64,000 nucleotides of DNA from an uncultured Bacilli bacterium (GTDB taxonomy: Bacteria; Bacillota_I; Bacilli_A; RF39; UBA660), in NCBI GenBank assembly GCA_934102055.1, contig CAKOSE010000001.1, positions 53,740 through 117,739 on the forward strand, read 5' to 3'. The translations under genes and the position numbers were made by a program. The notes under the pieces are model-generated. The model was not told where the DNA came from. It saw only the letters and a list, made by a program, of their open reading frames with translations, and searched no databases. How positions within the stretch are numbered: the stretch's first letter is position 1; the number at the start of each line of letters is the position of its first letter. Positions 1 through 64,000 of this stretch are shown piece after piece.

Positions 1-1467
1 GATATAAGTAATTTAGATAGTTTTGCAAAAGATGAAGAAAAGGTATTAAAAATATTTAGATTAGCAAATAAGAAAGCATTAGAGAAAACAGATAGAATGA
101 CATATCAAGCAATGGAGAGTTTTATTCATAATTTAAATACAATGCATTCAAGAGCAGGTGCTCAAGTACCTTTTTCATCAGTAAATTTAGGAACTGATAC
201 ATCAAGTGAAGGAAGAATGGTTATTAAAAACTTTTTACTTGCAACAGATAGTGGTCTTGGAAGGGGAGAAACTCCGATTTTTCCAGTATCTATATTTAAA
301 GTAAAGGAAGGAGTAAATTACAATAAAAAAGATCCAAATTATGATTTGTTCCATTTAGCATGTTGTGTATCTGCAAAAAGATTATTTCCTAATTTTTCGT
401 TTATAGATGCACCATTTAATAAGGAGTATTATAAAGAAGGAAATTATAAAACTGAAGTTGGTTACATGGGTTGCAGGACTAGAGTAATGGGTAATGTAGT
501 AGATCCTAATAAAGCAATAACTCCGGGAAGAGGGAATTTATCATTTACTTCGATTAACTTAGTAAGAATTGGAATAAAGCATGGTATTTTAAATAATGAA
601 AAACCTGATTATGAAGGATTCTACAAGGAGTTAACAGAAATGATGGATCTTGTAAGAGATCAGTTGTTAGAGAGATTTGATCTTCAATGTATGAAGAAAG
701 TATATAATTTTCCGTTTTTGCTTGGTCAAGGTATTTGGATAGATTCTAAGGGATTAAAAAATAATGATAAGATAAAAAGGGTTTTAAAACAAGGAACACT
801 TAGTATAGGATTTATAGGTTTAGCAGAATGTCTTAAGGCTTTAATAGGAAAGCATCATGGAGAAAATAAACAGGCTTGGGATAAGGGATATGAAATAATA
901 AAGTTTATGAGAGATAAATGTGATGAGTATTCTAGGGATTATAAGTTAAACTTTACATTACTTGCTACTCCTGCTGAAGGTTTATCAGGAAGATTTACTG
1001 CAATAGATAAGTCGATATATGGAAAGATAAAGGGTGTTACAGATAGGGAATATTATACAAATTCATTTCATATACCAGTTCATTATAAAATAACTGTAGA
1101 TAAAAAAATAAAGGCAGAAGCACCATTTCATGCATTAACTAATGCTGGTCACATAACTTATGTTGAGTTAGATGGAGATCCAACTAGTAATGTTCAAGCT
1201 TTTGAGAAGATAGTAAGGCAAATGAAGGAAACTGGAATAGGATATGGTGCAATAAATCATCCGGTTGATAGAGATCCTGTGTGTGGTTTTACCGGAGTAA
1301 TAAATGATATTTGTCCAGGATGTGGCAGAACTGAAAATGATGGAGTAAAATTTGAAAGAATAAGGCGTATAACAGGTTATTTAGTAGGAACAGTAGATAG
1401 ATTTAACAATAGTAAAAGAGCAGAAGAAAGGGATCGTGTTAAACATAATAAAGTTCATGAAAATTAG
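1..1467 (+). CDS. nrdD: Anaerobic ribonucleoside-triphosphate reductase NrdD (class III), 5'-truncated by window edge
   Basis: Frame is open from position 1. C-terminal zinc-ribbon CPGCG and glycyl-radical motif RITGYLVG are present. The NrdG activase gene follows. Confidence 0.9.
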   Translation, partial: DISNLDSFAKDEEKVLKIFRLANKKALEKTDRMTYQAMESFIHNLNTMHSRAGAQVPFSSVNLGTDTSSEGRMVIKNFLLATDSGLGRGETPIFPVSIFKVKEGVNYNKKDPNYDLFHLACCVSAKRLFPNFSFIDAPFNKEYYKEGNYKTEVGYMGCRTRVMGNVVDPNKAITPGRGNLSFTSINLVRIGIKHGILNNEKPDYEGFYKELTEMMDLVRDQLLERFDLQCMKKVYNFPFLLGQGIWIDSKGLKNNDKIKRVLKQGTLSIGFIGLAECLKALIGKHHGENKQAWDKGYEIIKFMRDKCDEYSRDYKLNFTLLATPAEGLSGRFTAIDKSIYGKIKGVTDREYYTNSFHIPVHYKITVDKKIKAEAPFHALTNAGHITYVELDGDPTSNVQAFEKIVRQMKETGIGYGAINHPVDRDPVCGFTGVINDICPGCGRTENDGVKFERIRRITGYLVGTVDRFNNSKRAEERDRVKHNKVHEN

Positions 1468-1996
1468 ATTAGCAAGTGAGGATATCTTAACAGATAGTAT
1501 AGTAGATGGTGAAGGACTACGTGCTGTTATATGGACTCAAGGTTGTTTCCATAACTGTAAGGGGTGTCATAATCCTGAAACGCATGATTTTACAAAGGGA
1601 ATACTAAAAGACGTCGAAGAAATAAAACAAAAAATAAAAAATTTAACACTTCAAGATGGGATAACTCTTTCTGGAGGAGATCCCTTCTTTCAAATAGAAG
1701 CCTCTAAAGAGATAGCAAAGTATGCAAAGGAAATAGGATTATCAGTATGGGCTTATACTGGGTTTACTTTTGAAGAATTATTAAAAAATGAAAAAGCAAG
1801 AGATTTTTTAAAGTATATAGATGTACTGGTTGATGGAAAATTTGAAATAGAAAATAAAAGTTTAAACATAAAATTTAGAGGTTCTACTAATCAAAGAATA
1901 ATAAATGTACAAAGATCTTTAAAAACAGGAAAGACAGTTCAAATAAGAAAATATGATCAGAAACCTAAAAAACAAAAGAAGGTATTATATTTATGA
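1436..1996 (+). CDS. nrdG: Anaerobic ribonucleotide reductase activating protein (radical SAM)
   Basis: CxxxCxxC-like cluster CFHNCKGCHN. Size and position after nrdD fit. The ORF opens with GTG at 1436; the ATG at 1457 (MKIR...) is an alternative start. Confidence 0.85.
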   Translation: MLNIIKFMKIRLASEDILTDSIVDGEGLRAVIWTQGCFHNCKGCHNPETHDFTKGILKDVEEIKQKIKNLTLQDGITLSGGDPFFQIEASKEIAKYAKEIGLSVWAYTGFTFEELLKNEKARDFLKYIDVLVDGKFEIENKSLNIKFRGSTNQRIINVQRSLKTGKTVQIRKYDQKPKKQKKVLYL

Positions 1997-2253
1997 TAGA
2001 TAATTATATGTTATATAAAAATCTTCCATCACTTGATTTACATGGGGAAACTGCATTTTCAAGTAGAGTTTTATTAAAGGAATTTATAAGTAATAATAAA
2101 AAATTAAATAATAAATTAATAATAATAATTCATGGTATAGGAAAGGGGATTTTGAAAGAAGAGATACATCATCAGTTAAAGCTTAATAAAGATGTAAAGA
2201 TATATAAACAAGATATATTTAATAAAGGGGTAACGGTTGTAGAACTTTATTAG
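1993..2253 (+). CDS. Smr-domain protein
   Basis: LDLHG...IIIIHGIGKG motifs typical of the Smr (small MutS-related) domain. 4-nt overlap with nrdG. Confidence 0.55.
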   Translation: MIDNYMLYKNLPSLDLHGETAFSSRVLLKEFISNNKKLNNKLIIIIHGIGKGILKEEIHHQLKLNKDVKIYKQDIFNKGVTVVELY

Positions 2254-2346
2254 ATATTTACATTAATTTGTAAACTAGATACTTTTATTCTTGAAAAAAC
2301 ATATCAAATGGTGATAAATAAGTTATAATGAGATTGAAAGGAGAAA

Positions 2347-3693
2347 GTGAAAATGAAAAGAAAAATATTATACTCTTTATTAATTGGTTTATCTTTTGGG
2401 TTAGTAAGTATTAGTACAGTAAGTGCTGCTACTCCAACTAGGGAATGGTGTTTTGGTTTTGATAAGGATACTGGTACAATAACTAATTATAAAAATTATA
2501 GTTATAAGTGTTCTACTGATGTAGTAATACCTAGTACAATCGGAGGAATTACAGTAGAGAGAATTGGTGCAAGGGCATTTATGGATGATTGTATAAGTAG
2601 TGTTGTGATACCAAGTACTGTTAAAACGATAGGTAATTTAGCTTTTGCAGAAAATATGCTAACAAAAATAGATATACCAAAAACTGTAACTAAAATAGGA
2701 TATGCTGCTTTTAATAATAATCCTGCAGAAAATATAACATTTATTTATGATAGGCAAGATAGTACAAAGCTAATAAGTGTTGCAATGGATGCTGATGCAT
2801 ATACATATAAGTATGAATATATAGATGTAAAAGTTCCTTCTGGTGTAAAAACTATAGGTAAAAAAGCATTTTATGGTATGTATATTGATAATTTAGATAT
2901 TTCACATGGAGTGGAAACTTTAGAAGATCAAGCTTTATATGGTTCTTATATCTATAATATAGTTGTTTCAAGCAAGATTAAAAATCCTAATTATGATGTT
3001 GATATAGAACAAATTCCTGGAGCAGAAACAATATATCATAGTTGGTATTATTATGATGAAGATTGGAATTATCTAGGGGATAAGTATGATTCTAGTATGA
3101 AGATAGGTTCTTTAGTTGCTAATCGTTATATTCAACCAGAAGCATATATTGCTGGCGGAAAAGCTTTGGCATATAACAAATTAAAACTGTCTTGGGAAAG
3201 TTATGGTTCATATGATGGGGTAGAAATATGGAAACATAATCCTAAAACAGATAAATATGAATATTTTACTAAAACATCAAGAAATAGTGATATAACAATT
3301 ACAAAAGGAGTTGTTCCGGGGAAAGCAAATTGGTTCAAAGTAAGAAGTTATGTAACAACTCCGGATAAGAAAAAACATTATAGTGATTTCTCAGATAAGA
3401 TAAAAATAACAACAAAGTTAAGTACTCCGACTAGTGTAAAAGCTAAAAAGTACAAAAAAGGAATTGCTAAAATAACATGGAAAAAAGTTGCTGGAGCGGA
3501 TGGCTATTCAGTATATAGATATAACAAAAAAACTAATAAGTATACTTTAATTGCTAATACTAAAAATTTATCTTATATAAATAAAAAATTAACAAAAGGA
3601 AAAGGTTATTATTACAAAGTAAGAGCATATAAAGTAGTAGATGGTAAAAAAGTTTATAGTAGTTATTCAAAAAAGAGTTATGTAAGAGTATAA
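2347..3693 (+). CDS. Secreted surface protein: BspA-type leucine-rich repeats plus two FN3-like C-terminal modules
   Basis: N-terminal signal peptide. Repeated IPSTV/IPKTV...IG..AF LRR units. Two repeats of W..V.GADGY.VYRY...YY.KVRAY. Confidence 0.6.
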   Translation: MKMKRKILYSLLIGLSFGLVSISTVSAATPTREWCFGFDKDTGTITNYKNYSYKCSTDVVIPSTIGGITVERIGARAFMDDCISSVVIPSTVKTIGNLAFAENMLTKIDIPKTVTKIGYAAFNNNPAENITFIYDRQDSTKLISVAMDADAYTYKYEYIDVKVPSGVKTIGKKAFYGMYIDNLDISHGVETLEDQALYGSYIYNIVVSSKIKNPNYDVDIEQIPGAETIYHSWYYYDEDWNYLGDKYDSSMKIGSLVANRYIQPEAYIAGGKALAYNKLKLSWESYGSYDGVEIWKHNPKTDKYEYFTKTSRNSDITITKGVVPGKANWFKVRSYVTTPDKKKHYSDFSDKIKITTKLSTPTSVKAKKYKKGIAKITWKKVAGADGYSVYRYNKKTNKYTLIANTKNLSYINKKLTKGKGYYYKVRAYKVVDGKKVYSSYSKKSYVRV

Positions 3694-3724
3694 AAAAAGG
3701 AGAACGGTTAGTTCTCTTTCTTTA
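3692..3724. terminator. Bidirectional rho-independent terminator
   Basis: A-run, stem GAGAAC (3700-3705), loop ggtta, stem GTTCTC (3711-3716), then T-run. Lies between the convergent LRR gene and sspI. Confidence 0.6.
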
Positions 3725-3923
3725 TGTTATTTTTAATTATATTTGCTATTTTTGTCTTTTCACTATCACTAAGTCCATTCCAAAAAAGTTCAAGTAAAAC
3801 ACCAAGACCTGGCAAAATAAGTTCATTATTTGTAATAACAGATTCATTAATTGTAGATATTATTTCTTCTTCGTTATCATCTTTAATCTTATTAATTATA
3901 CTTTTTCTAATGTCAAGTTCCAT
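3708..3923 (-). CDS. sspI: Small acid-soluble spore protein SspI
   Basis: 71 aa with an LPGLGVLLELFW core, closely matching Bacillus SspI (LPGLGVLFEVIW). Length is also conserved. Confidence 0.75.
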   Translation of the reverse strand: MELDIRKSIINKIKDDNEEEIISTINESVITNNELILPGLGVLLELFWNGLSDSEKTKIANIIKNNIKKEN

Positions 3924-4022
3924 TCTATCACCATTTTTATTATGTAAACATTTACAAAAAATATACTAAATTATTGAATTATTTTTTTTGTTATATTATA
4001 CTTAATTAAAAGGAGGAATATA

Positions 4023-4259
4023 ATGAATAATAGAGAAGTAAAACCGTTTACAATGTGGAGACATTTTAAGGGCGGAAAGTCTTTTGTAATTACAGTTGCA
4101 AAACATAGTGAAACAGGGGAAGAATTGGTTATTTATCGTTGTGTTGATAGTAAAAGTGGAATATATGCAAGACCAAAAGAAATGTTTTTGAGTGAAGTTG
4201 ATCATGAAAAGCATCCAGAAGCAACACAAAAGTATCGTTTTGAAGAAATAGTAGATTAA
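4023..4259 (+). CDS. DUF1653 family protein
   Basis: WRHFKGGKS...[14 protein letters not shown]...RPKEMF matches the DUF1653 signature. Confidence 0.75.
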
Positions 4260-4346
4260 AATTATTATTTATGTAATAACTTTTTTGTGATTTGAAGTTT
4301 TATAAATGCAATTGGTATAAATTATTAGTAAAGAGGAGATGATTAT

Positions 4347-4898
4347 ATGACATTAGGCATAGTAATAGCTATTATAGTTGTAATAATAATTTTATGGTTT
4401 ATAGCAACATATAATAAACTAGTAGGATTAAGAAACAAAAAGGATGATCAGTGGTCACAGATAGAGGTACAACTAAAAAGAAGGGCTGATTTAATACCTA
4501 ATTTAGTTGAGACAGTAAAAGGTTATGCAAAGCATGAAAAGCAAACGTTTGAAGAGGTTATAAAAGCTCGTAATACATATTTAGAGGCAAAGACACCAGA
4601 AGAAGAGATGAAGGCAAGTTCTGGGGTATCAAATGCTTTATCAAGATTATTTGCTTTAGCAGAAAACTATCCAGAATTAAAGGCAAATACAAACTTTTTA
4701 TCACTTCAAAATGATTTAAAGGATACTGAAGATAAAATTTCATATGCTAGACAGTTTTATAATGATTCAGTACTTACATACAATAATAAAGTAGAAATGG
4801 TGCCATCAAATATTGTGGCTAATATAACTGGGTTTAAAAAAGGGACTTTCTTCGAAGCGGAAGAAAAAGATAAAGAAGCACCAAAAGTTAGCTTCTAA
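4347..4898 (+). CDS. lemA: LemA family membrane protein
   Basis: N-terminal TM, then NKLVGLRNKKDDQWSQIEVQLKRRADLIPNLVETVKGYAKHEK, which is canonical LemA. Confidence 0.85.
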   Translation: MTLGIVIAIIVVIIILWFIATYNKLVGLRNKKDDQWSQIEVQLKRRADLIPNLVETVKGYAKHEKQTFEEVIKARNTYLEAKTPEEEMKASSGVSNALSRLFALAENYPELKANTNFLSLQNDLKDTEDKISYARQFYNDSVLTYNNKVEMVPSNIVANITGFKKGTFFEAEEKDKEAPKVSF

Positions 4899-4903
4899 TA
4901 TAG

Positions 4904-4928
4904 GACTTACTTTTGTAAGTCTTTTTTT
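4904..4928 (+). terminator. Intrinsic terminator/attenuator between lemA and the DUF2207 gene
   Basis: Perfect 7-bp stem GACTTAC/GTAAGTC, loop TTTT, then a T7 run. Confidence 0.55.
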
Positions 4929-4941
4929 AAGGGAGAAAAGT

Positions 4942-6636
4942 ATGAAGAGATATGGATTTATTTTGTTGATATTAATATCTTTCTTTATAATAGGAAATGT
5001 AAATGCTCAAGATATAAAAAGAATAACTATGGATATTAATATAGATCAAACAGGAACGGCACATGTAAAGGAAAATTGGGTTATTTATTTTGATAAGAAT
5101 GAAAATCTGACTGAGGTGTATAAACCGTACAATAATATAGGGAAATCAAAGTTTCAGAATTTTAAGGTGAGTTTAAATAATAAAAACTACACTAATATAA
5201 AATGGAAAATTGATGAGACATTTAATTATAAAAAGTATAAAAATGGAATAAATTATACAGATGATGGAATAGAACTTTGCTGGGGAATAAGTGAAAAGGG
5301 AAAAACAAATACTTATAATATTTCGTATGACGTAACAAATTTTGTGGCAAAGTTAACTGATGCTGATATGGTTTATTGGACTCTTATTCCAAAAAATTTA
5401 AATGATTCACCGGAGAGTGTTTATATAAAAATACATAGTGATTTTAAAAAATACAGTAATGATTTACCTGTCTTTGGATATGGTAAATATGGTGCTCCAA
5501 CGTATGTATATGATGGTTATATAGAAATGAGTACAAATGAAGTTTTAGATAAATCTGAGTACATGACTGTATTAGTAAAATTTCCAAAGGATACGTTTAA
5601 TAATGAGAATGCAATAGATCAAAATTTTGATTATTACTTAGATATGGCTGAGAATGGTTCAATTGATTATATAAGTGATGATAATGAAAGTGGTTTTGGA
5701 AGTTTTGTTTATTTTTTAGAAGAATATTTTCCAGTTATTATAATAGTATTAATTACAATAATAGGAATAGCAATACCAAAGTCCAGAATAACTGGGAGTA
5801 AAAGGATAAAACTAAGGAAAGAAGATAAAAAACTTCCGAAGGAAGTAAATTATATAAGAGATATTCCATGTAATAAGGATATTTATAGAGCATACTGGAT
5901 TGCTAAAACATATAGATTAAATAGTAAAGATACAGATCTTTTAGGAGCAGTACTTCTTAAATGGCTTAATGAAAATAAAATAGAAATTCAAAAAGAATCA
6001 AAAGAAGGAATTTTTAAAAAAGAAAAGTCGAAATTACTTTTAAAACAAAATTTAACATTTGATAATGAAGAAGAAGCTAGGTTATATAAAATGTTAACAG
6101 AGGCAAGTGGGGACTATGTTTTAGAGGCAAAAGAGTTTAAAACTTGGGCAACTGATCATTATACAAAAATACTTGGATGGTTTGAAACTATTTTGGATAA
6201 GGAATCTACTAAAATGGGACAGGAACATATTATAACAGCATTATCAGCTAGTAAGTATGAATCTACTGCTAAGTTATATAATGAAGCAGTAGCTTTAAAG
6301 GGATTTAAAAAGTTTTTGTTAGATTTTTCGAGAATTCATGAGAAAGAACCTTTAGAAGTTCATTTATGGAAGGAATATTTAATGTTTGCACAAGTTCTTG
6401 GTATAGCAGAAAAGGTTGCTAAAGATTTTAAAGATATATATCCAGATATGATTCCAGAGGATTATATTGATGATTTTGATTTTATATATTTTGTATCTTA
6501 TGCTGGAATGAATAGTGCTACAACTGCGCAAACAAGAGCAGAATCATATAATTCAGGTGGTGGAGGTTTTTCATCTGGTGGTGGTGGTTTTGGTTCTTTT
6601 GGAGGCGGAGGCTTCGGTGGAGGCGGAGGCCGTTAA
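4942..6636 (+). CDS. DUF2207-domain membrane protein with Gly-rich C-terminal tail
   Basis: Signal peptide, central TM, C-terminal GGGGFSSGGGGFGSFGGGGFGGGGGR. A LemA-DUF2207 gene pair is a common arrangement. Confidence 0.7.
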   Translation: MKRYGFILLILISFFIIGNVNAQDIKRITMDINIDQTGTAHVKENWVIYFDKNENLTEVYKPYNNIGKSKFQNFKVSLNNKNYTNIKWKIDETFNYKKYKNGINYTDDGIELCWGISEKGKTNTYNISYDVTNFVAKLTDADMVYWTLIPKNLNDSPESVYIKIHSDFKKYSNDLPVFGYGKYGAPTYVYDGYIEMSTNEVLDKSEYMTVLVKFPKDTFNNENAIDQNFDYYLDMAENGSIDYISDDNESGFGSFVYFLEEYFPVIIIVLITIIGIAIPKSRITGSKRIKLRKEDKKLPKEVNYIRDIPCNKDIYRAYWIAKTYRLNSKDTDLLGAVLLKWLNENKIEIQKESKEGIFKKEKSKLLLKQNLTFDNEEEARLYKMLTEASGDYVLEAKEFKTWATDHYTKILGWFETILDKESTKMGQEHIITALSASKYESTAKLYNEAVALKGFKKFLLDFSRIHEKEPLEVHLWKEYLMFAQVLGIAEKVAKDFKDIYPDMIPEDYIDDFDFIYFVSYAGMNSATTAQTRAESYNSGGGGFSSGGGGFGSFGGGGFGGGGGR

Positions 6637-6661
6637 GTGGTGTTAAATATTGTCATAAATA

Positions 6662-6690
6662 TTGACAAAGATTGCTAAAAATGATAGAAT
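6662..6690 (+). promoter_or_regulatory. Sigma-A-like promoter (TTGACA-17-TAGAAT) preceded by a tandem TAAATATTGWCA repeat
   Basis: ttgaca at 6662-6667, a 17-nt spacer, tagaat at 6685-6690. 'taaatattgtca taaatattgaca' is a direct tandem at 6644-6667. Confidence 0.5.
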
Positions 6691-6734
6691 ATAAAAGCAT
6701 AAAAACAAAAACCATATAGCTAGGGGGAAGTGCA

Positions 6735-7283
6735 ATGAAATATGAAGTGCCGAGTGCTTTTATACTAAATAGAAATGATGTTCAATACTTTTATGTTGAA
6801 GGAAAGAATTATAAGAAAAAGACACCTACTTATCATGTATATTATGGTGTAAACCAAAAACCAGTTTTTTTTGAAGCGGAGAACTTTGGTAAAGTACATG
6901 GGATAGATGAGGTTCAAAGAATTTCTACTTTTACATTTAAAGCAGGGCTTGATTTAAGAAAAAATTTAGGTACTAATCCTGAGGCTGATGAGACATATAA
7001 TAGTTTATGTGAGATATATAATCAAGTGGTGAATAAACAAGATAAGAATATTAATTTAAATAAGACATCTAGAAATAAATTAATTAAAGCTATAGATAGT
7101 TATAATAAGATAAAAGATAGTCTATCACAAGAAGTTGCAATACCTTTTGAAGAGAATTATAGACTTGTAAATAATATAAAGGATTATGAACAAAATAGAG
7201 TAAAGAATATAGAAAATTATCAAGAAAATATAGAAGAAGTTAAAGAAAAGGGCTTACAAAGAGTCTTAAAACAAGCAGCGTAA
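6735..7283 (+). CDS. Hypothetical protein
   Basis: ORF with an RBS (agggggaag). The C-terminal half is Lys/Glu/Asn-rich and probably coiled-coil. Confidence 0.4.
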   Translation: MKYEVPSAFILNRNDVQYFYVEGKNYKKKTPTYHVYYGVNQKPVFFEAENFGKVHGIDEVQRISTFTFKAGLDLRKNLGTNPEADETYNSLCEIYNQVVNKQDKNINLNKTSRNKLIKAIDSYNKIKDSLSQEVAIPFEENYRLVNNIKDYEQNRVKNIENYQENIEEVKEKGLQRVLKQAA

Positions 7284-7316
7284 AACCTGCTTTTACTTTT
7301 AGAAAGGAAAATAATT

Positions 7317-8621
7317 ATGAATAAAGTAACACCAAAAATAATGTCAGGATTTATGGAACTGCTTCCTGAAGATCAGATTTTATTTAATGAAATAGTAGAT
7401 AAGATTAGAAAATCATATGAAAAATTTGGTTTTCTACCAATAGATACTCCAATACTAGAATCATCTGAAGTATTACTAGCAAAGGCTGGGGGAGAAACTG
7501 AAAAACAAATATATCGTTTTAAAAAAGGTGAGAATGATATATCGTTAAGATTTGATTTAACAGTGCCGTTTGCAAGATATGTATCAATGAGATATAATGA
7601 CTTAGTTTTTCCGTTTAAAAGATATCAAATAGGAAAGGTTTATCGTGGTGAAAGACCTCAAAAAGGAAGATATAGGGAGTTTTATCAATGTGATGTAGAT
7701 GTAATTGGGGAAAATATAAGCGTCATGTATGATGCAGAGATGATTGAGGTAATTTATAACACATTTAAAGAACTAGATTTTGGAAAGTTTAAAGTTCGTA
7801 TTAATAATAGAAAATTATTAAATGGATTATTTACATATTTAAATTTAGAGAGTAAATCAGTAGAAGTTTTAAGGATAATTGATAAACTAGAAAAAATTGG
7901 GAAAGATGAAGTGAAAAACGAACTTGAAAAGATTTCTATTACTGAAGATAAGATAAATAAAATATTAGAATTTGTTAATATAAAAGGGACAAATGATGAA
8001 ATTATATCTTTGCTTGAGAGATTAAACATTGAAAACGAAACATTTAATAAGGGCCTAGAGGAAATTAAACAAGTTTTAGATATGGTTAAAATTTCAGTGC
8101 CAGAAGATTACTATGTGATAGACTTAACAATAGCAAGAGGTTTAGATTATTATACAGGTACTATTTATGAAACAACACTAAATGATTATCCTAGTCTTGG
8201 AAGTGTTTGTTCTGGTGGTAGATATGATAATTTAACAGATTATTATATAGATAAATCATTAAGTGGAGTAGGTATTTCAATAGGGCTTACAAGATTATTT
8301 TATCAGCTAAAAGAAGCTAAGATAATATCTTCGAGGGCAAAGACATTGACAAAAGTGTTAGTGATACCATTTCAAAAAGAAAATTTAAAATATGCTAAAG
8401 AAGTTGCATCATATTTAAGGGATAAAAATATCATATGTGATGTTTATTATGAAGATAAGAATTTAAAACAAAAGCTTAAATATGCTAATAGATTAGACAT
8501 TCCATATGTTTGTATTTTAGGAGAAGATGAAGAAAAGCAAGGTTTAGTAACAATCAAAAACATGGAAACTGGAATGCAAAATAAAGTAAAATTGAGTGAA
8601 ATGACAAAAGAAATAAAGTAA
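7317..8621 (+). CDS. hisS: Histidine--tRNA ligase
   Basis: Class II aaRS motifs (FRYE-like RYREFYQCDVDVIG, GGRYDNL) and a C-terminal anticodon-binding domain. 434 aa. Confidence 0.85.
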   Translation: MNKVTPKIMSGFMELLPEDQILFNEIVDKIRKSYEKFGFLPIDTPILESSEVLLAKAGGETEKQIYRFKKGENDISLRFDLTVPFARYVSMRYNDLVFPFKRYQIGKVYRGERPQKGRYREFYQCDVDVIGENISVMYDAEMIEVIYNTFKELDFGKFKVRINNRKLLNGLFTYLNLESKSVEVLRIIDKLEKIGKDEVKNELEKISITEDKINKILEFVNIKGTNDEIISLLERLNIENETFNKGLEEIKQVLDMVKISVPEDYYVIDLTIARGLDYYTGTIYETTLNDYPSLGSVCSGGRYDNLTDYYIDKSLSGVGISIGLTRLFYQLKEAKIISSRAKTLTKVLVIPFQKENLKYAKEVASYLRDKNIICDVYYEDKNLKQKLKYANRLDIPYVCILGEDEEKQGLVTIKNMETGMQNKVKLSEMTKEIK

Positions 8622-8622
8622 T

Positions 8623-9417
8623 ATGGAAACGAAAGACATAGAAAGAAGTATTATAAAGACATATAAATCGAAAATATATGGAAAGTTTCTAAAAGCTGTA
8701 AAGGAGTATAATCTTGTTCAAAATAATGATAAAATAGCAATATGTATATCTGGGGGAAAGGATTCATTTCTTTTGGCAAAGTGTATGCAAGAGCTTAAAA
8801 AACATAGTAAATATAAAATAGATTTAGAATTTATAATAATGGATCCTGGTTATAGAACTGAAAATTTAAATTTAATAAAAGAAAATTTGAAGAAACTAGG
8901 GATAGATGCCACAATATATAAAAGTAATATATTCAATGAGATTAAAGATACAACTTCACCTTGTTATTTGTGTGCTAGAAAAAGAAGAGGTTTTTTGTAC
9001 GCTAAAGCGAAGGAACTTGGATGTAATAAAATAGCATTAGGACATCATTTTGACGATGTGATTGAAACTATATTGTTAAATATAATTTATGCTGGAGAAT
9101 ATAAAACTATGATGCCTAAACTTAAAAGTATAAATTTTGAGAATATGGAATTAATAAGACCTCTTTATTTTATAAAGGAAAAAGATATAGTATCATGGAA
9201 ACATCATTGTAACTTAGATTTCTTAGATTGTGCGTGTGGTGTTACAAAATCTAAGTTAGGGAAAAGAAGAGAAGTAAAAGAACTTATAGAATCGTTAAGA
9301 AAGATAGATAAAAACATAGATATACATATCTTTAAAAGTAGTGAGAATATAAATATAGATGCAGTACTGGGATATAAAACAAAGAATAAGAAAGTATCAT
9401 TTTTGGATGAATATTAG
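8623..9417 (+). CDS. PP-loop ATPase, TtcA-like tRNA thiolation protein
   Basis: SGGKDS PP-loop; CYLCARKRRG and C..C Cys pairs. The start is 1 nt after the hisS stop. Confidence 0.6.
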   Translation: METKDIERSIIKTYKSKIYGKFLKAVKEYNLVQNNDKIAICISGGKDSFLLAKCMQELKKHSKYKIDLEFIIMDPGYRTENLNLIKENLKKLGIDATIYKSNIFNEIKDTTSPCYLCARKRRGFLYAKAKELGCNKIALGHHFDDVIETILLNIIYAGEYKTMMPKLKSINFENMELIRPLYFIKEKDIVSWKHHCNLDFLDCACGVTKSKLGKRREVKELIESLRKIDKNIDIHIFKSSENINIDAVLGYKTKNKKVSFLDEY

Positions 9418-9468
9418 TTTAAAAAAATTTATTTTTCCACTTAAATCTAGCTATATAATATGAAAAAC

Positions 9469-9507
9469 GAATAAATGTTTGACAAATACTAAAATTTATG
9501 TTATAAT
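9469..9507 (+). promoter_or_regulatory. Consensus sigma-A promoter (TTGACA-17-TATAAT) with a LexA-box-like palindrome overlapping the -35
   Basis: gaataaatgtttgaca; ttgaca at 9479-9484, tataat at 9502-9507. The palindrome GAAT-N4-GTTT resembles the Cheo-type GAAC-N4-GTTC box. Confidence 0.45.
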
Positions 9508-9558
9508 TTAGACACTTAATTAAAGATTACCAAAATAGTATAAGGGGGCTAGGTAATT

Positions 9559-9987
9559 ATGGAAAGTAGAATAAATTATCATTTTGAATATGTAAATGAA
9601 AATGAGTTTAGGAAGAAAGAAAGATCAGTTAGAAAATATAATATGCTTGCTTATAAAAAGCTTACTTTTGAGTATTATCCAAGTATAAGAGAAGGGAAGT
9701 TCTTAGGAAAGTTAGTTTCTACTGATAAGAAGGAAAATACTATGACTTATGAACTTAAACTTCCTACTGATCATTTGTTTGCGAAAGTTCATGGAGATGT
9801 TACATTACATTACACAGTTTATATGGAGTCTAAAATTATACTTCTTACTAATATTACACCCGATTCTATTTTAGAAGAAGGACATAGAAGTGAACTTAGT
9901 ACATATAAAGGTGTTATGATATCTAAAACAAATAAAGAAAAAGATATGTTTAAAGTTAATTTACTTAATGCTTTAAATAAGAAATAA
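9559..9987 (+). CDS. Hypothetical protein, candidate SOS-regulated
   Basis: Good RBS (aagggggct). Downstream of the consensus promoter with the LexA-like box. Confidence 0.4.
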   Translation: MESRINYHFEYVNENEFRKKERSVRKYNMLAYKKLTFEYYPSIREGKFLGKLVSTDKKENTMTYELKLPTDHLFAKVHGDVTLHYTVYMESKIILLTNITPDSILEEGHRSELSTYKGVMISKTNKEKDMFKVNLLNALNKK

Positions 9988-10019
9988 AAAACTTCAGAAA
10001 TCAAATCTGAAGTTTTTAT
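9986..10019. terminator. Bidirectional rho-independent terminator
   Basis: Stem acttcaga/tctgaagt flanked by an A-run and a T-run. Lies between convergent genes (9559 gene and lexA). Confidence 0.65.
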
Positions 10020-10633
10020 ATTTTACGATAAAGTCCAACGACCTTTCCTAATATGGTTGCATTTTTTAAAATAATTGGTTCTAAATAATCATTTTCTGGT
10101 TGTAATCTAATATGATCTTTTTCCTTATAGAACGTTTTAACAGTTACTTCGTTATTATCATTCATTGCTACAACTATTTCTCCATTGCTAGCATTTTTAG
10201 CTCTTTCCACTAGTATTATATCATTGTCATGAATACCAACATTGATCATGCTATCTCCCGAAACTTTAAGGGAAAATGTTTCTTTTCTAGGGTTAAGTAA
10301 ACTAGTAGGAACATCAAAAAAATCATCTGGTCTTTCAATAGCTTCGATTGGACTACCTGCAGTAACTTTTCCTAGTAGAGGAATAGAAACAACAGTATCG
10401 GTTTTTCTATCGTATTCATTAGGAACTAAAAGTTCAATAGCTCTGTTTTTTTCTTTAGTTTTTTTTATGTATCCTTTTTCTTCTAAATGATCTAAGTGAA
10501 CATGAATAGTGGCAGTACTAGTTAAATTAGTTGTGGCACATAATTCCCTTACAGTAGGGGGAAAACCATTTTTTGCAATGTATTTTTTGATTTCTCTTAG
10601 GACTTTAGCTTGTCTAGTAGTTAATTTTTCCAT
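10016..10633 (-). CDS. lexA: LexA repressor
   Basis: N-terminal wHTH (TVRELCATTNLTSTATIHVHL). Ser/Lys peptidase C-terminal domain (GDSM...VVAMNDNNEVTVK). The ATG at 10633 has a GGAGG RBS; the annotated longer start at 10648 overlaps that RBS. Confidence 0.9.
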   Translation of the reverse strand: MEKLTTRQAKVLREIKKYIAKNGFPPTVRELCATTNLTSTATIHVHLDHLEEKGYIKKTKEKNRAIELLVPNEYDRKTDTVVSIPLLGKVTAGSPIEAIERPDDFFDVPTSLLNPRKETFSLKVSGDSMINVGIHDNDIILVERAKNASNGEIVVAMNDNNEVTVKTFYKEKDHIRLQPENDYLEPIILKNATILGKVVGLYRKI

Positions 10634-10676
10634 AGATATTACCTCCATATACAGAGTATCATATAACTTGATATTT

Positions 10677-10694
10677 TGTCAAACAAATGTTTTA
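10677..10694 (-). promoter_or_regulatory. Putative LexA operator overlapping the lexA -35 (autoregulation)
   Basis: Read 5'->3' on the minus strand: AAAACATTTGTTTGACA, i.e. AAAC-N4-GTTT fused to TTGACA. Same architecture as at 9469-9484. Confidence 0.4.
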
Positions 10695-10704
10695 GTTTTT
10701 ATAT

Positions 10705-10875
10705 TTTTACTTTACAAAAGTATATATTTGTATTAGAATATAATTGTATTTATTTGATGCGAAGATAAGGCTTGGAAACCTTTAGCATTGTTTTAAAAGA
10801 GATTCTAAATGAATAATTAGAGTGGAACCGCGGTTTTTAAATCGTCTCTAAGTATTTTTTAGAATTTTTATTTTA
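10705..10875 (+). promoter_or_regulatory. T-box leader (tRNA-Gly-sensing riboswitch) upstream of glyQS
   Basis: Conserved T-box sequence aattagagtggaaccgcgg at 10814-10832, followed by a T-run. Promoter-like tttaca-17-tagaat at 10709-10737. Candidate GGC specifier in 'aaggcttgg'. Confidence 0.65.
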
Positions 10876-10882
10876 TAAAGGA

Positions 10883-12250
10883 GTGATAAATATGAATATG
10901 GAAACTGTAGTAAATTTTTGCAAGACTTATGGATTTATTTTTCCTGGGAGTGAAATTTATGGTGGTCTTGCTAATACTTGGGATTATGGCCCACTTGGTT
11001 CAAGGCTTAAGAATAATGTAAAAGATGCATGGAGAAAAAGATTTATTCAAGAACGTTTTAATGCATATGAAGTGGATGCTGATATTTTAATGCATCCAAG
11101 AGTGTGGGAAGCGTCTGGGCATGTTGATAGTTTTTCTGATCCTTTAATAGATTGCAAAGAATGTAAAATGAGAGTAAGAGCAGATAACTTAGTAAATGAT
11201 TTTCTAGGAAATTCTAAGGGTGATGCGATGAATCATGAGGAACTTATTTCTTTTATAAAAGAAAATAAGGTTTCATGTCCTAAATGTGGTAAATGTAATT
11301 TTACAGATGTTCGTGAATTTAACCTTATGTTTGAGACAAAAAGGGGAGTTACGAATGATAAAAAAAGTACTATTTATTTAAGACCTGAAAATGCTCAAGG
11401 GGAATATGTTAATTTTTTAAATGTTCAAAGAACAATGAGATGTAAATTACCATTTTCAATAGGACAAATTGGAAAAGCTTTTAGAAATGAAATAACTCCT
11501 GGGAACTTTACTTTTAGAACTATTGAATTTGAACAAATGGAGTATCAAACTTTTTGTAAAGAGGGAAATGATTCAGAAATTTATAATTATTTTAAAAAAT
11601 ATGCTCTTGATTTTTATAAAGATTTGGGTATTAAAGAAGAAAACTTAAGATATCATGATCATGAAAAACTGGCTCATTATGCAAAAGAAGCGTGTGATAT
11701 TGAATATAAATTTCCATTTGGTTGGGGTGAGATCAACGGAACACATAATAGAACGAATTTTGATTTAAAAAGACATATGGAATATAGTGGTGTTTCTCAA
11801 GAGTATCTTGATCCTGAAACAAATGAAAAGTACATACCTTATGTGATAGAATCAACATGTGGTCTTGATAGAACGGTATTAGCACTTATATTTGATGACT
11901 TATGTGAGGAACAATTAGAAAATGATACAAGACTGGTATTAAAGCTTCATCCTTTTTTAGCACCTTATAAGGTATCGGTACTACCTCTTGTGAAAAAATA
12001 TCATAGTGAAAAAGCAAAGGAAATCTATGCAAAATTAAATAAATATTTTATGACAAGTTATGATGAGGCTGGATCGATAGGTAAAAGATATAGGAGAAAT
12101 GATGCAGCAGGAACAGTATTTTCTTTAACAGTAGATGATAATACATTAGAAAATAATACTGTTACATTAAGAGATAGGGATACTATGAAACAAGTAACAT
12201 TAAGTTTAGAGGAAGTAGTGCCATATATAGAAGAAAGAATAAAGTTTTAA
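10883..12250 (+). CDS. glyQS: Glycine--tRNA ligase (dimeric GlyQS type)
   Basis: YGFIFPGSEIYGGLANTWDYGPLG N-terminus. Class II motifs. 455 aa. Confidence 0.9.
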   Translation: MINMNMETVVNFCKTYGFIFPGSEIYGGLANTWDYGPLGSRLKNNVKDAWRKRFIQERFNAYEVDADILMHPRVWEASGHVDSFSDPLIDCKECKMRVRADNLVNDFLGNSKGDAMNHEELISFIKENKVSCPKCGKCNFTDVREFNLMFETKRGVTNDKKSTIYLRPENAQGEYVNFLNVQRTMRCKLPFSIGQIGKAFRNEITPGNFTFRTIEFEQMEYQTFCKEGNDSEIYNYFKKYALDFYKDLGIKEENLRYHDHEKLAHYAKEACDIEYKFPFGWGEINGTHNRTNFDLKRHMEYSGVSQEYLDPETNEKYIPYVIESTCGLDRTVLALIFDDLCEEQLENDTRLVLKLHPFLAPYKVSVLPLVKKYHSEKAKEIYAKLNKYFMTSYDEAGSIGKRYRRNDAAGTVFSLTVDDNTLENNTVTLRDRDTMKQVTLSLEEVVPYIEERIKF

Positions 12251-12264
12251 TTCTTTCTTTTTTC
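12231..12264 (+). terminator. Rho-independent terminator of glyQS
   Basis: 10-bp stem aagaaagaat/attctttctt, then TTTTT. Overlaps the stop codon. Confidence 0.6.
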
Positions 12265-12310
12265 GACAAAATAACTGATTTAAGTTTTATATACTGATAA
12301 TGGTGATAAG

Positions 12311-12742
12311 ATGAAAGAGTTATTTGTTTTTAATGTAAAAGATGAATTTTGTAAATTATATAAAAATAAACAAAGTGAATTGTTCTTTATATTTAATAGA
12401 ATTTATAAAATGAAAAATAGTGATAAGGAATATGGTTATAATTTATTTTGTCAAATAAGTAATTTTTTAGATAAAGATAGAATAAGTAAAATTATTAAAA
12501 ATAAGTATAAGGATAAAATTATGTATTCATGTAATTTAAATGAACATATAATAAATAATCTTTTCTTAAATGAAATATCTATACTTACTGTAAAGAATTC
12601 TAATATAAGAATAGAAAGTAATATAGAAAATCCATCTTTTTTAGAGGATTTAAAAGATTTTAATTTAAATTTGTTTGTTTGTAATTTTAAAGATCAAGAG
12701 TTCTTTTTTATAAGTAAGACTAAACAGAAAATGAAGTCATAG
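12311..12742 (+). CDS. Hypothetical protein
   Basis: 143-aa ORF, Lys/Asn-rich, with no recognisable motifs. Confidence 0.3.
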   Translation: MKELFVFNVKDEFCKLYKNKQSELFFIFNRIYKMKNSDKEYGYNLFCQISNFLDKDRISKIIKNKYKDKIMYSCNLNEHIINNLFLNEISILTVKNSNIRIESNIENPSFLEDLKDFNLNLFVCNFKDQEFFFISKTKQKMKS

Positions 12743-12805
12743 GTATTTGACAAGTTATATCCTTTATTGTATGATAATAGCATTACTTTTTAAGGAGGGA
12801 GTTAT

Positions 12806-13474
12806 ATGATGAATAGTAAAAGAAAAAAGGTAATAGCTATTACTGCGGCGTCTGCTTTATTAGTGAGTGCTATTAATAGTGCTAATTGTTATGCTGATAT
12901 AACAAAGAATATAATAGAGAATCAATCAAAAGTTACAAGTGAAAGTTTGGAAGAGTATAAAAATCCAAAACCAAAGTATGTAGAGATATCATTAGGGGTA
13001 GGTAAAATAGCTGGTACTAAAGATGCACTTGATGGAAAATATCACTTTGTATATGATGTTTCTAAGGAAGATTTTAAACTGATAATAGATGAGGGAACAT
13101 ATGATGCTTCTTATGATTATTATTATGATAAAGTATCAAAACAGGATTTATCTGATGATGATAAGGGAAAACTTAGAAAAGACATAGGAGCAGAGGCTAT
13201 AATTTTAAGTAAAATGGCTCAATCGTATTGTGAGAATAATGGTCCTAAAAAGGATCAGAAATTGTTATATGAAGCTGGTTTTAAATGTGGCATGGAAGAT
13301 GAAAAGTCTTTAATAAATGGTATAAATAATGAAATTAATGGACTTCCTAAGGTTCAAAATGGTTTTACTTTAAGTGAAATTTATAAATATGATGATTATG
13401 CATATCTTGGTTATTGTAATGGTTCTGATTATATGGATAAGCTAATGGGTAAAGAAAAGACTAGAACGAAATAG
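12806..13474 (+). CDS. Hypothetical secreted/lipoprotein-like protein
   Basis: N-terminal signal peptide (KKVIAITAASALLVSAINSANC). Good RBS aaggaggg. Confidence 0.45.
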   Translation: MMNSKRKKVIAITAASALLVSAINSANCYADITKNIIENQSKVTSESLEEYKNPKPKYVEISLGVGKIAGTKDALDGKYHFVYDVSKEDFKLIIDEGTYDASYDYYYDKVSKQDLSDDDKGKLRKDIGAEAIILSKMAQSYCENNGPKKDQKLLYEAGFKCGMEDEKSLINGINNEINGLPKVQNGFTLSEIYKYDDYAYLGYCNGSDYMDKLMGKEKTRTK

Positions 13475-13546
13475 TTTTAGTCTTTTATCATATTTTTACT
13501 TGCAATATCATAAACTGTCTTATAAAATAGTTATGGGAGGTAATTT

Positions 13547-13759
13547 ATGGGACATGATATATTAATGGTTATTATTGGTCTTATAATAGGACTTATAATT
13601 GGATTTTTTCTTGCTAGATTCTTTATGCAAAAGTATTTAAAGAAAAATCCTCCGATCAATGAGGAAATGATTAAGGTGATGATGAGTGGAATGGGAAGAA
13701 CTCCGACTCAAAAACAAGTTAATCAGGTTATGAAACAAATGCAAAAGATTAATAAGTAA
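13547..13759 (+). CDS. yneF: UPF0154 (YneF-like) small membrane protein
   Basis: 70 aa: TM, then [29 protein letters not shown], matching B. subtilis YneF. Confidence 0.75.
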
Positions 13760-13761
13760 AT

Positions 13762-13796
13762 AAAAATCAATAGTGGTTTACTATTGATTTTTATTT
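13762..13796. terminator. Bidirectional terminator
   Basis: 12-bp stem aaaatcaatagt/actattgatttt with loop ggttt. Lies between the convergent yneF and the YhhQ-like gene. Confidence 0.6.
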
Positions 13797-14509
13797 GTAT
13801 TTTCATTTTTTTGTTTTTCATTTTTTTGTTTTTTATTAGTTTTTTTATAATTAGTTTTTTTATTTTGAACTTCTTTATGACAATTGCAAGTATCACAATC
13901 GCAATGTTCATCTTTTGTTTTGAGTAATGTTGGAATAAGTGAATTGAAACAAAGTGCATATATAATTATTGCTATAACACTAAGGGCGTATTGTCCAGTT
14001 GCAAGGTTTATTACTTGTGCTAAAGATATATCTCCTAGATATGAAAGTGCTACAAATAAGAAACTATCTACTGTTATTGAGATTACACCTGCGATTAGGA
14101 AGTCGAATCCTTTTTTATTTCCTAAGAAGTCATATAGTTTTATATTGATATATTGTCCTACTATAAATGCTACTATTGATGAGAAAAGCATTCTAAAATC
14201 AATGTTAAATAGTTTTTCCAGACCGTCTGTACCACCTGCTACTTTAAAGGTTCCAGCAAGTCCGAATAGTATTCCCATAAATATTAAAGATATTACAGAG
14301 AAGTTAATTAGTTCAAAGACTCTATCTTTTCCATATCTTTCATAAAATAAAACAGAAATGAAATAAGTAAATGGATATATCATAGCACTTGCTGTTGCAA
14401 TCATTCCTCCGAACTCTATTGTTCTATTTGATAACACATAACAAGTAATATAACATGTTACAAACAAAAACATTACAAAAACATAATAAAAACTTTTTTC
14501 CCTTTTCAT
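13781..14509 (-). CDS. YhhQ/DUF165 (VUT family) queuosine-precursor transporter-like membrane protein with Cys/Lys-rich tail
   Basis: Multi-TM with YPFTYFISVLFYERYG-type motifs. C-terminal CDCDTCNCH plus a KKQKNEKQKNE tail is read through the terminator stem. Confidence 0.55.
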   Translation of the reverse strand: MKREKSFYYVFVMFLFVTCYITCYVLSNRTIEFGGMIATASAMIYPFTYFISVLFYERYGKDRVFELINFSVISLIFMGILFGLAGTFKVAGGTDGLEKLFNIDFRMLFSSIVAFIVGQYINIKLYDFLGNKKGFDFLIAGVISITVDSFLFVALSYLGDISLAQVINLATGQYALSVIAIIIYALCFNSLIPTLLKTKDEHCDCDTCNCHKEVQNKKTNYKKTNKKQKNEKQKNENTNKNQ

Positions 14510-14596
14510 ACTTTCCCTCCTAGTTTAAATTATAAAAGAAACTTTAAAATAAAACAAGCTATTTTTACAATTGTTTGATAACTTGTCACAGAAATA

Positions 14597-14624
14597 TTGA
14601 CATTTTGAGAAAAAATGATATAAT
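14597..14624 (+). promoter_or_regulatory. Sigma-A promoter TTGACA-16-TGaTATAAT
   Basis: ttgaca at 14597-14602; extended -10 tgatataat at 14616-14624. Confidence 0.55.
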
Positions 14625-14652
14625 ATATAACGCTTTTTCAAGGAGGAGAATT

Positions 14653-14991
14653 ATGAAAAGTGAAGGTAGTGCTTTAGAGATGGAGATTTCTAAGGAAGAG
14701 AAATTGAATAAATTAAATAAGAATCAAAAAAGTGTATTATACTTATATGGAGTAGTTGTAAATGAAGATATGCTTACATTAAGTTATCAAAATGATTTAG
14801 GTGAAAGAATAGATGCTTGCAATACTGTAGAAACTTTAAAATCTTTATCAAAAGAAGTTTTAGCTATAAGAGAGTATAAAAAATTAGAAGTTCAAGAACT
14901 TATGGGACCAGAGGTTGATTTAGAAAGTCAATATGGTATAACAGATTATGAGTTTTATGACTTCTTAGAAGCTATTAATCCAAGAAAGTAG
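14653..14991 (+). CDS. Hypothetical acidic protein
   Basis: ATG at 14653 with RBS aaggagga. The annotated longer start at 14575 lies upstream of the promoter. Confidence 0.4.
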   Translation: MKSEGSALEMEISKEEKLNKLNKNQKSVLYLYGVVVNEDMLTLSYQNDLGERIDACNTVETLKSLSKEVLAIREYKKLEVQELMGPEVDLESQYGITDYEFYDFLEAINPRK

Positions 14992-14994
14992 GTT

Positions 14995-15501
14995 TTGTTT
15001 ATGATAAATTTAGGAAAAATGACTAAAGAAAGTAAAAAAGAATTATATGAGAGCACTAGAAATCATGGGATTAGTATGGGTTATAATGAAGAAGAGATTC
15101 AGTCAATGCTTTTAAAATATTTTTCTGAAGAGGAAATTAGTGATCTTAAGGGTGAAAATAAGTATAAAGATTTAATTAATGATTATATTAGTCTTTTAGA
15201 TATGACTATTTTAGAAGAAAAGTATCAAGATAATCTTTTTATGTCTGATTTTAATGAAAAGATGACAAAATCAAGGTTTGATATAATAAGTGCAATGGCT
15301 GATCATATAATTGCTAATAAGTCTGATGGTCCACTTAGTAAACATATATCTGATAGTGACATGGAATTGCTAAGGAAATATGTTCAGTTTGATGAAAATA
15401 AAGATGAATATGAGGAGTTTTTATCTTTATGTGATAGGGTAGATGCTACTCAAAATAAAGGTAAAAGATTAAGGAAATTTGCAAGAGGAAAGAGGAGATA
15501 A
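14995..15501 (+). CDS. Hypothetical acidic protein
   Basis: 168-aa ORF 3 nt after the previous one. Basic C-terminal tail KGKRLRKFARGKRR. Confidence 0.4.
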   Translation: MFMINLGKMTKESKKELYESTRNHGISMGYNEEEIQSMLLKYFSEEEISDLKGENKYKDLINDYISLLDMTILEEKYQDNLFMSDFNEKMTKSRFDIISAMADHIIANKSDGPLSKHISDSDMELLRKYVQFDENKDEYEEFLSLCDRVDATQNKGKRLRKFARGKRR

Positions 15502-15549
15502 CTCTTTTTTTCTTTTTCTTTATATGGTAGAATAATGTTGGTGATATAA

Positions 15550-17352
15550 ATGGATAAGACACATATAAGAAATTTTAGCATAATAGCACATATTGATCAT
15601 GGAAAGAGTACAATTGCTGATAGGATTCTTGAACTTACTCATGCTATAGATAAGAGAGAGATGAAGGCTCAGGCACTTGATACTATGGAACTTGAAAGAG
15701 AACGGGGAATAACTATAAAGCTTAATGCTGTTTCATTAAAATATAATTATAAGGGAGAAGAGTATCTTTATAATTTGATAGATACCCCAGGACATGTTGA
15801 TTTTACTTATGAGGTTAGTAGATCACTGGCTGCATGTGAGGGAGCAATTCTTGTTGTAGATGCAACACAAGGAATAGAAGCTCAAACTCTTGCTAATTTA
15901 TATCTTGCTATGGATAATAATTTGGAAATAATTCCTATTATAAATAAGATAGATTTACCGAATGCTGAACCTGAAAGAGTAACTAAAGAGATTGTAGATA
16001 CTTTAGGGTTTAATGAAGAAGATATAATATTATGTTCTGCAAAGGAAGGGATTGGAATAGATAAGTTGCTTGATAGAATAGCAGAAAAAATTCCGTGTCC
16101 TAAGGATATATATGAAACTGATGAATTGAGTGCTTTGATTTTTGATAGTTATTTTGATCCGTATAAAGGAGTAGTGCTTTCTATAAGAGTGATGAATGGT
16201 ACTTTAAAAACTGGAGATAAGATAAAAATGATGAAAACAGGTGCAACGTATGAGGTAATATCACTTGGAGTACATACTCCGAAAGAAGTACTTAGAAAAG
16301 AATTGAATTCTGGAGAAGTAGGATTTCTTACTGCTTCTATAAAGAGTATTAGTGATGTAAGAGTAGGAGACACCATAACACATCTTGAAAAACCGTGTAA
16401 AGAAGCTCTTTCTGGTTATAAAGAAATAAAACCTTTTGTTTATTGTGGTCTTTATCCAATAGATTCAAAAAAGTATGAAGATCTAAAGGATGCACTAGAG
16501 AAGTTAAAACTTAATGATGCTTCTTTAGAATATTCTCCTGAGGTTTCAAAAGCATTAGGATTTGGTTTTAGATGTGGTTTTTTAGGACTTTTACATATGG
16601 ATATAACTAGAGAAAGGCTAGAAAGAGAGTTTAAAATAGATATGATTGCAACTTCTCCTTCGGTAATATATGAAGTTACTAAAACAAATGGAGAAAAATT
16701 GTTGGTAGATAGTCCGTCTAAGATGCCAGAAAAGGTAAATATAAAGGAAATAACAGAACCTTATATAAAAGCATCAATATTTTCTCCTGAGAAGTACATT
16801 GGGCCAATAATGGAGCTTTGTCAAAGTAAAAGAGGGACTTATTTAGGACTAGAATATATAGATAAAACTAGGGTAAATATAATATATGAATTACCTCTTT
16901 CAGAAATAGTGTATGATTTTTTCAATAAACTAAAAAGTGCCACTAAAGGATATGCTTCATTTGATTATGAAGTGATTGGGGATAAACCTAGTGATTTAGT
17001 AAAAATGGATATACTTTTAAATGGAGAAATAGTAGATGCACTTTCAATAATAGTGCACAAGGATTTTGCTTATCAAAGAGGGAAAACTATTACAGAAAAC
17101 TTAAAGAAGATAATACCTAGACAAATGTTTGAAGTTCCTGTTCAAGCGGCAATAGGAAATAAGGTTATAGCAAGAGAAACAGTTAAAGCAATGAGAAAAG
17201 ACGTGCTGGCAAAATGTTATGGTGGAGATGTATCGAGAAAAAGAAAACTTCTAGAAAAACAAAAAGAAGGAAAGAAGAAGATGAAAATGATAGGTTCGGT
17301 GGAACTACCAAGTGAAGCGTTCTTATCGATACTTAAAGTAGATGAGGATTAA
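15550..17352 (+). CDS. lepA: Elongation factor 4 (LepA)
   Basis: G-domain [21 protein letters not shown]. 600 aa. Confidence 0.95.
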
Positions 17353-18424
17353 TAATATAAATTCTTGTTATATCCATATACCGTTTTGTAGTAGTATTTG
17401 TACTTATTGTGATTTTTGTAAGATGTATTATAATGAAGAAATGGTTAATAAATATTTAGGGGCTTTATCGAAAGAAATAAATTTGTGTTATAAGGGTGAT
17501 GTTTTAAACACTTTATATATAGGGGGAGGGACTCCATCGTGTTTAAAAGATTATCAACTTGAGAAGTTGTTTAATATAGTGAAGAAACTGAATTTATCTA
17601 AGACAATAGAATTTACTTTTGAGTGTAATATAGAAAATATAGAAGAAGATTTTCTTAAGATGCTTAAACAAAATAAAGTAAATAGAATATCTATAGGGAT
17701 AGAGTCATTTGATAATAAAATATTAAAAACATTAGGAAGAAATTATAAAAGCGATATCATAAAGAAGAAAATATGTTTAGTGAAGAAGTATTTTGATAAT
17801 ATAAATATTGATTTGATATATGGCATCAATGGCACAACTTTAAAGGATATAAAAAAAGAACTTGATGAGTTTATGTCTTTAGAAGTTAATCATATCTCTA
17901 TATATAGTTTAATACTAGAAGATAATACAATTTTAAAGATAAATAATTATAAAGAAATAGATGATGGTTTAAATAGAGAAATGTATGATTATATAGTAGC
18001 GTTTTTAGAGAAGAATAATTATATAAATTATGAGATAAGTAATTTTTCTAAAAAGGGATATGAATCAAGACATAATTTAGCTTACTGGAATAATGATAAG
18101 TATTATGGATTTGGACTGGGAGCATCTGGATATGTTAGTGATATTAGATATACAAATACAAGGAGTATTACTAGGTATATAAAAGAAGATTTTATAGGAA
18201 TGCAAGAGAAGCAAACAATAAGAATAGATATGGAAAACTTTATGATATTAGGACTTAGAAAAATAAAAGGGGTCTCTAAAAGTGAGTTTAAACGAAGATA
18301 TAACAAGGAAATAAAAGAAGTATTCGATGTAGGTAAACTTGAAGAAAAAGGGGATTATTATTATATAAGAAAGGATAATATTTATATTTCTAACTATATT
18401 TTAGAAGATTTTATAAATGTTTAA
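17342..18424 (+). CDS. hemW: Radical SAM heme chaperone HemW / HemN-like coproporphyrinogen oxidase
   Basis: [11 protein letters not shown] radical SAM cluster. Conserved lepA-hemW order. Confidence 0.8.
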
Positions 18425-18427
18425 TAT

Positions 18428-18841
18428 TTGCTTATGAATGAATTAAATAAAGTATATTTAAAAAGAGAGTGTAATAATCCAAATGCTATATATTATCTTA
18501 TAAAAGAAACAAAGAATAGAAAATATGTTATTTTAAGAGAAATAGATACAATACTAGATGATATGGATATAATATGTATTAAAAAAGAAGAATTACAAGA
18601 AGAATATTATCAAATATTAGAGCTTTTAAAAGAAGAAAATCTTCTTGGGGTAGTAGGATACTATAAAGATATGAATGAACTTGAAAAATACATATATAAA
18701 TCATATATGATTATGTTTAGGGATGAGAAATATGAACTTATATATGATCCTATATTAGATAGACATTTTATAAACAGAAGTCTATTTGAAAAAGAGAGTT
18801 TTGTATGTGAAGAAAATATACTTAAAAAATTAAGAAAATAA
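18428..18841 (+). CDS. Hypothetical protein
   Basis: 137-aa ORF immediately after hemW. Confidence 0.3.
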   Translation: MLMNELNKVYLKRECNNPNAIYYLIKETKNRKYVILREIDTILDDMDIICIKKEELQEEYYQILELLKEENLLGVVGYYKDMNELEKYIYKSYMIMFRDEKYELIYDPILDRHFINRSLFEKESFVCEENILKKLRK

Positions 18842-18995
18842 TAAATAATGTTTTTATGAGTTAGTGATTTGACACTAGCTTTTATTTTTTGATAAATTAA
18901 GTCCTTGAAAAAACAAAAAATATATATTATACTTAGTACAAGATAGCAAGGTATTTTGCTGTAAAAAAATACTAAAAAAGGAGTAAGTAAAAGAT

Positions 18996-21068
18996 ATGAA
19001 ACATGAGCATAATTTGGCTATAAGAGAGGATAGAAACAAGAAAATGAAAAAACATACAAAGGAAAAAAAGAAAAAAGTCATTGCTATATTAATTATAATT
19101 GTTTTAATCTCTTTAGCAATAGGTATCTCTTATTCAGCATGGAGATATGTTTTTACAGGGAAAGAAAATAAAATAACAACTGGAGATGTTTCAATAAAGT
19201 TTTTAGAAAGTAATACTAATGTAATTAATTTAGCAAATGCTCTTCCAGAAGATGATAATACAGGAAAAAAAGAAAAATCATTTGATTTTGTTGTTACTAC
19301 AAAAGCAACATATAAAACAGCATTAAAATATGATTTAAGTATTAAAAAATTAAGTACAGATACTGGATATACAAGTTTAAATAACAATCAAATTAAAGTT
19401 TATTTAACAGATTCTAGTAATAATGTTTTAGTGGAACCTACTTTAATAAGTAATTTAAGTGATAATTTATTATATAGTAAAACTAATAAACATAGTAGCA
19501 CTAATACTGAAGTAAATGATAAGTACAAACTAAGAGTATGGATAGATAAAAATGTTGATGCTTCAGCCTGGACTAAAGATACAAAGAATCAATATAAGTT
19601 TAAGATAGGTCTTAAGAGTGAGGAAGTAGAAATTGCATCAGGTCCTAACGAACCTGTCTTAGATGATGGAATGATACCAGTATATTATGATGAAAGCAGT
19701 TCATCTTGGAAAAAAGCAGATAGTTCTAATTCAAACAATAATTGGTATGATTATGATTCTAAAAAATGGGCTAATAGTGTAACAGTATCAAGTACTAATA
19801 GAAGTGCTTATAAAAGTGCAAGTGTAGGAACAGAAATACCAATGGATGATATTCTAACAATGCAAGTATGGATTCCGAGATATAAATATAAAGTATGGAA
19901 TTATAATGCGGATGGTACAAAAACAAGTAATCCTCAACCAATAGAAATAACATGGGAGAAAGGAACATCAAAAACAGGAGAAATAACATGTACTGATAAT
20001 ATTCAAGGTTCAAGTGGAGATGGAACAAGTGAAACTTGTAAAATAGATAATAAGGTATGTACAAATTCGACTTGTAATGGAAAAACATATACTCATCCAG
20101 CATTTACTTTCGGAAGTGAGGAAATAAAAGGATTTTGGATTGGAAAGTTTGAAGCGAGTGCAACAACTTCTTTAGATTTAACAACTATTTCTTATAAAGA
20201 GAAAAACAAAAATGAAAATGTAACACTCAATGACATTGCATATTATAGCGATGATAATGAAGATATAATAGTAAAAAAGTTGGCTCCATCAGATGCGATT
20301 TGTACCGTCCTATATAATGAAACTAATCTATATCCTTGCCCCTCTACGTTGTTTGCATTAACTAAGCCCAATATTCACAGCTGGACATATGGGACAGTAA
20401 AGCTTTATGAAGATAGTATAATGAATATGAAAAACAGTAGTAGTGGCTATGGATTAAGTACATCAACAGATACACATATGATAAAGAATAGTGAGTGGGG
20501 AGCAGTAGCATATTTATCTCATTCAAAATATGGAACATGTACAAATGGTACTTGTAAAGAAATAGGAATAAATAATAATTCTAATTATACGGGATGCGGT
20601 GCCACAGCAGGAAGTTCTGCAAGCTCAACATGTAATGCTTATAATACAACGACTGGAATGCTAGCATCAACTACACAAAATATATATGGAGTATACGACA
20701 TGAGTGGAGGAGCATTTGAATATACAATGTCTAACATAGTAAATACTGATGAATCAACAATGATACCAAGAGATTCTGGTTATACAACTACAACATATCC
20801 AGATGCTAAATATTATGATAAATATAGTTACAGTACAAGCGTTACATCAAGAAAAAGAAGTAAACTAGGAGATGGGATAAAGGAAGTATATAAAAGTAGT
20901 GATAATTGTTGGTATAGCGATTTTTCTTACCTTGCGAACTCTAGTTTTCCTTACCTCCATCGTGGGGGCCACGCAGGCAATGGTTTGCCTGCTGGAGTCT
21001 TTGACTCGAACTACGAAAGTGGTTCTTTCGCTTTGGACAAAACCTCTCGTCTCATAATAACACCGTAA
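18996..21068 (+). CDS. Membrane-anchored extracellular protein with a possible C-terminal FGE/SUMF1-like domain. The 3' end is compositionally foreign.
   Basis: N-terminal basic stretch plus a single TM (VIAILIIIVLISLAIGI). C-terminal motifs EWGAVAYL, GVYDMSGGAFEY and HRGG weakly recall the FGE-sulfatase fold. Confidence 0.45.
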   Translation: MKHEHNLAIREDRNKKMKKHTKEKKKKVIAILIIIVLISLAIGISYSAWRYVFTGKENKITTGDVSIKFLESNTNVINLANALPEDDNTGKKEKSFDFVVTTKATYKTALKYDLSIKKLSTDTGYTSLNNNQIKVYLTDSSNNVLVEPTLISNLSDNLLYSKTNKHSSTNTEVNDKYKLRVWIDKNVDASAWTKDTKNQYKFKIGLKSEEVEIASGPNEPVLDDGMIPVYYDESSSSWKKADSSNSNNNWYDYDSKKWANSVTVSSTNRSAYKSASVGTEIPMDDILTMQVWIPRYKYKVWNYNADGTKTSNPQPIEITWEKGTSKTGEITCTDNIQGSSGDGTSETCKIDNKVCTNSTCNGKTYTHPAFTFGSEEIKGFWIGKFEASATTSLDLTTISYKEKNKNENVTLNDIAYYSDDNEDIIVKKLAPSDAICTVLYNETNLYPCPSTLFALTKPNIHSWTYGTVKLYEDSIMNMKNSSSGYGLSTSTDTHMIKNSEWGAVAYLSHSKYGTCTNGTCKEIGINNNSNYTGCGATAGSSASSTCNAYNTTTGMLASTTQNIYGVYDMSGGAFEYTMSNIVNTDESTMIPRDSGYTTTTYPDAKYYDKYSYSTSVTSRKRSKLGDGIKEVYKSSDNCWYSDFSYLANSSFPYLHRGGHAGNGLPAGVFDSNYESGSFALDKTSRLIITP

Positions 21069-21071
21069 ATT

Positions 21072-21116
21072 AAAAAGACAAATTCTTAGTTTTTAAGTTT
21101 TTTGTCTTTTTTATTT
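21072..21116. terminator. Terminator-like hairpin between convergent genes
   Basis: aaaagacaaa ... tttgtctttt (10-bp stem, long loop), then a T-run. Confidence 0.4.
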
Positions 21117-21463
21117 ATTCCTATCATTGCTCCTATACAGGAAGTGGTTACTATTATTAGATAGTATAATAAACTGGAAATGGTTATGGTTTTATCGAAT
21201 GCTAGGAATGCTATTATATAGAATAGTGCAATTATTAGGACTGAGTATTTTAATCCTTCTATATATCCTTTTTTTTCTGTTTTTTTTCCTAGTAGATATG
21301 ATCCTATTAAGATAGATAGTGCTGTTACTAGTATTAGTATTGTTTTATATATATTTTTTGGGATTAGATCGTAATAATTAAAAATATTAATTATGAAGCT
21401 TAGTATTAGAATTGTTCCTAGTGTTATTCCTGTACTTATAGAATAGTTTTTTATTTGTTTCAC
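21086..21463 (-). CDS. Hypothetical 4-TM membrane protein
   Basis: 125 aa and hydrophobic. Lies between the 690-aa gene and the Tad locus on the opposite strand. Confidence 0.4.
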   Translation of the reverse strand: MKQIKNYSISTGITLGTILILSFIINIFNYYDLIPKNIYKTILILVTALSILIGSYLLGKKTEKKGYIEGLKYSVLIIALFYIIAFLAFDKTITISSLLYYLIIVTTSCIGAMIGINKKDKKLKN

Positions 21464-21560
21464 TTTATCACCTAGTAATTTATATGTAAATAGGATAAAT
21501 AATAGTAATATTGAATTGACTTTTTTCGCTATTTTTTATAAAATTAATATAGGAAAATAG

Positions 21561-21782
21561 GTGAGGAGAATGAAACGAATTAATGATAAGGGTCAAACTC
21601 TTGTTGAATATGTTTTGATAATAGCTCTTATTAGTGTCATTGCTATTTCTTTGGTAACTCTTTTAGGAGGTTATTTAAAGGACTCTATAACTAAGTCTTC
21701 TTGTGAACTTGTTGGAGAAGTCTATGTTAAGGGGGATAAGTCTGGGGAAGGATATTGTGCTGATCCAAATGAAAAGAAATAG
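21561..21782 (+). CDS. flp: Flp-family type IVb prepilin
   Basis: Basic leader, then G/QTLVEYVLIIALISVIAIS (Flp G|XXXXEY processing motif). Confidence 0.65.
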   Translation: MRRMKRINDKGQTLVEYVLIIALISVIAISLVTLLGGYLKDSITKSSCELVGEVYVKGDKSGEGYCADPNEKK

Positions 21783-22113
21783 TAAGGGACAAGCTCTTGT
21801 TGAATTTGTTATTATTTTGCCGATTATTTTAATGATTCTTTTCATAATCATTGATTTTTCTAATATTTTTTATCAGAAAAATCATTTGGAGAGTACTTTG
21901 AATGATGTTGTGGAATACAAGGAAAATGGAAAATCTAATTCTTATATAAAAGATAAGGTGAATGATTCAAGTATTTCTATATCGTATAAAAAGATTGATG
22001 ATAGTTTAGATATTAAAATAACAAAAAAGGTTAATTTGATAACGCCTTTCTCATCACTTTTCTTTGATAATCCTTTTGTTATAAAGACTGAAAGGATGAT
22101 TCTTTATGAATAA
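21769..22113 (+). CDS. TadE/TadG-like pseudopilin
   Basis: NSKGQALVEFVIILPIILMILFIIID N-terminus (TadE-like domain). ATG at 21769 (MKRNSKGQ). Confidence 0.55.
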   Translation: MKRNSKGQALVEFVIILPIILMILFIIIDFSNIFYQKNHLESTLNDVVEYKENGKSNSYIKDKVNDSSISISYKKIDDSLDIKITKKVNLITPFSSLFFDNPFVIKTERMILYE

Positions 22114-22471
22114 TAAAGGTCAAACACTTGTTTTCTTTGTGGTGTTAATACCTCTTATACTTGCTCTTTTCGCTTTTGTGATTGATTCTGCGTATATAGT
22201 AAGAGGTAATACTAAACTTTATGGAATTGCTTATTCTGCTCTTGATGATGTTGTAAATCAGGGTAAGGATATAAAAAAAGTAAAACGAGTAATAAAAGAA
22301 AATGATAATAATATAAAAATAATTGTTTTGGATAGAAATGGTATTGAACTTACTAATGAAATTACTCCTATATTTGGAAAAATTATTGGTTATGATAAAT
22401 ATAATCTTGATGTTAAACTTTATACTTCTTATGAGAATGGTAAGTATATGATAAAGGAAAAGGGGAAATAA
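22106..22471 (+). CDS. TadE/TadG-like pseudopilin (second copy)
   Basis: MNNKGQTLVFFVVLIPLILALFAFVIDSAYI. Confidence 0.55.
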   Translation: MNNKGQTLVFFVVLIPLILALFAFVIDSAYIVRGNTKLYGIAYSALDDVVNQGKDIKKVKRVIKENDNNIKIIVLDRNGIELTNEITPIFGKIIGYDKYNLDVKLYTSYENGKYMIKEKGK

Positions 22472-22473
22472 TT

Positions 22474-23244
22474 ATGAAAGCAACGAAAGGAAAGATAATT
22501 ACTATAACTTCTACTAAGGGTGGAGTAGGTAAAACTATAGCACTTTTAAATTTAGCGGGTACTTATGAAAAACTTGGATATAAAACTTTGGTGATTGACT
22601 TAGATCTATATGGTGGGGCAATAGCGACTTATCTTAATTCTAATAATGATAAAACAATATTTAATCTGGTGGAGGATTTAACTAATAATAGATATAATAC
22701 AATTGATGAGTATTTGTTTTCTTATAGTGATAAAATAGATATAATAGCCGCTCCTAAGGATCCGAGAATGGCTAGTAAAATAGATTCTAAATACATTCCG
22801 CTTATTCTTAGAAATGTTATATATAAATATGATGTTATTTTGATAGATACGACTCATAATTTAAATGAGGTAAATATAGTTACCCTTGATAATAGTGATA
22901 GTATTTTATATATGTTTACAAATGATACGTTTGATCTTAAGAATACGAAGTCTTTTATATCGATAATGAAGGATATAGGTAATGATAATTATTATACTAT
23001 TTTAAATGAATCTGTTCATCCTGGAAGAAGTAATTATTCTCTTTTTGATATAAGAAATATTATTAAAAGTAATGTGGATTTTACTATTTCGAAAAGCATG
23101 TATATAAGAAATATTGATAAATTTATCTTGGATGGAAAAATACTTATTTTTAACAAGGGACTTTCTTTTACAGATAAGCGTGAATGGGAAAAGTTAAAAG
23201 TAATTGCCAATACACTTATAAAGGATAAGAAGGGGGTAAAATAA
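22474..23244 (+). CDS. CpaE/TadZ-like ParA/MinD-family ATPase
   Basis: Deviant Walker A ITSTKGGVGKT. Located in the Tad locus. Confidence 0.65.
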   Translation: MKATKGKIITITSTKGGVGKTIALLNLAGTYEKLGYKTLVIDLDLYGGAIATYLNSNNDKTIFNLVEDLTNNRYNTIDEYLFSYSDKIDIIAAPKDPRMASKIDSKYIPLILRNVIYKYDVILIDTTHNLNEVNIVTLDNSDSILYMFTNDTFDLKNTKSFISIMKDIGNDNYYTILNESVHPGRSNYSLFDIRNIIKSNVDFTISKSMYIRNIDKFILDGKILIFNKGLSFTDKREWEKLKVIANTLIKDKKGVK

Positions 23245-24582
23245 ATGAAGAAAACACTTTCTGAGGCTTTTGAGTTAAATGAAAAAACTGTTTCTTTTAA
23301 AGAAATGCAAGCTGATGACTATGAAATATTTGAAGATAAGATTCTTCTTGATACTTTAAGAAATAAAGTTATTCAAAATATTATAGATAATGATGTTCCT
23401 GATAATGAGTTTTTAACTGAATATATAAATAATGAGATAGATGAAGCTCTAGAGGGGTATGATTTGTCAAATTTAGAAAGAAATCATATTTTTAACTTGA
23501 TAGAGAATGAAATACATGGATATGGACCGATAACGGAGTTATTAGATGATCCTAATATAACTGAAATTATGGTAAATGGACCAGATAAAATTTATATTGA
23601 AATTGATGGTAAAGTTGTAAGGGATGATTCGGTTTCTTTTATAAATGATGAGCATATTGTGAGAACAATTCAAAGAATGATACAACCTCTTGGAAGAACA
23701 ATTGATGTTGCAAATCCAATGGTTGATTCAAGACTTAAAGATGGTTCGAGAATAAATGCGGTAATTCCTCCTCTTTCTTTAAATGGACCTGTTTTGACTA
23801 TAAGAAAATTTAAAAAGAATCTAGAGACTATGGAAGATCTTTTGAGAATGGGTACTTTAACTACGTATATGGCTAGATTTTTAGATGCTTCTGTTAAGGG
23901 AAAACTTAATATACTTATATGTGGAGGAACTGGTTCTGGAAAGACAACGGTTTTGAATGTTCTTTCGTCTCTTATTAGTAATGATGAGCGTATTATAACG
24001 ATTGAAGATGCTGCGGAACTTAAATTAAAACAGGAACATGTTATTACGCTTGAGACAAGAAATATGAATTATGAAAAAGAGGGAGAAGTAACTATAAGAG
24101 ATTTGGTTATAAATTCTTTACGTATGAGGCCTGATAGAATAATAGTTGGAGAAGTACGTGGTAAAGAGGCATTTGATATGTTACAAGCTATGAATACTGG
24201 GCATGAGGGAAGTTTATCTACACTTCATGCGAATGGGCCAAAAGATGCTCTTAATAGACTTGAAACAATGGTTTTGATGAGTGGTATTCAAATACCTGTA
24301 ACTGCAATAAGAGAATATATAGAAAAAGCAATAGATTTAGTTGTGTATATAGAAAGACTTCAAGATGGAAAAAGAAAAATAGTTTCAATAAGTGAAGTAT
24401 ATAATATGAAAGATGGGGAAATTAATTTAAAAGAAATATTTAGTTTTAAGCAAAAAGGCTTAACAAAAAGTGGAGAGGTTAATGGTTCTTATATAATGTA
24501 TAAATATATGCCTAAAGTTTATAATAAGATAAAATCAAAGGGTATAGATGAAATAGATGATATATTTGAGAAGATAAAATAG
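23245..24582 (+). CDS. tadA: CpaF/TadA type II/IV secretion ATPase
   Basis: Walker [10 protein letters not shown], Asp box, Walker [11 protein letters not shown], His box LSTLHANG. Confidence 0.85.
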
Positions 24583-24598
24583 AAAGGGATGGAGTAAT

Positions 24599-25603
24599 AT
24601 GGGGAATTCTATTATATTTACTATAATACAATTTTTACTTATAATTGGACTTATTGTAGTAGCGTGTTATCTTATAAAATTTAAAAATGCTCTAGCACTT
24701 GAGAAAAGGGTAACTAGGTTCTCCATAGAATCTATTACTGATAAACCATTATCATTTTTTGATAAATTGAATAATAAATATAATAATATTATAAATAGGA
24801 TTACAAAATCACTATCAAAATCAAAGCTTTTTATATCTTATAGTAAGCGTTATGATAAGTATTTAGATAAAACTAAAATAATAAGATATAAGGCTATAGA
24901 TATAGTATCAAATAAAATATTTGTGAGTTTGGTAGCACTTATAATAACAGTTATATCTGATGTTTTGAGGGGAAAATCTTTTAGTATAATGCAAATAATA
25001 ATTTCTTTATTAGTAGGTTTTTATATACCGGATATATTTTTATTAATTAATGAAAAGAAAAGAAAAAAACGAATAGAAGATGATTTATTTAAAGCTGTTT
25101 TGATTATGAGTAATGCTTTTAAATCTGGAAGAAGTATTATGCAGGCTGTAGAAATTGTTTCAAATGAATTAGATGGGCCGATAAGTGAAGAATTTAAAAA
25201 AATGTATATTGATTTAACATATGGACTAGAACTTGATGTTGTTTTTGATAGGCTTTCAAATAGAATAAAATTAGATGAAACAAAGTATATGGCTTCTTCT
25301 TTAGTTATATTAAATAAAACAGGGGGTAACATAGTGAAGGTGTTTTCTTCGATTGAAAGAAGTTTTTTTGAAAGAAAGCAGCTAAATGATGAATTAAAAT
25401 CAGTAACAGCGTTGTCAAATTTTGTGTTTAAAATTTTAGTGGCTATACCATTTATAATATTTATCATGATTTATATACTAAATCCAGGTTATTTTGTTCC
25501 TCTTGTAACTACTATAATAGGAAAGATATTACTTATCATAATACTTTTAATTTATGTGCTTTATATAGTTATAGTAAGAAAACTAATAAGAATAAAGGAT
25601 TGA
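24599..25603 (+). CDS. tadB: TadB (GspF-like platform protein)
   Basis: Membrane protein with T2SSF-type domain (LSNAFKSGRSIMQAVEIV). Confidence 0.65.
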   Translation: MGNSIIFTIIQFLLIIGLIVVACYLIKFKNALALEKRVTRFSIESITDKPLSFFDKLNNKYNNIINRITKSLSKSKLFISYSKRYDKYLDKTKIIRYKAIDIVSNKIFVSLVALIITVISDVLRGKSFSIMQIIISLLVGFYIPDIFLLINEKKRKKRIEDDLFKAVLIMSNAFKSGRSIMQAVEIVSNELDGPISEEFKKMYIDLTYGLELDVVFDRLSNRIKLDETKYMASSLVILNKTGGNIVKVFSSIERSFFERKQLNDELKSVTALSNFVFKILVAIPFIIFIMIYILNPGYFVPLVTTIIGKILLIIILLIYVLYIVIVRKLIRIKD

Positions 25604-25607
25604 TATT

Positions 25608-26306
25608 ATGAAAAATAAAAAAAGTTTAAGTTATAGAATATATAGTAAAAAAAATTTAAAAATGGCTGAGGAAAAGACAAGTCTTTTAGGAGTTAATAAT
25701 AAACTTGATGCGGTAGGATTACTTAATACAAGACTTTTTATAAGTATCCTTATTTTTATAGTGATACTTTATTTTATAGATTTTGGTTATTTTATAGCAC
25801 CGATAGTAACATTTTTGGTATACCAGCTTTTCTTTCCTGTTCTAATAGATAGTAAGATAGAAAAAAGAAAGAAAGTGTTAGAAAAAGATTCTTTATATTT
25901 TTTTGAGATATTAGTGCTTTCTTTGGAAGCTGGTAGAAATATAAAATGTGCTATTGAAGTTACTACTAATAATATTGAATCTGAATTATCGGATGAATTT
26001 AAGAAAGTAATAAAAGATGTTAATTATGGAAAAGACTTAGATGAAGCTTTGGAAGAGTTAAAATATAGAATTCCTTCAGATACTGTAAATAATATAATAC
26101 TTAATATAAGACAATCAAATATGTTTGGTAATAATATAATAGATACAGTTTATTCACAAATAAATTATATAAGAGGAAAAAAACTTTTAGAAACAAAAGC
26201 TTATATAAGTAAAATTCCGATTAAAATAAGCGTTGTAAGTGTAGTGTTTTTTATACCTTTATTACTTTTGTTACTTCTTGGACCAATGTTAATTAGTTTG
26301 ATTTAG
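25608..26306 (+). CDS. tadC: TadC (GspF-like platform protein)
   Basis: Paralog of the previous gene (EILVLSLEAGRNIKCAIEV). C-terminal TM. Confidence 0.6.
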   Translation: MKNKKSLSYRIYSKKNLKMAEEKTSLLGVNNKLDAVGLLNTRLFISILIFIVILYFIDFGYFIAPIVTFLVYQLFFPVLIDSKIEKRKKVLEKDSLYFFEILVLSLEAGRNIKCAIEVTTNNIESELSDEFKKVIKDVNYGKDLDEALEELKYRIPSDTVNNIILNIRQSNMFGNNIIDTVYSQINYIRGKKLLETKAYISKIPIKISVVSVVFFIPLLLLLLLGPMLISLI

Positions 26307-26334
26307 AAATATCTTTTGATGTTTCTTTTTTTTG
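26305..26334 (+). terminator. Terminator after the Tad operon
   Basis: agaaatat/atgtttct stem (1 mismatch), then a T8 run. Confidence 0.45.
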
Positions 26335-26510
26335 TGTATTTTTTTAAAATTTATATACTTTGTAATATTTGGGATATAATTAGTTTTTAAAATAAATATT
26401 TCCTATATATGAATTTTTTGTTTTTGGATTAGTTCTATAAGCAAATGTGAAAATTGGTCATTTGCACTATGCTTTTAAATCATTTATAGTGTATTGCGGG
26501 AGGAATATTT

Positions 26511-28577
26511 ATGAGAAAAATTAGATGTTTGTTTATAGGAATTTTATTTATGTTTTTTGCTTTTATAGGAGTAGTTAATGCAAGTAATTACACTGGTAAA
26601 CTTTATGAGGTATATCATCCTAATTCGGGATTTACAGTCTTTGCAGAAGAAAAATACAGAAATATGGACTATAATAGTTGGATGATAAAATCAACAGTAG
26701 ATAATAGGATATATTATTGTATTGATCCTACTATTCCTTTGGAAGGATCATTTGAGGGTTCACATAAGTATATAATTGGAGAAAATAACATAAAAAAGGA
26801 AATTAATATAACAAGTGAACAGTATAAGAAAATAAATCTTTTAGCATTTTATGGTTATAAATATAATGATCGAAAGTATAATCATTCAGATAAAAAATGG
26901 TATGGGATAACTCAGGTAATGATATGGAGAGTGATGAGACCTGATCTTACTTGGACATTTAAAGAAAGTAGAGATGCTAAACCCGATAAAAGTTTATATA
27001 AGGATGAGATAAAGGAATTAAATTATTTAGTATCAAAGCATGATACATTACCAAGTTTTGTAGATCAAAAAACAAAAGATAAGGATATTAGGTTGTTATT
27101 AAATGACGAGATTACTTTAAAGGATACAAATGATACTTTGTATAGGTATTATTTAGTGTCAAGCTTGTTTAAAAAAATAAAGCTAACAAGAAGTGATTCA
27201 AGTGTTATATTAAAAGGGATAAAACAAGGCAGAGAGCAAGTTAATTTTAGTACATCAAGCTATACGGGGGATTTATTTGCTTTTCTAACAAGTAGTAATT
27301 ATCAAGATGTAGTAATTGCTGGGTATGATGGACTTCCTCATTTTAGTTTATTTGTAGATGTAGTTGGAGGAACTCTTAATATTCGTAAATTTGATAAAGA
27401 AACAAATGCAAGTCAAGGGGAAGCGACTTTGAAAGGGGCAAAGTATGAAATATATGACAAAGATAATAAGTTTGTTAAACTAGTTGAAACTGATGAAGAT
27501 GGAAAGGGCCAAACTATTTTGGATTATGGAGATTATATAATAAAAGAGAAAACCCCTCCACAGGGATATAAACTTGATCCTAATACTTATAATATCAGTA
27601 TAAGTAAGGAAAACAATGAAATTAATTTGGATGTAAAAGATGAAGTAATAAAAGGAAGAATAATAATTAAGAAAATGAAAGGAGGTTCTAAAGAAAAGTA
27701 TATAGCTGAAGAAAATGCTGTATTTGAAATATATGATGTTAATAATAAATTAGTAGATACTATAACTACTGATAAAGATGGTCTAGCACACTTAACGTTA
27801 CCATATGGTAAATACAAAGTAAAACAAATAAAAGGTGCAGATGGTTATGTTATAAGTGATGATTATGAGATTAATATTAAGCAGGAGAAGGATTATCAAC
27901 TAAATATTAAGAATAAAAAGTTATCTATAATTGAAATAACAAAACTCGATGAAGAGACTAATGAACCTATTAAGGATACATTTTTTGAAATTTATAATGG
28001 TAAAGAAAAAATATTTGAAGGAAAAACAGATGATAAGGGGAAACTTAAAATAGAAAATGTTAAGATAGGAACATACATTTTAAAAGAAGTAAAACCAAAT
28101 AAATATTATAGAAGTAATGATGAAGAGAAAGAGTTTTTAATAAGCGAAAATGGAACATATCTTGAGTTAAAAGTAAAAAATACTAGAAAAAGAGGTAATG
28201 TTACATTTTATAAAATAGATAGCTTATCTGGAAAAAAATTAGAGAATGCAAGTATAAGATTAGAAGATGATATATTAAAGAAAACTGTTTTTAAAGGTAA
28301 AACTGATAAAGATGGAAAAATATATATAAAGGATTTGGTGGCAGGAAATTATTGTTTTTATGAGGAAAAAGCTCCTTTTGGATATAAAAAAGATGAGAAA
28401 CCAAAGTGTTTTGAACTTTCAAAGGATAATGAGAATATAAATATTAGTATGGTTAATGAAAGATTAATAAGTGTTCCTAATACTTTTAAGAATGATAGTA
28501 AAGTATATGTGATTATTGGTATATTTATAGTTGTTGTAAGTTTAAGTTATATTGTTTATGTTAAACAGAATAAATAA
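26511..28577 (+). CDS. Sortase-anchored adhesin: N-terminal thioester-like domain plus 4 CnaB/SpaA-type (prealbumin-fold) repeats
   Basis: Signal peptide. YYCIDP Cys and ITQVMIW Gln-motif (TQxxIW) typical of internal-thioester domains. Four repeats ending ...KDG....L.YG.Y...E.KAP.GY. C-terminal sorting-signal architecture (VPNTF + TM + KQNK). Confidence 0.6.
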   Translation: MRKIRCLFIGILFMFFAFIGVVNASNYTGKLYEVYHPNSGFTVFAEEKYRNMDYNSWMIKSTVDNRIYYCIDPTIPLEGSFEGSHKYIIGENNIKKEINITSEQYKKINLLAFYGYKYNDRKYNHSDKKWYGITQVMIWRVMRPDLTWTFKESRDAKPDKSLYKDEIKELNYLVSKHDTLPSFVDQKTKDKDIRLLLNDEITLKDTNDTLYRYYLVSSLFKKIKLTRSDSSVILKGIKQGREQVNFSTSSYTGDLFAFLTSSNYQDVVIAGYDGLPHFSLFVDVVGGTLNIRKFDKETNASQGEATLKGAKYEIYDKDNKFVKLVETDEDGKGQTILDYGDYIIKEKTPPQGYKLDPNTYNISISKENNEINLDVKDEVIKGRIIIKKMKGGSKEKYIAEENAVFEIYDVNNKLVDTITTDKDGLAHLTLPYGKYKVKQIKGADGYVISDDYEINIKQEKDYQLNIKNKKLSIIEITKLDEETNEPIKDTFFEIYNGKEKIFEGKTDDKGKLKIENVKIGTYILKEVKPNKYYRSNDEEKEFLISENGTYLELKVKNTRKRGNVTFYKIDSLSGKKLENASIRLEDDILKKTVFKGKTDKDGKIYIKDLVAGNYCFYEEKAPFGYKKDEKPKCFELSKDNENINISMVNERLISVPNTFKNDSKVYVIIGIFIVVVSLSYIVYVKQNK

Positions 28578-29136
28578 AACCTGTGTTTTGTTATTGTTAC
28601 TTTCTTTGATAATTTTGATAGTGTGTTGTTTAAATAGTTCTTTATTTAATGCTATAACAGAAACTAAGAAAATAAATAGTTTTATAGATAATGATTATAT
28701 AATTGTTGATTCTAAAAAGAAAACACAAAGAGGAGGATTTGTTGCTTTGCTTGATGTGCCTAAGATTTCTTTGAAGAAAGGCATTTATCAATTAAATGAT
28801 AAGCATAACTCGGTATCTTATGGAATTGAAATGTTAAGTGGTTCTAGTTTCCCAGATAGGGATAATAGTACTCTTATTCTTGCTTCCCATAGTGGTAATT
28901 CAAGTGTATCTTATTTTAGAAACTTAATTTATTTGGAGAAAGGGGATATTGTGTATTTGTATTATAATGGCAATAAATATATGTATGAAATAATAGGTTG
29001 TTATAAAAAAAAGAAAGATGGATATATTTTGGTGAAAGACTTTGGGAAAGGTAGATTTATGATTTTAACAACATGTAAGAATGATGAACTTGATAAACAA
29101 TTAACTTGTTATGGAAGATTAAATGGAAAAATTTAA
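28552..29136 (+). CDS. Sortase
   Basis: N-terminal TM. Catalytic His (LASHSGNS), LTTC Cys motif and a downstream Arg. 194 aa. Confidence 0.75.
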   Translation: MFMLNRINKTCVLLLLLSLIILIVCCLNSSLFNAITETKKINSFIDNDYIIVDSKKKTQRGGFVALLDVPKISLKKGIYQLNDKHNSVSYGIEMLSGSSFPDRDNSTLILASHSGNSSVSYFRNLIYLEKGDIVYLYYNGNKYMYEIIGCYKKKKDGYILVKDFGKGRFMILTTCKNDELDKQLTCYGRLNGKI

Positions 29137-29198
29137 TCAGGACAATTGTTTTTTCTCCTTATTTTGTGTATAATTATAGTGATTTAAGGAGTGATAAT

Positions 29199-29918
29199 GT
29201 GAGTGGACATTCAAAATGGTCAACAATAAAAAGGAAAAAGGGCTTAATAGATGCAGAGAGAGGAAAAATCTTTCAAAAGCTAACTAAGGAAATATATGTT
29301 GCAGCAAAAAATGGTGATCCAAATATTGAAAGTAACCCATCACTTAGGATGATAGTAGATAAAGCAAAGGCTGCTAATATGCCTAAAGATAGGATTCAAG
29401 CTGCTATTGATAAGGCTAGTAAGAGTGCTGGTGGTGAAGACTATGAATCAATTAGATATGAAGGTTATGGACCAAATGGTGTAGCAATTATGGTGGATTG
29501 TTTAACTGATAATAGAAATAGAACTGCTTCAATGGTGAGAAGTGCTTTTACTAAACGTGGAGGTAATTTGGGTACAGATGGATCGGTTAGTTATATGTTT
29601 GAAAGAAAAGGAATTATAGTCGTTCCAAATACTTATGACGAAGATTTGATAATGAATCTTGCACTTGAAAATGATGCTTTAGACTTTGTAACATCAGATG
29701 ATTCATATGAGATTTATACGACTTTTGAGGACTTTATAAAAATGAATAAAGCCTTAGAGGATGCTGGCATAGAGAGTTTAATTATGAATGAAGTTAGATA
29801 TATACCTTCTAATTATATTTCTTTGGATGAGGCTAAAACTGAAAAAATACTTTCTCTAATAGATGCACTTGAAGATATAGAAGATGTACAAGATGTATAT
29901 CATAATTTAGAAGTTTAA
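29199..29918 (+). CDS. yebC: YebC/PmpR family transcriptional regulator
   Basis: GTG start at 29199 with an AAGGAG RBS. VSGHSKWSTIKRKK signature N-terminus. Confidence 0.85.
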   Translation: MSGHSKWSTIKRKKGLIDAERGKIFQKLTKEIYVAAKNGDPNIESNPSLRMIVDKAKAANMPKDRIQAAIDKASKSAGGEDYESIRYEGYGPNGVAIMVDCLTDNRNRTASMVRSAFTKRGGNLGTDGSVSYMFERKGIIVVPNTYDEDLIMNLALENDALDFVTSDDSYEIYTTFEDFIKMNKALEDAGIESLIMNEVRYIPSNYISLDEAKTEKILSLIDALEDIEDVQDVYHNLEV

Positions 29919-29919
29919 T

Positions 29920-30609
29920 ATGCTTGAGAGATTAGAACTTTTAATAGGAAGCAAGAATATTTCTAAGCTTAAAAATAGTAATATATTAATAATAGGTCTA
30001 GGGGGAGTAGGTGGATATGTAACAGAATCTTTGATTAGATCAGGTGTAGAAAATATTACTATTGTTGATTATGATAAAATTGATATTACTAATTTGAATA
30101 GACAAATAATAGCACTTAGAGATAATATTGGAAATTATAAAGTAGATGAGTTTGAGAAAAGAATTTTATCTATTAATGAAAAAGTTAATGTAAAGAAAAT
30201 GAAATTATTTGTAGATGATGGTAATATTGAAGAAGTTTTTACTAGTGATTATGATTATGTGATAGATGCATGTGATTGGATAAAGACGAAGAAACTTATT
30301 ATTGATAAATGTCTTGAAAGAAAACTTAAATTTATTACATGTTTAGGCACAGGTAAAAGAATTAATCCATCTTTACTTACTATATGTGATATAAGAAATA
30401 CTAGTTATGATCCTATTGCTAGAATACTTAGAAAACATGTAAAAGATAATAAAATTACTAGTAAAATTATGTGTTGTTATTCAAGTGAAAAGCCTATAAA
30501 AATAGAAGGAACAACAATTGCTTCGAACAGCTTTGTTCCTTCTTCCGCAGGGCTTTTGATAGCTAGTTATGTGGTAAGAGATATATGTAATTTAAAAGAA
30601 GAAAGGTAA
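29920..30609 (+). CDS. tcdA: tRNA threonylcarbamoyladenosine dehydratase (ThiF/MoeB E1-like)
   Basis: IIGLGGVGGY Rossmann motif. Translationally coupled to yebC. Confidence 0.65.
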   Translation: MLERLELLIGSKNISKLKNSNILIIGLGGVGGYVTESLIRSGVENITIVDYDKIDITNLNRQIIALRDNIGNYKVDEFEKRILSINEKVNVKKMKLFVDDGNIEEVFTSDYDYVIDACDWIKTKKLIIDKCLERKLKFITCLGTGKRINPSLLTICDIRNTSYDPIARILRKHVKDNKITSKIMCCYSSEKPIKIEGTTIASNSFVPSSAGLLIASYVVRDICNLKEER

Positions 30610-32520
30610 TTACTTTTCTTCTTTTTCGATGTATTTATAATAGTTAGTTTCAAGAAGCATATTTGAGGCATTAACTTTGTTGAATGTTTCAGTTCTTTTT
30701 TTGTTAATATAATGGTTGGTTGTATTTTTGTCAAAATAAGTAAATTTATTAGTTTTTTCGTTATAGAAACCTTTGTTTGTTAGGAAACTTCTATCGTTAA
30801 ATATTACTGTTCCTTCACTTTCACTCATTATGTCTTTTCCTATTAATATTCTTGAATCATATTTTGCTCCGAACATATTTAGTATAGTAGGTAATATATC
30901 AATATTTGAAGCATATTTATCTATTACTGTGTGTTTTAACTCTTCATTATAAATAATTAGTCCTGATTTATATTTATCATAAGGAGTATTTATTTTAGAA
31001 ATTTCATTTAATTCTTTAGTTGAAAGTCCATATGGGTAATGATCTGGAGTTAAAACTATTACAGTATCTTTAAGTAGGTTTTCTTTTTTTAAGTTTGATA
31101 ATAAATTCTCTAAAGCTTGGTCAAGTTCGATAGTTGCACTTATATATGCTTTTGTATTTTTGCTGTAATTTAAATTTTTCACTTTTGATTGATGTTTTTT
31201 TGCCATGTCATTTGTTTTAAAATTATGAGGTAGATGGGTACTTATAGTCATATAGTAGACCATAAAATGTTTACTTTTTTTGTAGTCCATAAATGTTTTT
31301 TGAAACATTTCTTCATCACTTTGTGGCCATAAGTTACAATTAATTTTGTTTTCTAAACCATTTCCACATCCTATATAACTATCATAACCAAAGTTTGGCA
31401 TTACAACATCTCTATTATAAAAATTATATTCTCCGTTGTGATAAGAATATGTATTATAATTATTAGCTTTAAGGAAATTAGAATAAGTATATGGATATGA
31501 ATTGTTTTTTGATGCAAGAAAGCTCCAAGTTCCTTCTTTAGGGATAATTCCTGTTAAATTAGCATATTCACCATCTGAAGTTGAAGCGTAATATATAGGA
31601 GTGTAAAAATTAGTGAATTCTAGTCCTTCTTTCATCATTTTATATAAAGTAGGAGTTGTTTCTTTATTAATAGCATTGAAATATAGAGATTCTGCTGTTA
31701 TGAAAATTAAGTTTTTATCTTTAAAAATACCCGTATATTCATTTTTATTAGTAGCATTTTCGAGACTAAAATACTTATTTAATTTATTTATTTTGTTGTT
31801 TTTGGTCTTTTGGTTAAAACTTAGATTTGTTATGTTATAATTCTGTTTATCTTTTTCATTAAATACATTTTTTGCTTTGGGATTTAGTATGAGTTCTTCA
31901 TTATAATTAGAAATATATCTTTTAAGATCTATTGTCATTCCTAAAAGAAGTCCAAAATTCATATTGTTTTTTACTTCGCTATTTGTTTTATCTAAAAGAT
32001 TCTTTTTTGAATAAATGGTATTGTTGCTAAGTTGAACAAATAATCCTATCAACAATAAACTTATTAATGCAATAATTGTCATAATTAAGGGTTGCTTCTT
32101 TTCCTTTTCATTGTTTATTTTAATCATGAAAACTATTGTTATTACAAGCAAAAATAACATAAGCAATATTCCTTTTATATGTTCTAAGACTTCTTTTAAT
32201 ATTGCACTTAAGAAACCAAAAACTTGTCCTCCGTTAACTAGTGAATATGTAGAAAAGAAACAGTCATAAAAACCGTAATGAACATACTGGGCTATATATA
32301 ATATAGTTATTGCAGTTAGTAATATAATTGCGATTATTTTGTTTATTTTTTCTTTAAATGGATAAGAAATTAGATTTACAATACATGAAAATAGTGTGCT
32401 TTCTAGGAAGTAGAATATTATGTAACTAAATGTTAATGTTTTATATATCATAAGTGAGAATACTATGTTTAAGACAAATAAATATATTGTTGTTATGATT
32501 AGCTTTTTATATTTTTTCAT
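30610..32520 (-). CDS. ltaS: LTA synthase family protein (LtaS-like, sulfatase domain)
   Basis: 5 N-terminal TMs plus an extracellular sulfatase-fold domain. 636 aa. Confidence 0.7.
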   Translation of the reverse strand: MKKYKKLIITTIYLFVLNIVFSLMIYKTLTFSYIIFYFLESTLFSCIVNLISYPFKEKINKIIAIILLTAITILYIAQYVHYGFYDCFFSTYSLVNGGQVFGFLSAILKEVLEHIKGILLMLFLLVITIVFMIKINNEKEKKQPLIMTIIALISLLLIGLFVQLSNNTIYSKKNLLDKTNSEVKNNMNFGLLLGMTIDLKRYISNYNEELILNPKAKNVFNEKDKQNYNITNLSFNQKTKNNKINKLNKYFSLENATNKNEYTGIFKDKNLIFITAESLYFNAINKETTPTLYKMMKEGLEFTNFYTPIYYASTSDGEYANLTGIIPKEGTWSFLASKNNSYPYTYSNFLKANNYNTYSYHNGEYNFYNRDVVMPNFGYDSYIGCGNGLENKINCNLWPQSDEEMFQKTFMDYKKSKHFMVYYMTISTHLPHNFKTNDMAKKHQSKVKNLNYSKNTKAYISATIELDQALENLLSNLKKENLLKDTVIVLTPDHYPYGLSTKELNEISKINTPYDKYKSGLIIYNEELKHTVIDKYASNIDILPTILNMFGAKYDSRILIGKDIMSESEGTVIFNDRSFLTNKGFYNEKTNKFTYFDKNTTNHYINKKRTETFNKVNASNMLLETNYYKYIEKEEK

Positions 32521-32540
32521 TGTTACTCCTTGTTTTTATT

Positions 32541-33755
32541 TTAATATTTATATTTATCAAGTTTTTCTTTAATTTGTTTAAGAGCTGTTTCGTATTTTGA
32601 TGTTTCTTTTGGTATGTAATACTTTTCATCTTTTATCTTGTCGGGAAGATATTGTTGTTTAACGATAGATCCTTTATAGTTGTGTGGATATTTATATCCA
32701 ATGTAAGGACTTTTTAAGTGTCTTGGAATGTCTCCGATGTTTTTGGTTTCTATATCATTTATTGCTTTTGCTATGGCTAGATATGCTGTATTACTTTTTG
32801 GAGATAAGGCCATTTCTATAACTATATTTGATAAAATAATTCTAGCTTCTGGAAGTCCAACTCTTTCACTAGCAGAAATAGCACTAGCAAGTTTAGGTCC
32901 AAGACTAGGATTTGCAAGTCCTATATCTTCGTAACAAATGACAGATAGTCTTCTATAAATACTATCTAAATCTTCTGCTAAAAGAAGTCTTGCTAAATAA
33001 TGCAGGGAGGCATCTACATCTGATCCTCTTATTGATTTTTGAAGACCACTTAACACGTCGTAATGACCATCTTCATTTTTGTCATGATAAAAGTTTGGTT
33101 TATTACATATGTTTTTTATTGTTTCTATATTTATTTTATGTTTATCATCAAAATAATACGCAACTTCTAAAAGATTAAGTGCAAATCTTAAATCACCACC
33201 TGATATAGTCGAAATATAATTTAATGCTTCTTCAGTAATATCAATATTTTTAAGTTCATTACATTGAATAGCTTTCTTAAGACCATTTAAAATATCATTG
33301 TTTGTTAAAGGTTCTAGTTTAAATATTTGACATCTACTTCTTATGGCAGGATTTATTTTATGATATGGATTGGATGTAGTCATTCCAATAAGCGTAATTA
33401 GACCACTTTCTAAACAGGGAAGTAAAATATCTTGTTTGTCTTTATTCATACGATGTATTTCATCCATTACTAGAACCATTCCGTCTAACATTTTAGCCTC
33501 TTCAATTACTCCTGATAAATCTTGCTTATTATTTAAGGTTGCATTTAAAAATCTGTGATGACATCCTAAATCATTAACTATTGCATTCGCAAGTGAAGTT
33601 TTTCCTGTACCGGGGTTTCCATATAAAATCATTGAAAATATCTTTTTGTTTTTGATCATGTTAGTAATTATTTTATTATCTCCGATTAAATGAGTTTGAC
33701 CAACTATATCATTTAATGTTTTAGGTTTTAATATAAGTGCAAGTGGTTTTTCCAT
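32541..33755 (-). CDS. rarA: Replication-associated recombination protein A (AAA+ ATPase)
   Basis: GNPGTGKTS Walker A, DEIHR, MgsA C-terminal domain. The start at 33755 has a GGAGA RBS. Confidence 0.85.
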   Translation of the reverse strand: MEKPLALILKPKTLNDIVGQTHLIGDNKIITNMIKNKKIFSMILYGNPGTGKTSLANAIVNDLGCHHRFLNATLNNKQDLSGVIEEAKMLDGMVLVMDEIHRMNKDKQDILLPCLESGLITLIGMTTSNPYHKINPAIRSRCQIFKLEPLTNNDILNGLKKAIQCNELKNIDITEEALNYISTISGGDLRFALNLLEVAYYFDDKHKINIETIKNICNKPNFYHDKNEDGHYDVLSGLQKSIRGSDVDASLHYLARLLLAEDLDSIYRRLSVICYEDIGLANPSLGPKLASAISASERVGLPEARIILSNIVIEMALSPKSNTAYLAIAKAINDIETKNIGDIPRHLKSPYIGYKYPHNYKGSIVKQQYLPDKIKDEKYYIPKETSKYETALKQIKEKLDKYKY

Positions 33756-33934
33756 ATACATCTCTCCTAGAAAATATTTTATCAAAAAATGAAGAAAAAT
33801 AAAAGCATGGTTTAACTTATTTAATATATAATACTAAAATCAGTAATTATTCAGACTTATAAAATTAAAATATTTTATATGCAAACTATTTATATTTATT
33901 TATATTTTTGATATAATTATTGTGAGGTAGAATT

Positions 33935-34816
33935 ATGGAAATAACTGATTATTTAGATTATATTAAATATGAAAGAAAACTATCATCTGAAACTGTTAAA
34001 AATTATAAATATGATTTACTTAAGTTTTCTAATTTTTTAAAAGAAAAAAATATTGATAGTTTTGTAAATGTTTCGCAAAAAGATATTGAGGAATATTTAA
34101 TATTTTTAAATAAGATGAATCCTAAGTCTATTTCTAGGAATATAACTTCTATTAATAATTTATTTATTTTTCTCTTAAGAGAAGGTAAAATAAATAAGAA
34201 TCCATGTGAATTTATAGATAGACCTAAAATTATGAAGAGATTACCGAGTACTTTAAGTGTAAATGAGGTTTCTGCTCTTTTAGATATTCCATTAAATAAC
34301 AAATATGATTATAGAAACAAGGCTATGCTTGAATTAATGTATGGATGTGGTCTTAGAGTTTCAGAACTTGTATCGCTTACTACAAGAGATATAGATATGG
34401 AAAATGATATTATTAGGTGCATTGGAAAAGGTTCAAAAGAGAGAATTATTCCGATAAATGATTATGCTAAGCATTATTTAAAATTGTATTTAGATAAGCG
34501 AGAACTGTTTTTAATAAAAGGAATAAATAACTATTTGTTTTTAAATAATCATGGTGAGCAGATGACAAGACAAGGTTTTTTTAAAAATTTGAAAAAGGTT
34601 TTGTTTAAAAAGGGGATAGATAAAAATGTTACTCCTCATACTTTGAGGCATTCTTTTGCAACGCATATGTTAAGTGGAGGAGCGGATCTAAGAAGTATAC
34701 AAATGCTTTTAGGCCATAGTGATATTAGTACTACTAAAATATATACACACATTAGTAGAGAAAAAATAAGAAAAGATTATATGGATTATCATCCACATAG
34801 TAAAAAGGAGAAATGA
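33935..34816 (+). CDS. xerD: Tyrosine recombinase XerD
   Basis: R..HxxR...Y catalytic residues (RHSFATHML, LGHSDISTTKIYTH). xerD-deoB synteny as in Bacillus. Confidence 0.85.
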   Translation: MEITDYLDYIKYERKLSSETVKNYKYDLLKFSNFLKEKNIDSFVNVSQKDIEEYLIFLNKMNPKSISRNITSINNLFIFLLREGKINKNPCEFIDRPKIMKRLPSTLSVNEVSALLDIPLNNKYDYRNKAMLELMYGCGLRVSELVSLTTRDIDMENDIIRCIGKGSKERIIPINDYAKHYLKLYLDKRELFLIKGINNYLFLNNHGEQMTRQGFFKNLKKVLFKKGIDKNVTPHTLRHSFATHMLSGGADLRSIQMLLGHSDISTTKIYTHISREKIRKDYMDYHPHSKKEK

Positions 34817-34820
34817 TAAA

Positions 34821-35990
34821 ATGAAATTTAAAAGAGTATTTTTAATAGTTCTTGATTCACTTGGAGTAGGGGAAGCTCTTGATGCTTCTAATTATAATGA
34901 TGAAGGAGCATGCACTCTTGGACATATTAACCAAGTAAATGAGCTTTTTATTCCTAATTTGAAAAAACTTGGTTTTTTAAATACAATAGATATGAGTGCG
35001 AATGATGAAACTGAAGGATATTATACTATAGCTAGGCCTACAAATAAAGGGAAGGACACGTTATGTGGACACTATGAAATTATGGGTGTACGTTGTAACT
35101 ATGCTTTTCCTACTTTTCCTAATGGTTTCCCTTCACAATTAATTGACGAAATAGAAAGATTAACTGGAAGAAAAGTAATTGGAAATGTTAGTGCAAGTGG
35201 TACAGAAATTATAAAAGAATTAGGTGAAAGACAACTACAAACAGGAGAACTTATTATCTACACTTCTGGAGATTCCGTTTTACAGGTTGCAGCCCATGAA
35301 AGTGTTATTTCTCTTGAAGAATTATATAAAATATGTGAAATTATAAGAAAAATCACTAGCATGAAGGATGAATGGAGAGTAGGGAGAGTGATTGCTAGAC
35401 CATTTAAAGGAAAAGCAAAAGATGATTTTATAAGGACAAGCAATCGTAAAGATTTTTCGATGGATCCACCTTCAAAATCTGTGTTAGAAAAATTAGAAGA
35501 AAGAAAACTCAGTGTTATTGGTATAGGGAAGATATATGATATCTTTAATGGAAAAGGAATTACAAAAAAGGTGAGAACTGCTAATAATAAAGATGGTGTT
35601 GATAAATTACTTGATATTATGGATAAAAAATTTACTGGAATATGTTTTGCTAATTTAAATGATTTTGATACATTGTACGGACATAGAAGAGATGTTGAGG
35701 GTTATGCTAGGGCAATTGAAGAACTTGATGTTGAAATACCGATGATATTAAATAAATTGAATAATGATGATTTATTGATTATTACTGCGGATCATGGAAA
35801 TGATCCTACATTTAGGGGAACAGATCATACTAGAGAAAATACTCCGGTGCTAATTTATAGTAGAGTATTTAAGGAACCAAAAATGCTTCCAATTATGAAT
35901 ACTTTTGCAGATATAGGAGCAACAATTGCAGATAACTTTGAAGTTGATATGCCTATGATTGGAACTAGTTATTTGAAAAAATTAAAATGA
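34821..35990 (+). CDS. deoB: Phosphopentomutase
   Basis: VFLIVLDSLGVGE metal-binding N-terminus. 389 aa. Confidence 0.9.
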   Translation: MKFKRVFLIVLDSLGVGEALDASNYNDEGACTLGHINQVNELFIPNLKKLGFLNTIDMSANDETEGYYTIARPTNKGKDTLCGHYEIMGVRCNYAFPTFPNGFPSQLIDEIERLTGRKVIGNVSASGTEIIKELGERQLQTGELIIYTSGDSVLQVAAHESVISLEELYKICEIIRKITSMKDEWRVGRVIARPFKGKAKDDFIRTSNRKDFSMDPPSKSVLEKLEERKLSVIGIGKIYDIFNGKGITKKVRTANNKDGVDKLLDIMDKKFTGICFANLNDFDTLYGHRRDVEGYARAIEELDVEIPMILNKLNNDDLLIITADHGNDPTFRGTDHTRENTPVLIYSRVFKEPKMLPIMNTFADIGATIADNFEVDMPMIGTSYLKKLK

Positions 35991-36009
35991 TAAAGAAAGA
36001 AGGTGTTAT

Positions 36010-36531
36010 ATGAAAAAAGATAATAGTAAAAAAGTAAAACTAATTGTAATAATAGGAATAATACTAATTGCAACAGCTATATTTTCTTTCATGGTAAAAA
36101 GTGACAATACTTATGTACTAAAAAGTGAATACAATATGGGGGAAATGGGTTACCTTGATGATATAGAGGTTACTCTAAAAGATGCGACTTATATAAATAA
36201 AGGAACTGGTATAGAAGTAACATTTAGAATAACTAATAAAAGGGATAATACCATTACTATAACACCAGATGATTATTTTGTTTTTTACGATATAAATAAA
36301 GTTCAAATTCCAAATAAATATTCAAATGATAAAAATATCATAAAAAAAGATGAAACTATAGATTATAAATTGCAATATGATGTAACTAAAAAAGAACTGT
36401 ATGAAATTTATTTTTATTCTCAAGTTGTGGAAAATAATATTAAATTCAGTTTTAAATCAAGCAATATAAACAATAATGAATTATCAAATGAAACGATTAA
36501 TAAAGAAGAAAAAACTATGAATCAAGAGTAA
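36010..36531 (+). CDS. Hypothetical membrane-anchored protein
   Basis: N-terminal TM followed by an extracytoplasmic domain. Confidence 0.4.
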   Translation: MKKDNSKKVKLIVIIGIILIATAIFSFMVKSDNTYVLKSEYNMGEMGYLDDIEVTLKDATYINKGTGIEVTFRITNKRDNTITITPDDYFVFYDINKVQIPNKYSNDKNIIKKDETIDYKLQYDVTKKELYEIYFYSQVVENNIKFSFKSSNINNNELSNETINKEEKTMNQE

Positions 36532-37011
36532 ACGAGATAATGTTTGCTTTTGATTTTTTTTTATGTATTTTTTAAATGGAAATTATACAAGTTAACATAA
36601 TATCAATTATAGGAAGTAAAGTGTAGTAAGAAATATTTTGAAATTTTTTGTGTAATTGTTTGAATATTGTTCTGTGGTTATATTATTTTTATTATTTTAT
36701 TAATTAATGGATTTATATTTAAGAATGTTGATTTAAATTTAAAATTATCCTTATTCTCTTTTAAGAAGGATTCATATTTTAATAATGATTTTGGTATTAA
36801 TTAATGAGCTTAACAAGCTTGTTTTTTGGGTTTGTTTGGTCCTTGTGAATTAACTCGAATTAATTTGAGACATATAATTATATTATTTTTACTGTCTCGA
36901 TTTAAATTATGAGCCTAATTCTTTTTTAGTTAGTGCTCCCCTTTTTGTGTAATTGAATAAAATAGGGGGCTTGAATGAAAAAAAATCTTATAGATGATAT
37001 AGTCTATAAGA

Positions 37012-37779
37012 TTACATTTTACGAGACATGATTTCTGCTATTTTTTCGAATACTTCTTTAGCATTATTTTCACTGACACAACTGTATCCTAATTCTTTTA
37101 AAGCTTGTTGTTTAAAATGAGTTAGTTCTTGTGTTCTGCTTAATTTATCTTCTTTTTTTTGTTCTATACGTTTTTCCCATTTTTTGTGAGATTCTGAAAC
37201 TTTTGAACGTGATGCATTTCCGGTTGTAAATAGGGTTTCCGCAGAATAGTAAATTCCTTCATAGATATATTGTTTATCTTCATCATATATGTATTCGGAA
37301 ACTGGGATTTGTGTGGTTGATTTAGCCATATATGCTAAGAAGTATTTAAGTTCTTCGATTTGTTCCATATTTTGTAAAAACATAAGTAAATATCTTAAAG
37401 TATGATATGATATTTCATCTTCATCATTTAACAATTTATCTTTTAATAAGGTTATAATATCTGCTAAAACAGTTTGTTCTTTTTTATTTAATCCTCTTAA
37501 ATCTGATATAGATTCCCTATTGGTTGAATCTATTATTCCATCGTTTATGCGTGATTCTAATAATTCTATATATGTATCGTTTACTTTTATATTTTTTAAA
37601 TCCCCTTCTCTATCCACTCCAAAAAGCATTAGTAGTTTATTTTGTTTGTCTTTTGGTAAGTCTTCGATTTTTTCTAGTGCTAAATAATTATATAACATTT
37701 GTCTAGAAACTCCTAAAAATTTTGCTATACTTACTTTTGATATATTAGCTTCATTTATAATTCTACTAGCTTCTTTCAT
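37012..37779 (-). CDS. HTH (XRE-like) domain protein
   Basis: ATG at 37779 with an AGGAGA RBS. N-terminal HTH ISKVSIAKFLGVSRQMLYNYL. The annotated longer start would overlap mnmA. Confidence 0.45.
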   Translation of the reverse strand: MKEASRIINEANISKVSIAKFLGVSRQMLYNYLALEKIEDLPKDKQNKLLMLFGVDREGDLKNIKVNDTYIELLESRINDGIIDSTNRESISDLRGLNKKEQTVLADIITLLKDKLLNDEDEISYHTLRYLLMFLQNMEQIEELKYFLAYMAKSTTQIPVSEYIYDEDKQYIYEGIYYSAETLFTTGNASRSKVSESHKKWEKRIEQKKEDKLSRTQELTHFKQQALKELGYSCVSENNAKEVFEKIAEIMSRKM

Positions 37780-37850
37780 GTTATAACCATCTCCTACTAT
37801 AATTGTATCATAAGTGTCAAGAATGTCAAGTGTAAACCATGTAAAGTTAT

Positions 37851-38957
37851 TTAAAGTAAATACCAAAGTTTTTTATTATCTTTTCTTACTTCTTTAATTA
37901 TCCCGCTTCCTATACATCTGTCTTCTAAATATAGAGCACATACTTGTCCTGGTGTGACGCTTTTTACTTCATTATATTTAACAAGAATTTCATCATTATT
38001 TAAATACTCTAAGCTAACAGAAATATCTTTGCTACGGTATCTAAATTTAGCATTACAATTTTTAATTTTTTCTTTTGTATTGAGAACTAAATTGTCTATT
38101 ATACAACTGTCAGAATATAAATATTTATTATTTTCTCCTTCACAAACATACAATATGTTTTTATTTAGATTTTTTCCTACAACAAATAATTTATCTTTTG
38201 TACCACCGATATTTAGTCCTTTTCTTTGACCAATTGTATAATGCATTAAACCAATATGATTTCCTATTTCTTTATTAGTTTCAATATTTATTATTTTTCC
38301 TTCTTTATTAGGTAAATAGTTTGATAAGAATTTTTTAAAGTTTCTTTCTCCAATGAAACATATACCTGTGGAATCTTTTTTGTCTTTTGTTATTAAATCA
38401 TATTTTTTAGCAATTTCTCTTACTTCGGTTTTTTTTAAATTTCCAATAGGAAATAAGACATTTTCTAATTGTTTATTAGTAAGTTGTGCTAAGAAATAAG
38501 TTTGATCTTTATTGTCGTCTGTAGCTTTATATAGATTTCCATTTTTCATTTTTGCATAATGTCCAGTTGCAATATAATCTGCACCATATTTTTTGGCTTC
38601 TTTTATGAATAAATCAAATTTTATATATTTATTGCACATGACGTCAGGATTTGGAGTTCTTCCCTTTTTTAGTTCCTCTAAAAAGTATGTAAAAACATAA
38701 TCCCAGTACTCTTTTACAAAATCAACTCTATGTAATTTAACTCCTAGCTTATCACAAACCTTTTTAGCATCATTGTAATCTTGTTCTTGCGTACAAATAT
38801 CGTTTTCTAATGTGGGATTACCTTTAATATCATTATTTACTAAGCTATCCCAGTTTCTCATAAATAATCCTTCGACTTCATATCCTTGATTTTTCAAAAG
38901 CACGAGTGCTACAGATGAGTCAACTCCTCCAGAAACTCCGACTATTACTTTTTTCAT
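37851..38957 (-). CDS. mnmA: tRNA-specific 2-thiouridylase
   Basis: VGVSGGVDSSV PP-loop. Catalytic Cys motifs. 368 aa. Confidence 0.9.
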   Translation of the reverse strand: MKKVIVGVSGGVDSSVALVLLKNQGYEVEGLFMRNWDSLVNNDIKGNPTLENDICTQEQDYNDAKKVCDKLGVKLHRVDFVKEYWDYVFTYFLEELKKGRTPNPDVMCNKYIKFDLFIKEAKKYGADYIATGHYAKMKNGNLYKATDDNKDQTYFLAQLTNKQLENVLFPIGNLKKTEVREIAKKYDLITKDKKDSTGICFIGERNFKKFLSNYLPNKEGKIINIETNKEIGNHIGLMHYTIGQRKGLNIGGTKDKLFVVGKNLNKNILYVCEGENNKYLYSDSCIIDNLVLNTKEKIKNCNAKFRYRSKDISVSLEYLNNDEILVKYNEVKSVTPGQVCALYLEDRCIGSGIIKEVRKDNKKLWYLL

Positions 38958-38993
38958 ATTACCACCAACTTCGGTTTATATTATATCATAAAG

Positions 38994-39632
38994 TTAACAT
39001 CTTGTAAAAAGTTTAATCAGCATAGGATCTATAAATACTTTTGCCAAGGATATTACTATTACAAAAATAAAAGCAACAATTAAAATTTTTATATATTTTT
39101 CTATTTCTTTTTTTATATTTATTTCTTGTTTAGAGAAGCAAACAAGTATTATTTTATAAGATATTTTGATAGCTAAGAATGTTATTATAAATAGCATAAC
39201 TAAATAACAGGCTTTTGATAAAAATAAATAACATATACTAGCTATTATTCCTTTTATACTATAAATATTAAAGATACTAGCGAGTGCTAATCCTATACTG
39301 AAAATTTCACAAAAATAAATGAAAATACATGCAAGAACTCCTATTACACTTATGCCTAATATCCATATTAAAAATATGTTATAGGTATTACTTAAAATAT
39401 TTTTTTTGATTTCATTTAAATAGTTTATATTGGTTTTTATAGTAAAATAATTATTTATAGAAGAGTTAACTGTTTCTTTATCTGCTGATGACATAAGATA
39501 ATAAAAGATTATTCCTATTATTAAAGTAATGATAGAAAATGATATAATAAATAAGAATAGATTTTTTGATGTTAGTTTTATTTTATTTAATTTTATTCTT
39601 TTGAAATTTTTATTTTTTAAATTCATTTTCAT
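38994..39632 (-). CDS. spoIIM: Stage II sporulation protein M-like membrane protein
   Basis: About 210 aa, multi-TM. Position near xerD/deoB matches the Bacillus ripX-fur-spoIIM neighbourhood. Confidence 0.45.
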   Translation of the reverse strand: MKMNLKNKNFKRIKLNKIKLTSKNLFLFIISFSIITLIIGIIFYYLMSSADKETVNSSINNYFTIKTNINYLNEIKKNILSNTYNIFLIWILGISVIGVLACIFIYFCEIFSIGLALASIFNIYSIKGIIASICYLFLSKACYLVMLFIITFLAIKISYKIILVCFSKQEINIKKEIEKYIKILIVAFIFVIVISLAKVFIDPMLIKLFTRC

Positions 39633-39705
39633 AGTATCACCACTAAATTATATTTGTTATTTGTTATAAATAATATTATTTTGATACTACAATTTTCTAG
39701 TAATA

Positions 39706-39734
39706 TTGACTAGTTTTTCTCTATTTGATATAAT
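39706..39734 (+). promoter_or_regulatory. Sigma-A promoter TTGACT-17-TATAAT
   Basis: ttgact at 39706-39711, tataat at 39729-39734. Confidence 0.5.
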
Positions 39735-39756
39735 TAACTCATCTGGAGGGATAGAT

Positions 39757-39852
39757 GTGAATAAAAAATTTCAAAAAATAGTTATATTTATTATGTTATT
39801 TGGACTTCTTGGTTCATCTTTAGCAGTTTCTATATTATATTTACTTGGATAA
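39757..39852 (+). CDS. Possible 31-aa hydrophobic micropeptide (MNKKFQKIVIFIMLFGLLGSSLAVSILYLLG)
   Basis: GTG start 7 nt after a GGAGGG SD. Single TM. Immediately downstream of a consensus promoter and upstream of the UPF0316 gene. Confidence 0.25.
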   Translation: MNKKFQKIVIFIMLFGLLGSSLAVSILYLLG

Positions 39853-39896
39853 TTATTATTTTCAAAAAATATGTTCATACTAATTATGGTGATTGT

Positions 39897-40418
39897 ATGA
39901 GCATTTTATTTTTATGCATTAAAATTTTTTTTACTAGGATTATTGATGTTACTTTAGGGACTCTTAGGACTATTATTACTATTAAGGATAAGGATTTGTT
40001 AGCGAGTGTTATAGGTTTTTTTGAGGTGCTTGTTTGGTTTTTTGTTGCAAAAGAGGCACTTGATTCATCATCTGGGGGTGTTCTTATTGGTATTTGTTAT
40101 GCATTAGGTTTTGCATGTGGTACATATATTGGAGGTATACTTTCTAAGAAGATATTAAAAGGTAATTTAACTGTTCAGGTAATTACTACTAAGGCTACTC
40201 CGTTATGGCTTTCAACGTTAAGAGAAGCTGGTTTTGCTGTTTCAGTAATGGATATAAATCAAAGGAAAGATAAGCCTGATAAATATATGTTTTTTATAGA
40301 GATAAATAAGAATGACTTTAATAAGTTATATAGAATTATTAAAAAGTTTGATCAGGAAGCATTTATAGTGGTAAATGAAAGTAAAACTGTTATAAATGGA
40401 TATTTTCAAAGTAAGTAG
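39897..40418 (+). CDS. UPF0316/DUF2179 family membrane protein
   Basis: Matches the Bacillus UPF0316 family (RTIITIKDK...VLIGICYALGFACGTYIGG). Confidence 0.65.
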   Translation: MSILFLCIKIFFTRIIDVTLGTLRTIITIKDKDLLASVIGFFEVLVWFFVAKEALDSSSGGVLIGICYALGFACGTYIGGILSKKILKGNLTVQVITTKATPLWLSTLREAGFAVSVMDINQRKDKPDKYMFFIEINKNDFNKLYRIIKKFDQEAFIVVNESKTVINGYFQSK

Positions 40419-40490
40419 AAATAACATTCGATAAAAGAGTTACAATTAAATATAAAAAGAGAGAGGTTATTTTTTTTGTTTTTAACTACT

Positions 40491-41897
40491 CTACTCTTTT
40501 TTATTTTTGCTAATAATTTTACATTTGAAATAAAAGCATGTTCCTTTGTTGGGAGAGGAATCTATTCCATATTTAAATTTGTGATCTTCTAGTATTTCTT
40601 TTACTATTGAAAGCCCTAATCCTGTTCCTACGACTGTTCTTCTATGTCTTTTGTTGATTCTAAAATATTTATTCCATACTAGTTTTTTATCTTCATCAGA
40701 GATTCCTTTTCCTGTATCTATGATATTTATTCTAAGTATTTTATTATTTTCTTCTTGAAAAGTAATTTTTATTTTTTTATCTTCACCGGTATAATTTATT
40801 GCATTATTTATAAGATTATATATAACTCTTTCTATTGATTTTCTGTCTGCAGATATGACATAGTTTTCTGTTTCATTAAATTCAAAAATATAACCATCAT
40901 TTTTATAAATTGCAAATCTTTCAAGTATTGTTTCTATTTCTTCTTTAATATTTATATTTTCAAGTTTTAGTTCTTGTTTGTTGTTTTCGAGTTTGGAAAG
41001 AAGTAATATATCGTTTACTAACATATTAAGGCGTTCTGCTTCATCTATAATGATATTGAGATCTCTTTCTCTTTTTTCTTTGTTGTTATAGTTTAAATCT
41101 CTAGCAGATGCTGCATAAGCTTCGATCATTGTAAGTGGGGTTTTTAAATCGTGACTTACATTTGCTAAGAATTCTTTTCTAAGTTCTTCTGTTTTGCTAA
41201 GTTCTTTTGCGGCATCATTAAGTGTATCAGCAAGTTCTTTTAATTCTAGCACTTCTGTTTCGCATAAAAACTTAATGTTTGTATTTTTATTTGCTAGTTT
41301 TTTTGCTTCATTGTTTATTTTTACTATTGGATCTGCTATTCTTCTTGCAAAATAATAAGATATTATAAAAGATAAAAATAGTAGTATAAATGTTACGTAT
41401 AGGAATTGTCCTTTTAAAAGGCTTATACTTTTGTCCATAGGTTCAAGAGAAGAATTGGCAAAAACATAAATATCATTGTTTAGTTTTTTTCCATAAACAA
41501 GGGATTTGTTATTGTATCTGGTGTTTATAAATTCAACTTTTAAATATTTTTTATTACTATTAATAAAGTTGTTTGTTATTACTGATAAAGCTCTATTATC
41601 CTTGCCTGCACAATGTTTATAATTGTCAGAATAAAAAACTAGTTTATCTTTGCTTATTATTTGAATACATACTTCGTTATCTAAAGATAATTCATTGAAA
41701 ATTTCAGTTTTATCTTCACTTTGAATATTGTTTTCAATAGAGGATACGGTTTGTTCTAAATTTTTTGTTTGACTTATCTTATAATATGTATTGAAAAATA
41801 CTATTTGAAAGAAATATAAAAAACCTAGCATAATAGAAGAAAATATTAGGAAATATATGAATAAATTAGCACGTAGGCTTCTAGTCTTTAATTTCAA
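40491..41897 (-). CDS. Sensor histidine kinase
   Basis: 2 TMs flanking an extracellular domain of about 130 aa. HisKA H-box NVSHDLKTP. HATPase_c (GTGLGLSIV). Confidence 0.8.
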   Translation of the reverse strand: MKLKTRSLRANLFIYFLIFSSIMLGFLYFFQIVFFNTYYKISQTKNLEQTVSSIENNIQSEDKTEIFNELSLDNEVCIQIISKDKLVFYSDNYKHCAGKDNRALSVITNNFINSNKKYLKVEFINTRYNNKSLVYGKKLNNDIYVFANSSLEPMDKSISLLKGQFLYVTFILLFLSFIISYYFARRIADPIVKINNEAKKLANKNTNIKFLCETEVLELKELADTLNDAAKELSKTEELRKEFLANVSHDLKTPLTMIEAYAASARDLNYNNKEKRERDLNIIIDEAERLNMLVNDILLLSKLENNKQELKLENINIKEEIETILERFAIYKNDGYIFEFNETENYVISADRKSIERVIYNLINNAINYTGEDKKIKITFQEENNKILRINIIDTGKGISDEDKKLVWNKYFRINKRHRRTVVGTGLGLSIVKEILEDHKFKYGIDSSPNKGTCFYFKCKIISKNKKE

Positions 41898-42546
41898 ATT
41901 TATACCCCACGGCTCTTACTGTTTTTATAAGATTTCTATATTCTCCTAGATTATTTCTAAGCATTTTTATATGTGTATCTATTGTTCTATCGTCACCATA
42001 AAAATCATAACCCCAAACTTTACTTAGTAATTGTTCTCTTGTAAGGGCAACATTTTTATTATCAATAAAGTATGTTAAAAGATTATATTCTTTTGGTGTT
42101 AGTAAAATTTCTTTTTCATTGATAAAAACACTATGACCTACTCTATCGACTTTTAAATTTTTGTAAATGAATTCATCACTATCTTTTTGGTGATTTCTTT
42201 TTAAAATTGCTTTTATTCTGGCCATTAATTCTTTGGGAGAAAATGGTTTTGTCATGTAATCATCTACTCCTAAGTCGAAACCAAGTAATTTATCTGCTTC
42301 TTCACTTCTGGCAGATAGTACAATAGTAGGAATATTTTTTATATCTTTTATTTGTCTATAAGAAGAATATCCGTCTAGTTTTGGCATCATTAAATCGAGA
42401 ATTATTATATCATAATCATTTTCCTTTACTTTTTCAATGGCCTCTAAACCGTCTCCGGCTTCATCAGTTATATAACCGTCGTTGTGACAATAGTCAACAA
42501 TTATATTTCTTATTAATTCTTCATCATCTACTACTAAAACTTTCAT
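41881..42546 (-). CDS. OmpR-family response regulator
   Basis: Receiver domain (VLVVDDE...DLMMP) plus a winged-helix C-terminal domain. 17-nt overlap with the kinase gene. Confidence 0.85.
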   Translation of the reverse strand: MKVLVVDDEELIRNIIVDYCHNDGYITDEAGDGLEAIEKVKENDYDIIILDLMMPKLDGYSSYRQIKDIKNIPTIVLSARSEEADKLLGFDLGVDDYMTKPFSPKELMARIKAILKRNHQKDSDEFIYKNLKVDRVGHSVFINEKEILLTPKEYNLLTYFIDNKNVALTREQLLSKVWGYDFYGDDRTIDTHIKMLRNNLGEYRNLIKTVRAVGYKFEIKD

Positions 42547-42866
42547 TTGAGTTACCTCCTTAAAGTAATTATATCACATTATAGAAAAAAGACCTAAAGT
42601 CTTTTGGGTTTTTAAAATTGAAAGAGGTAAAGTAAATATATTTGATATGGATTTGGTTTATTTTGGTTAAGGTTTGTAATAACATAGGAACAATAAGTTC
42701 CTTATAAACTATTGTTTATTATATAAAAAATAAAAGTGAAAACTAATTATAAAAACCTCTTTCATGTATAATTATAGATAGTGGATATGGTATTTATAAG
42801 TTAGAAATGTGAAAATTTAGTGAAAAGATTAGTTTTTTCGTTATAATAATTAAAGAGCAGCGTTTG

Positions 42867-43847
42867 CTACTCTTTTTCTGATTCTTTTAACATATTAGTA
42901 ATTAGTATTCCATAACCTTTATGGGGATTATCTACTACTACGTGTGTTACTGCTCCTACTAGTTTGTTATCTTGGATGATTGGTGAGCCACTCATGCCTT
43001 GAACTATACCGTTTCCTTTGGATAATAAGGCTTCGTCTGTTACTTCAAATAGTATATTTTTAGTTTTGTGATTTTTATCTATACTTAAGATGTTAATTTC
43101 AAAATTTTCTTTATTTTGTCCTTTAATTACTGTTTTAATGTAGGCTTTTCCTGTTCTTATGTTATTAGATATGGGCATTAAATCTTTTTCGTTGTATTTT
43201 CTGCTATAAGTACCATATATGCCAGTTTGATCGTTTTTATCTATTGTTCCATATATATTATTTTCGTCATAGATAGCATTTTTTTCTCCAACTGTTCCTC
43301 TTTGTGCTTTTTCTATACCTGTTACGTTAGAAGAGAAGATTTTTCCATCTTTAATTTCAAACTTTGTCATTGTTGTTTGATCTTGAATTTCATGGCCTAA
43401 TGCTCCAAATCTGTTAGTAGTTGGGTCAATAAAGGTAAGTGTTCCTATCCCTACTATGCTATCTTTTACATATAAACCAGTTTTATAAACGTTATTATCT
43501 TTTATTAATTTAAGTGTTGTTTCATTTACTTTATTTTTACGTTTATAAGTTATTTTTAGAGATTTTTTATTATTAAAATGATCTGATAGATCAGTTATCC
43601 CATGAATAACAGTGTCATCTACCTTAATAATAGTATCTCCGATTTTAAGACCTGAAGCTCTTCCTGGTGATGAACCTCCTACATTATAGAAGCCTACAAC
43701 GAGTACTCCACTTGATTTTACTTCTATTCCTACGTTTTCTCCTCCGGGTATTACACTATTTGAATAAGCATATGCAGTAAATGGTATACTAAGTATAGTT
43801 AAGAAAAGAATCATCAATAGTTTGTTTTTAAAATTTTTAAAAATCAT
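42867..43847 (-). CDS. spoIVB: SpoIVB peptidase (S55)
   Basis: Signal/TM, PDZ domain, catalytic GMSGSP serine motif. Confidence 0.8.
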   Translation of the reverse strand: MIFKNFKNKLLMILFLTILSIPFTAYAYSNSVIPGGENVGIEVKSSGVLVVGFYNVGGSSPGRASGLKIGDTIIKVDDTVIHGITDLSDHFNNKKSLKITYKRKNKVNETTLKLIKDNNVYKTGLYVKDSIVGIGTLTFIDPTTNRFGALGHEIQDQTTMTKFEIKDGKIFSSNVTGIEKAQRGTVGEKNAIYDENNIYGTIDKNDQTGIYGTYSRKYNEKDLMPISNNIRTGKAYIKTVIKGQNKENFEINILSIDKNHKTKNILFEVTDEALLSKGNGIVQGMSGSPIIQDNKLVGAVTHVVVDNPHKGYGILITNMLKESEKE

Positions 43848-43916
43848 TTTACCAACTCCTTAAACAAACTACATTATTATTATCTACAAAATAGGACAAT
43901 TTATTTTATATAAAAA

Positions 43917-43950
43917 TTGGAAGAAAAAAAGCATTAGTTTTGCTTTTTAG
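43917..43950 (-). terminator. Terminator at the end of the glycopolymer cluster
   Basis: Minus-strand hairpin AAAGCA(aaactaa)TGCTTT, then a T7 run. The stop codon sits in the loop. Confidence 0.45.
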
Positions 43951-46699
43951 AATTAATAAACATATGTATAGAAAGAATAATTCCTCTATTTTTTATGTTT
44001 AGTAGGTTTCTTTTTAATCTCCATATAATGCTTTTTTGATCTTTAGAGTTATCTATATTACAAATTGGTTCATATTTTAAGCTTTTATCTAAAATATCTA
44101 TATATTTTTTGTATAAAATTCCAACTTCGTAATAATTTTTTCTAAGCTTTTCATCATTAGTTACTAGGTTAATTATTGTATCTAATTCTTCCAACTTTTG
44201 ATTGTCTGTATTTTGATTTTTATTATTTTTTTCTGTATTTGTTAAGGTGTTGTTGATTGCTAGAAAACTATATTTTTTTGATAAATTAATATATAATAAT
44301 ATATCATTTTGGTAACATTCTTCTTCTGTAAATGCTTCTTTTTTAATCATTACTGTTGATAAGTTTATATAACAATTTTTTATTAGTTCTTTAGAGCATT
44401 TTCCATTAAAAATACTAGTATTTATTTCTTTTGGAGTGTTTTCTTCGACGATGTTATAATTTGTATGAGAAAAGGTTTTATCGTCTCTTAGCATTTCTGT
44501 TAATTGGATTAATAACTTGTCTTTATGAAATGTGCTGTTTGAATCTAAAAATGATATATAATCTCCGGTTATATCTTTTATGCATTTAAGAGTTAGTTCT
44601 TGTTTATTTTTGGGTTCTTTAAATTGAAAATATTTTATTTTTTTATTATTTTTAATGTATTCTAAAAGTTTAGTATTGTCCTCGATATAATTATTATCTA
44701 TTACGATTAGTTCCCAATTAGTAAAACTTTGTTGTTCTACTGATTTTATTGATTGTATTGTTTTTTCTATATCATCATCGCAAAAAAGAATTATAGATAT
44801 TTTAAATTTTTCAAGTTCATTTTTAACGTGTTTTTCTATATATTTGATGGCTCCTTCATAGTTTGTTTTTCTAAGAGAAGTTTGAAAACTAATATCAAAT
44901 TTTAAACTTGTTCCTCTATATTTTTCTTTTATTTCTATAGGAATGTCTTCATATATTTTTATCCATAATTTATTACATTCTGGTATGGTGTTTTTATTTT
45001 TTTGTGTATCTTGATTTTCATGAACTCTATATTTGGCTAGAGGTTTATCTACATGATAAAATTTATATTTATATAAAATTTTATTCCAATATTCATAGTC
45101 TTGAGTTGTTTTATATTTTGTTTCAAATAAACCGTTTTCATCAAAGACTTTTTTTGGTATTAAAAGGGTTATACCATTTATGTTTCCGTTTATTACGGAG
45201 TATTTATCTTGTTTTATTAAGTCTCTGTGCCAGCGGATGGAACTTCTATAAATTATGCCATCTTTGTCCATTACATCGTTATCTGAATATAAAATTATAT
45301 TTTTGTCTTTTTCTTTTGCTAGATATTTTATTTGGTCTTCAATTTTTGTTTTATAATACATATCATCATGAGAGAGCCAAGAGAAGTATTCCCCTTTCAT
45401 GCTTTTTATTGCAGTATTAAGTGCTGATGCAACTCCCCCATTTTTCTTTTTTATGTATTTTATCTTGTCTTTGTATGATTTTATTATTTCATGTGTTTTA
45501 TCAGTACTTCCATCGTTAACTACTATTATTTCTATATTTTTATATGTTTGGTTAAGTGCACTATCTATTGCTTCTTTAACATAGTTTTCCCCATTATAGA
45601 CAGGGATTATTATGCTGACTAAGGGATTAAATACTTCATTTTCTTTTTTTGGATGATAGTTTTCTATAAAGTATTTAGTGCTTACGATTAGATTATCATA
45701 ATTTTTATAATTAAAGTTTGAATTATCGAAAAAGTATGAATGATATAAAGAGTGTTTATATACTTCGAGTAGATCTTTACTTATTTTTTCTAGACCATTT
45801 CTAAAATGATTTGTAAATTCTATTTTTTCTTCTTCTGTTTTTAATTTTTTAACTGAAGCGAAGAAAAATGTCAAGCAGTTGTTATAGAAAAATATTCTTG
45901 AAAATTCTTCATTTTTCTTATAAAAATACTTCATTGTTTCTATTACAGAATCCAGAGTTCCTAAGTATGAATCAAGGGTCTTACAAGATGATAATTGTGT
46001 TTGAGGATGCATTCTGTAGTATTTAAATAAATTAGGGATATATATTATTTTTTGAGATTCTTCGATGATTGGCAAAATAGCCATTAAATCATTTGCGTGT
46101 TTTCCTTTGTAAGGATGTTTTTGTAATAGTTCTTTTTTTATTATTTTGTTTGAACTCGAAGCACAAGCCCAGTGTCCCATTAAAACTTGTTTTTTTAGTT
46201 CGTGAATAGAATCTGTGTTTTTTTCTATGCTCATGGTGCTAGTATAGATATTATCTTCATAAATGGAAGCTTTTTTTATTTTTTTCTCATTATGATAAAT
46301 TGCAATATCTGATACTACAATATCTGCATTTGTTTTTAAAGCTTGATATAACATTTTTTTATAGAAGTTTTTATCTACAAAATCATCAGAGCTTTGTACT
46401 CCAATATAGGTTCCCCTAGCCTTACTAATTCCTTTTTCTAGAGTTTTAGGGCATCCTAAATTTTTTTTATTTTTGAAAATTCTTATTAGTTTTTTATATT
46501 TTTTATTTTGATTTTTCCATTTTCTTACTTTAGATAGGGATTTGTCAGTAGAACCGTCATCTATTACTATTATTTCTACGTTCCCTTTTATTCCTTTTGT
46601 AATACTATTTAAACACTCTTCTATATATTCCTCATGATTATACATTGGAATTACTATGCTTAGATCTTTCATATTTCTCTCCTTGTTTATTTTTTCCAT
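43934..46699 (-). CDS. Glycosyltransferase with three GT2 domains (921 aa)
   Basis: Three separate GT2 signatures: SIVIPMYN...VIDDGSTD; SIIIPVYN...VVNDGSTD; ISIILFCDD...IVIDN. Confidence 0.7.
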   Translation of the reverse strand: MEKINKERNMKDLSIVIPMYNHEEYIEECLNSITKGIKGNVEIIVIDDGSTDKSLSKVRKWKNQNKKYKKLIRIFKNKKNLGCPKTLEKGISKARGTYIGVQSSDDFVDKNFYKKMLYQALKTNADIVVSDIAIYHNEKKIKKASIYEDNIYTSTMSIEKNTDSIHELKKQVLMGHWACASSSNKIIKKELLQKHPYKGKHANDLMAILPIIEESQKIIYIPNLFKYYRMHPQTQLSSCKTLDSYLGTLDSVIETMKYFYKKNEEFSRIFFYNNCLTFFFASVKKLKTEEEKIEFTNHFRNGLEKISKDLLEVYKHSLYHSYFFDNSNFNYKNYDNLIVSTKYFIENYHPKKENEVFNPLVSIIIPVYNGENYVKEAIDSALNQTYKNIEIIVVNDGSTDKTHEIIKSYKDKIKYIKKKNGGVASALNTAIKSMKGEYFSWLSHDDMYYKTKIEDQIKYLAKEKDKNIILYSDNDVMDKDGIIYRSSIRWHRDLIKQDKYSVINGNINGITLLIPKKVFDENGLFETKYKTTQDYEYWNKILYKYKFYHVDKPLAKYRVHENQDTQKNKNTIPECNKLWIKIYEDIPIEIKEKYRGTSLKFDISFQTSLRKTNYEGAIKYIEKHVKNELEKFKISIILFCDDDIEKTIQSIKSVEQQSFTNWELIVIDNNYIEDNTKLLEYIKNNKKIKYFQFKEPKNKQELTLKCIKDITGDYISFLDSNSTFHKDKLLIQLTEMLRDDKTFSHTNYNIVEENTPKEINTSIFNGKCSKELIKNCYINLSTVMIKKEAFTEEECYQNDILLYINLSKKYSFLAINNTLTNTEKNNKNQNTDNQKLEELDTIINLVTNDEKLRKNYYEVGILYKKYIDILDKSLKYEPICNIDNSKDQKSIIWRLKRNLLNIKNRGIILSIHMFINSKKQN

Positions 46700-47793
46700 A
46701 TATTTTTATTGATATAGCTTGTGTAACTAATAATAATATTTAGAACAATATCTGATATATTATCTTTATCGTAGTCTTCTACTACATGACTTTTTTTAAC
46801 TCTTGATGTTGTTATGTCAATTGCGTTTATCATGGATTCTTTATCTAAATCACTCATTATTAAAGTACCAAAATCCATTCCTTCTGGTCTTTCATGGGCT
46901 TCTCTTATTGTGATTGCTGGGAAACCTAAAAGAGAAGACTCTTCGGTTATAGTGCCACTATCGGATATAACACAAAAAGCATTTTTTTGAAGTTTGTTAT
47001 ACTCGAAAAATCCTAGTGGTTTCATATAAATAATATTATCTTCGAATTTGAAGTTTAATTTTTCTATTTTTTTTCTAGTTCTAGGATGGACACTAAAAAC
47101 AATTTTTTTCTTGTACTTTTTGCTTATTTCGTTTAAGGAATTTAAAAATTTAGAAAAGTTTTTATCATTATCTATGTTTTCTTCTCTATGAGCACTTACA
47201 ACAAAATAATTGTTTTTTTCTAGGTTTAGTTCTTCTAATATTGTACTACTGTCTATTTGATTTTTATAAGTGTTATATACTTCTTTCATGCTAGAACCTA
47301 TTTTAAACACCATTTCTGGTTTTAGACCTTCGTTTAATAGATATCTTCTGGCATGTTCTGTTATTGTCATATTTATGTCGCTTAAGTGATCTACTATTTT
47401 TCTATTAATTTCTTCTGGAACTCTTTGATCGAAACATCTATTTCCTGCTTCCATATGAAAAATAGGAATTTTATTTCTTTTTGCAGATATGACTGATAGA
47501 CAGGAATTGGTATCGCCATATAATAAAATTGCATCTGGTTTTTCTTTTTTTATTATTTCATCTGATAATTTTATAACATTACCAATTGTTTCTGCGGGAG
47601 TAGTTCCTGCAGCATTCATATATATATCAGGTTCTCTTAAATTTAGTTCTTCGAAGAAGATCTTATTTAATTCATAATCATAATTTTGCCCAGTATGAAC
47701 TAATATATGATTAGTAAATTGATCTAGTTTTTTTATAGTACAAGAAAGTTTTATTATTTCAGGTCTTGTACCTACTATTGTTATAACTTTCAT
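46687..47793 (-). CDS. wecB: UDP-N-acetylglucosamine 2-epimerase (non-hydrolysing, WecB/FnlC-like)
   Basis: VITIVGTRPEIIKL N-terminus. 368 aa. Confidence 0.8.
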   Translation of the reverse strand: MKVITIVGTRPEIIKLSCTIKKLDQFTNHILVHTGQNYDYELNKIFFEELNLREPDIYMNAAGTTPAETIGNVIKLSDEIIKKEKPDAILLYGDTNSCLSVISAKRNKIPIFHMEAGNRCFDQRVPEEINRKIVDHLSDINMTITEHARRYLLNEGLKPEMVFKIGSSMKEVYNTYKNQIDSSTILEELNLEKNNYFVVSAHREENIDNDKNFSKFLNSLNEISKKYKKKIVFSVHPRTRKKIEKLNFKFEDNIIYMKPLGFFEYNKLQKNAFCVISDSGTITEESSLLGFPAITIREAHERPEGMDFGTLIMSDLDKESMINAIDITTSRVKKSHVVEDYDKDNISDIVLNIIISYTSYINKNIWKK

Positions 47794-47794
47794 C

Positions 47795-48613
47795 TTATTC
47801 CTCCTTATTTAAAAGCATCCATTCATGCATTTCTTTTACCATAACTTCGTATGATGGAATTTTAAATTTATAGGTACTAGTATTTATGAAGCTTTTATCA
47901 CACGTGACATCTTTAAAAGGAATAATATCAATATCTTTGTTAAATTCTTTTTTAAATAAATTGAGCAAATCATACTTACTTATTTTTTTATTGTTTGTTA
48001 CATGATATAAACCACTTAAATTATCTATAATTGCTTTTTCTATACTTTTAGATAATTCTAAGGTTGTTACTCCAGACCAAAAAACGTTCTTATAACCATT
48101 CACACTTTTACTACTTTCCATGAACCATTTGAATAATCCTATTCCATTTTTATTGTTATCTGGTCCAATTATGGAAGTTCTTAAAGTTAAATTATAATTA
48201 TTGTTTATTTCTCCTAAAGATTTGGTCATTCCGTAAAAGCTTTTTGCATCTTTTATGTCATTTTCTTTGTAGGAACCTTTAGTACCTTCGAAAACACAAT
48301 CTGTTGAAATGTGAATAAATTTGATATTTCTTTTTTGGCATAGTTCATCCATATAATGAGGAAAATAACTATTTATAAAAATAGCATCTTTTTTATTGTC
48401 TTCAGTATTTTTGTTTAAAATGCCTATACAATTTATTATATGAGTTGGTTTAAAGTCTTTGATAATGGTGTTTATTTTATCTATTTCTAAAGCATCATAG
48501 ATATAATCTCCATTTTTTCTATCTGTACCTTTTGCTATGTAGCCTTTACTTTTGAAATAATTTTTAACTACATGACCAAGCATTCCTTTTTCTCCGATTA
48601 CTAATATTTTCAT
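47795..48613 (-). CDS. RmlD-like sugar-nucleotide 4-reductase (WbvR-type)
   Basis: MKILVIGEKGMLG Rossmann, YxxxK (FYGMTKSLGE). 272 aa, paired with the FnlA-like and WecB-like genes. Confidence 0.6.
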   Translation of the reverse strand: MKILVIGEKGMLGHVVKNYFKSKGYIAKGTDRKNGDYIYDALEIDKINTIIKDFKPTHIINCIGILNKNTEDNKKDAIFINSYFPHYMDELCQKRNIKFIHISTDCVFEGTKGSYKENDIKDAKSFYGMTKSLGEINNNYNLTLRTSIIGPDNNKNGIGLFKWFMESSKSVNGYKNVFWSGVTTLELSKSIEKAIIDNLSGLYHVTNNKKISKYDLLNLFKKEFNKDIDIIPFKDVTCDKSFINTSTYKFKIPSYEVMVKEMHEWMLLNKEE

Positions 48614-48614
48614 T

Positions 48615-49606
48615 TTAACTCTCCATTTTTTTTAATAATTCTATAACTTCATCTACATTAAGTAATTTTGTGTTTTTTGAAGTGTATGCTTTATGCTCTT
48701 TGATTTTACCGTTACCATTTTTATAAAAATTGTTATAGTTTAAGTTTCTGTTGTCTATGGGAATTCTGTAAAAATGCCCCATGTCTTCTGCTCTTGAAAT
48801 TTCTTCTGCGGTTACTAAAACTTCATGTTTTTTTTCTCCGTGTCTTGTTCCTATTATTTTGGTGCCAACTTTACTGTTTTTATATTTTAATATAGCTTTT
48901 GCTAGAGTGTCAATTGTGGCAGCTGGTGCTTTTTGGACGAATAAATCACCTTGTTTGCCATTTTCAAATGCAAATAGAACTAAATCTACTGCATCTTTTA
49001 AGGTCATCATATATCTTGTCATACTAGGATCGGTAATAGTTAAAACTTTTTTATTTTCTACTAATTCATAGAATAATGGAATAACAGAACCACGTGATCC
49101 CATAACATTTCCATATCTGGTTAAACAAATAGTAGTTTTTGAATCATTACCTAGTTCTCTTGCTTTAGAGACTGCTATTTTTTCCATCATGGCTTTACTT
49201 ATTCCCATGGCATTTATAGGATATGCAGCTTTATCTGTGCTTAAACATATTATTTTTTCTACATTGTTTTCAATTGCTGTGCTTAAAACGTTATCGGTAC
49301 CTAAAACATTGGTTTTAACTGCTTCGATAGGAAAAAACTCACAAGATGGTACTTGCTTTAAAGCTGCAGCATGGAATATGTAGTTAACACCTTTCATGAC
49401 ACTATTTAAAGAGGCCTTATCTCTAACGTCTCCTATATAGAATTTTAATTTATCAGAATTATATTGTTTCTTAAATCGTCTTGTTTTTTTTCGTCTCTAG
49501 AAAAGATTCTTATTTCTTTTATATCGGAATTTAAAAATTTTTTTAGAACTTCATTACCAAAAGAACCAGTTCCTCCGGTTATTAATAATATTTTATCTTT
49601 GAACAT
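48615..49606 (-). pseudogene. FnlA/CapD-like UDP-GlcNAc 4,6-dehydratase/5-epimerase, disrupted by a -1 frameshift
   Basis: N-terminal fragment 49445-49606 (MFKDKILLITGGTGSFG..., RBS AAGGAGGG) stops after 53 aa. The remaining reading frame continues in the -1 frame. The junction is at a short A/T run near 49466-49470 (LR|KQYNSDKLKFYIGDVRD). Confidence 0.6.

Positions 49607-64000: not shown

What the first reader, a model, noticed from the sequence alone, without database searches (positions are those of the whole stretch)
20921..21068. GC-rich, hairpin-dense 3' end embedded in the 690-aa ORF
The last ~45 codons of the 18996-21068 ORF switch abruptly from typical AT-rich codons to GC-ending codons (gcg, ctc, cgt, ggg, ggc, cac, gtc, gac, tcg, ttc, acc, ccg). 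Local GC is about 50% against about 27% around it. The stretch contains a perfect 8-bp inverted repeat (GCAGGCAA-tggt-TTGCCTGC at 20973-20992) and a 6-bp one (CGAAAG-tggtt-CTTTCG at 21014-21030). It sits immediately upstream of a terminator-like hairpin at 21072-21116. Such a nucleotide-level anomaly is not explained by amino-acid composition. It suggests a recombination junction, for example where the adjacent Tad/adhesin island joined, or a structured RNA or DNA element that is read through as coding sequence.
Basis: seen in the sequence. Interest (0 to 1): 0.6.

Follow-up and report, generated by a model that had tools for sequence, protein, structure and literature searches.

The report
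Fossil DGR variable region in surface-protein gene
The GC-rich last 45 codons of this gut-bacterial surface-protein gene are the footprint of a diversity-generating retroelement, a known system that rewrites a gene's ligand-binding tip by error-prone reverse transcription. In this copy the rewriting appears to have stopped.

Summary
Window 20921-21068 has GC 0.47-0.53 against 0.27 for the window, A falls from 42% to 21%, and GC3 rises from about 0.13 to 0.45. GC is 0.479 against 0.366 expected from the peptide itself (z 6.2). Both inverted repeats and the downstream terminator hairpin exist.

The cause is neither a structured RNA nor foreign DNA. The stretch is homologous to the template/variable repeat of a diversity-generating retroelement (DGR). 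A profile built only from six template repeats (TRs) of related uncultured gut Bacilli hits the window once, at 20918-21052 (E 2.4e-11). A relative (L011) has the full cassette: target, MutS-like ORF, TR, Avd and RT. Across 53 homologous tails, variability sits at adenine-containing TR codons (2.74 vs 0.82 bits) and uses the NNY residue set.

This copy looks orphaned:
- The 64 kb hold no TR or RT.
- Homology to canonical targets stops at the stop codon, so the recognition hairpin is lost.
- Seven strain variants share almost the same tail.
- Non-adenine positions have drifted as much as the gene body.

The hairpins are idiosyncratic and are shortened or weakened in the nearest strain. This is a known kind of element, of modest interest.

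The parts
18996..21068 (+). Gene for a 690-aa member of a multi-paralogue family of DGR target (variable) proteins in uncultured gut Bacilli. It has an N-terminal membrane anchor, a beta-rich middle part, and a C-terminal FGE-sulfatase/C-type-lectin-like domain.
   Evidence: ORF. 3,319 homologues at E<=1e-3. Four or more paralogues per genome. Weak FGE-sulfatase match at aa 536-582 (E 0.013), also seen in 26 of 53 family members with best E 1.5e-4, all below Pfam's cut-off. The only PDB profile hit is 5VF4, the Thermus aquaticus DGR variable protein, at E 0.27.
19059..19145 (+). N-terminal basic stretch plus hydrophobic helix (about aa 22-50; KKKKVIAILIIIVLISLAIGISYSAW). It is a membrane anchor or uncleaved signal, which would place the rest of the protein outside the cell.
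   Evidence: Read directly from the translation. AlphaFold2 models helix 22-50. Topology is inferred and was not tested with a dedicated predictor.
20918..21052 (+). Variable-region (VR) homologue: DNA homologous to DGR template repeats. This stretch is the GC-rich, A-poor anomaly.
   Evidence: nhmmer with a profile of six TRs hits only here in the 64 kb, at E 2.4e-11. Codon-register alignment with VRs and TRs. About 58-62% of TR adenines are changed.
20973..20992 (+). Perfect 8-bp inverted repeat GCAGGCAA-tggt-TTGCCTGC. It is built from hypervariable codons 19-20 and 23-24 of the VR and is idiosyncratic.
   Evidence: Sequence. The stem is reduced from 8 to 6 bp in strain L025 by 20986 T>C. 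It is absent from all paralogue VRs.
21014..21030 (+). 6-bp inverted repeat CGAAAG-tggtt-CTTTCG inside the VR. It is idiosyncratic.
   Evidence: Sequence. L025 carries 21016 A>C in its 5' arm. The terminator scan picks an overlapping stem at 21008-21025. It is not conserved in paralogues.
21043..21068 (+). 3' boundary of the VR (IMH-like CTCTCGTCTC) plus the coding 5' arm (TAACACC, 21058-21064) of the hairpin that straddles the stop codon in canonical targets. The stop codon is 21066-21068. The 3' arm (GGTGTTA) is missing, and homology to canonical target loci ends at 21068.
   Evidence: blastn against the L011 locus matches only 21043-21068. Hairpin survey. DNA folds.
21066..21117 (.). AT-rich terminator-type hairpin between the convergent target gene and the DUF3792 gene. 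It is unrelated to the conserved 3' flank of canonical targets.
   Evidence: DNA fold -11.4 kcal/mol, z -4.97. Convergent ORF 21086-21463 (-) matches DUF3792 at E 6e-14.

Best explanation
Window 20918-21052 is the variable region (VR) of a diversity-generating retroelement (DGR) target gene, or the recent fossil of one.

In this family of surface proteins from uncultured gut Bacilli, a DGR cassette (MutS-like ORF, template repeat TR, Avd, reverse transcriptase) copies the TR into cDNA. Adenines are misread at random during copying. The cDNA then replaces the last ~45 codons of the target gene, which form the ligand-binding face of a C-type-lectin/FGE-like domain.

Two consequences explain the anomaly. 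Non-adenine positions are repeatedly reset to the relatively GC-rich TR sequence, so they escape the genome's AT drift. Adenine positions are scrambled, so A is depleted. Both raise GC and GC3 independently of the encoded residues.

This particular copy most likely is no longer rewritten. It is a paralogue whose similarity to canonical targets ends at the stop codon, so it lacks the downstream recognition hairpin. Since then it has evolved by ordinary point substitution. The internal hairpins are by-products of the scrambled sequence.

Shown: homology to TR/VR, the family-wide adenine-specific pattern, absence of TR and RT in the 64 kb, loss of the flank, and strain-level invariance. Inferred: that the tail was once written by a DGR, and that it is now inactive.

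Sub-probabilities: DGR-VR origin about 0.9. Currently inactive, given that origin, about 0.65-0.7.
For: 1. DNA homology to templates. The TR-only profile hits 20918-21052 at E 2.4e-11 and nowhere else in the window.

2. A complete DGR in a relative. L011 has a target with its VR at 11311-11449, an MSL ORF, the TR at 12170-12308, bAvd (E 1e-9) and an RVT_1 reverse transcriptase (E 1.6e-20). In fixed register, 17 of 21 TR/VR mismatches are at TR adenines: 42% of A positions changed against 4% of non-A positions. The same cassette occurs in L031-L038 and L137.

3. Family-wide pattern in 53 unique tails. Entropy is 2.74 bits at TR codons with A in position 1 or 2, against 0.82 bits elsewhere (p 5e-7). 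At AAY positions only 2.1% of residues are K/E/Q/M/W, against 19.4% in protein bodies.

4. The GC-rich, A-poor signature is shared by VRs of the family (GC 0.44-0.57). It fades in decayed paralogue tails (GC 0.31-0.42).

5. An active contrast. L028 and L029 are 99.5% identical in the 217 nt before the VR but only 77% identical inside it, and 23 of their 30 VR differences are at TR adenines (p 8e-9).

6. Evidence that this copy is frozen:
- No RT motif.
- No TR by blastn or by an adenine-tolerant scan, whose best candidate has 25 non-A mismatches while the L011 control recovers its TR with 3.
- Seven orthologue sequences vary at 2 of 50 tail columns against 20 of 640 body columns.
- Window and L025 differ at 3 of 148 nt in the tail against 55 of 2,473 nt overall, and only one of the three is at a TR adenine.
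- 13 violations of the 55 TR columns that are invariant non-A, against 0 for the L011 VR and 5-6 for L026/L028/L029.
- Non-A divergence of 16 of 85 (18.8%), similar to the 13-14% divergence of the adjacent gene body from the paralogues.
- Scaffold changes W12Y, F13L, Y19A and S42T, and the NNY-inaccessible residues E and K at AAY sites.
- The stop-straddling hairpin TAACACC-gtaa-GGTGTTA and the conserved 165-nt 3' flank are absent. In the Bordetella phage BPP-1 DGR such a hairpin/cruciform is required for efficient retrohoming (PMC3240598).
Against: - No cognate TR was found for this tail. All seven TRs examined (six in fixed register, plus L031 by local alignment) differ from it at 23-32 non-A positions, so adenine-specificity could not be shown for the window itself.
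- Only 64 kb of a 155-kb contig was visible, and the rest of the genome was not, so a distant DGR cannot be excluded. Remote targets more than 100 kb from the RT are documented (PMC5758913).
- The tail's GC (0.47) and A (0.21) are as extreme as in active VRs. Either inactivation is recent or the tail is still occasionally rewritten.
- Tails are also invariant within most 90% clusters of apparently canonical paralogues, so strain-level invariance is weak evidence of inactivity.
- Some DGR-adjacent VRs (L031, L035) showed no hairpin in my narrow search zone, so absence of the hairpin is not decisive.
- The C-type-lectin fold is not demonstrated. Pfam matches are below the cut-off, and the AlphaFold2 model is unusable for residues 378-690 (pLDDT < 50).
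Confidence: 0.85

Rival explanations
1. The tail is a still-active remote target of a DGR located outside the 64-kb window, with a lineage-specific TR. On this view the deviations from other TRs reflect divergence of that TR rather than decay of the VR.
For: - Remote targets more than 100 kb from the RT are known for non-phage DGRs (PMC5758913).
- L028 and L029 are diversified in an adenine-specific way although no cassette is adjacent to them, so trans action happens in this family.
- TRs of the family differ from each other at 20 or more positions. Several of the window's odd bases (GCTGGAGTCTTT, TCTCGTCTC, AGT...) occur in TR_L036.
- The tail's composition is as extreme as in active VRs.
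Against: - The recognition hairpin and the conserved 3' flank are missing.
- Seven orthologue sequences share almost the same tail, and their few differences are not adenine-specific.
- The tail has changes at TGG (Trp) and other columns that are invariant in all six TRs and nearly all VRs. It also has E and K at AAY sites.
- Non-A divergence matches that of the neighbouring gene body.
Confidence: 0.27
2. The stretch is a recombination or horizontal-transfer junction: GC-rich foreign DNA fused to the gene when the neighbouring Tad/adhesin island was inserted.
For: The compositional switch is abrupt. Homology to paralogue loci breaks at 21068.
Against: - The GC-rich stretch is in frame and in register with the tails of the whole family, which sit in many different genomic contexts without Tad genes.
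- The compositional switch starts at the TR/VR boundary, not at the gene or island boundary.
- The breakpoint lies after the GC-rich stretch, at its 3' end, so it does not explain the composition.
Confidence: 0.03
3. The stretch is a functional structured RNA or DNA element embedded in the coding sequence, such as a regulatory hairpin cluster or a 3' stability or attenuation element.
For: The window tail folds better than all 200 shuffles (z -3.35). It contains a perfect 8-bp GC-rich stem, for which I estimate a chance expectation of roughly 0.01-0.02 per 148 nt. This is my own calculation and was not run with a tool.
Against: - No Rfam match.
- The four paralogue tails do not fold better than shuffles (z -0.08 to -1.47).
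- The stems are made of hypervariable codons.
- Two of the three substitutions in the closest strain fall in these stems without compensation. They shorten the 8-bp stem to 6 bp, although L025 still folds at z -2.6.
- The feature was selected after the fact from 64 kb.
Confidence: 0.04

Closest known systems
DGR variable regions of C-type-lectin-fold target proteins (Bordetella phage BPP-1 Mtd, Treponema denticola TvpA and its seven remote targets, Thermus aquaticus TaqVP / PDB 5VF4)
   Same: - A VR of about 135 nt forms the last ~45 codons of the target gene.
- The scaffold ...WF.RGG...AG.F...G...R is kept.
- Variability is confined to codons that are AAY in the TR, and those positions use the NNY residue repertoire.
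- A hairpin lies just downstream of the VR in canonical family members.
- Several dispersed target paralogues occur per genome.
- The only PDB profile hit is TaqVP.
   Different: - In the window copy no TR or RT lies within 64 kb.
- The downstream hairpin is lost and the tail has non-adenine drift.
- The fold assignment rests on sub-threshold sequence matches only.
'Architecture D' DGR cassettes with MSL (MutS-like) plus Avd accessory genes (Wu et al. 2018, PMC5758913; the Legionella DGR is an example)
   Same: Relatives L011, L031-L038 and L137 carry, in order, target, a 136-aa MutS_I-domain ORF, TR, bAvd and RT. The paper describes MSL proteins of 112-283 aa that co-occur with avd.
   Different: The hosts are uncultured AT-rich gut Bacilli (relatives are labelled 'uncultured Bacilli bacterium' or Candidatus Onthousia). 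The cassette is not in the window itself.
DGR loci classed as 'inactive' in metagenome surveys (Roux et al. 2021, PMC8144416)
   Same: The VR shows no excess variation relative to surrounding sequence in population or strain comparisons.
   Different: In that survey the loci are DGRs with an identified RT and TR. Here the VR is an orphan paralogue that has lost the targeting flank. The family shows a graded series from active VRs to fully AT-normalised tails.

Membership tests
Diversity-generating retroelement (DGR) system | DGR-type reverse transcriptase encoded nearby or in the genome | tested here: not met
   No RT in the 64-kb window: the YxDD scan gave no credible motif, and the ORF map contains no candidate. 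The rest of the genome is not available. Relatives have an RVT_1 RT (E 1.6e-20) next to a paralogue.
Diversity-generating retroelement (DGR) system | A TR/VR repeat pair whose mismatches are almost all at TR adenines | tested here: not met
   No TR in the window. blastn finds nothing. The adenine-tolerant scan's best candidate has 25 non-A mismatches, while the L011 control recovers its TR with 3. Against the six heterologous TRs aligned in fixed register, the tail has 23-32 non-A mismatches. The feature is met in relative L011 (17 of 21 mismatches at A). Between L028 and L029, 23 of 30 differences are at TR adenines.
Diversity-generating retroelement (DGR) system | VR is DNA-homologous to a TR and lies at the 3' end of a protein-coding target | tested here: met
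   The TR-only nhmmer profile hits 20918-21052 at E 2.4e-11. That stretch is the last ~45 codons of ORF 18996-21068.
Diversity-generating retroelement (DGR) system | Hypervariability restricted to adenine-containing (AAY) template codons, with an NNY-type residue repertoire | tested here: met
   Family level: 2.74 against 0.82 bits, p 5e-7. K/E/Q/M/W make up 2.1% of residues at AAY positions against 19.4% in protein bodies. The window tail itself has 2 of 15 AAY positions occupied by E or K.
Diversity-generating retroelement (DGR) system | IMH and a hairpin/cruciform immediately downstream of the VR (target recognition; Guo et al. 2011) | tested here: not met
   Canonical family targets have TAACACC-gta(a)-GGTGTTA across the stop codon (L011, L026-L030, L038). 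The window keeps only the coding 5' arm (21058-21064), and homology ends at 21068.
Diversity-generating retroelement (DGR) system | Ongoing diversification: VR more variable than its flanks among close strains | tested here: not met
   The window's orthologue group (7 sequences) varies at 2 of 50 tail columns against 20 of 640 body columns. Window and L025 differ at 3 of 148 nt in the tail against 55 of 2,473 nt overall. Read-level data could not be examined.
DGR variable protein with C-type-lectin / FGE-sulfatase fold | C-terminal CLec/FGE-type domain whose last strands carry the VR | tested here: inconclusive
   Pfam FGE-sulfatase matches at E 0.013 (15.6 bits against a cut-off of 23.3). 26 of 53 family members match, best E 1.5e-4, all sub-threshold. 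The PDB profile search returns only TaqVP 5VF4 at E 0.27. The AlphaFold2 model has pLDDT < 50 for residues 378-690, so no fold search was run.
Rfam structured RNA families | Match to a covariance model, or a structure conserved in homologues | tested here: not met
   Best Rfam hits have E 4.6-6.6, far below gathering scores. The four paralogue tails fold at z -0.08 to -1.47, and the sister strain L025 at z -2.6 with a shortened stem.

The most novel reading that the evidence does not exclude
Paralogue duplication followed by loss of the targeting flank may be a recurrent way of banking DGR-evolved binding specificities. In that scheme one or a few paralogues stay under hypermutation. Copies whose homology ends at the stop codon, and so lack the hairpin, are frozen and then kept under purifying selection.

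This would fit two observations. Tails are more conserved than gene bodies within 90% clusters. Paralogues form a graded series from active VRs to fully decayed tails.

A more speculative variant is that the window tail's unusually stable internal hairpins (z -3.35) have taken on a function of their own, or substitute for the lost recognition hairpin.
Probability: 0.12. Interest if true: 0.55.

Novelty: new member of a known kind. Interest (0 to 1): 0.33.

Why it matters
DGRs are among the most powerful natural protein-diversification systems, and they are especially dense in gut bacteria. This locus adds an uncharacterised family of membrane-anchored target proteins in uncultured, AT-rich gut Bacilli.

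The family has many paralogues per genome. They span the range from actively rewritten copies to fossilised ones, which gives a natural series for studying how DGR targets are gained, frozen and lost.

There is also a practical point. In an AT-rich genome, a short GC-rich, A-poor, GC3-high stretch at the 3' end of a gene is a simple sequence-only flag for a current or recent DGR variable region. It works even when the RT and TR are far away or missing, a case that RT-anchored DGR finders would not report.

For a DGR specialist none of this is surprising.

Tried and rejected
- **Searching the window for a TR or RT.** I used blastn at word size 7, a YxDD motif scan, an adenine-tolerant scan and a TR profile. 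The only hit was the tail itself.

- **Finding the cognate TR elsewhere.** Seven TRs were recovered through RT homologues (L011, L031, L035, L036, L037, L038, L137), plus one distant TR in L009. None is cognate. These exact-pattern scans were run:
  - predicted template string TCTTACCTTGCGAACTCTAG in metagenome contigs: 0 hits;
  - TR flank ATATAGCTTTATAAATTGTTT in viral contigs: 0 hits;
  - CCWTGGTTCAAACGTGG in metagenome contigs (93 stretches) and viral contigs (5 stretches): mostly chance matches plus distant TRs, none close to the window tail;
  - two further lineage-specific strings in viral contigs: 0 hits.

- **Paralogy with the 688-aa ORF 26511-28577.** It is unrelated; it is a SpaA/TED pilin-type protein.

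- **Rfam scan of 20500-21600.** Nothing was found.

- **AlphaFold2 model of the full protein with 53 homologues.** The C-terminal domain has pLDDT < 50, so no fold search was attempted. The PDB sequence-profile search gave only a marginal hit to TaqVP.

- **Synteny search for an orthologue in the genome that carries the complete DGR (L011).** No syntenic locus was among the fetched loci. Only L005 shares LepA and HemW, and it is arranged differently.

- **Second GC-rich block, 6477-6685.** It is a trivial Gly-rich tail.
Full report
**1. The observation**

ORF 18996-21068 (690 aa) exists as described. In 100-nt windows GC rises to 0.48-0.53 at 20900-21049, against 0.2-0.39 in the rest of the gene and 0.268 for the whole window. 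The AT skew turns strongly negative at the same place. Adenine falls from 42.4% in the gene body to 20.9% in 20921-21068. GC3 rises from mostly 0-0.2 to 0.40-0.47.

Only 0.08% of all 148-nt segments of the window are as GC-rich (z 4.2). Re-encoding the same 48-residue peptide with the window's codon usage gives GC 0.366 +/- 0.018 against 0.479 observed (z 6.2, 0 of 5000 simulations). The only other GC-rich block (6477-6685) is a Gly-rich C-terminal tail that its residues explain completely.

The two inverted repeats are exact. The segment folds at z -3.35. The terminator-type hairpin at about 21066-21117 is real (z -4.97).

**2. What it is**

The window contains no second copy of the stretch and no reverse transcriptase. 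The protein has 3,319 homologues, nearly all from gut metagenomes. Their C-terminal tails share a fixed scaffold (SKLGDGIKEVY..GWY.D.S.LA.S..PWF.RGG....G..AGVF.S.....G......SSRLIITP). The positions in between are hypervariable and use mostly N, S, Y, D, G, F, H, A, I, V, R.

In GTDB genomes the family is multi-copy. One 706-kb contig of an uncultured Bacilli MAG holds four copies, and another MAG holds at least eight.

Next to one paralogue (L011) lies a non-genic, Asn-codon-rich copy of the tail, followed by two genes. This is a full DGR cassette:
- target gene 7763-11461, with its VR at 11311-11449;
- a 136-aa MutS_I-domain ORF;
- the TR at 12170-12308;
- bAvd (E 1e-9);
- an RVT_1 reverse transcriptase (E 1.6e-20).

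In fixed register, 17 of 21 TR/VR mismatches in L011 are at TR adenines: 42% of A positions changed against 4% of the others. The same cassette occurs in seven further contigs reached through RT homologues. It corresponds to the published MSL-containing 'architecture D' (PMC5758913).

A profile HMM built only from six TRs hits the window exactly once, at 20918-21052, with E 2.4e-11. Across 53 unique gapless tails, entropy is 2.74 bits at positions whose TR codon has A in position 1 or 2, against 0.82 bits elsewhere (p 5e-7). At AAY positions K/E/Q/M/W make up 2.1% of residues, against 19.4% in protein bodies. High GC (0.44-0.57) and low A (0.13-0.25) are general properties of VR tails in this family.

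The anomaly is therefore the compositional signature of a DGR variable region. Non-adenine positions are copied again and again from a relatively GC-rich template. Adenines are randomised.

**3. Is this copy still being rewritten?**

Several lines of evidence say probably not.

(a) No cognate TR exists in the 64 kb. The adenine-tolerant scan's best candidate has 25 non-A mismatches, which is background, while the L011 positive control recovers its TR with 3.

(b) None of the six TRs aligned in fixed register fits. About 58-62% of A positions are changed, but so are 26-36% of non-A positions. A seventh TR (L031) fitted no better by local alignment.

(c) At the 55 columns that are invariant non-A in all six TRs, the L011 VR has 0 violations. 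L026, L028 and L029 have 5-6, mostly shared, so these are markers of their own unseen template. The window has 13, of which 3 are shared markers and 10 are private. Against the template inferred from L026/L028/L029, its 17 non-A mismatches include 7 C>T changes, the direction expected from AT-biased drift.

(d) The window differs from its closest paralogues at 16 of 85 (18.8%) non-A tail columns. That is similar to the 13-14% divergence of the 416 nt just upstream. This is what ordinary substitution since the paralogues split would produce.

(e) Seven orthologue sequences from different samples vary at 2 of 50 tail columns against 20 of 640 body columns. At DNA level the window and strain L025 differ at 3 of 148 tail positions against 55 of 2,473 overall, and only one of the three is at a TR adenine.

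(f) The tail deviates at near-invariant scaffold residues (W12Y, F13L, Y19A, S42T). It also has E and K, which NNY codons cannot encode, at two AAY positions.

(g) Canonical targets carry a hairpin straddling the stop codon (TAACACC-gta(a)-GGTGTTA) and about 165 nt of conserved 3' flank. This holds at three unrelated genomic loci (L011, L026, L028/L029). In the window, homology ends exactly at the stop codon and only the coding 5' arm survives. In the Bordetella phage DGR such a hairpin/cruciform is required for efficient retrohoming (PMC3240598).

The paralogue at the MurB-FtsQ locus gives the opposite picture. L028 and L029 are 99.5% identical over the 217 nt before the VR and 77% identical inside it, and 23 of their 30 differences are at TR adenines (p 8e-9).

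Other paralogues (L001, L003, L004, L005, L014, L019, L022) have homologous tails with GC 0.31-0.42 and many E/K/Q/M/W/I residues. These look like older fossils. The window copy sits early in this decay series.

**4. Caveats**

- The rest of the 155-kb contig and of the genome was not visible, and remote DGR targets are documented.
- TRs of the family differ among themselves, and some of the window's odd bases occur in TR_L036. A lineage-specific TR therefore remains possible.
- Tails are also invariant within most 90% clusters of canonical paralogues, so strain invariance alone is weak evidence.
- Two DGR-adjacent VRs showed no hairpin within my narrow search zone.

I put the probability of DGR-VR origin at about 0.9. 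Given that origin, I put present inactivity at about 0.65-0.7.

**5. The hairpins**

The internal stems are built from hypervariable codons. They are absent from the paralogue VRs, which fold like shuffles (z -0.08 to -1.47). Two of the three substitutions in the nearest strain fall in the stems (20986 T>C, 21016 A>C). The first shortens the 8-bp stem to 6 bp, and L025 still folds at z -2.6. Rfam finds nothing. The stems are best read as accidents of a scrambled, GC-enriched sequence. The z-score of -3.35 remains a mild oddity.

**6. Comparison with known systems**

The element works like the VRs of Mtd, TvpA and TaqVP-type C-type-lectin-fold DGR targets, and the family's cassettes match the MSL+Avd architecture.

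Membership in a DGR system is met for three criteria: TR homology, position in the gene, and the family-wide adenine pattern. It is not met in the window for four: RT, TR, the hairpin, and ongoing diversification.

The fold criterion is inconclusive. Pfam FGE-sulfatase matches are sub-threshold in 26 of 53 members. The only PDB hit is TaqVP (5VF4) at E 0.27. The AlphaFold2 model is unusable for the C-terminal domain.

**7. Verdict**

This is a new member of a known kind: a DGR variable region, probably orphaned, in an uncharacterised target family of uncultured gut Bacilli. Its interpretation is only partly right. Interest is modest.

Noticed in passing
L011:11722-12132; also L031:8891-9301, L035:544-954, L036:120-530, L037:126-536, L038:466-879, L137:284-694: Every recovered DGR cassette of this family has a 136-137-aa MutS-domain-I ORF between the VR and the TR. 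This matches the 'MSL' accessory gene of Wu et al. 2018. Its role in retrohoming is unknown.
   Followed up: partly
L028:12094-12500 and L029:12082-12430, compared with L011:11461-13954: In L028 and L029 the conserved target 3' flank is joined directly to the PDDEXK_2 gene, which in L011 follows the RT. The 2.2-kb MSL-TR-Avd-RT cassette is precisely absent. Even so, the two strains' VRs differ in an adenine-specific way. Either a DGR acts in trans or the cassette was lost very recently.
   Followed up: partly
Protein clusters of P0044 and P0041: Within 90%-identity clusters the DGR-type tails are far more conserved than the protein bodies: 1 of 50 against 95 of 600 variable columns in one cluster, and 0 of 50 against 69 of 567 in the other. 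This is the reverse of what continuous hypermutation would give.
   Followed up: no
window 18996-19500 compared with L028:10001-10505: The first ~505 nt of the window gene are 97% identical to a paralogue at another locus, while the rest of the gene is 85-90% identical. This suggests mosaicism or gene conversion among paralogues.
   Followed up: no
window 19440-19587; L028/L029 about 11000-11450: Strain differences cluster inside the gene body, outside the VR. 18 of the 55 differences between the window and L025 fall in one 148-nt bin. L028 and L029 are about 19% divergent over 450 nt. This second variable segment is not DGR-type.
   Followed up: no
L011:12313-12326 and the equivalent position in L035, L036, L037, L038 and L137: A conserved palindrome (CTATATTAATATAG or a close variant) and conserved flank (...GCTTTATAAATTGTTT) lie immediately 3' of the TR. 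They may belong to the structured RNA needed for cDNA priming.
   Followed up: no
L011:11671-11692: A (GT)n microsatellite (tgtgtgtgtgtgtgtgtgtgtg) lies just upstream of the MSL gene of the DGR cassette. It could be a slippage-prone switch.
   Followed up: no
window 6477-6685: This is the only other GC-rich block in the window. It is the Gly-rich C-terminal tail (GGGGFSSGGGGFGSFGGGGFGGGGGR) of ORF 4942-6636, and its GC is fully explained by Gly codons.
   Followed up: yes
L005:90-3384: A contig labelled as a Lachnospiraceae bin encodes a LepA 95% identical to the window's, so the bin label is doubtful. It carries a family paralogue with a decayed tail upstream of LepA, whereas in the window the family gene lies downstream of HemW.
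   Followed up: partly
window 21561-29136: Directly downstream lie a Flp/Tad pilus gene set (Flp, TadE, ParA-like, T2SSE ATPase, two T2SSF), then a 688-aa SpaA/TED-type pilin and a sortase. This is a cluster of surface-adhesion functions next to the DGR-family surface protein.
   Followed up: no
window 19170-19630 (aa about 60-210): AlphaFold2 models this N-proximal part as a confident beta-sandwich (pLDDT 75-93). Its fold family was not identified.
   Followed up: no

Follow-up and report, generated by a model that had tools for sequence, protein, structure and literature searches.

A thioester-domain adhesin and an overlapping sortase with glutamine at the canonical arginine position in an uncultured gut bacterium

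Downstream of a Tad pilus cluster in an uncultured gut Bacilli bacterium of the RF39 lineage lie two overlapping genes, one for a large repeat protein and one for a small sortase. What do they do together, and do they belong to the pilus? We address this question from the window, the whole 64,000-nucleotide stretch of DNA analysed here (GCA_934102055.1, contig CAKOSE010000001.1), and from related loci in other genomes. We favor, with a probability of about 0.78, the reading that the two genes are one module comprising a covalently cross-linked surface adhesin and a sortase that attaches it to the cell wall. All features of the two genes given below are on the + strand.

The adhesin and its thioester domain

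The open reading frame at 26511-28577 is a real surface adhesin gene of TIE type, identified from the ORF list, Pfam matches and orthologues. Its 688-residue product consists of a signal peptide, a class II thioester domain (TED), four SpaA/CnaB repeats and a sorting signal. More than 120 full-length orthologues of 680-707 residues were found at 40-52% identity; one of these is named 'SpaA isopeptide-forming pilin-related protein' at NCBI. The TED is barely detected by Pfam, and many orthologues have no TED match on record. Residues 1-24 (26511-26582) read as a Sec signal peptide ending in ...GVVNA/SNY, and the VNA/VDA site is kept among the orthologues (alignment A1).

The gene is separated from tadC by 204 nt. 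This gap holds a ribosome-binding site, GGGAGG (26498-26503), 8 nt before the ATG, and a possible promoter of the gene's own, TTTGCA-18-TATAGT (26461-26490), which is only plausible, its match being no better than chance in AT-rich DNA. Between 26200 and 29400, promoter and terminator matches did not rise above those in shuffled sequence, with one weak promoter-like site before the adhesin gene. An Rfam scan of 21000-29400 (E<=1) returned no regulatory RNA before the adhesin or Tad genes.

The TED spans residues ~25-290 (26583-27380), as delimited by an AF2 model (pLDDT 94.6), Foldseek and profile matches; Pfam PF08341 covers residues 68-176 with 35.2 bits (cut-off 22). The only strong Foldseek PDB match of the model is the SaTIE TED, 6fx6 (E 7e-12, TM 0.63/0.69), which is also matched by profile (E 5.8e-10 and 1.4e-12); the remaining Foldseek matches are Ig-like and fall on a beta-sandwich insert. 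Class II TEDs carry a Cys in strand C, a Gln in strand Q after the insert, and a 7-stranded beta-sandwich between helix alpha3 and strand P (Miller et al. 2018). The adhesin has every sequence and fold element of this class: the Cys motif, the TQxxPhiW helix, the distal Gln and the insert. Cys70 (YYCIDP, 26718-26720), the predicted thioester cysteine, lies in a predicted strand (AF2 model residues 44-46) within a [YF]C-Phi-[DE]-type motif, aligns with SaTIE Cys296 and is invariant down to 29% identity. TQVMIW (residues 134-139, 26910-26927) aligns with SaTIE ATQMLIW and sits in a predicted helix (model residues 105-118), and the 7-stranded insert follows the helical part at ~residues 190-260 (model residues 166-236). 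The TED is class II, like those of BaTIE and SaTIE.

Which glutamine pairs with Cys70 is a separate matter. The earlier note had proposed a thioester-domain adhesin in which the Cys bonds to the Gln of GITQVMIW, with Cpe0147 as the system to compare. The domain itself stands, with PF08341 above its cut-off and both motifs in place. YYCIDP (Cys70) and GITQVMIW (Gln135) are, as that proposal expected of homologues, essentially invariant among the orthologues; the sole exception named is orthologue P0102, with Glu at position 135. The pairing has to be replaced: the bonding Gln of a class II TED is found ~170-205 residues past the Cys, beyond the beta-sandwich insert, and the Gln and Trp of TQxxPhiW only hydrogen-bond to the Cys backbone (PMC6194298). 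Here Gln265 (NYQDVV, 27303-27305) lies 195 residues from Cys70 in the chain and is invariant in 20 diverse sequences, including relatives at 29-30% identity. Given this invariance and its alignment with SaTIE Gln467 and BaTIE Gln266, Gln265, and not Gln135, is almost certainly the predicted thioester partner of Cys70. PDB chain offsets in these alignments were verified with BaTIE Lys297 and the residue numbering of PMC6194298. A reactive internal thioester bond is probably what the adhesin uses to hold on to its target. Cpe0147 is a poor comparator, as it combines a class I TED with ester domains, whereas the adhesin combines a class II TED with isopeptide-type repeats.

The stalk consists of four SpaA/CnaB-type repeats (27381-28463) at residues ~291-380, 381-471, 472-560 and 561-651, boundaries that are approximate. 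PF17802 matches the adhesin four times (E 5.7e-61), which bears out the number of repeats first proposed, and the repeats align with BaTIE (6fwv; E 5e-51), with K293 on Lys297, D377 on Asn373 and K388 on Lys384. Candidate isopeptide triads (Lys/acid/Asn or Asp) are K293/E346/D377, K388/(Q439)/N468, K478/E526/N557 and K568/E618/N649. Such triads occur, and are conserved, in repeats 1, 3 and 4; in repeat 2 an invariant Gln439 takes the position expected to hold the catalytic Glu.

The sorting signal and a sortase with glutamine for arginine

The cell-wall sorting signal (28473-28574) is made up of VPNTF (28473-28487), a hydrophobic segment of 18 residues (~28506-28559) and a KQNK tail. The C-terminus reads VPNTF-KNDSK-VYVIIGIFIVVVSLSYIVYV-KQNK, a tripartite arrangement that is kept in the orthologues, and LPXTG occurs nowhere in the 688 residues. 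Across 147 family sequences the motif is [V/I]-P-[D/N/K]-T-x, with P-x-T conserved in 140 of them, Thr658 invariant and Pro656 nearly so. The P4 residue is Val in 117/147 and Leu in only 3/147; P1' is Gly in 45/147 (~30%) and otherwise H, S, F, N, Y, K, L or M. The motif thus keeps the Pro at P3 and the Thr at P1 of LPXTG and lacks its Leu at P4 and Gly at P1'. In the window, the adhesin is the only protein with P-x-T, a membrane segment and a basic tail. Among the papers searched, none was relevant to VPNTF-like motifs, and VPDTG turned up only in the pneumococcal pilin RrgC, as its sorting signal.

The sortase gene (28552-29136) encodes 194 residues from a TTG at 28552 or 192 from an ATG at 28558; we number residues from the ATG. 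It overlaps the adhesin gene, whose stop codon is at 28575-28577, by 26 or 20 nt. The product has an N-terminal membrane helix and is recognized by Pfam Sortase (PF04203, 50 bits) and TIGR01076 (43.5 bits, cut-off 39.35). Foldseek gives its AF2 model (pLDDT 83) 133 matches at E<=0.001, and each of the 50 listed is a sortase. The description in the earlier note of a non-LPXTG signal and a dedicated 194-residue sortase overlapping the 3' end of the adhesin gene is therefore correct. The fold search assigns no class, with class C, D, A and E structures scoring alike. The best sequence matches in the PDB are the class D sortase 4d70 (2.4e-15) and 2kw8. Among NCBIfam models (NF033745, NF033746, NF058671), the highest partial score is that for class C, a partial match at 46.2 against a cut-off of 160.

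Sortases share a fold, a catalytic His on strand beta4, a Cys in a TLxTC-like strand and a catalytic Arg at the start of strand beta8. The window sortase has the first three. His111 (LILASHSGNSSVSYF, 28888-28890), which aligns with His120 of S. aureus SrtA, and the catalytic Cys173 (ILTTC, 29074-29076), at the end of beta7, are both invariant in alignment A3. At the start of beta8, the canonical Arg position is held by Gln181 (DKQLTCY, 29098-29100), which is likewise invariant in A3 and falls on the Arg of 2kw8 in a profile alignment. No invariant Arg occurs anywhere in A3. In sister sortases at four related loci (L020, L021, L025, L030) the same position, aligned without gaps, is an Arg. The family search gave 4,699 hits, with 626 clusters at E<=1e-30, and Gln stands at the Arg position in all of the best 150 cluster representatives. 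The sortase is an unusual variant, belonging to a large unstudied group in which His and Cys are kept and Arg is replaced by an invariant Gln. This substitution, missed in the earlier note, is the most unusual feature of the locus.

The His-Cys-Arg triad has been described as common to all sortase classes (PMC11231552), and activity of a sortase without this Arg is thus not to be assumed. The sortase still looks functional, as judged from the invariant His111, Cys173 and Gln181, the predicted fold and the size of the family. An S. aureus SrtA in which citrulline takes the place of Arg197 reportedly remains active, a hint that a neutral hydrogen-bond donor may be enough. Among the papers searched, none was relevant to sortases without Arg or to Arg197/citrulline data. 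A PLSDB protein search indicates that, at its sensitivity, the Gln-type family is not represented on sequenced plasmids; the matches were weak and partial (24-37% identity) and are annotated as class C/A sortases of Bacillus, Clostridium and Lactococcus.

We also considered a link between the Gln or Arg state of the sortase and Gly or non-Gly at P1' of its substrate. This was rejected: Arg-type sisters serve MPNT[NFS] and IPNTK, and Gln-type sortases serve both VPDTG and VPNTF.

Gene pairing, genomic setting and proposed function

Of 35 genome loci, at least 27 have a sortase gene directly downstream of the adhesin gene, usually with an overlap. Most loci without one are contig ends; L023, L027 and L029 hold adhesin relatives with no adjacent sortase. 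When related sortases were looked up independently, a TED/SpaA gene was immediately upstream in 6/6. Four of these six (L039-L042) place the Gln-type sortase and its adhesin inside conjugative-element loci with T4SS/conjugation genes. At other related loci the pair lies between ftsH and rpsF-ssb-rpsR (L036) or among unrelated genes (L037). The window copy is chromosomal and has no T4SS genes in its vicinity.

The Tad genes of the window (21561-26306) comprise a Flp-like gene, two TadE-like genes, TadZ, TadA, TadB and TadC. It had been suggested that Tad and adhesin form a single island of two juxtaposed surface-attachment systems. The Tad genes do adjoin the pair, but GC is flat across the locus (0.25-0.30) and the flanks are housekeeping genes (LepA, HemN, YebC). 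Nor is the juxtaposition a conserved coupling: Tad genes lie upstream of the adhesin in only 4 of 35 related loci (L001, L004, L006 and L013) and are absent from the others, some of which have as much as 10 kb of sequence before the adhesin gene. What is conserved is the pairing of adhesin and sortase, and the Tad cluster is a lineage-specific neighbor.

How might the module work? Domain identities, motif conservation, gene pairing and the exchange of Arg for Gln are seen directly in the data above; from these we infer bond formation, cleavage site, wall anchoring and target as follows. The 688-residue precursor would be exported through Sec. Its class II TED would fold and form the internal Cys70-Gln265 thioester, possibly shielded by TQVMIW and a long 'specificity loop', while the four repeats could provide a rigid stalk stabilized, at least in part, by Lys-Asn/Asp isopeptide bonds. 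VPNTF, the membrane segment and KQNK would hold the precursor in the membrane until the small co-expressed sortase cuts after Thr658 via Cys173 and passes the adhesin to a peptidoglycan amine. A wall is likely to be available for anchoring because the window carries TagF-like, MnaA and LtaS-like genes, a related genome has a Mur ligase, and most RF39-type Bacilli are predicted to have a wall, with peptidoglycan of the m-DAP type (PMC10868615). At the surface, reaction of the thioester with a nucleophile on a partner, probably a Lys amine, would join the two covalently. Candidate partners are host mucus, a host protein and the surface of another cell.

The reading that competes most directly turns on the missing Arg. 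The Gln-type sortase could be catalytically impaired or mainly a protease, leaving the adhesin held by its C-terminal membrane helix, or released, rather than linked to peptidoglycan. The lack of any invariant Arg in A3 and of a conserved Gly after the scissile bond would fit such an enzyme, and TIEpLS20, a class II TED adhesin, works without a sortase (PMC8092201). We nonetheless consider this improbable. His, Cys, the TLxTC-like strand and the P-x-T of the substrate are strictly conserved, and a dead enzyme would hardly account for an overlapping gene pair that persists in hundreds of clusters. Furthermore, Arg-type sisters serve homologous adhesins with the same kind of motif, and the activity reported for the citrulline form of SrtA speaks for a working enzyme.

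Two further readings give the pair a role in pilus biology, and we hold both to be very unlikely. In one, the sortase acts in the manner of class C, polymerizing the adhesin into a pilus-like fiber or joining it to another pilin. The likeness of SpaA repeats to pilin domains, the sorting signal V-P-D-T-G of RrgC and the class C model as best partial NCBIfam score (46 bits) all lean this way, but that score is far under the cut-off of 160, and the best PDB sequence matches are the class D sortase 4d70 and 2kw8. In addition, the enzyme is short (192 residues), with neither the lid region nor the C-terminal membrane helix of class C, the locus has no second pilin gene, and a motif search found no YPK-type pilin-motif lysine in the adhesin. 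The other makes the pair a functional part of the Tad pilus, for example a tip or accessory adhesin of Flp within one adhesion island. The position of the pair just downstream of tadC on the same strand, and the same gene order in four relatives, would agree with it; against this, Tad genes are missing from most related loci, the pair sits in quite different surroundings in other lineages, GC shows no island, and in L006 ~2 kb separates tadC from the adhesin gene. A wall-anchored adhesin with its own sortase thus remains our preferred reading.

We advance a broader proposal more tentatively, at somewhat short of even odds: that ~200-residue Gln-type sortases form a large undescribed clade that is still active and dedicated to class II thioester adhesins of uncultured gut Firmicutes, often on conjugative elements, using a V-P-x-T-x signal in which Gly is not required at P1'. 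If this is true, the Gln type would be a seventh functional sortase type, with altered chemistry and relaxed leaving-group specificity. The adhesin indicates that gut Bacilli with reduced genomes, listed in databases as 'Tenericutes' or 'Mycoplasma', possess a conserved protein predicted to act in covalent adhesion. Of the two proteins, the sortase holds more interest: mechanism models and inhibitor design make use of the triad Arg, which is taken to be universal, and a large natural Gln clade offers a direct test of the role of that Arg. A sortase tolerant of many residues after Thr could also aid sortase-mediated protein ligation.

Comparison with known systems

The closest known relative in layout is BaTIE (BA5258/BasC, 6fwv) of Bacillus anthracis, which likewise has a signal peptide, a class II TED, CnaB/SpaA repeats and a sortase signal. 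Even the numbering is almost identical (Cys71/Gln266/Lys297 in BaTIE; Cys70/Gln265/Lys293 here). BaTIE has three repeats and LPATG, whereas the adhesin has four repeats and VPNTF; a dedicated sortase is not reported for BaTIE in PMC6194298, whereas the adhesin has its own Gln-type enzyme. By sequence, only the repeats of the two proteins align strongly, and the TED aligns weakly. For residues 25-290 of the adhesin, the only strong structural and profile match is the TED of SaTIE from S. aureus (6fx6), which has a slipknot fold; the Cys, TQxxPhiW and the bonding Gln all align, at an identity of ~15%. Unlike the adhesin, SaTIE carries ester domains. CpTIE/Cpe0147 of C. perfringens is also a TIE-family surface protein with an N-terminal TED, but its TED is class I, without the beta-sandwich insert, and its stalk is built of ester-bond domains; it was absent from the sequence and fold matches of the adhesin.

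TIEpLS20 (p34), encoded by the conjugative plasmid pLS20, combines a class II TED with Cna-type repeats and serves conjugation. It has no sorting signal and needs no sortase, whereas members of the adhesin family have, as a rule, P-x-T and a partner sortase. The repeated placement of adhesin-sortase modules in T4SS/conjugation loci links them to mating-pair adhesion, as shown for TIEpLS20, and makes the binding partner of the chromosomal copies a point of interest.

On the side of the enzyme, the best sequence matches are class D sortases (C. perfringens SrtD, 4d70; B. anthracis 2ln7) and B. anthracis 2kw8. Like class D enzymes, the Gln-type sortase is small, lacks a lid and has just one membrane helix, at the N-terminus; class D sortases accept residues other than Gly after Thr (LPNTA). 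The Gln-type sortase differs in falling far under the class D NCBIfam cut-offs (36.1 against 165; 38.3 against 140 for NF058671), in having Gln for Arg, and in serving a motif with Val for Leu and a variable residue after Thr. In short, the adhesin taken alone is a new and ordinary member of the known TIE-type family, and it is its sortase partner that is unusual.

The adhesin and its thioester domain

The adhesin ORF (26511-28577, + strand) encodes 688 residues from an ATG 8 nt 3' of a GGGAGG site. Pfam recognises a thioester domain (TED, PF08341) on residues 68-176, at 35.2 bits against a cut-off of 22, and four SpaA 'prealbumin-like' repeats (PF17802, E 5.7e-61). An earlier note on this DNA described the sequence accurately (TED motif, four SpaA repeats, a C-terminus without LPXTG, an overlapping sortase and Tad neighbours). 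Its main interpretation was right in outline, except for the choice of Gln135, the suggested comparison with Cpe0147 and the notion of one island.

That note proposed a structural check of residues 30-280. An AlphaFold2 model of residues 25-290, with 25 orthologues as input, gives a confident TED fold (mean pLDDT 94.6). Among PDB structures it strongly matches only the class II TED of SaTIE from S. aureus (6fx6; E 7e-12, TM 0.63/0.69), the remaining fold matches being Ig-like and to the C-terminal sandwich; family profiles also match 6fx6 by sequence (E 5.8e-10 and 1.4e-12). Class II TEDs are defined by a seven-stranded beta-sandwich insert ahead of strands P and Q, and the bonding Gln has been shown to lie C-terminal to this insert in BaTIE (Cys71-Gln266), SaTIE (Cys296-Gln467) and EfmTIE86 (Cys88-Gln292); in the TQxxPhiW helix motif, Gln and Trp make no more than hydrogen bonds to the Cys backbone (Miller et al., PMC6194298).

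The Cys...TQxxIW observation was correct, as Cys70 aligns with SaTIE Cys296 and TQVMIW with SaTIE ATQMLIW, but the proposed Cys70-Gln135 thioester was wrong. Alignment favours Gln265 (NYQDVV), which pairs with SaTIE chain residue Q218 (Gln467) and BaTIE chain residue Q235 (Gln266; offset checked with Lys297). Gln265 is invariant across 20 diverse sequences, including relatives of 29-30% identity, and in the model seven strands separate the helical part from the strand that bears it. The orthologue P0102 reads ITEVMIW, with Glu for Gln at position 135; its Cys and distal Gln (YQD) are retained. By alignment and model, then, the N-terminal domain is a class II TED, with a predicted Cys70-Gln265 thioester bond.

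The four repeats align to the BaTIE isopeptide domains (6fwv, E 5e-51), Lys293 with BaTIE Lys297, Asp377 with Asn373 and Lys388 with Lys384. Repeats 1, 3 and 4 have conserved Lys/Glu/Asn(Asp) triads. In repeat 2 an invariant Gln439 (KVKQIKG, 27825-27827) replaces the catalytic Glu that these repeats and BaTIE have in the isopeptide triad; the Lys388 and Asn468 positions remain conserved.

Sorting signal and partner sortase

The adhesin ends ...LISVPNTFKNDSK-VYVIIGIFIVVVSLSYIVYV-KQNK, and a search of its entire length found no canonical LPXTG, in keeping with the non-LPXTG signal first proposed. Approximate counts over 147 distinct family sequences, from a slightly permissive motif search, are V 117, I 11, M 5 and L 3 at P4; P 140 at P3; D 98, N 35 and K 8 at P2; T 147 at P1; and G 45, H 29, S 15, F 11 and others fewer at P1'. 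These counts give a family signal, as judged from sequence, of V-P-(D/N/K)-T-x. VPDTG is already known from the pneumococcal pilin RrgC, where it is the sorting signal; we found no Gly-less versions in the literature searched. Among window ORFs, only the adhesin has such a signal.

The sortase ORF (+ strand) starts at TTG 28552 or ATG 28558, overlaps the adhesin TAA (28575-28577) and ends at 29136. Its product scores 50 bits to Pfam Sortase, also matches the general NCBIfam sortase model and falls far under the NCBIfam class C and class D cut-offs. A review gives the His-Cys-Arg triad as common to all sortase classes (PMC11231552). Aligning 26 relatives (35-85% identity) shows that His111 (LILASHSGNSSVSYF), Cys173 (L-T/I-TC) and Gln181 are among the residues that never vary, and that no Arg is invariant.

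Several lines of sequence and model evidence place Gln181 at the catalytic Arg position. In an AF2 model (pLDDT 83), Cys173 ends strand 167-173 and Gln181 starts strand 180-191. In L020, L021, L025 and L030, where the adhesin homologues are the most distant, the neighbouring sortases read TC-x5-R-F/L-I/V-V, and those of other loci read TC-x5-8-Q-L/F-V/I-V, with Gln at the same gapless position as that Arg. The family profile matches this Gln to the Arg in B. anthracis 2kw8, and a MAFFT alignment with S. aureus SrtA pairs His111, Cys173 and Gln181 with SrtA His120, Cys184 and Arg197, respectively. A full HMMER search of 1.84 billion cluster representatives returned 4,699 matches at E<=0.001, 626 of them at E<=1e-30. 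The best 150 of the 4,699 comprised 145 new sequences, and each of these has Gln at the Arg site. We found no description of Gln-for-Arg sortases in the literature searched, coverage of which was incomplete.

The genome of locus L036 also encodes a separate 284-aa sortase (1077-1928) with canonical His, Cys and Arg (LTLSTCSNNNKRVVV), beside sporulation genes 6 kb upstream of the adhesin/Gln-type pair.

Gene pairing, neighbourhood and host

A scan at one genome per species yielded 35 adhesin loci. The dedicated sortase was borne out: in at least 27 of them its ORF directly follows that of the adhesin, mostly overlapping, and loci without an adjacent sortase are mostly contig ends or a frameshifted copy. 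In the window, a Tad cluster (Flp-like, two TadE-like, TadZ, TadA, TadB and TadC; 21561-26306) lies upstream of the adhesin, and yebC, a ThiF-like gene and an LtaS-like gene lie downstream of the pair. Tad genes precede the pair in four loci only (L001, L004, L006 and L013); in L036 the pair sits between ftsH and rpsF-ssb-rpsR, and in L037 amid unrelated genes. The Tad neighbourhood is thus one lineage's feature and not a conserved coupling, and since GC content is even along the whole window, the region is not a compositional island. The conserved unit is adhesin plus sortase.

Several features of the neighbourhood merit mention. Just upstream of the Tad cluster is a 690-aa ORF (18996-21068, + strand) with one N-terminal membrane helix; by tblastn it has no match covering 40% or more of it in the 35 loci, not even in the four syntenic ones that retain the rest of the block. 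A 125-aa membrane protein (21086-21463, opposite strand), just before the Flp-like gene, is conserved in L001, L004, L006 and L013. We recognised no prepilin peptidase gene in the Tad cluster. In the stretch 21086-22471, the Flp-like and first TadE-like ORFs as listed share 80 nt, so one of the two starts is probably later. The listed yebC ORF (29106-29918) begins at a TTG within the sortase 3' end; the N-terminal sequence conserved in YebC (VSGHSKWSTIKRKK) points to a GTG start near 29199, and the overlap is therefore probably not real.

Some loci depart from the common arrangement. In L018 (9995-12502) the adhesin frame does not stop after the sorting signal but runs on as a long hydrophobic extension, followed by only a partial sortase match; this copy is either frameshifted and decaying or an assembly error. 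The homologues in L023, L027 and L029 (33-37% identity) end N-P-(D/Y/E)-T-(K/G), and the next gene encodes a multi-pass-looking membrane protein of about 180 aa, not a sortase, which may reflect a different anchoring arrangement. Those of L031-L035 form a shorter branch (about 455 aa, 29-31% identity) with fewer repeats and a TED whose beta-sandwich insert is strongly reduced, by about 25 residues; after VP(D/N)TG comes an unusual tail rich in aromatic residues in place of a clear membrane helix. They are still paired with a Gln-type sortase of 169-183 aa.

More than 120 full-length orthologues (680-707 residues, 40-52% identity) all come from uncultured organisms. Many have no recorded TED hit, and NCBI names one 'SpaA isopeptide-forming pilin-related protein [Bacilli bacterium]'. 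The MAGs that carry the 35 loci bear titles such as 'uncultured Tenericutes', 'Mycoplasma sp. CAG:611' and 'uncultured Bacilli', labels that we take to denote the RF39 group, reduced-genome gut Bacilli. Close copies in L001 (CAVFIB010000029.1), L003 and L010 are on contigs filed under Bacteroidaceae, Lachnospiraceae and Muribaculaceae MAGs; their 26-27% GC and Bacilli-type gene content make this look like binning error.

Despite the 'Tenericutes/Mycoplasma' labels, the host is very probably walled. A large cell-envelope polymer cluster (43934-63797, - strand) argues for this, with two TagF-like CDP-glycerol glycerophosphotransferases (49683-52397 and 56291-57442), a UDP-GlcNAc 2-epimerase (46687-47793), several glycosyltransferases of the GT2 type and two ATP-grasp genes described as 'sugar-transfer associated' (61012-63231), as do the LtaS-like sulfatase in the window and the Mur ligase and sporulation genes on related contigs. 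In a published survey, most RF39 were predicted to have a wall, with peptidoglycan of the m-DAP type (PMC10868615).

Proposed mechanism and known systems

Beyond the observed domain identities, motif conservation, gene pairing and Gln substitution, we infer bond formation, cleavage, anchoring and a target. Most likely, the adhesin would be exported via Sec, its Cys70-Gln265 thioester and isopeptide bonds would form spontaneously, and the C-terminal signal would keep it in the membrane. The co-expressed sortase would then cut after Thr658 via Cys173 and transfer the adhesin to peptidoglycan, where the thioester would covalently capture its partner. Given a sortase with Gln at the Arg site, an enzyme that is inactive or merely proteolytic has to be weighed, and we consider it less likely than anchoring. 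The same holds for a sortase that polymerises the adhesin into a pilus, although one family motif is shared with a pilin, and for functional coupling of the pair to Tad, which adjoins it in the window and in few other loci.

Six further Gln-type sortases all have a TED/SpaA adhesin gene directly upstream, with overlapping ends. Four (L039-L042) lie amid conjugation genes of apparent conjugative elements (TrbL/VirB6-like (TrbL_4), DUF8208, VirB4/TraC-like, T4SS pilin, TraG-type P-loop, SSB and N6/N4 methylase), and their adhesins are larger (832-1004 aa). The C-terminal motifs read, those of L038-L040, were VPSTF, VPNTF and VPNTE. No T4SS genes lie near the window copy, which throughout the lineage is a conserved chromosomal gene. 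The class II TED adhesin of pLS20 acts in conjugation, lacks a sorting signal and does not need a sortase (PMC8092201). The placement of L039-L042 is consistent, by analogy, with that role, although these adhesins differ from it in having a signal and a sortase.

The adhesin adds a new member to the known TIE/class II TED family; its dedicated sortase and the sorting signal are an unusual form of a known type and merit experimental follow-up. The Cpe0147-type comparison suggested earlier does not fit, as Cpe0147/CpTIE combines a class I TED with ester domains, a layout unlike that of the adhesin. The overall layout instead matches BaTIE, with one repeat more.
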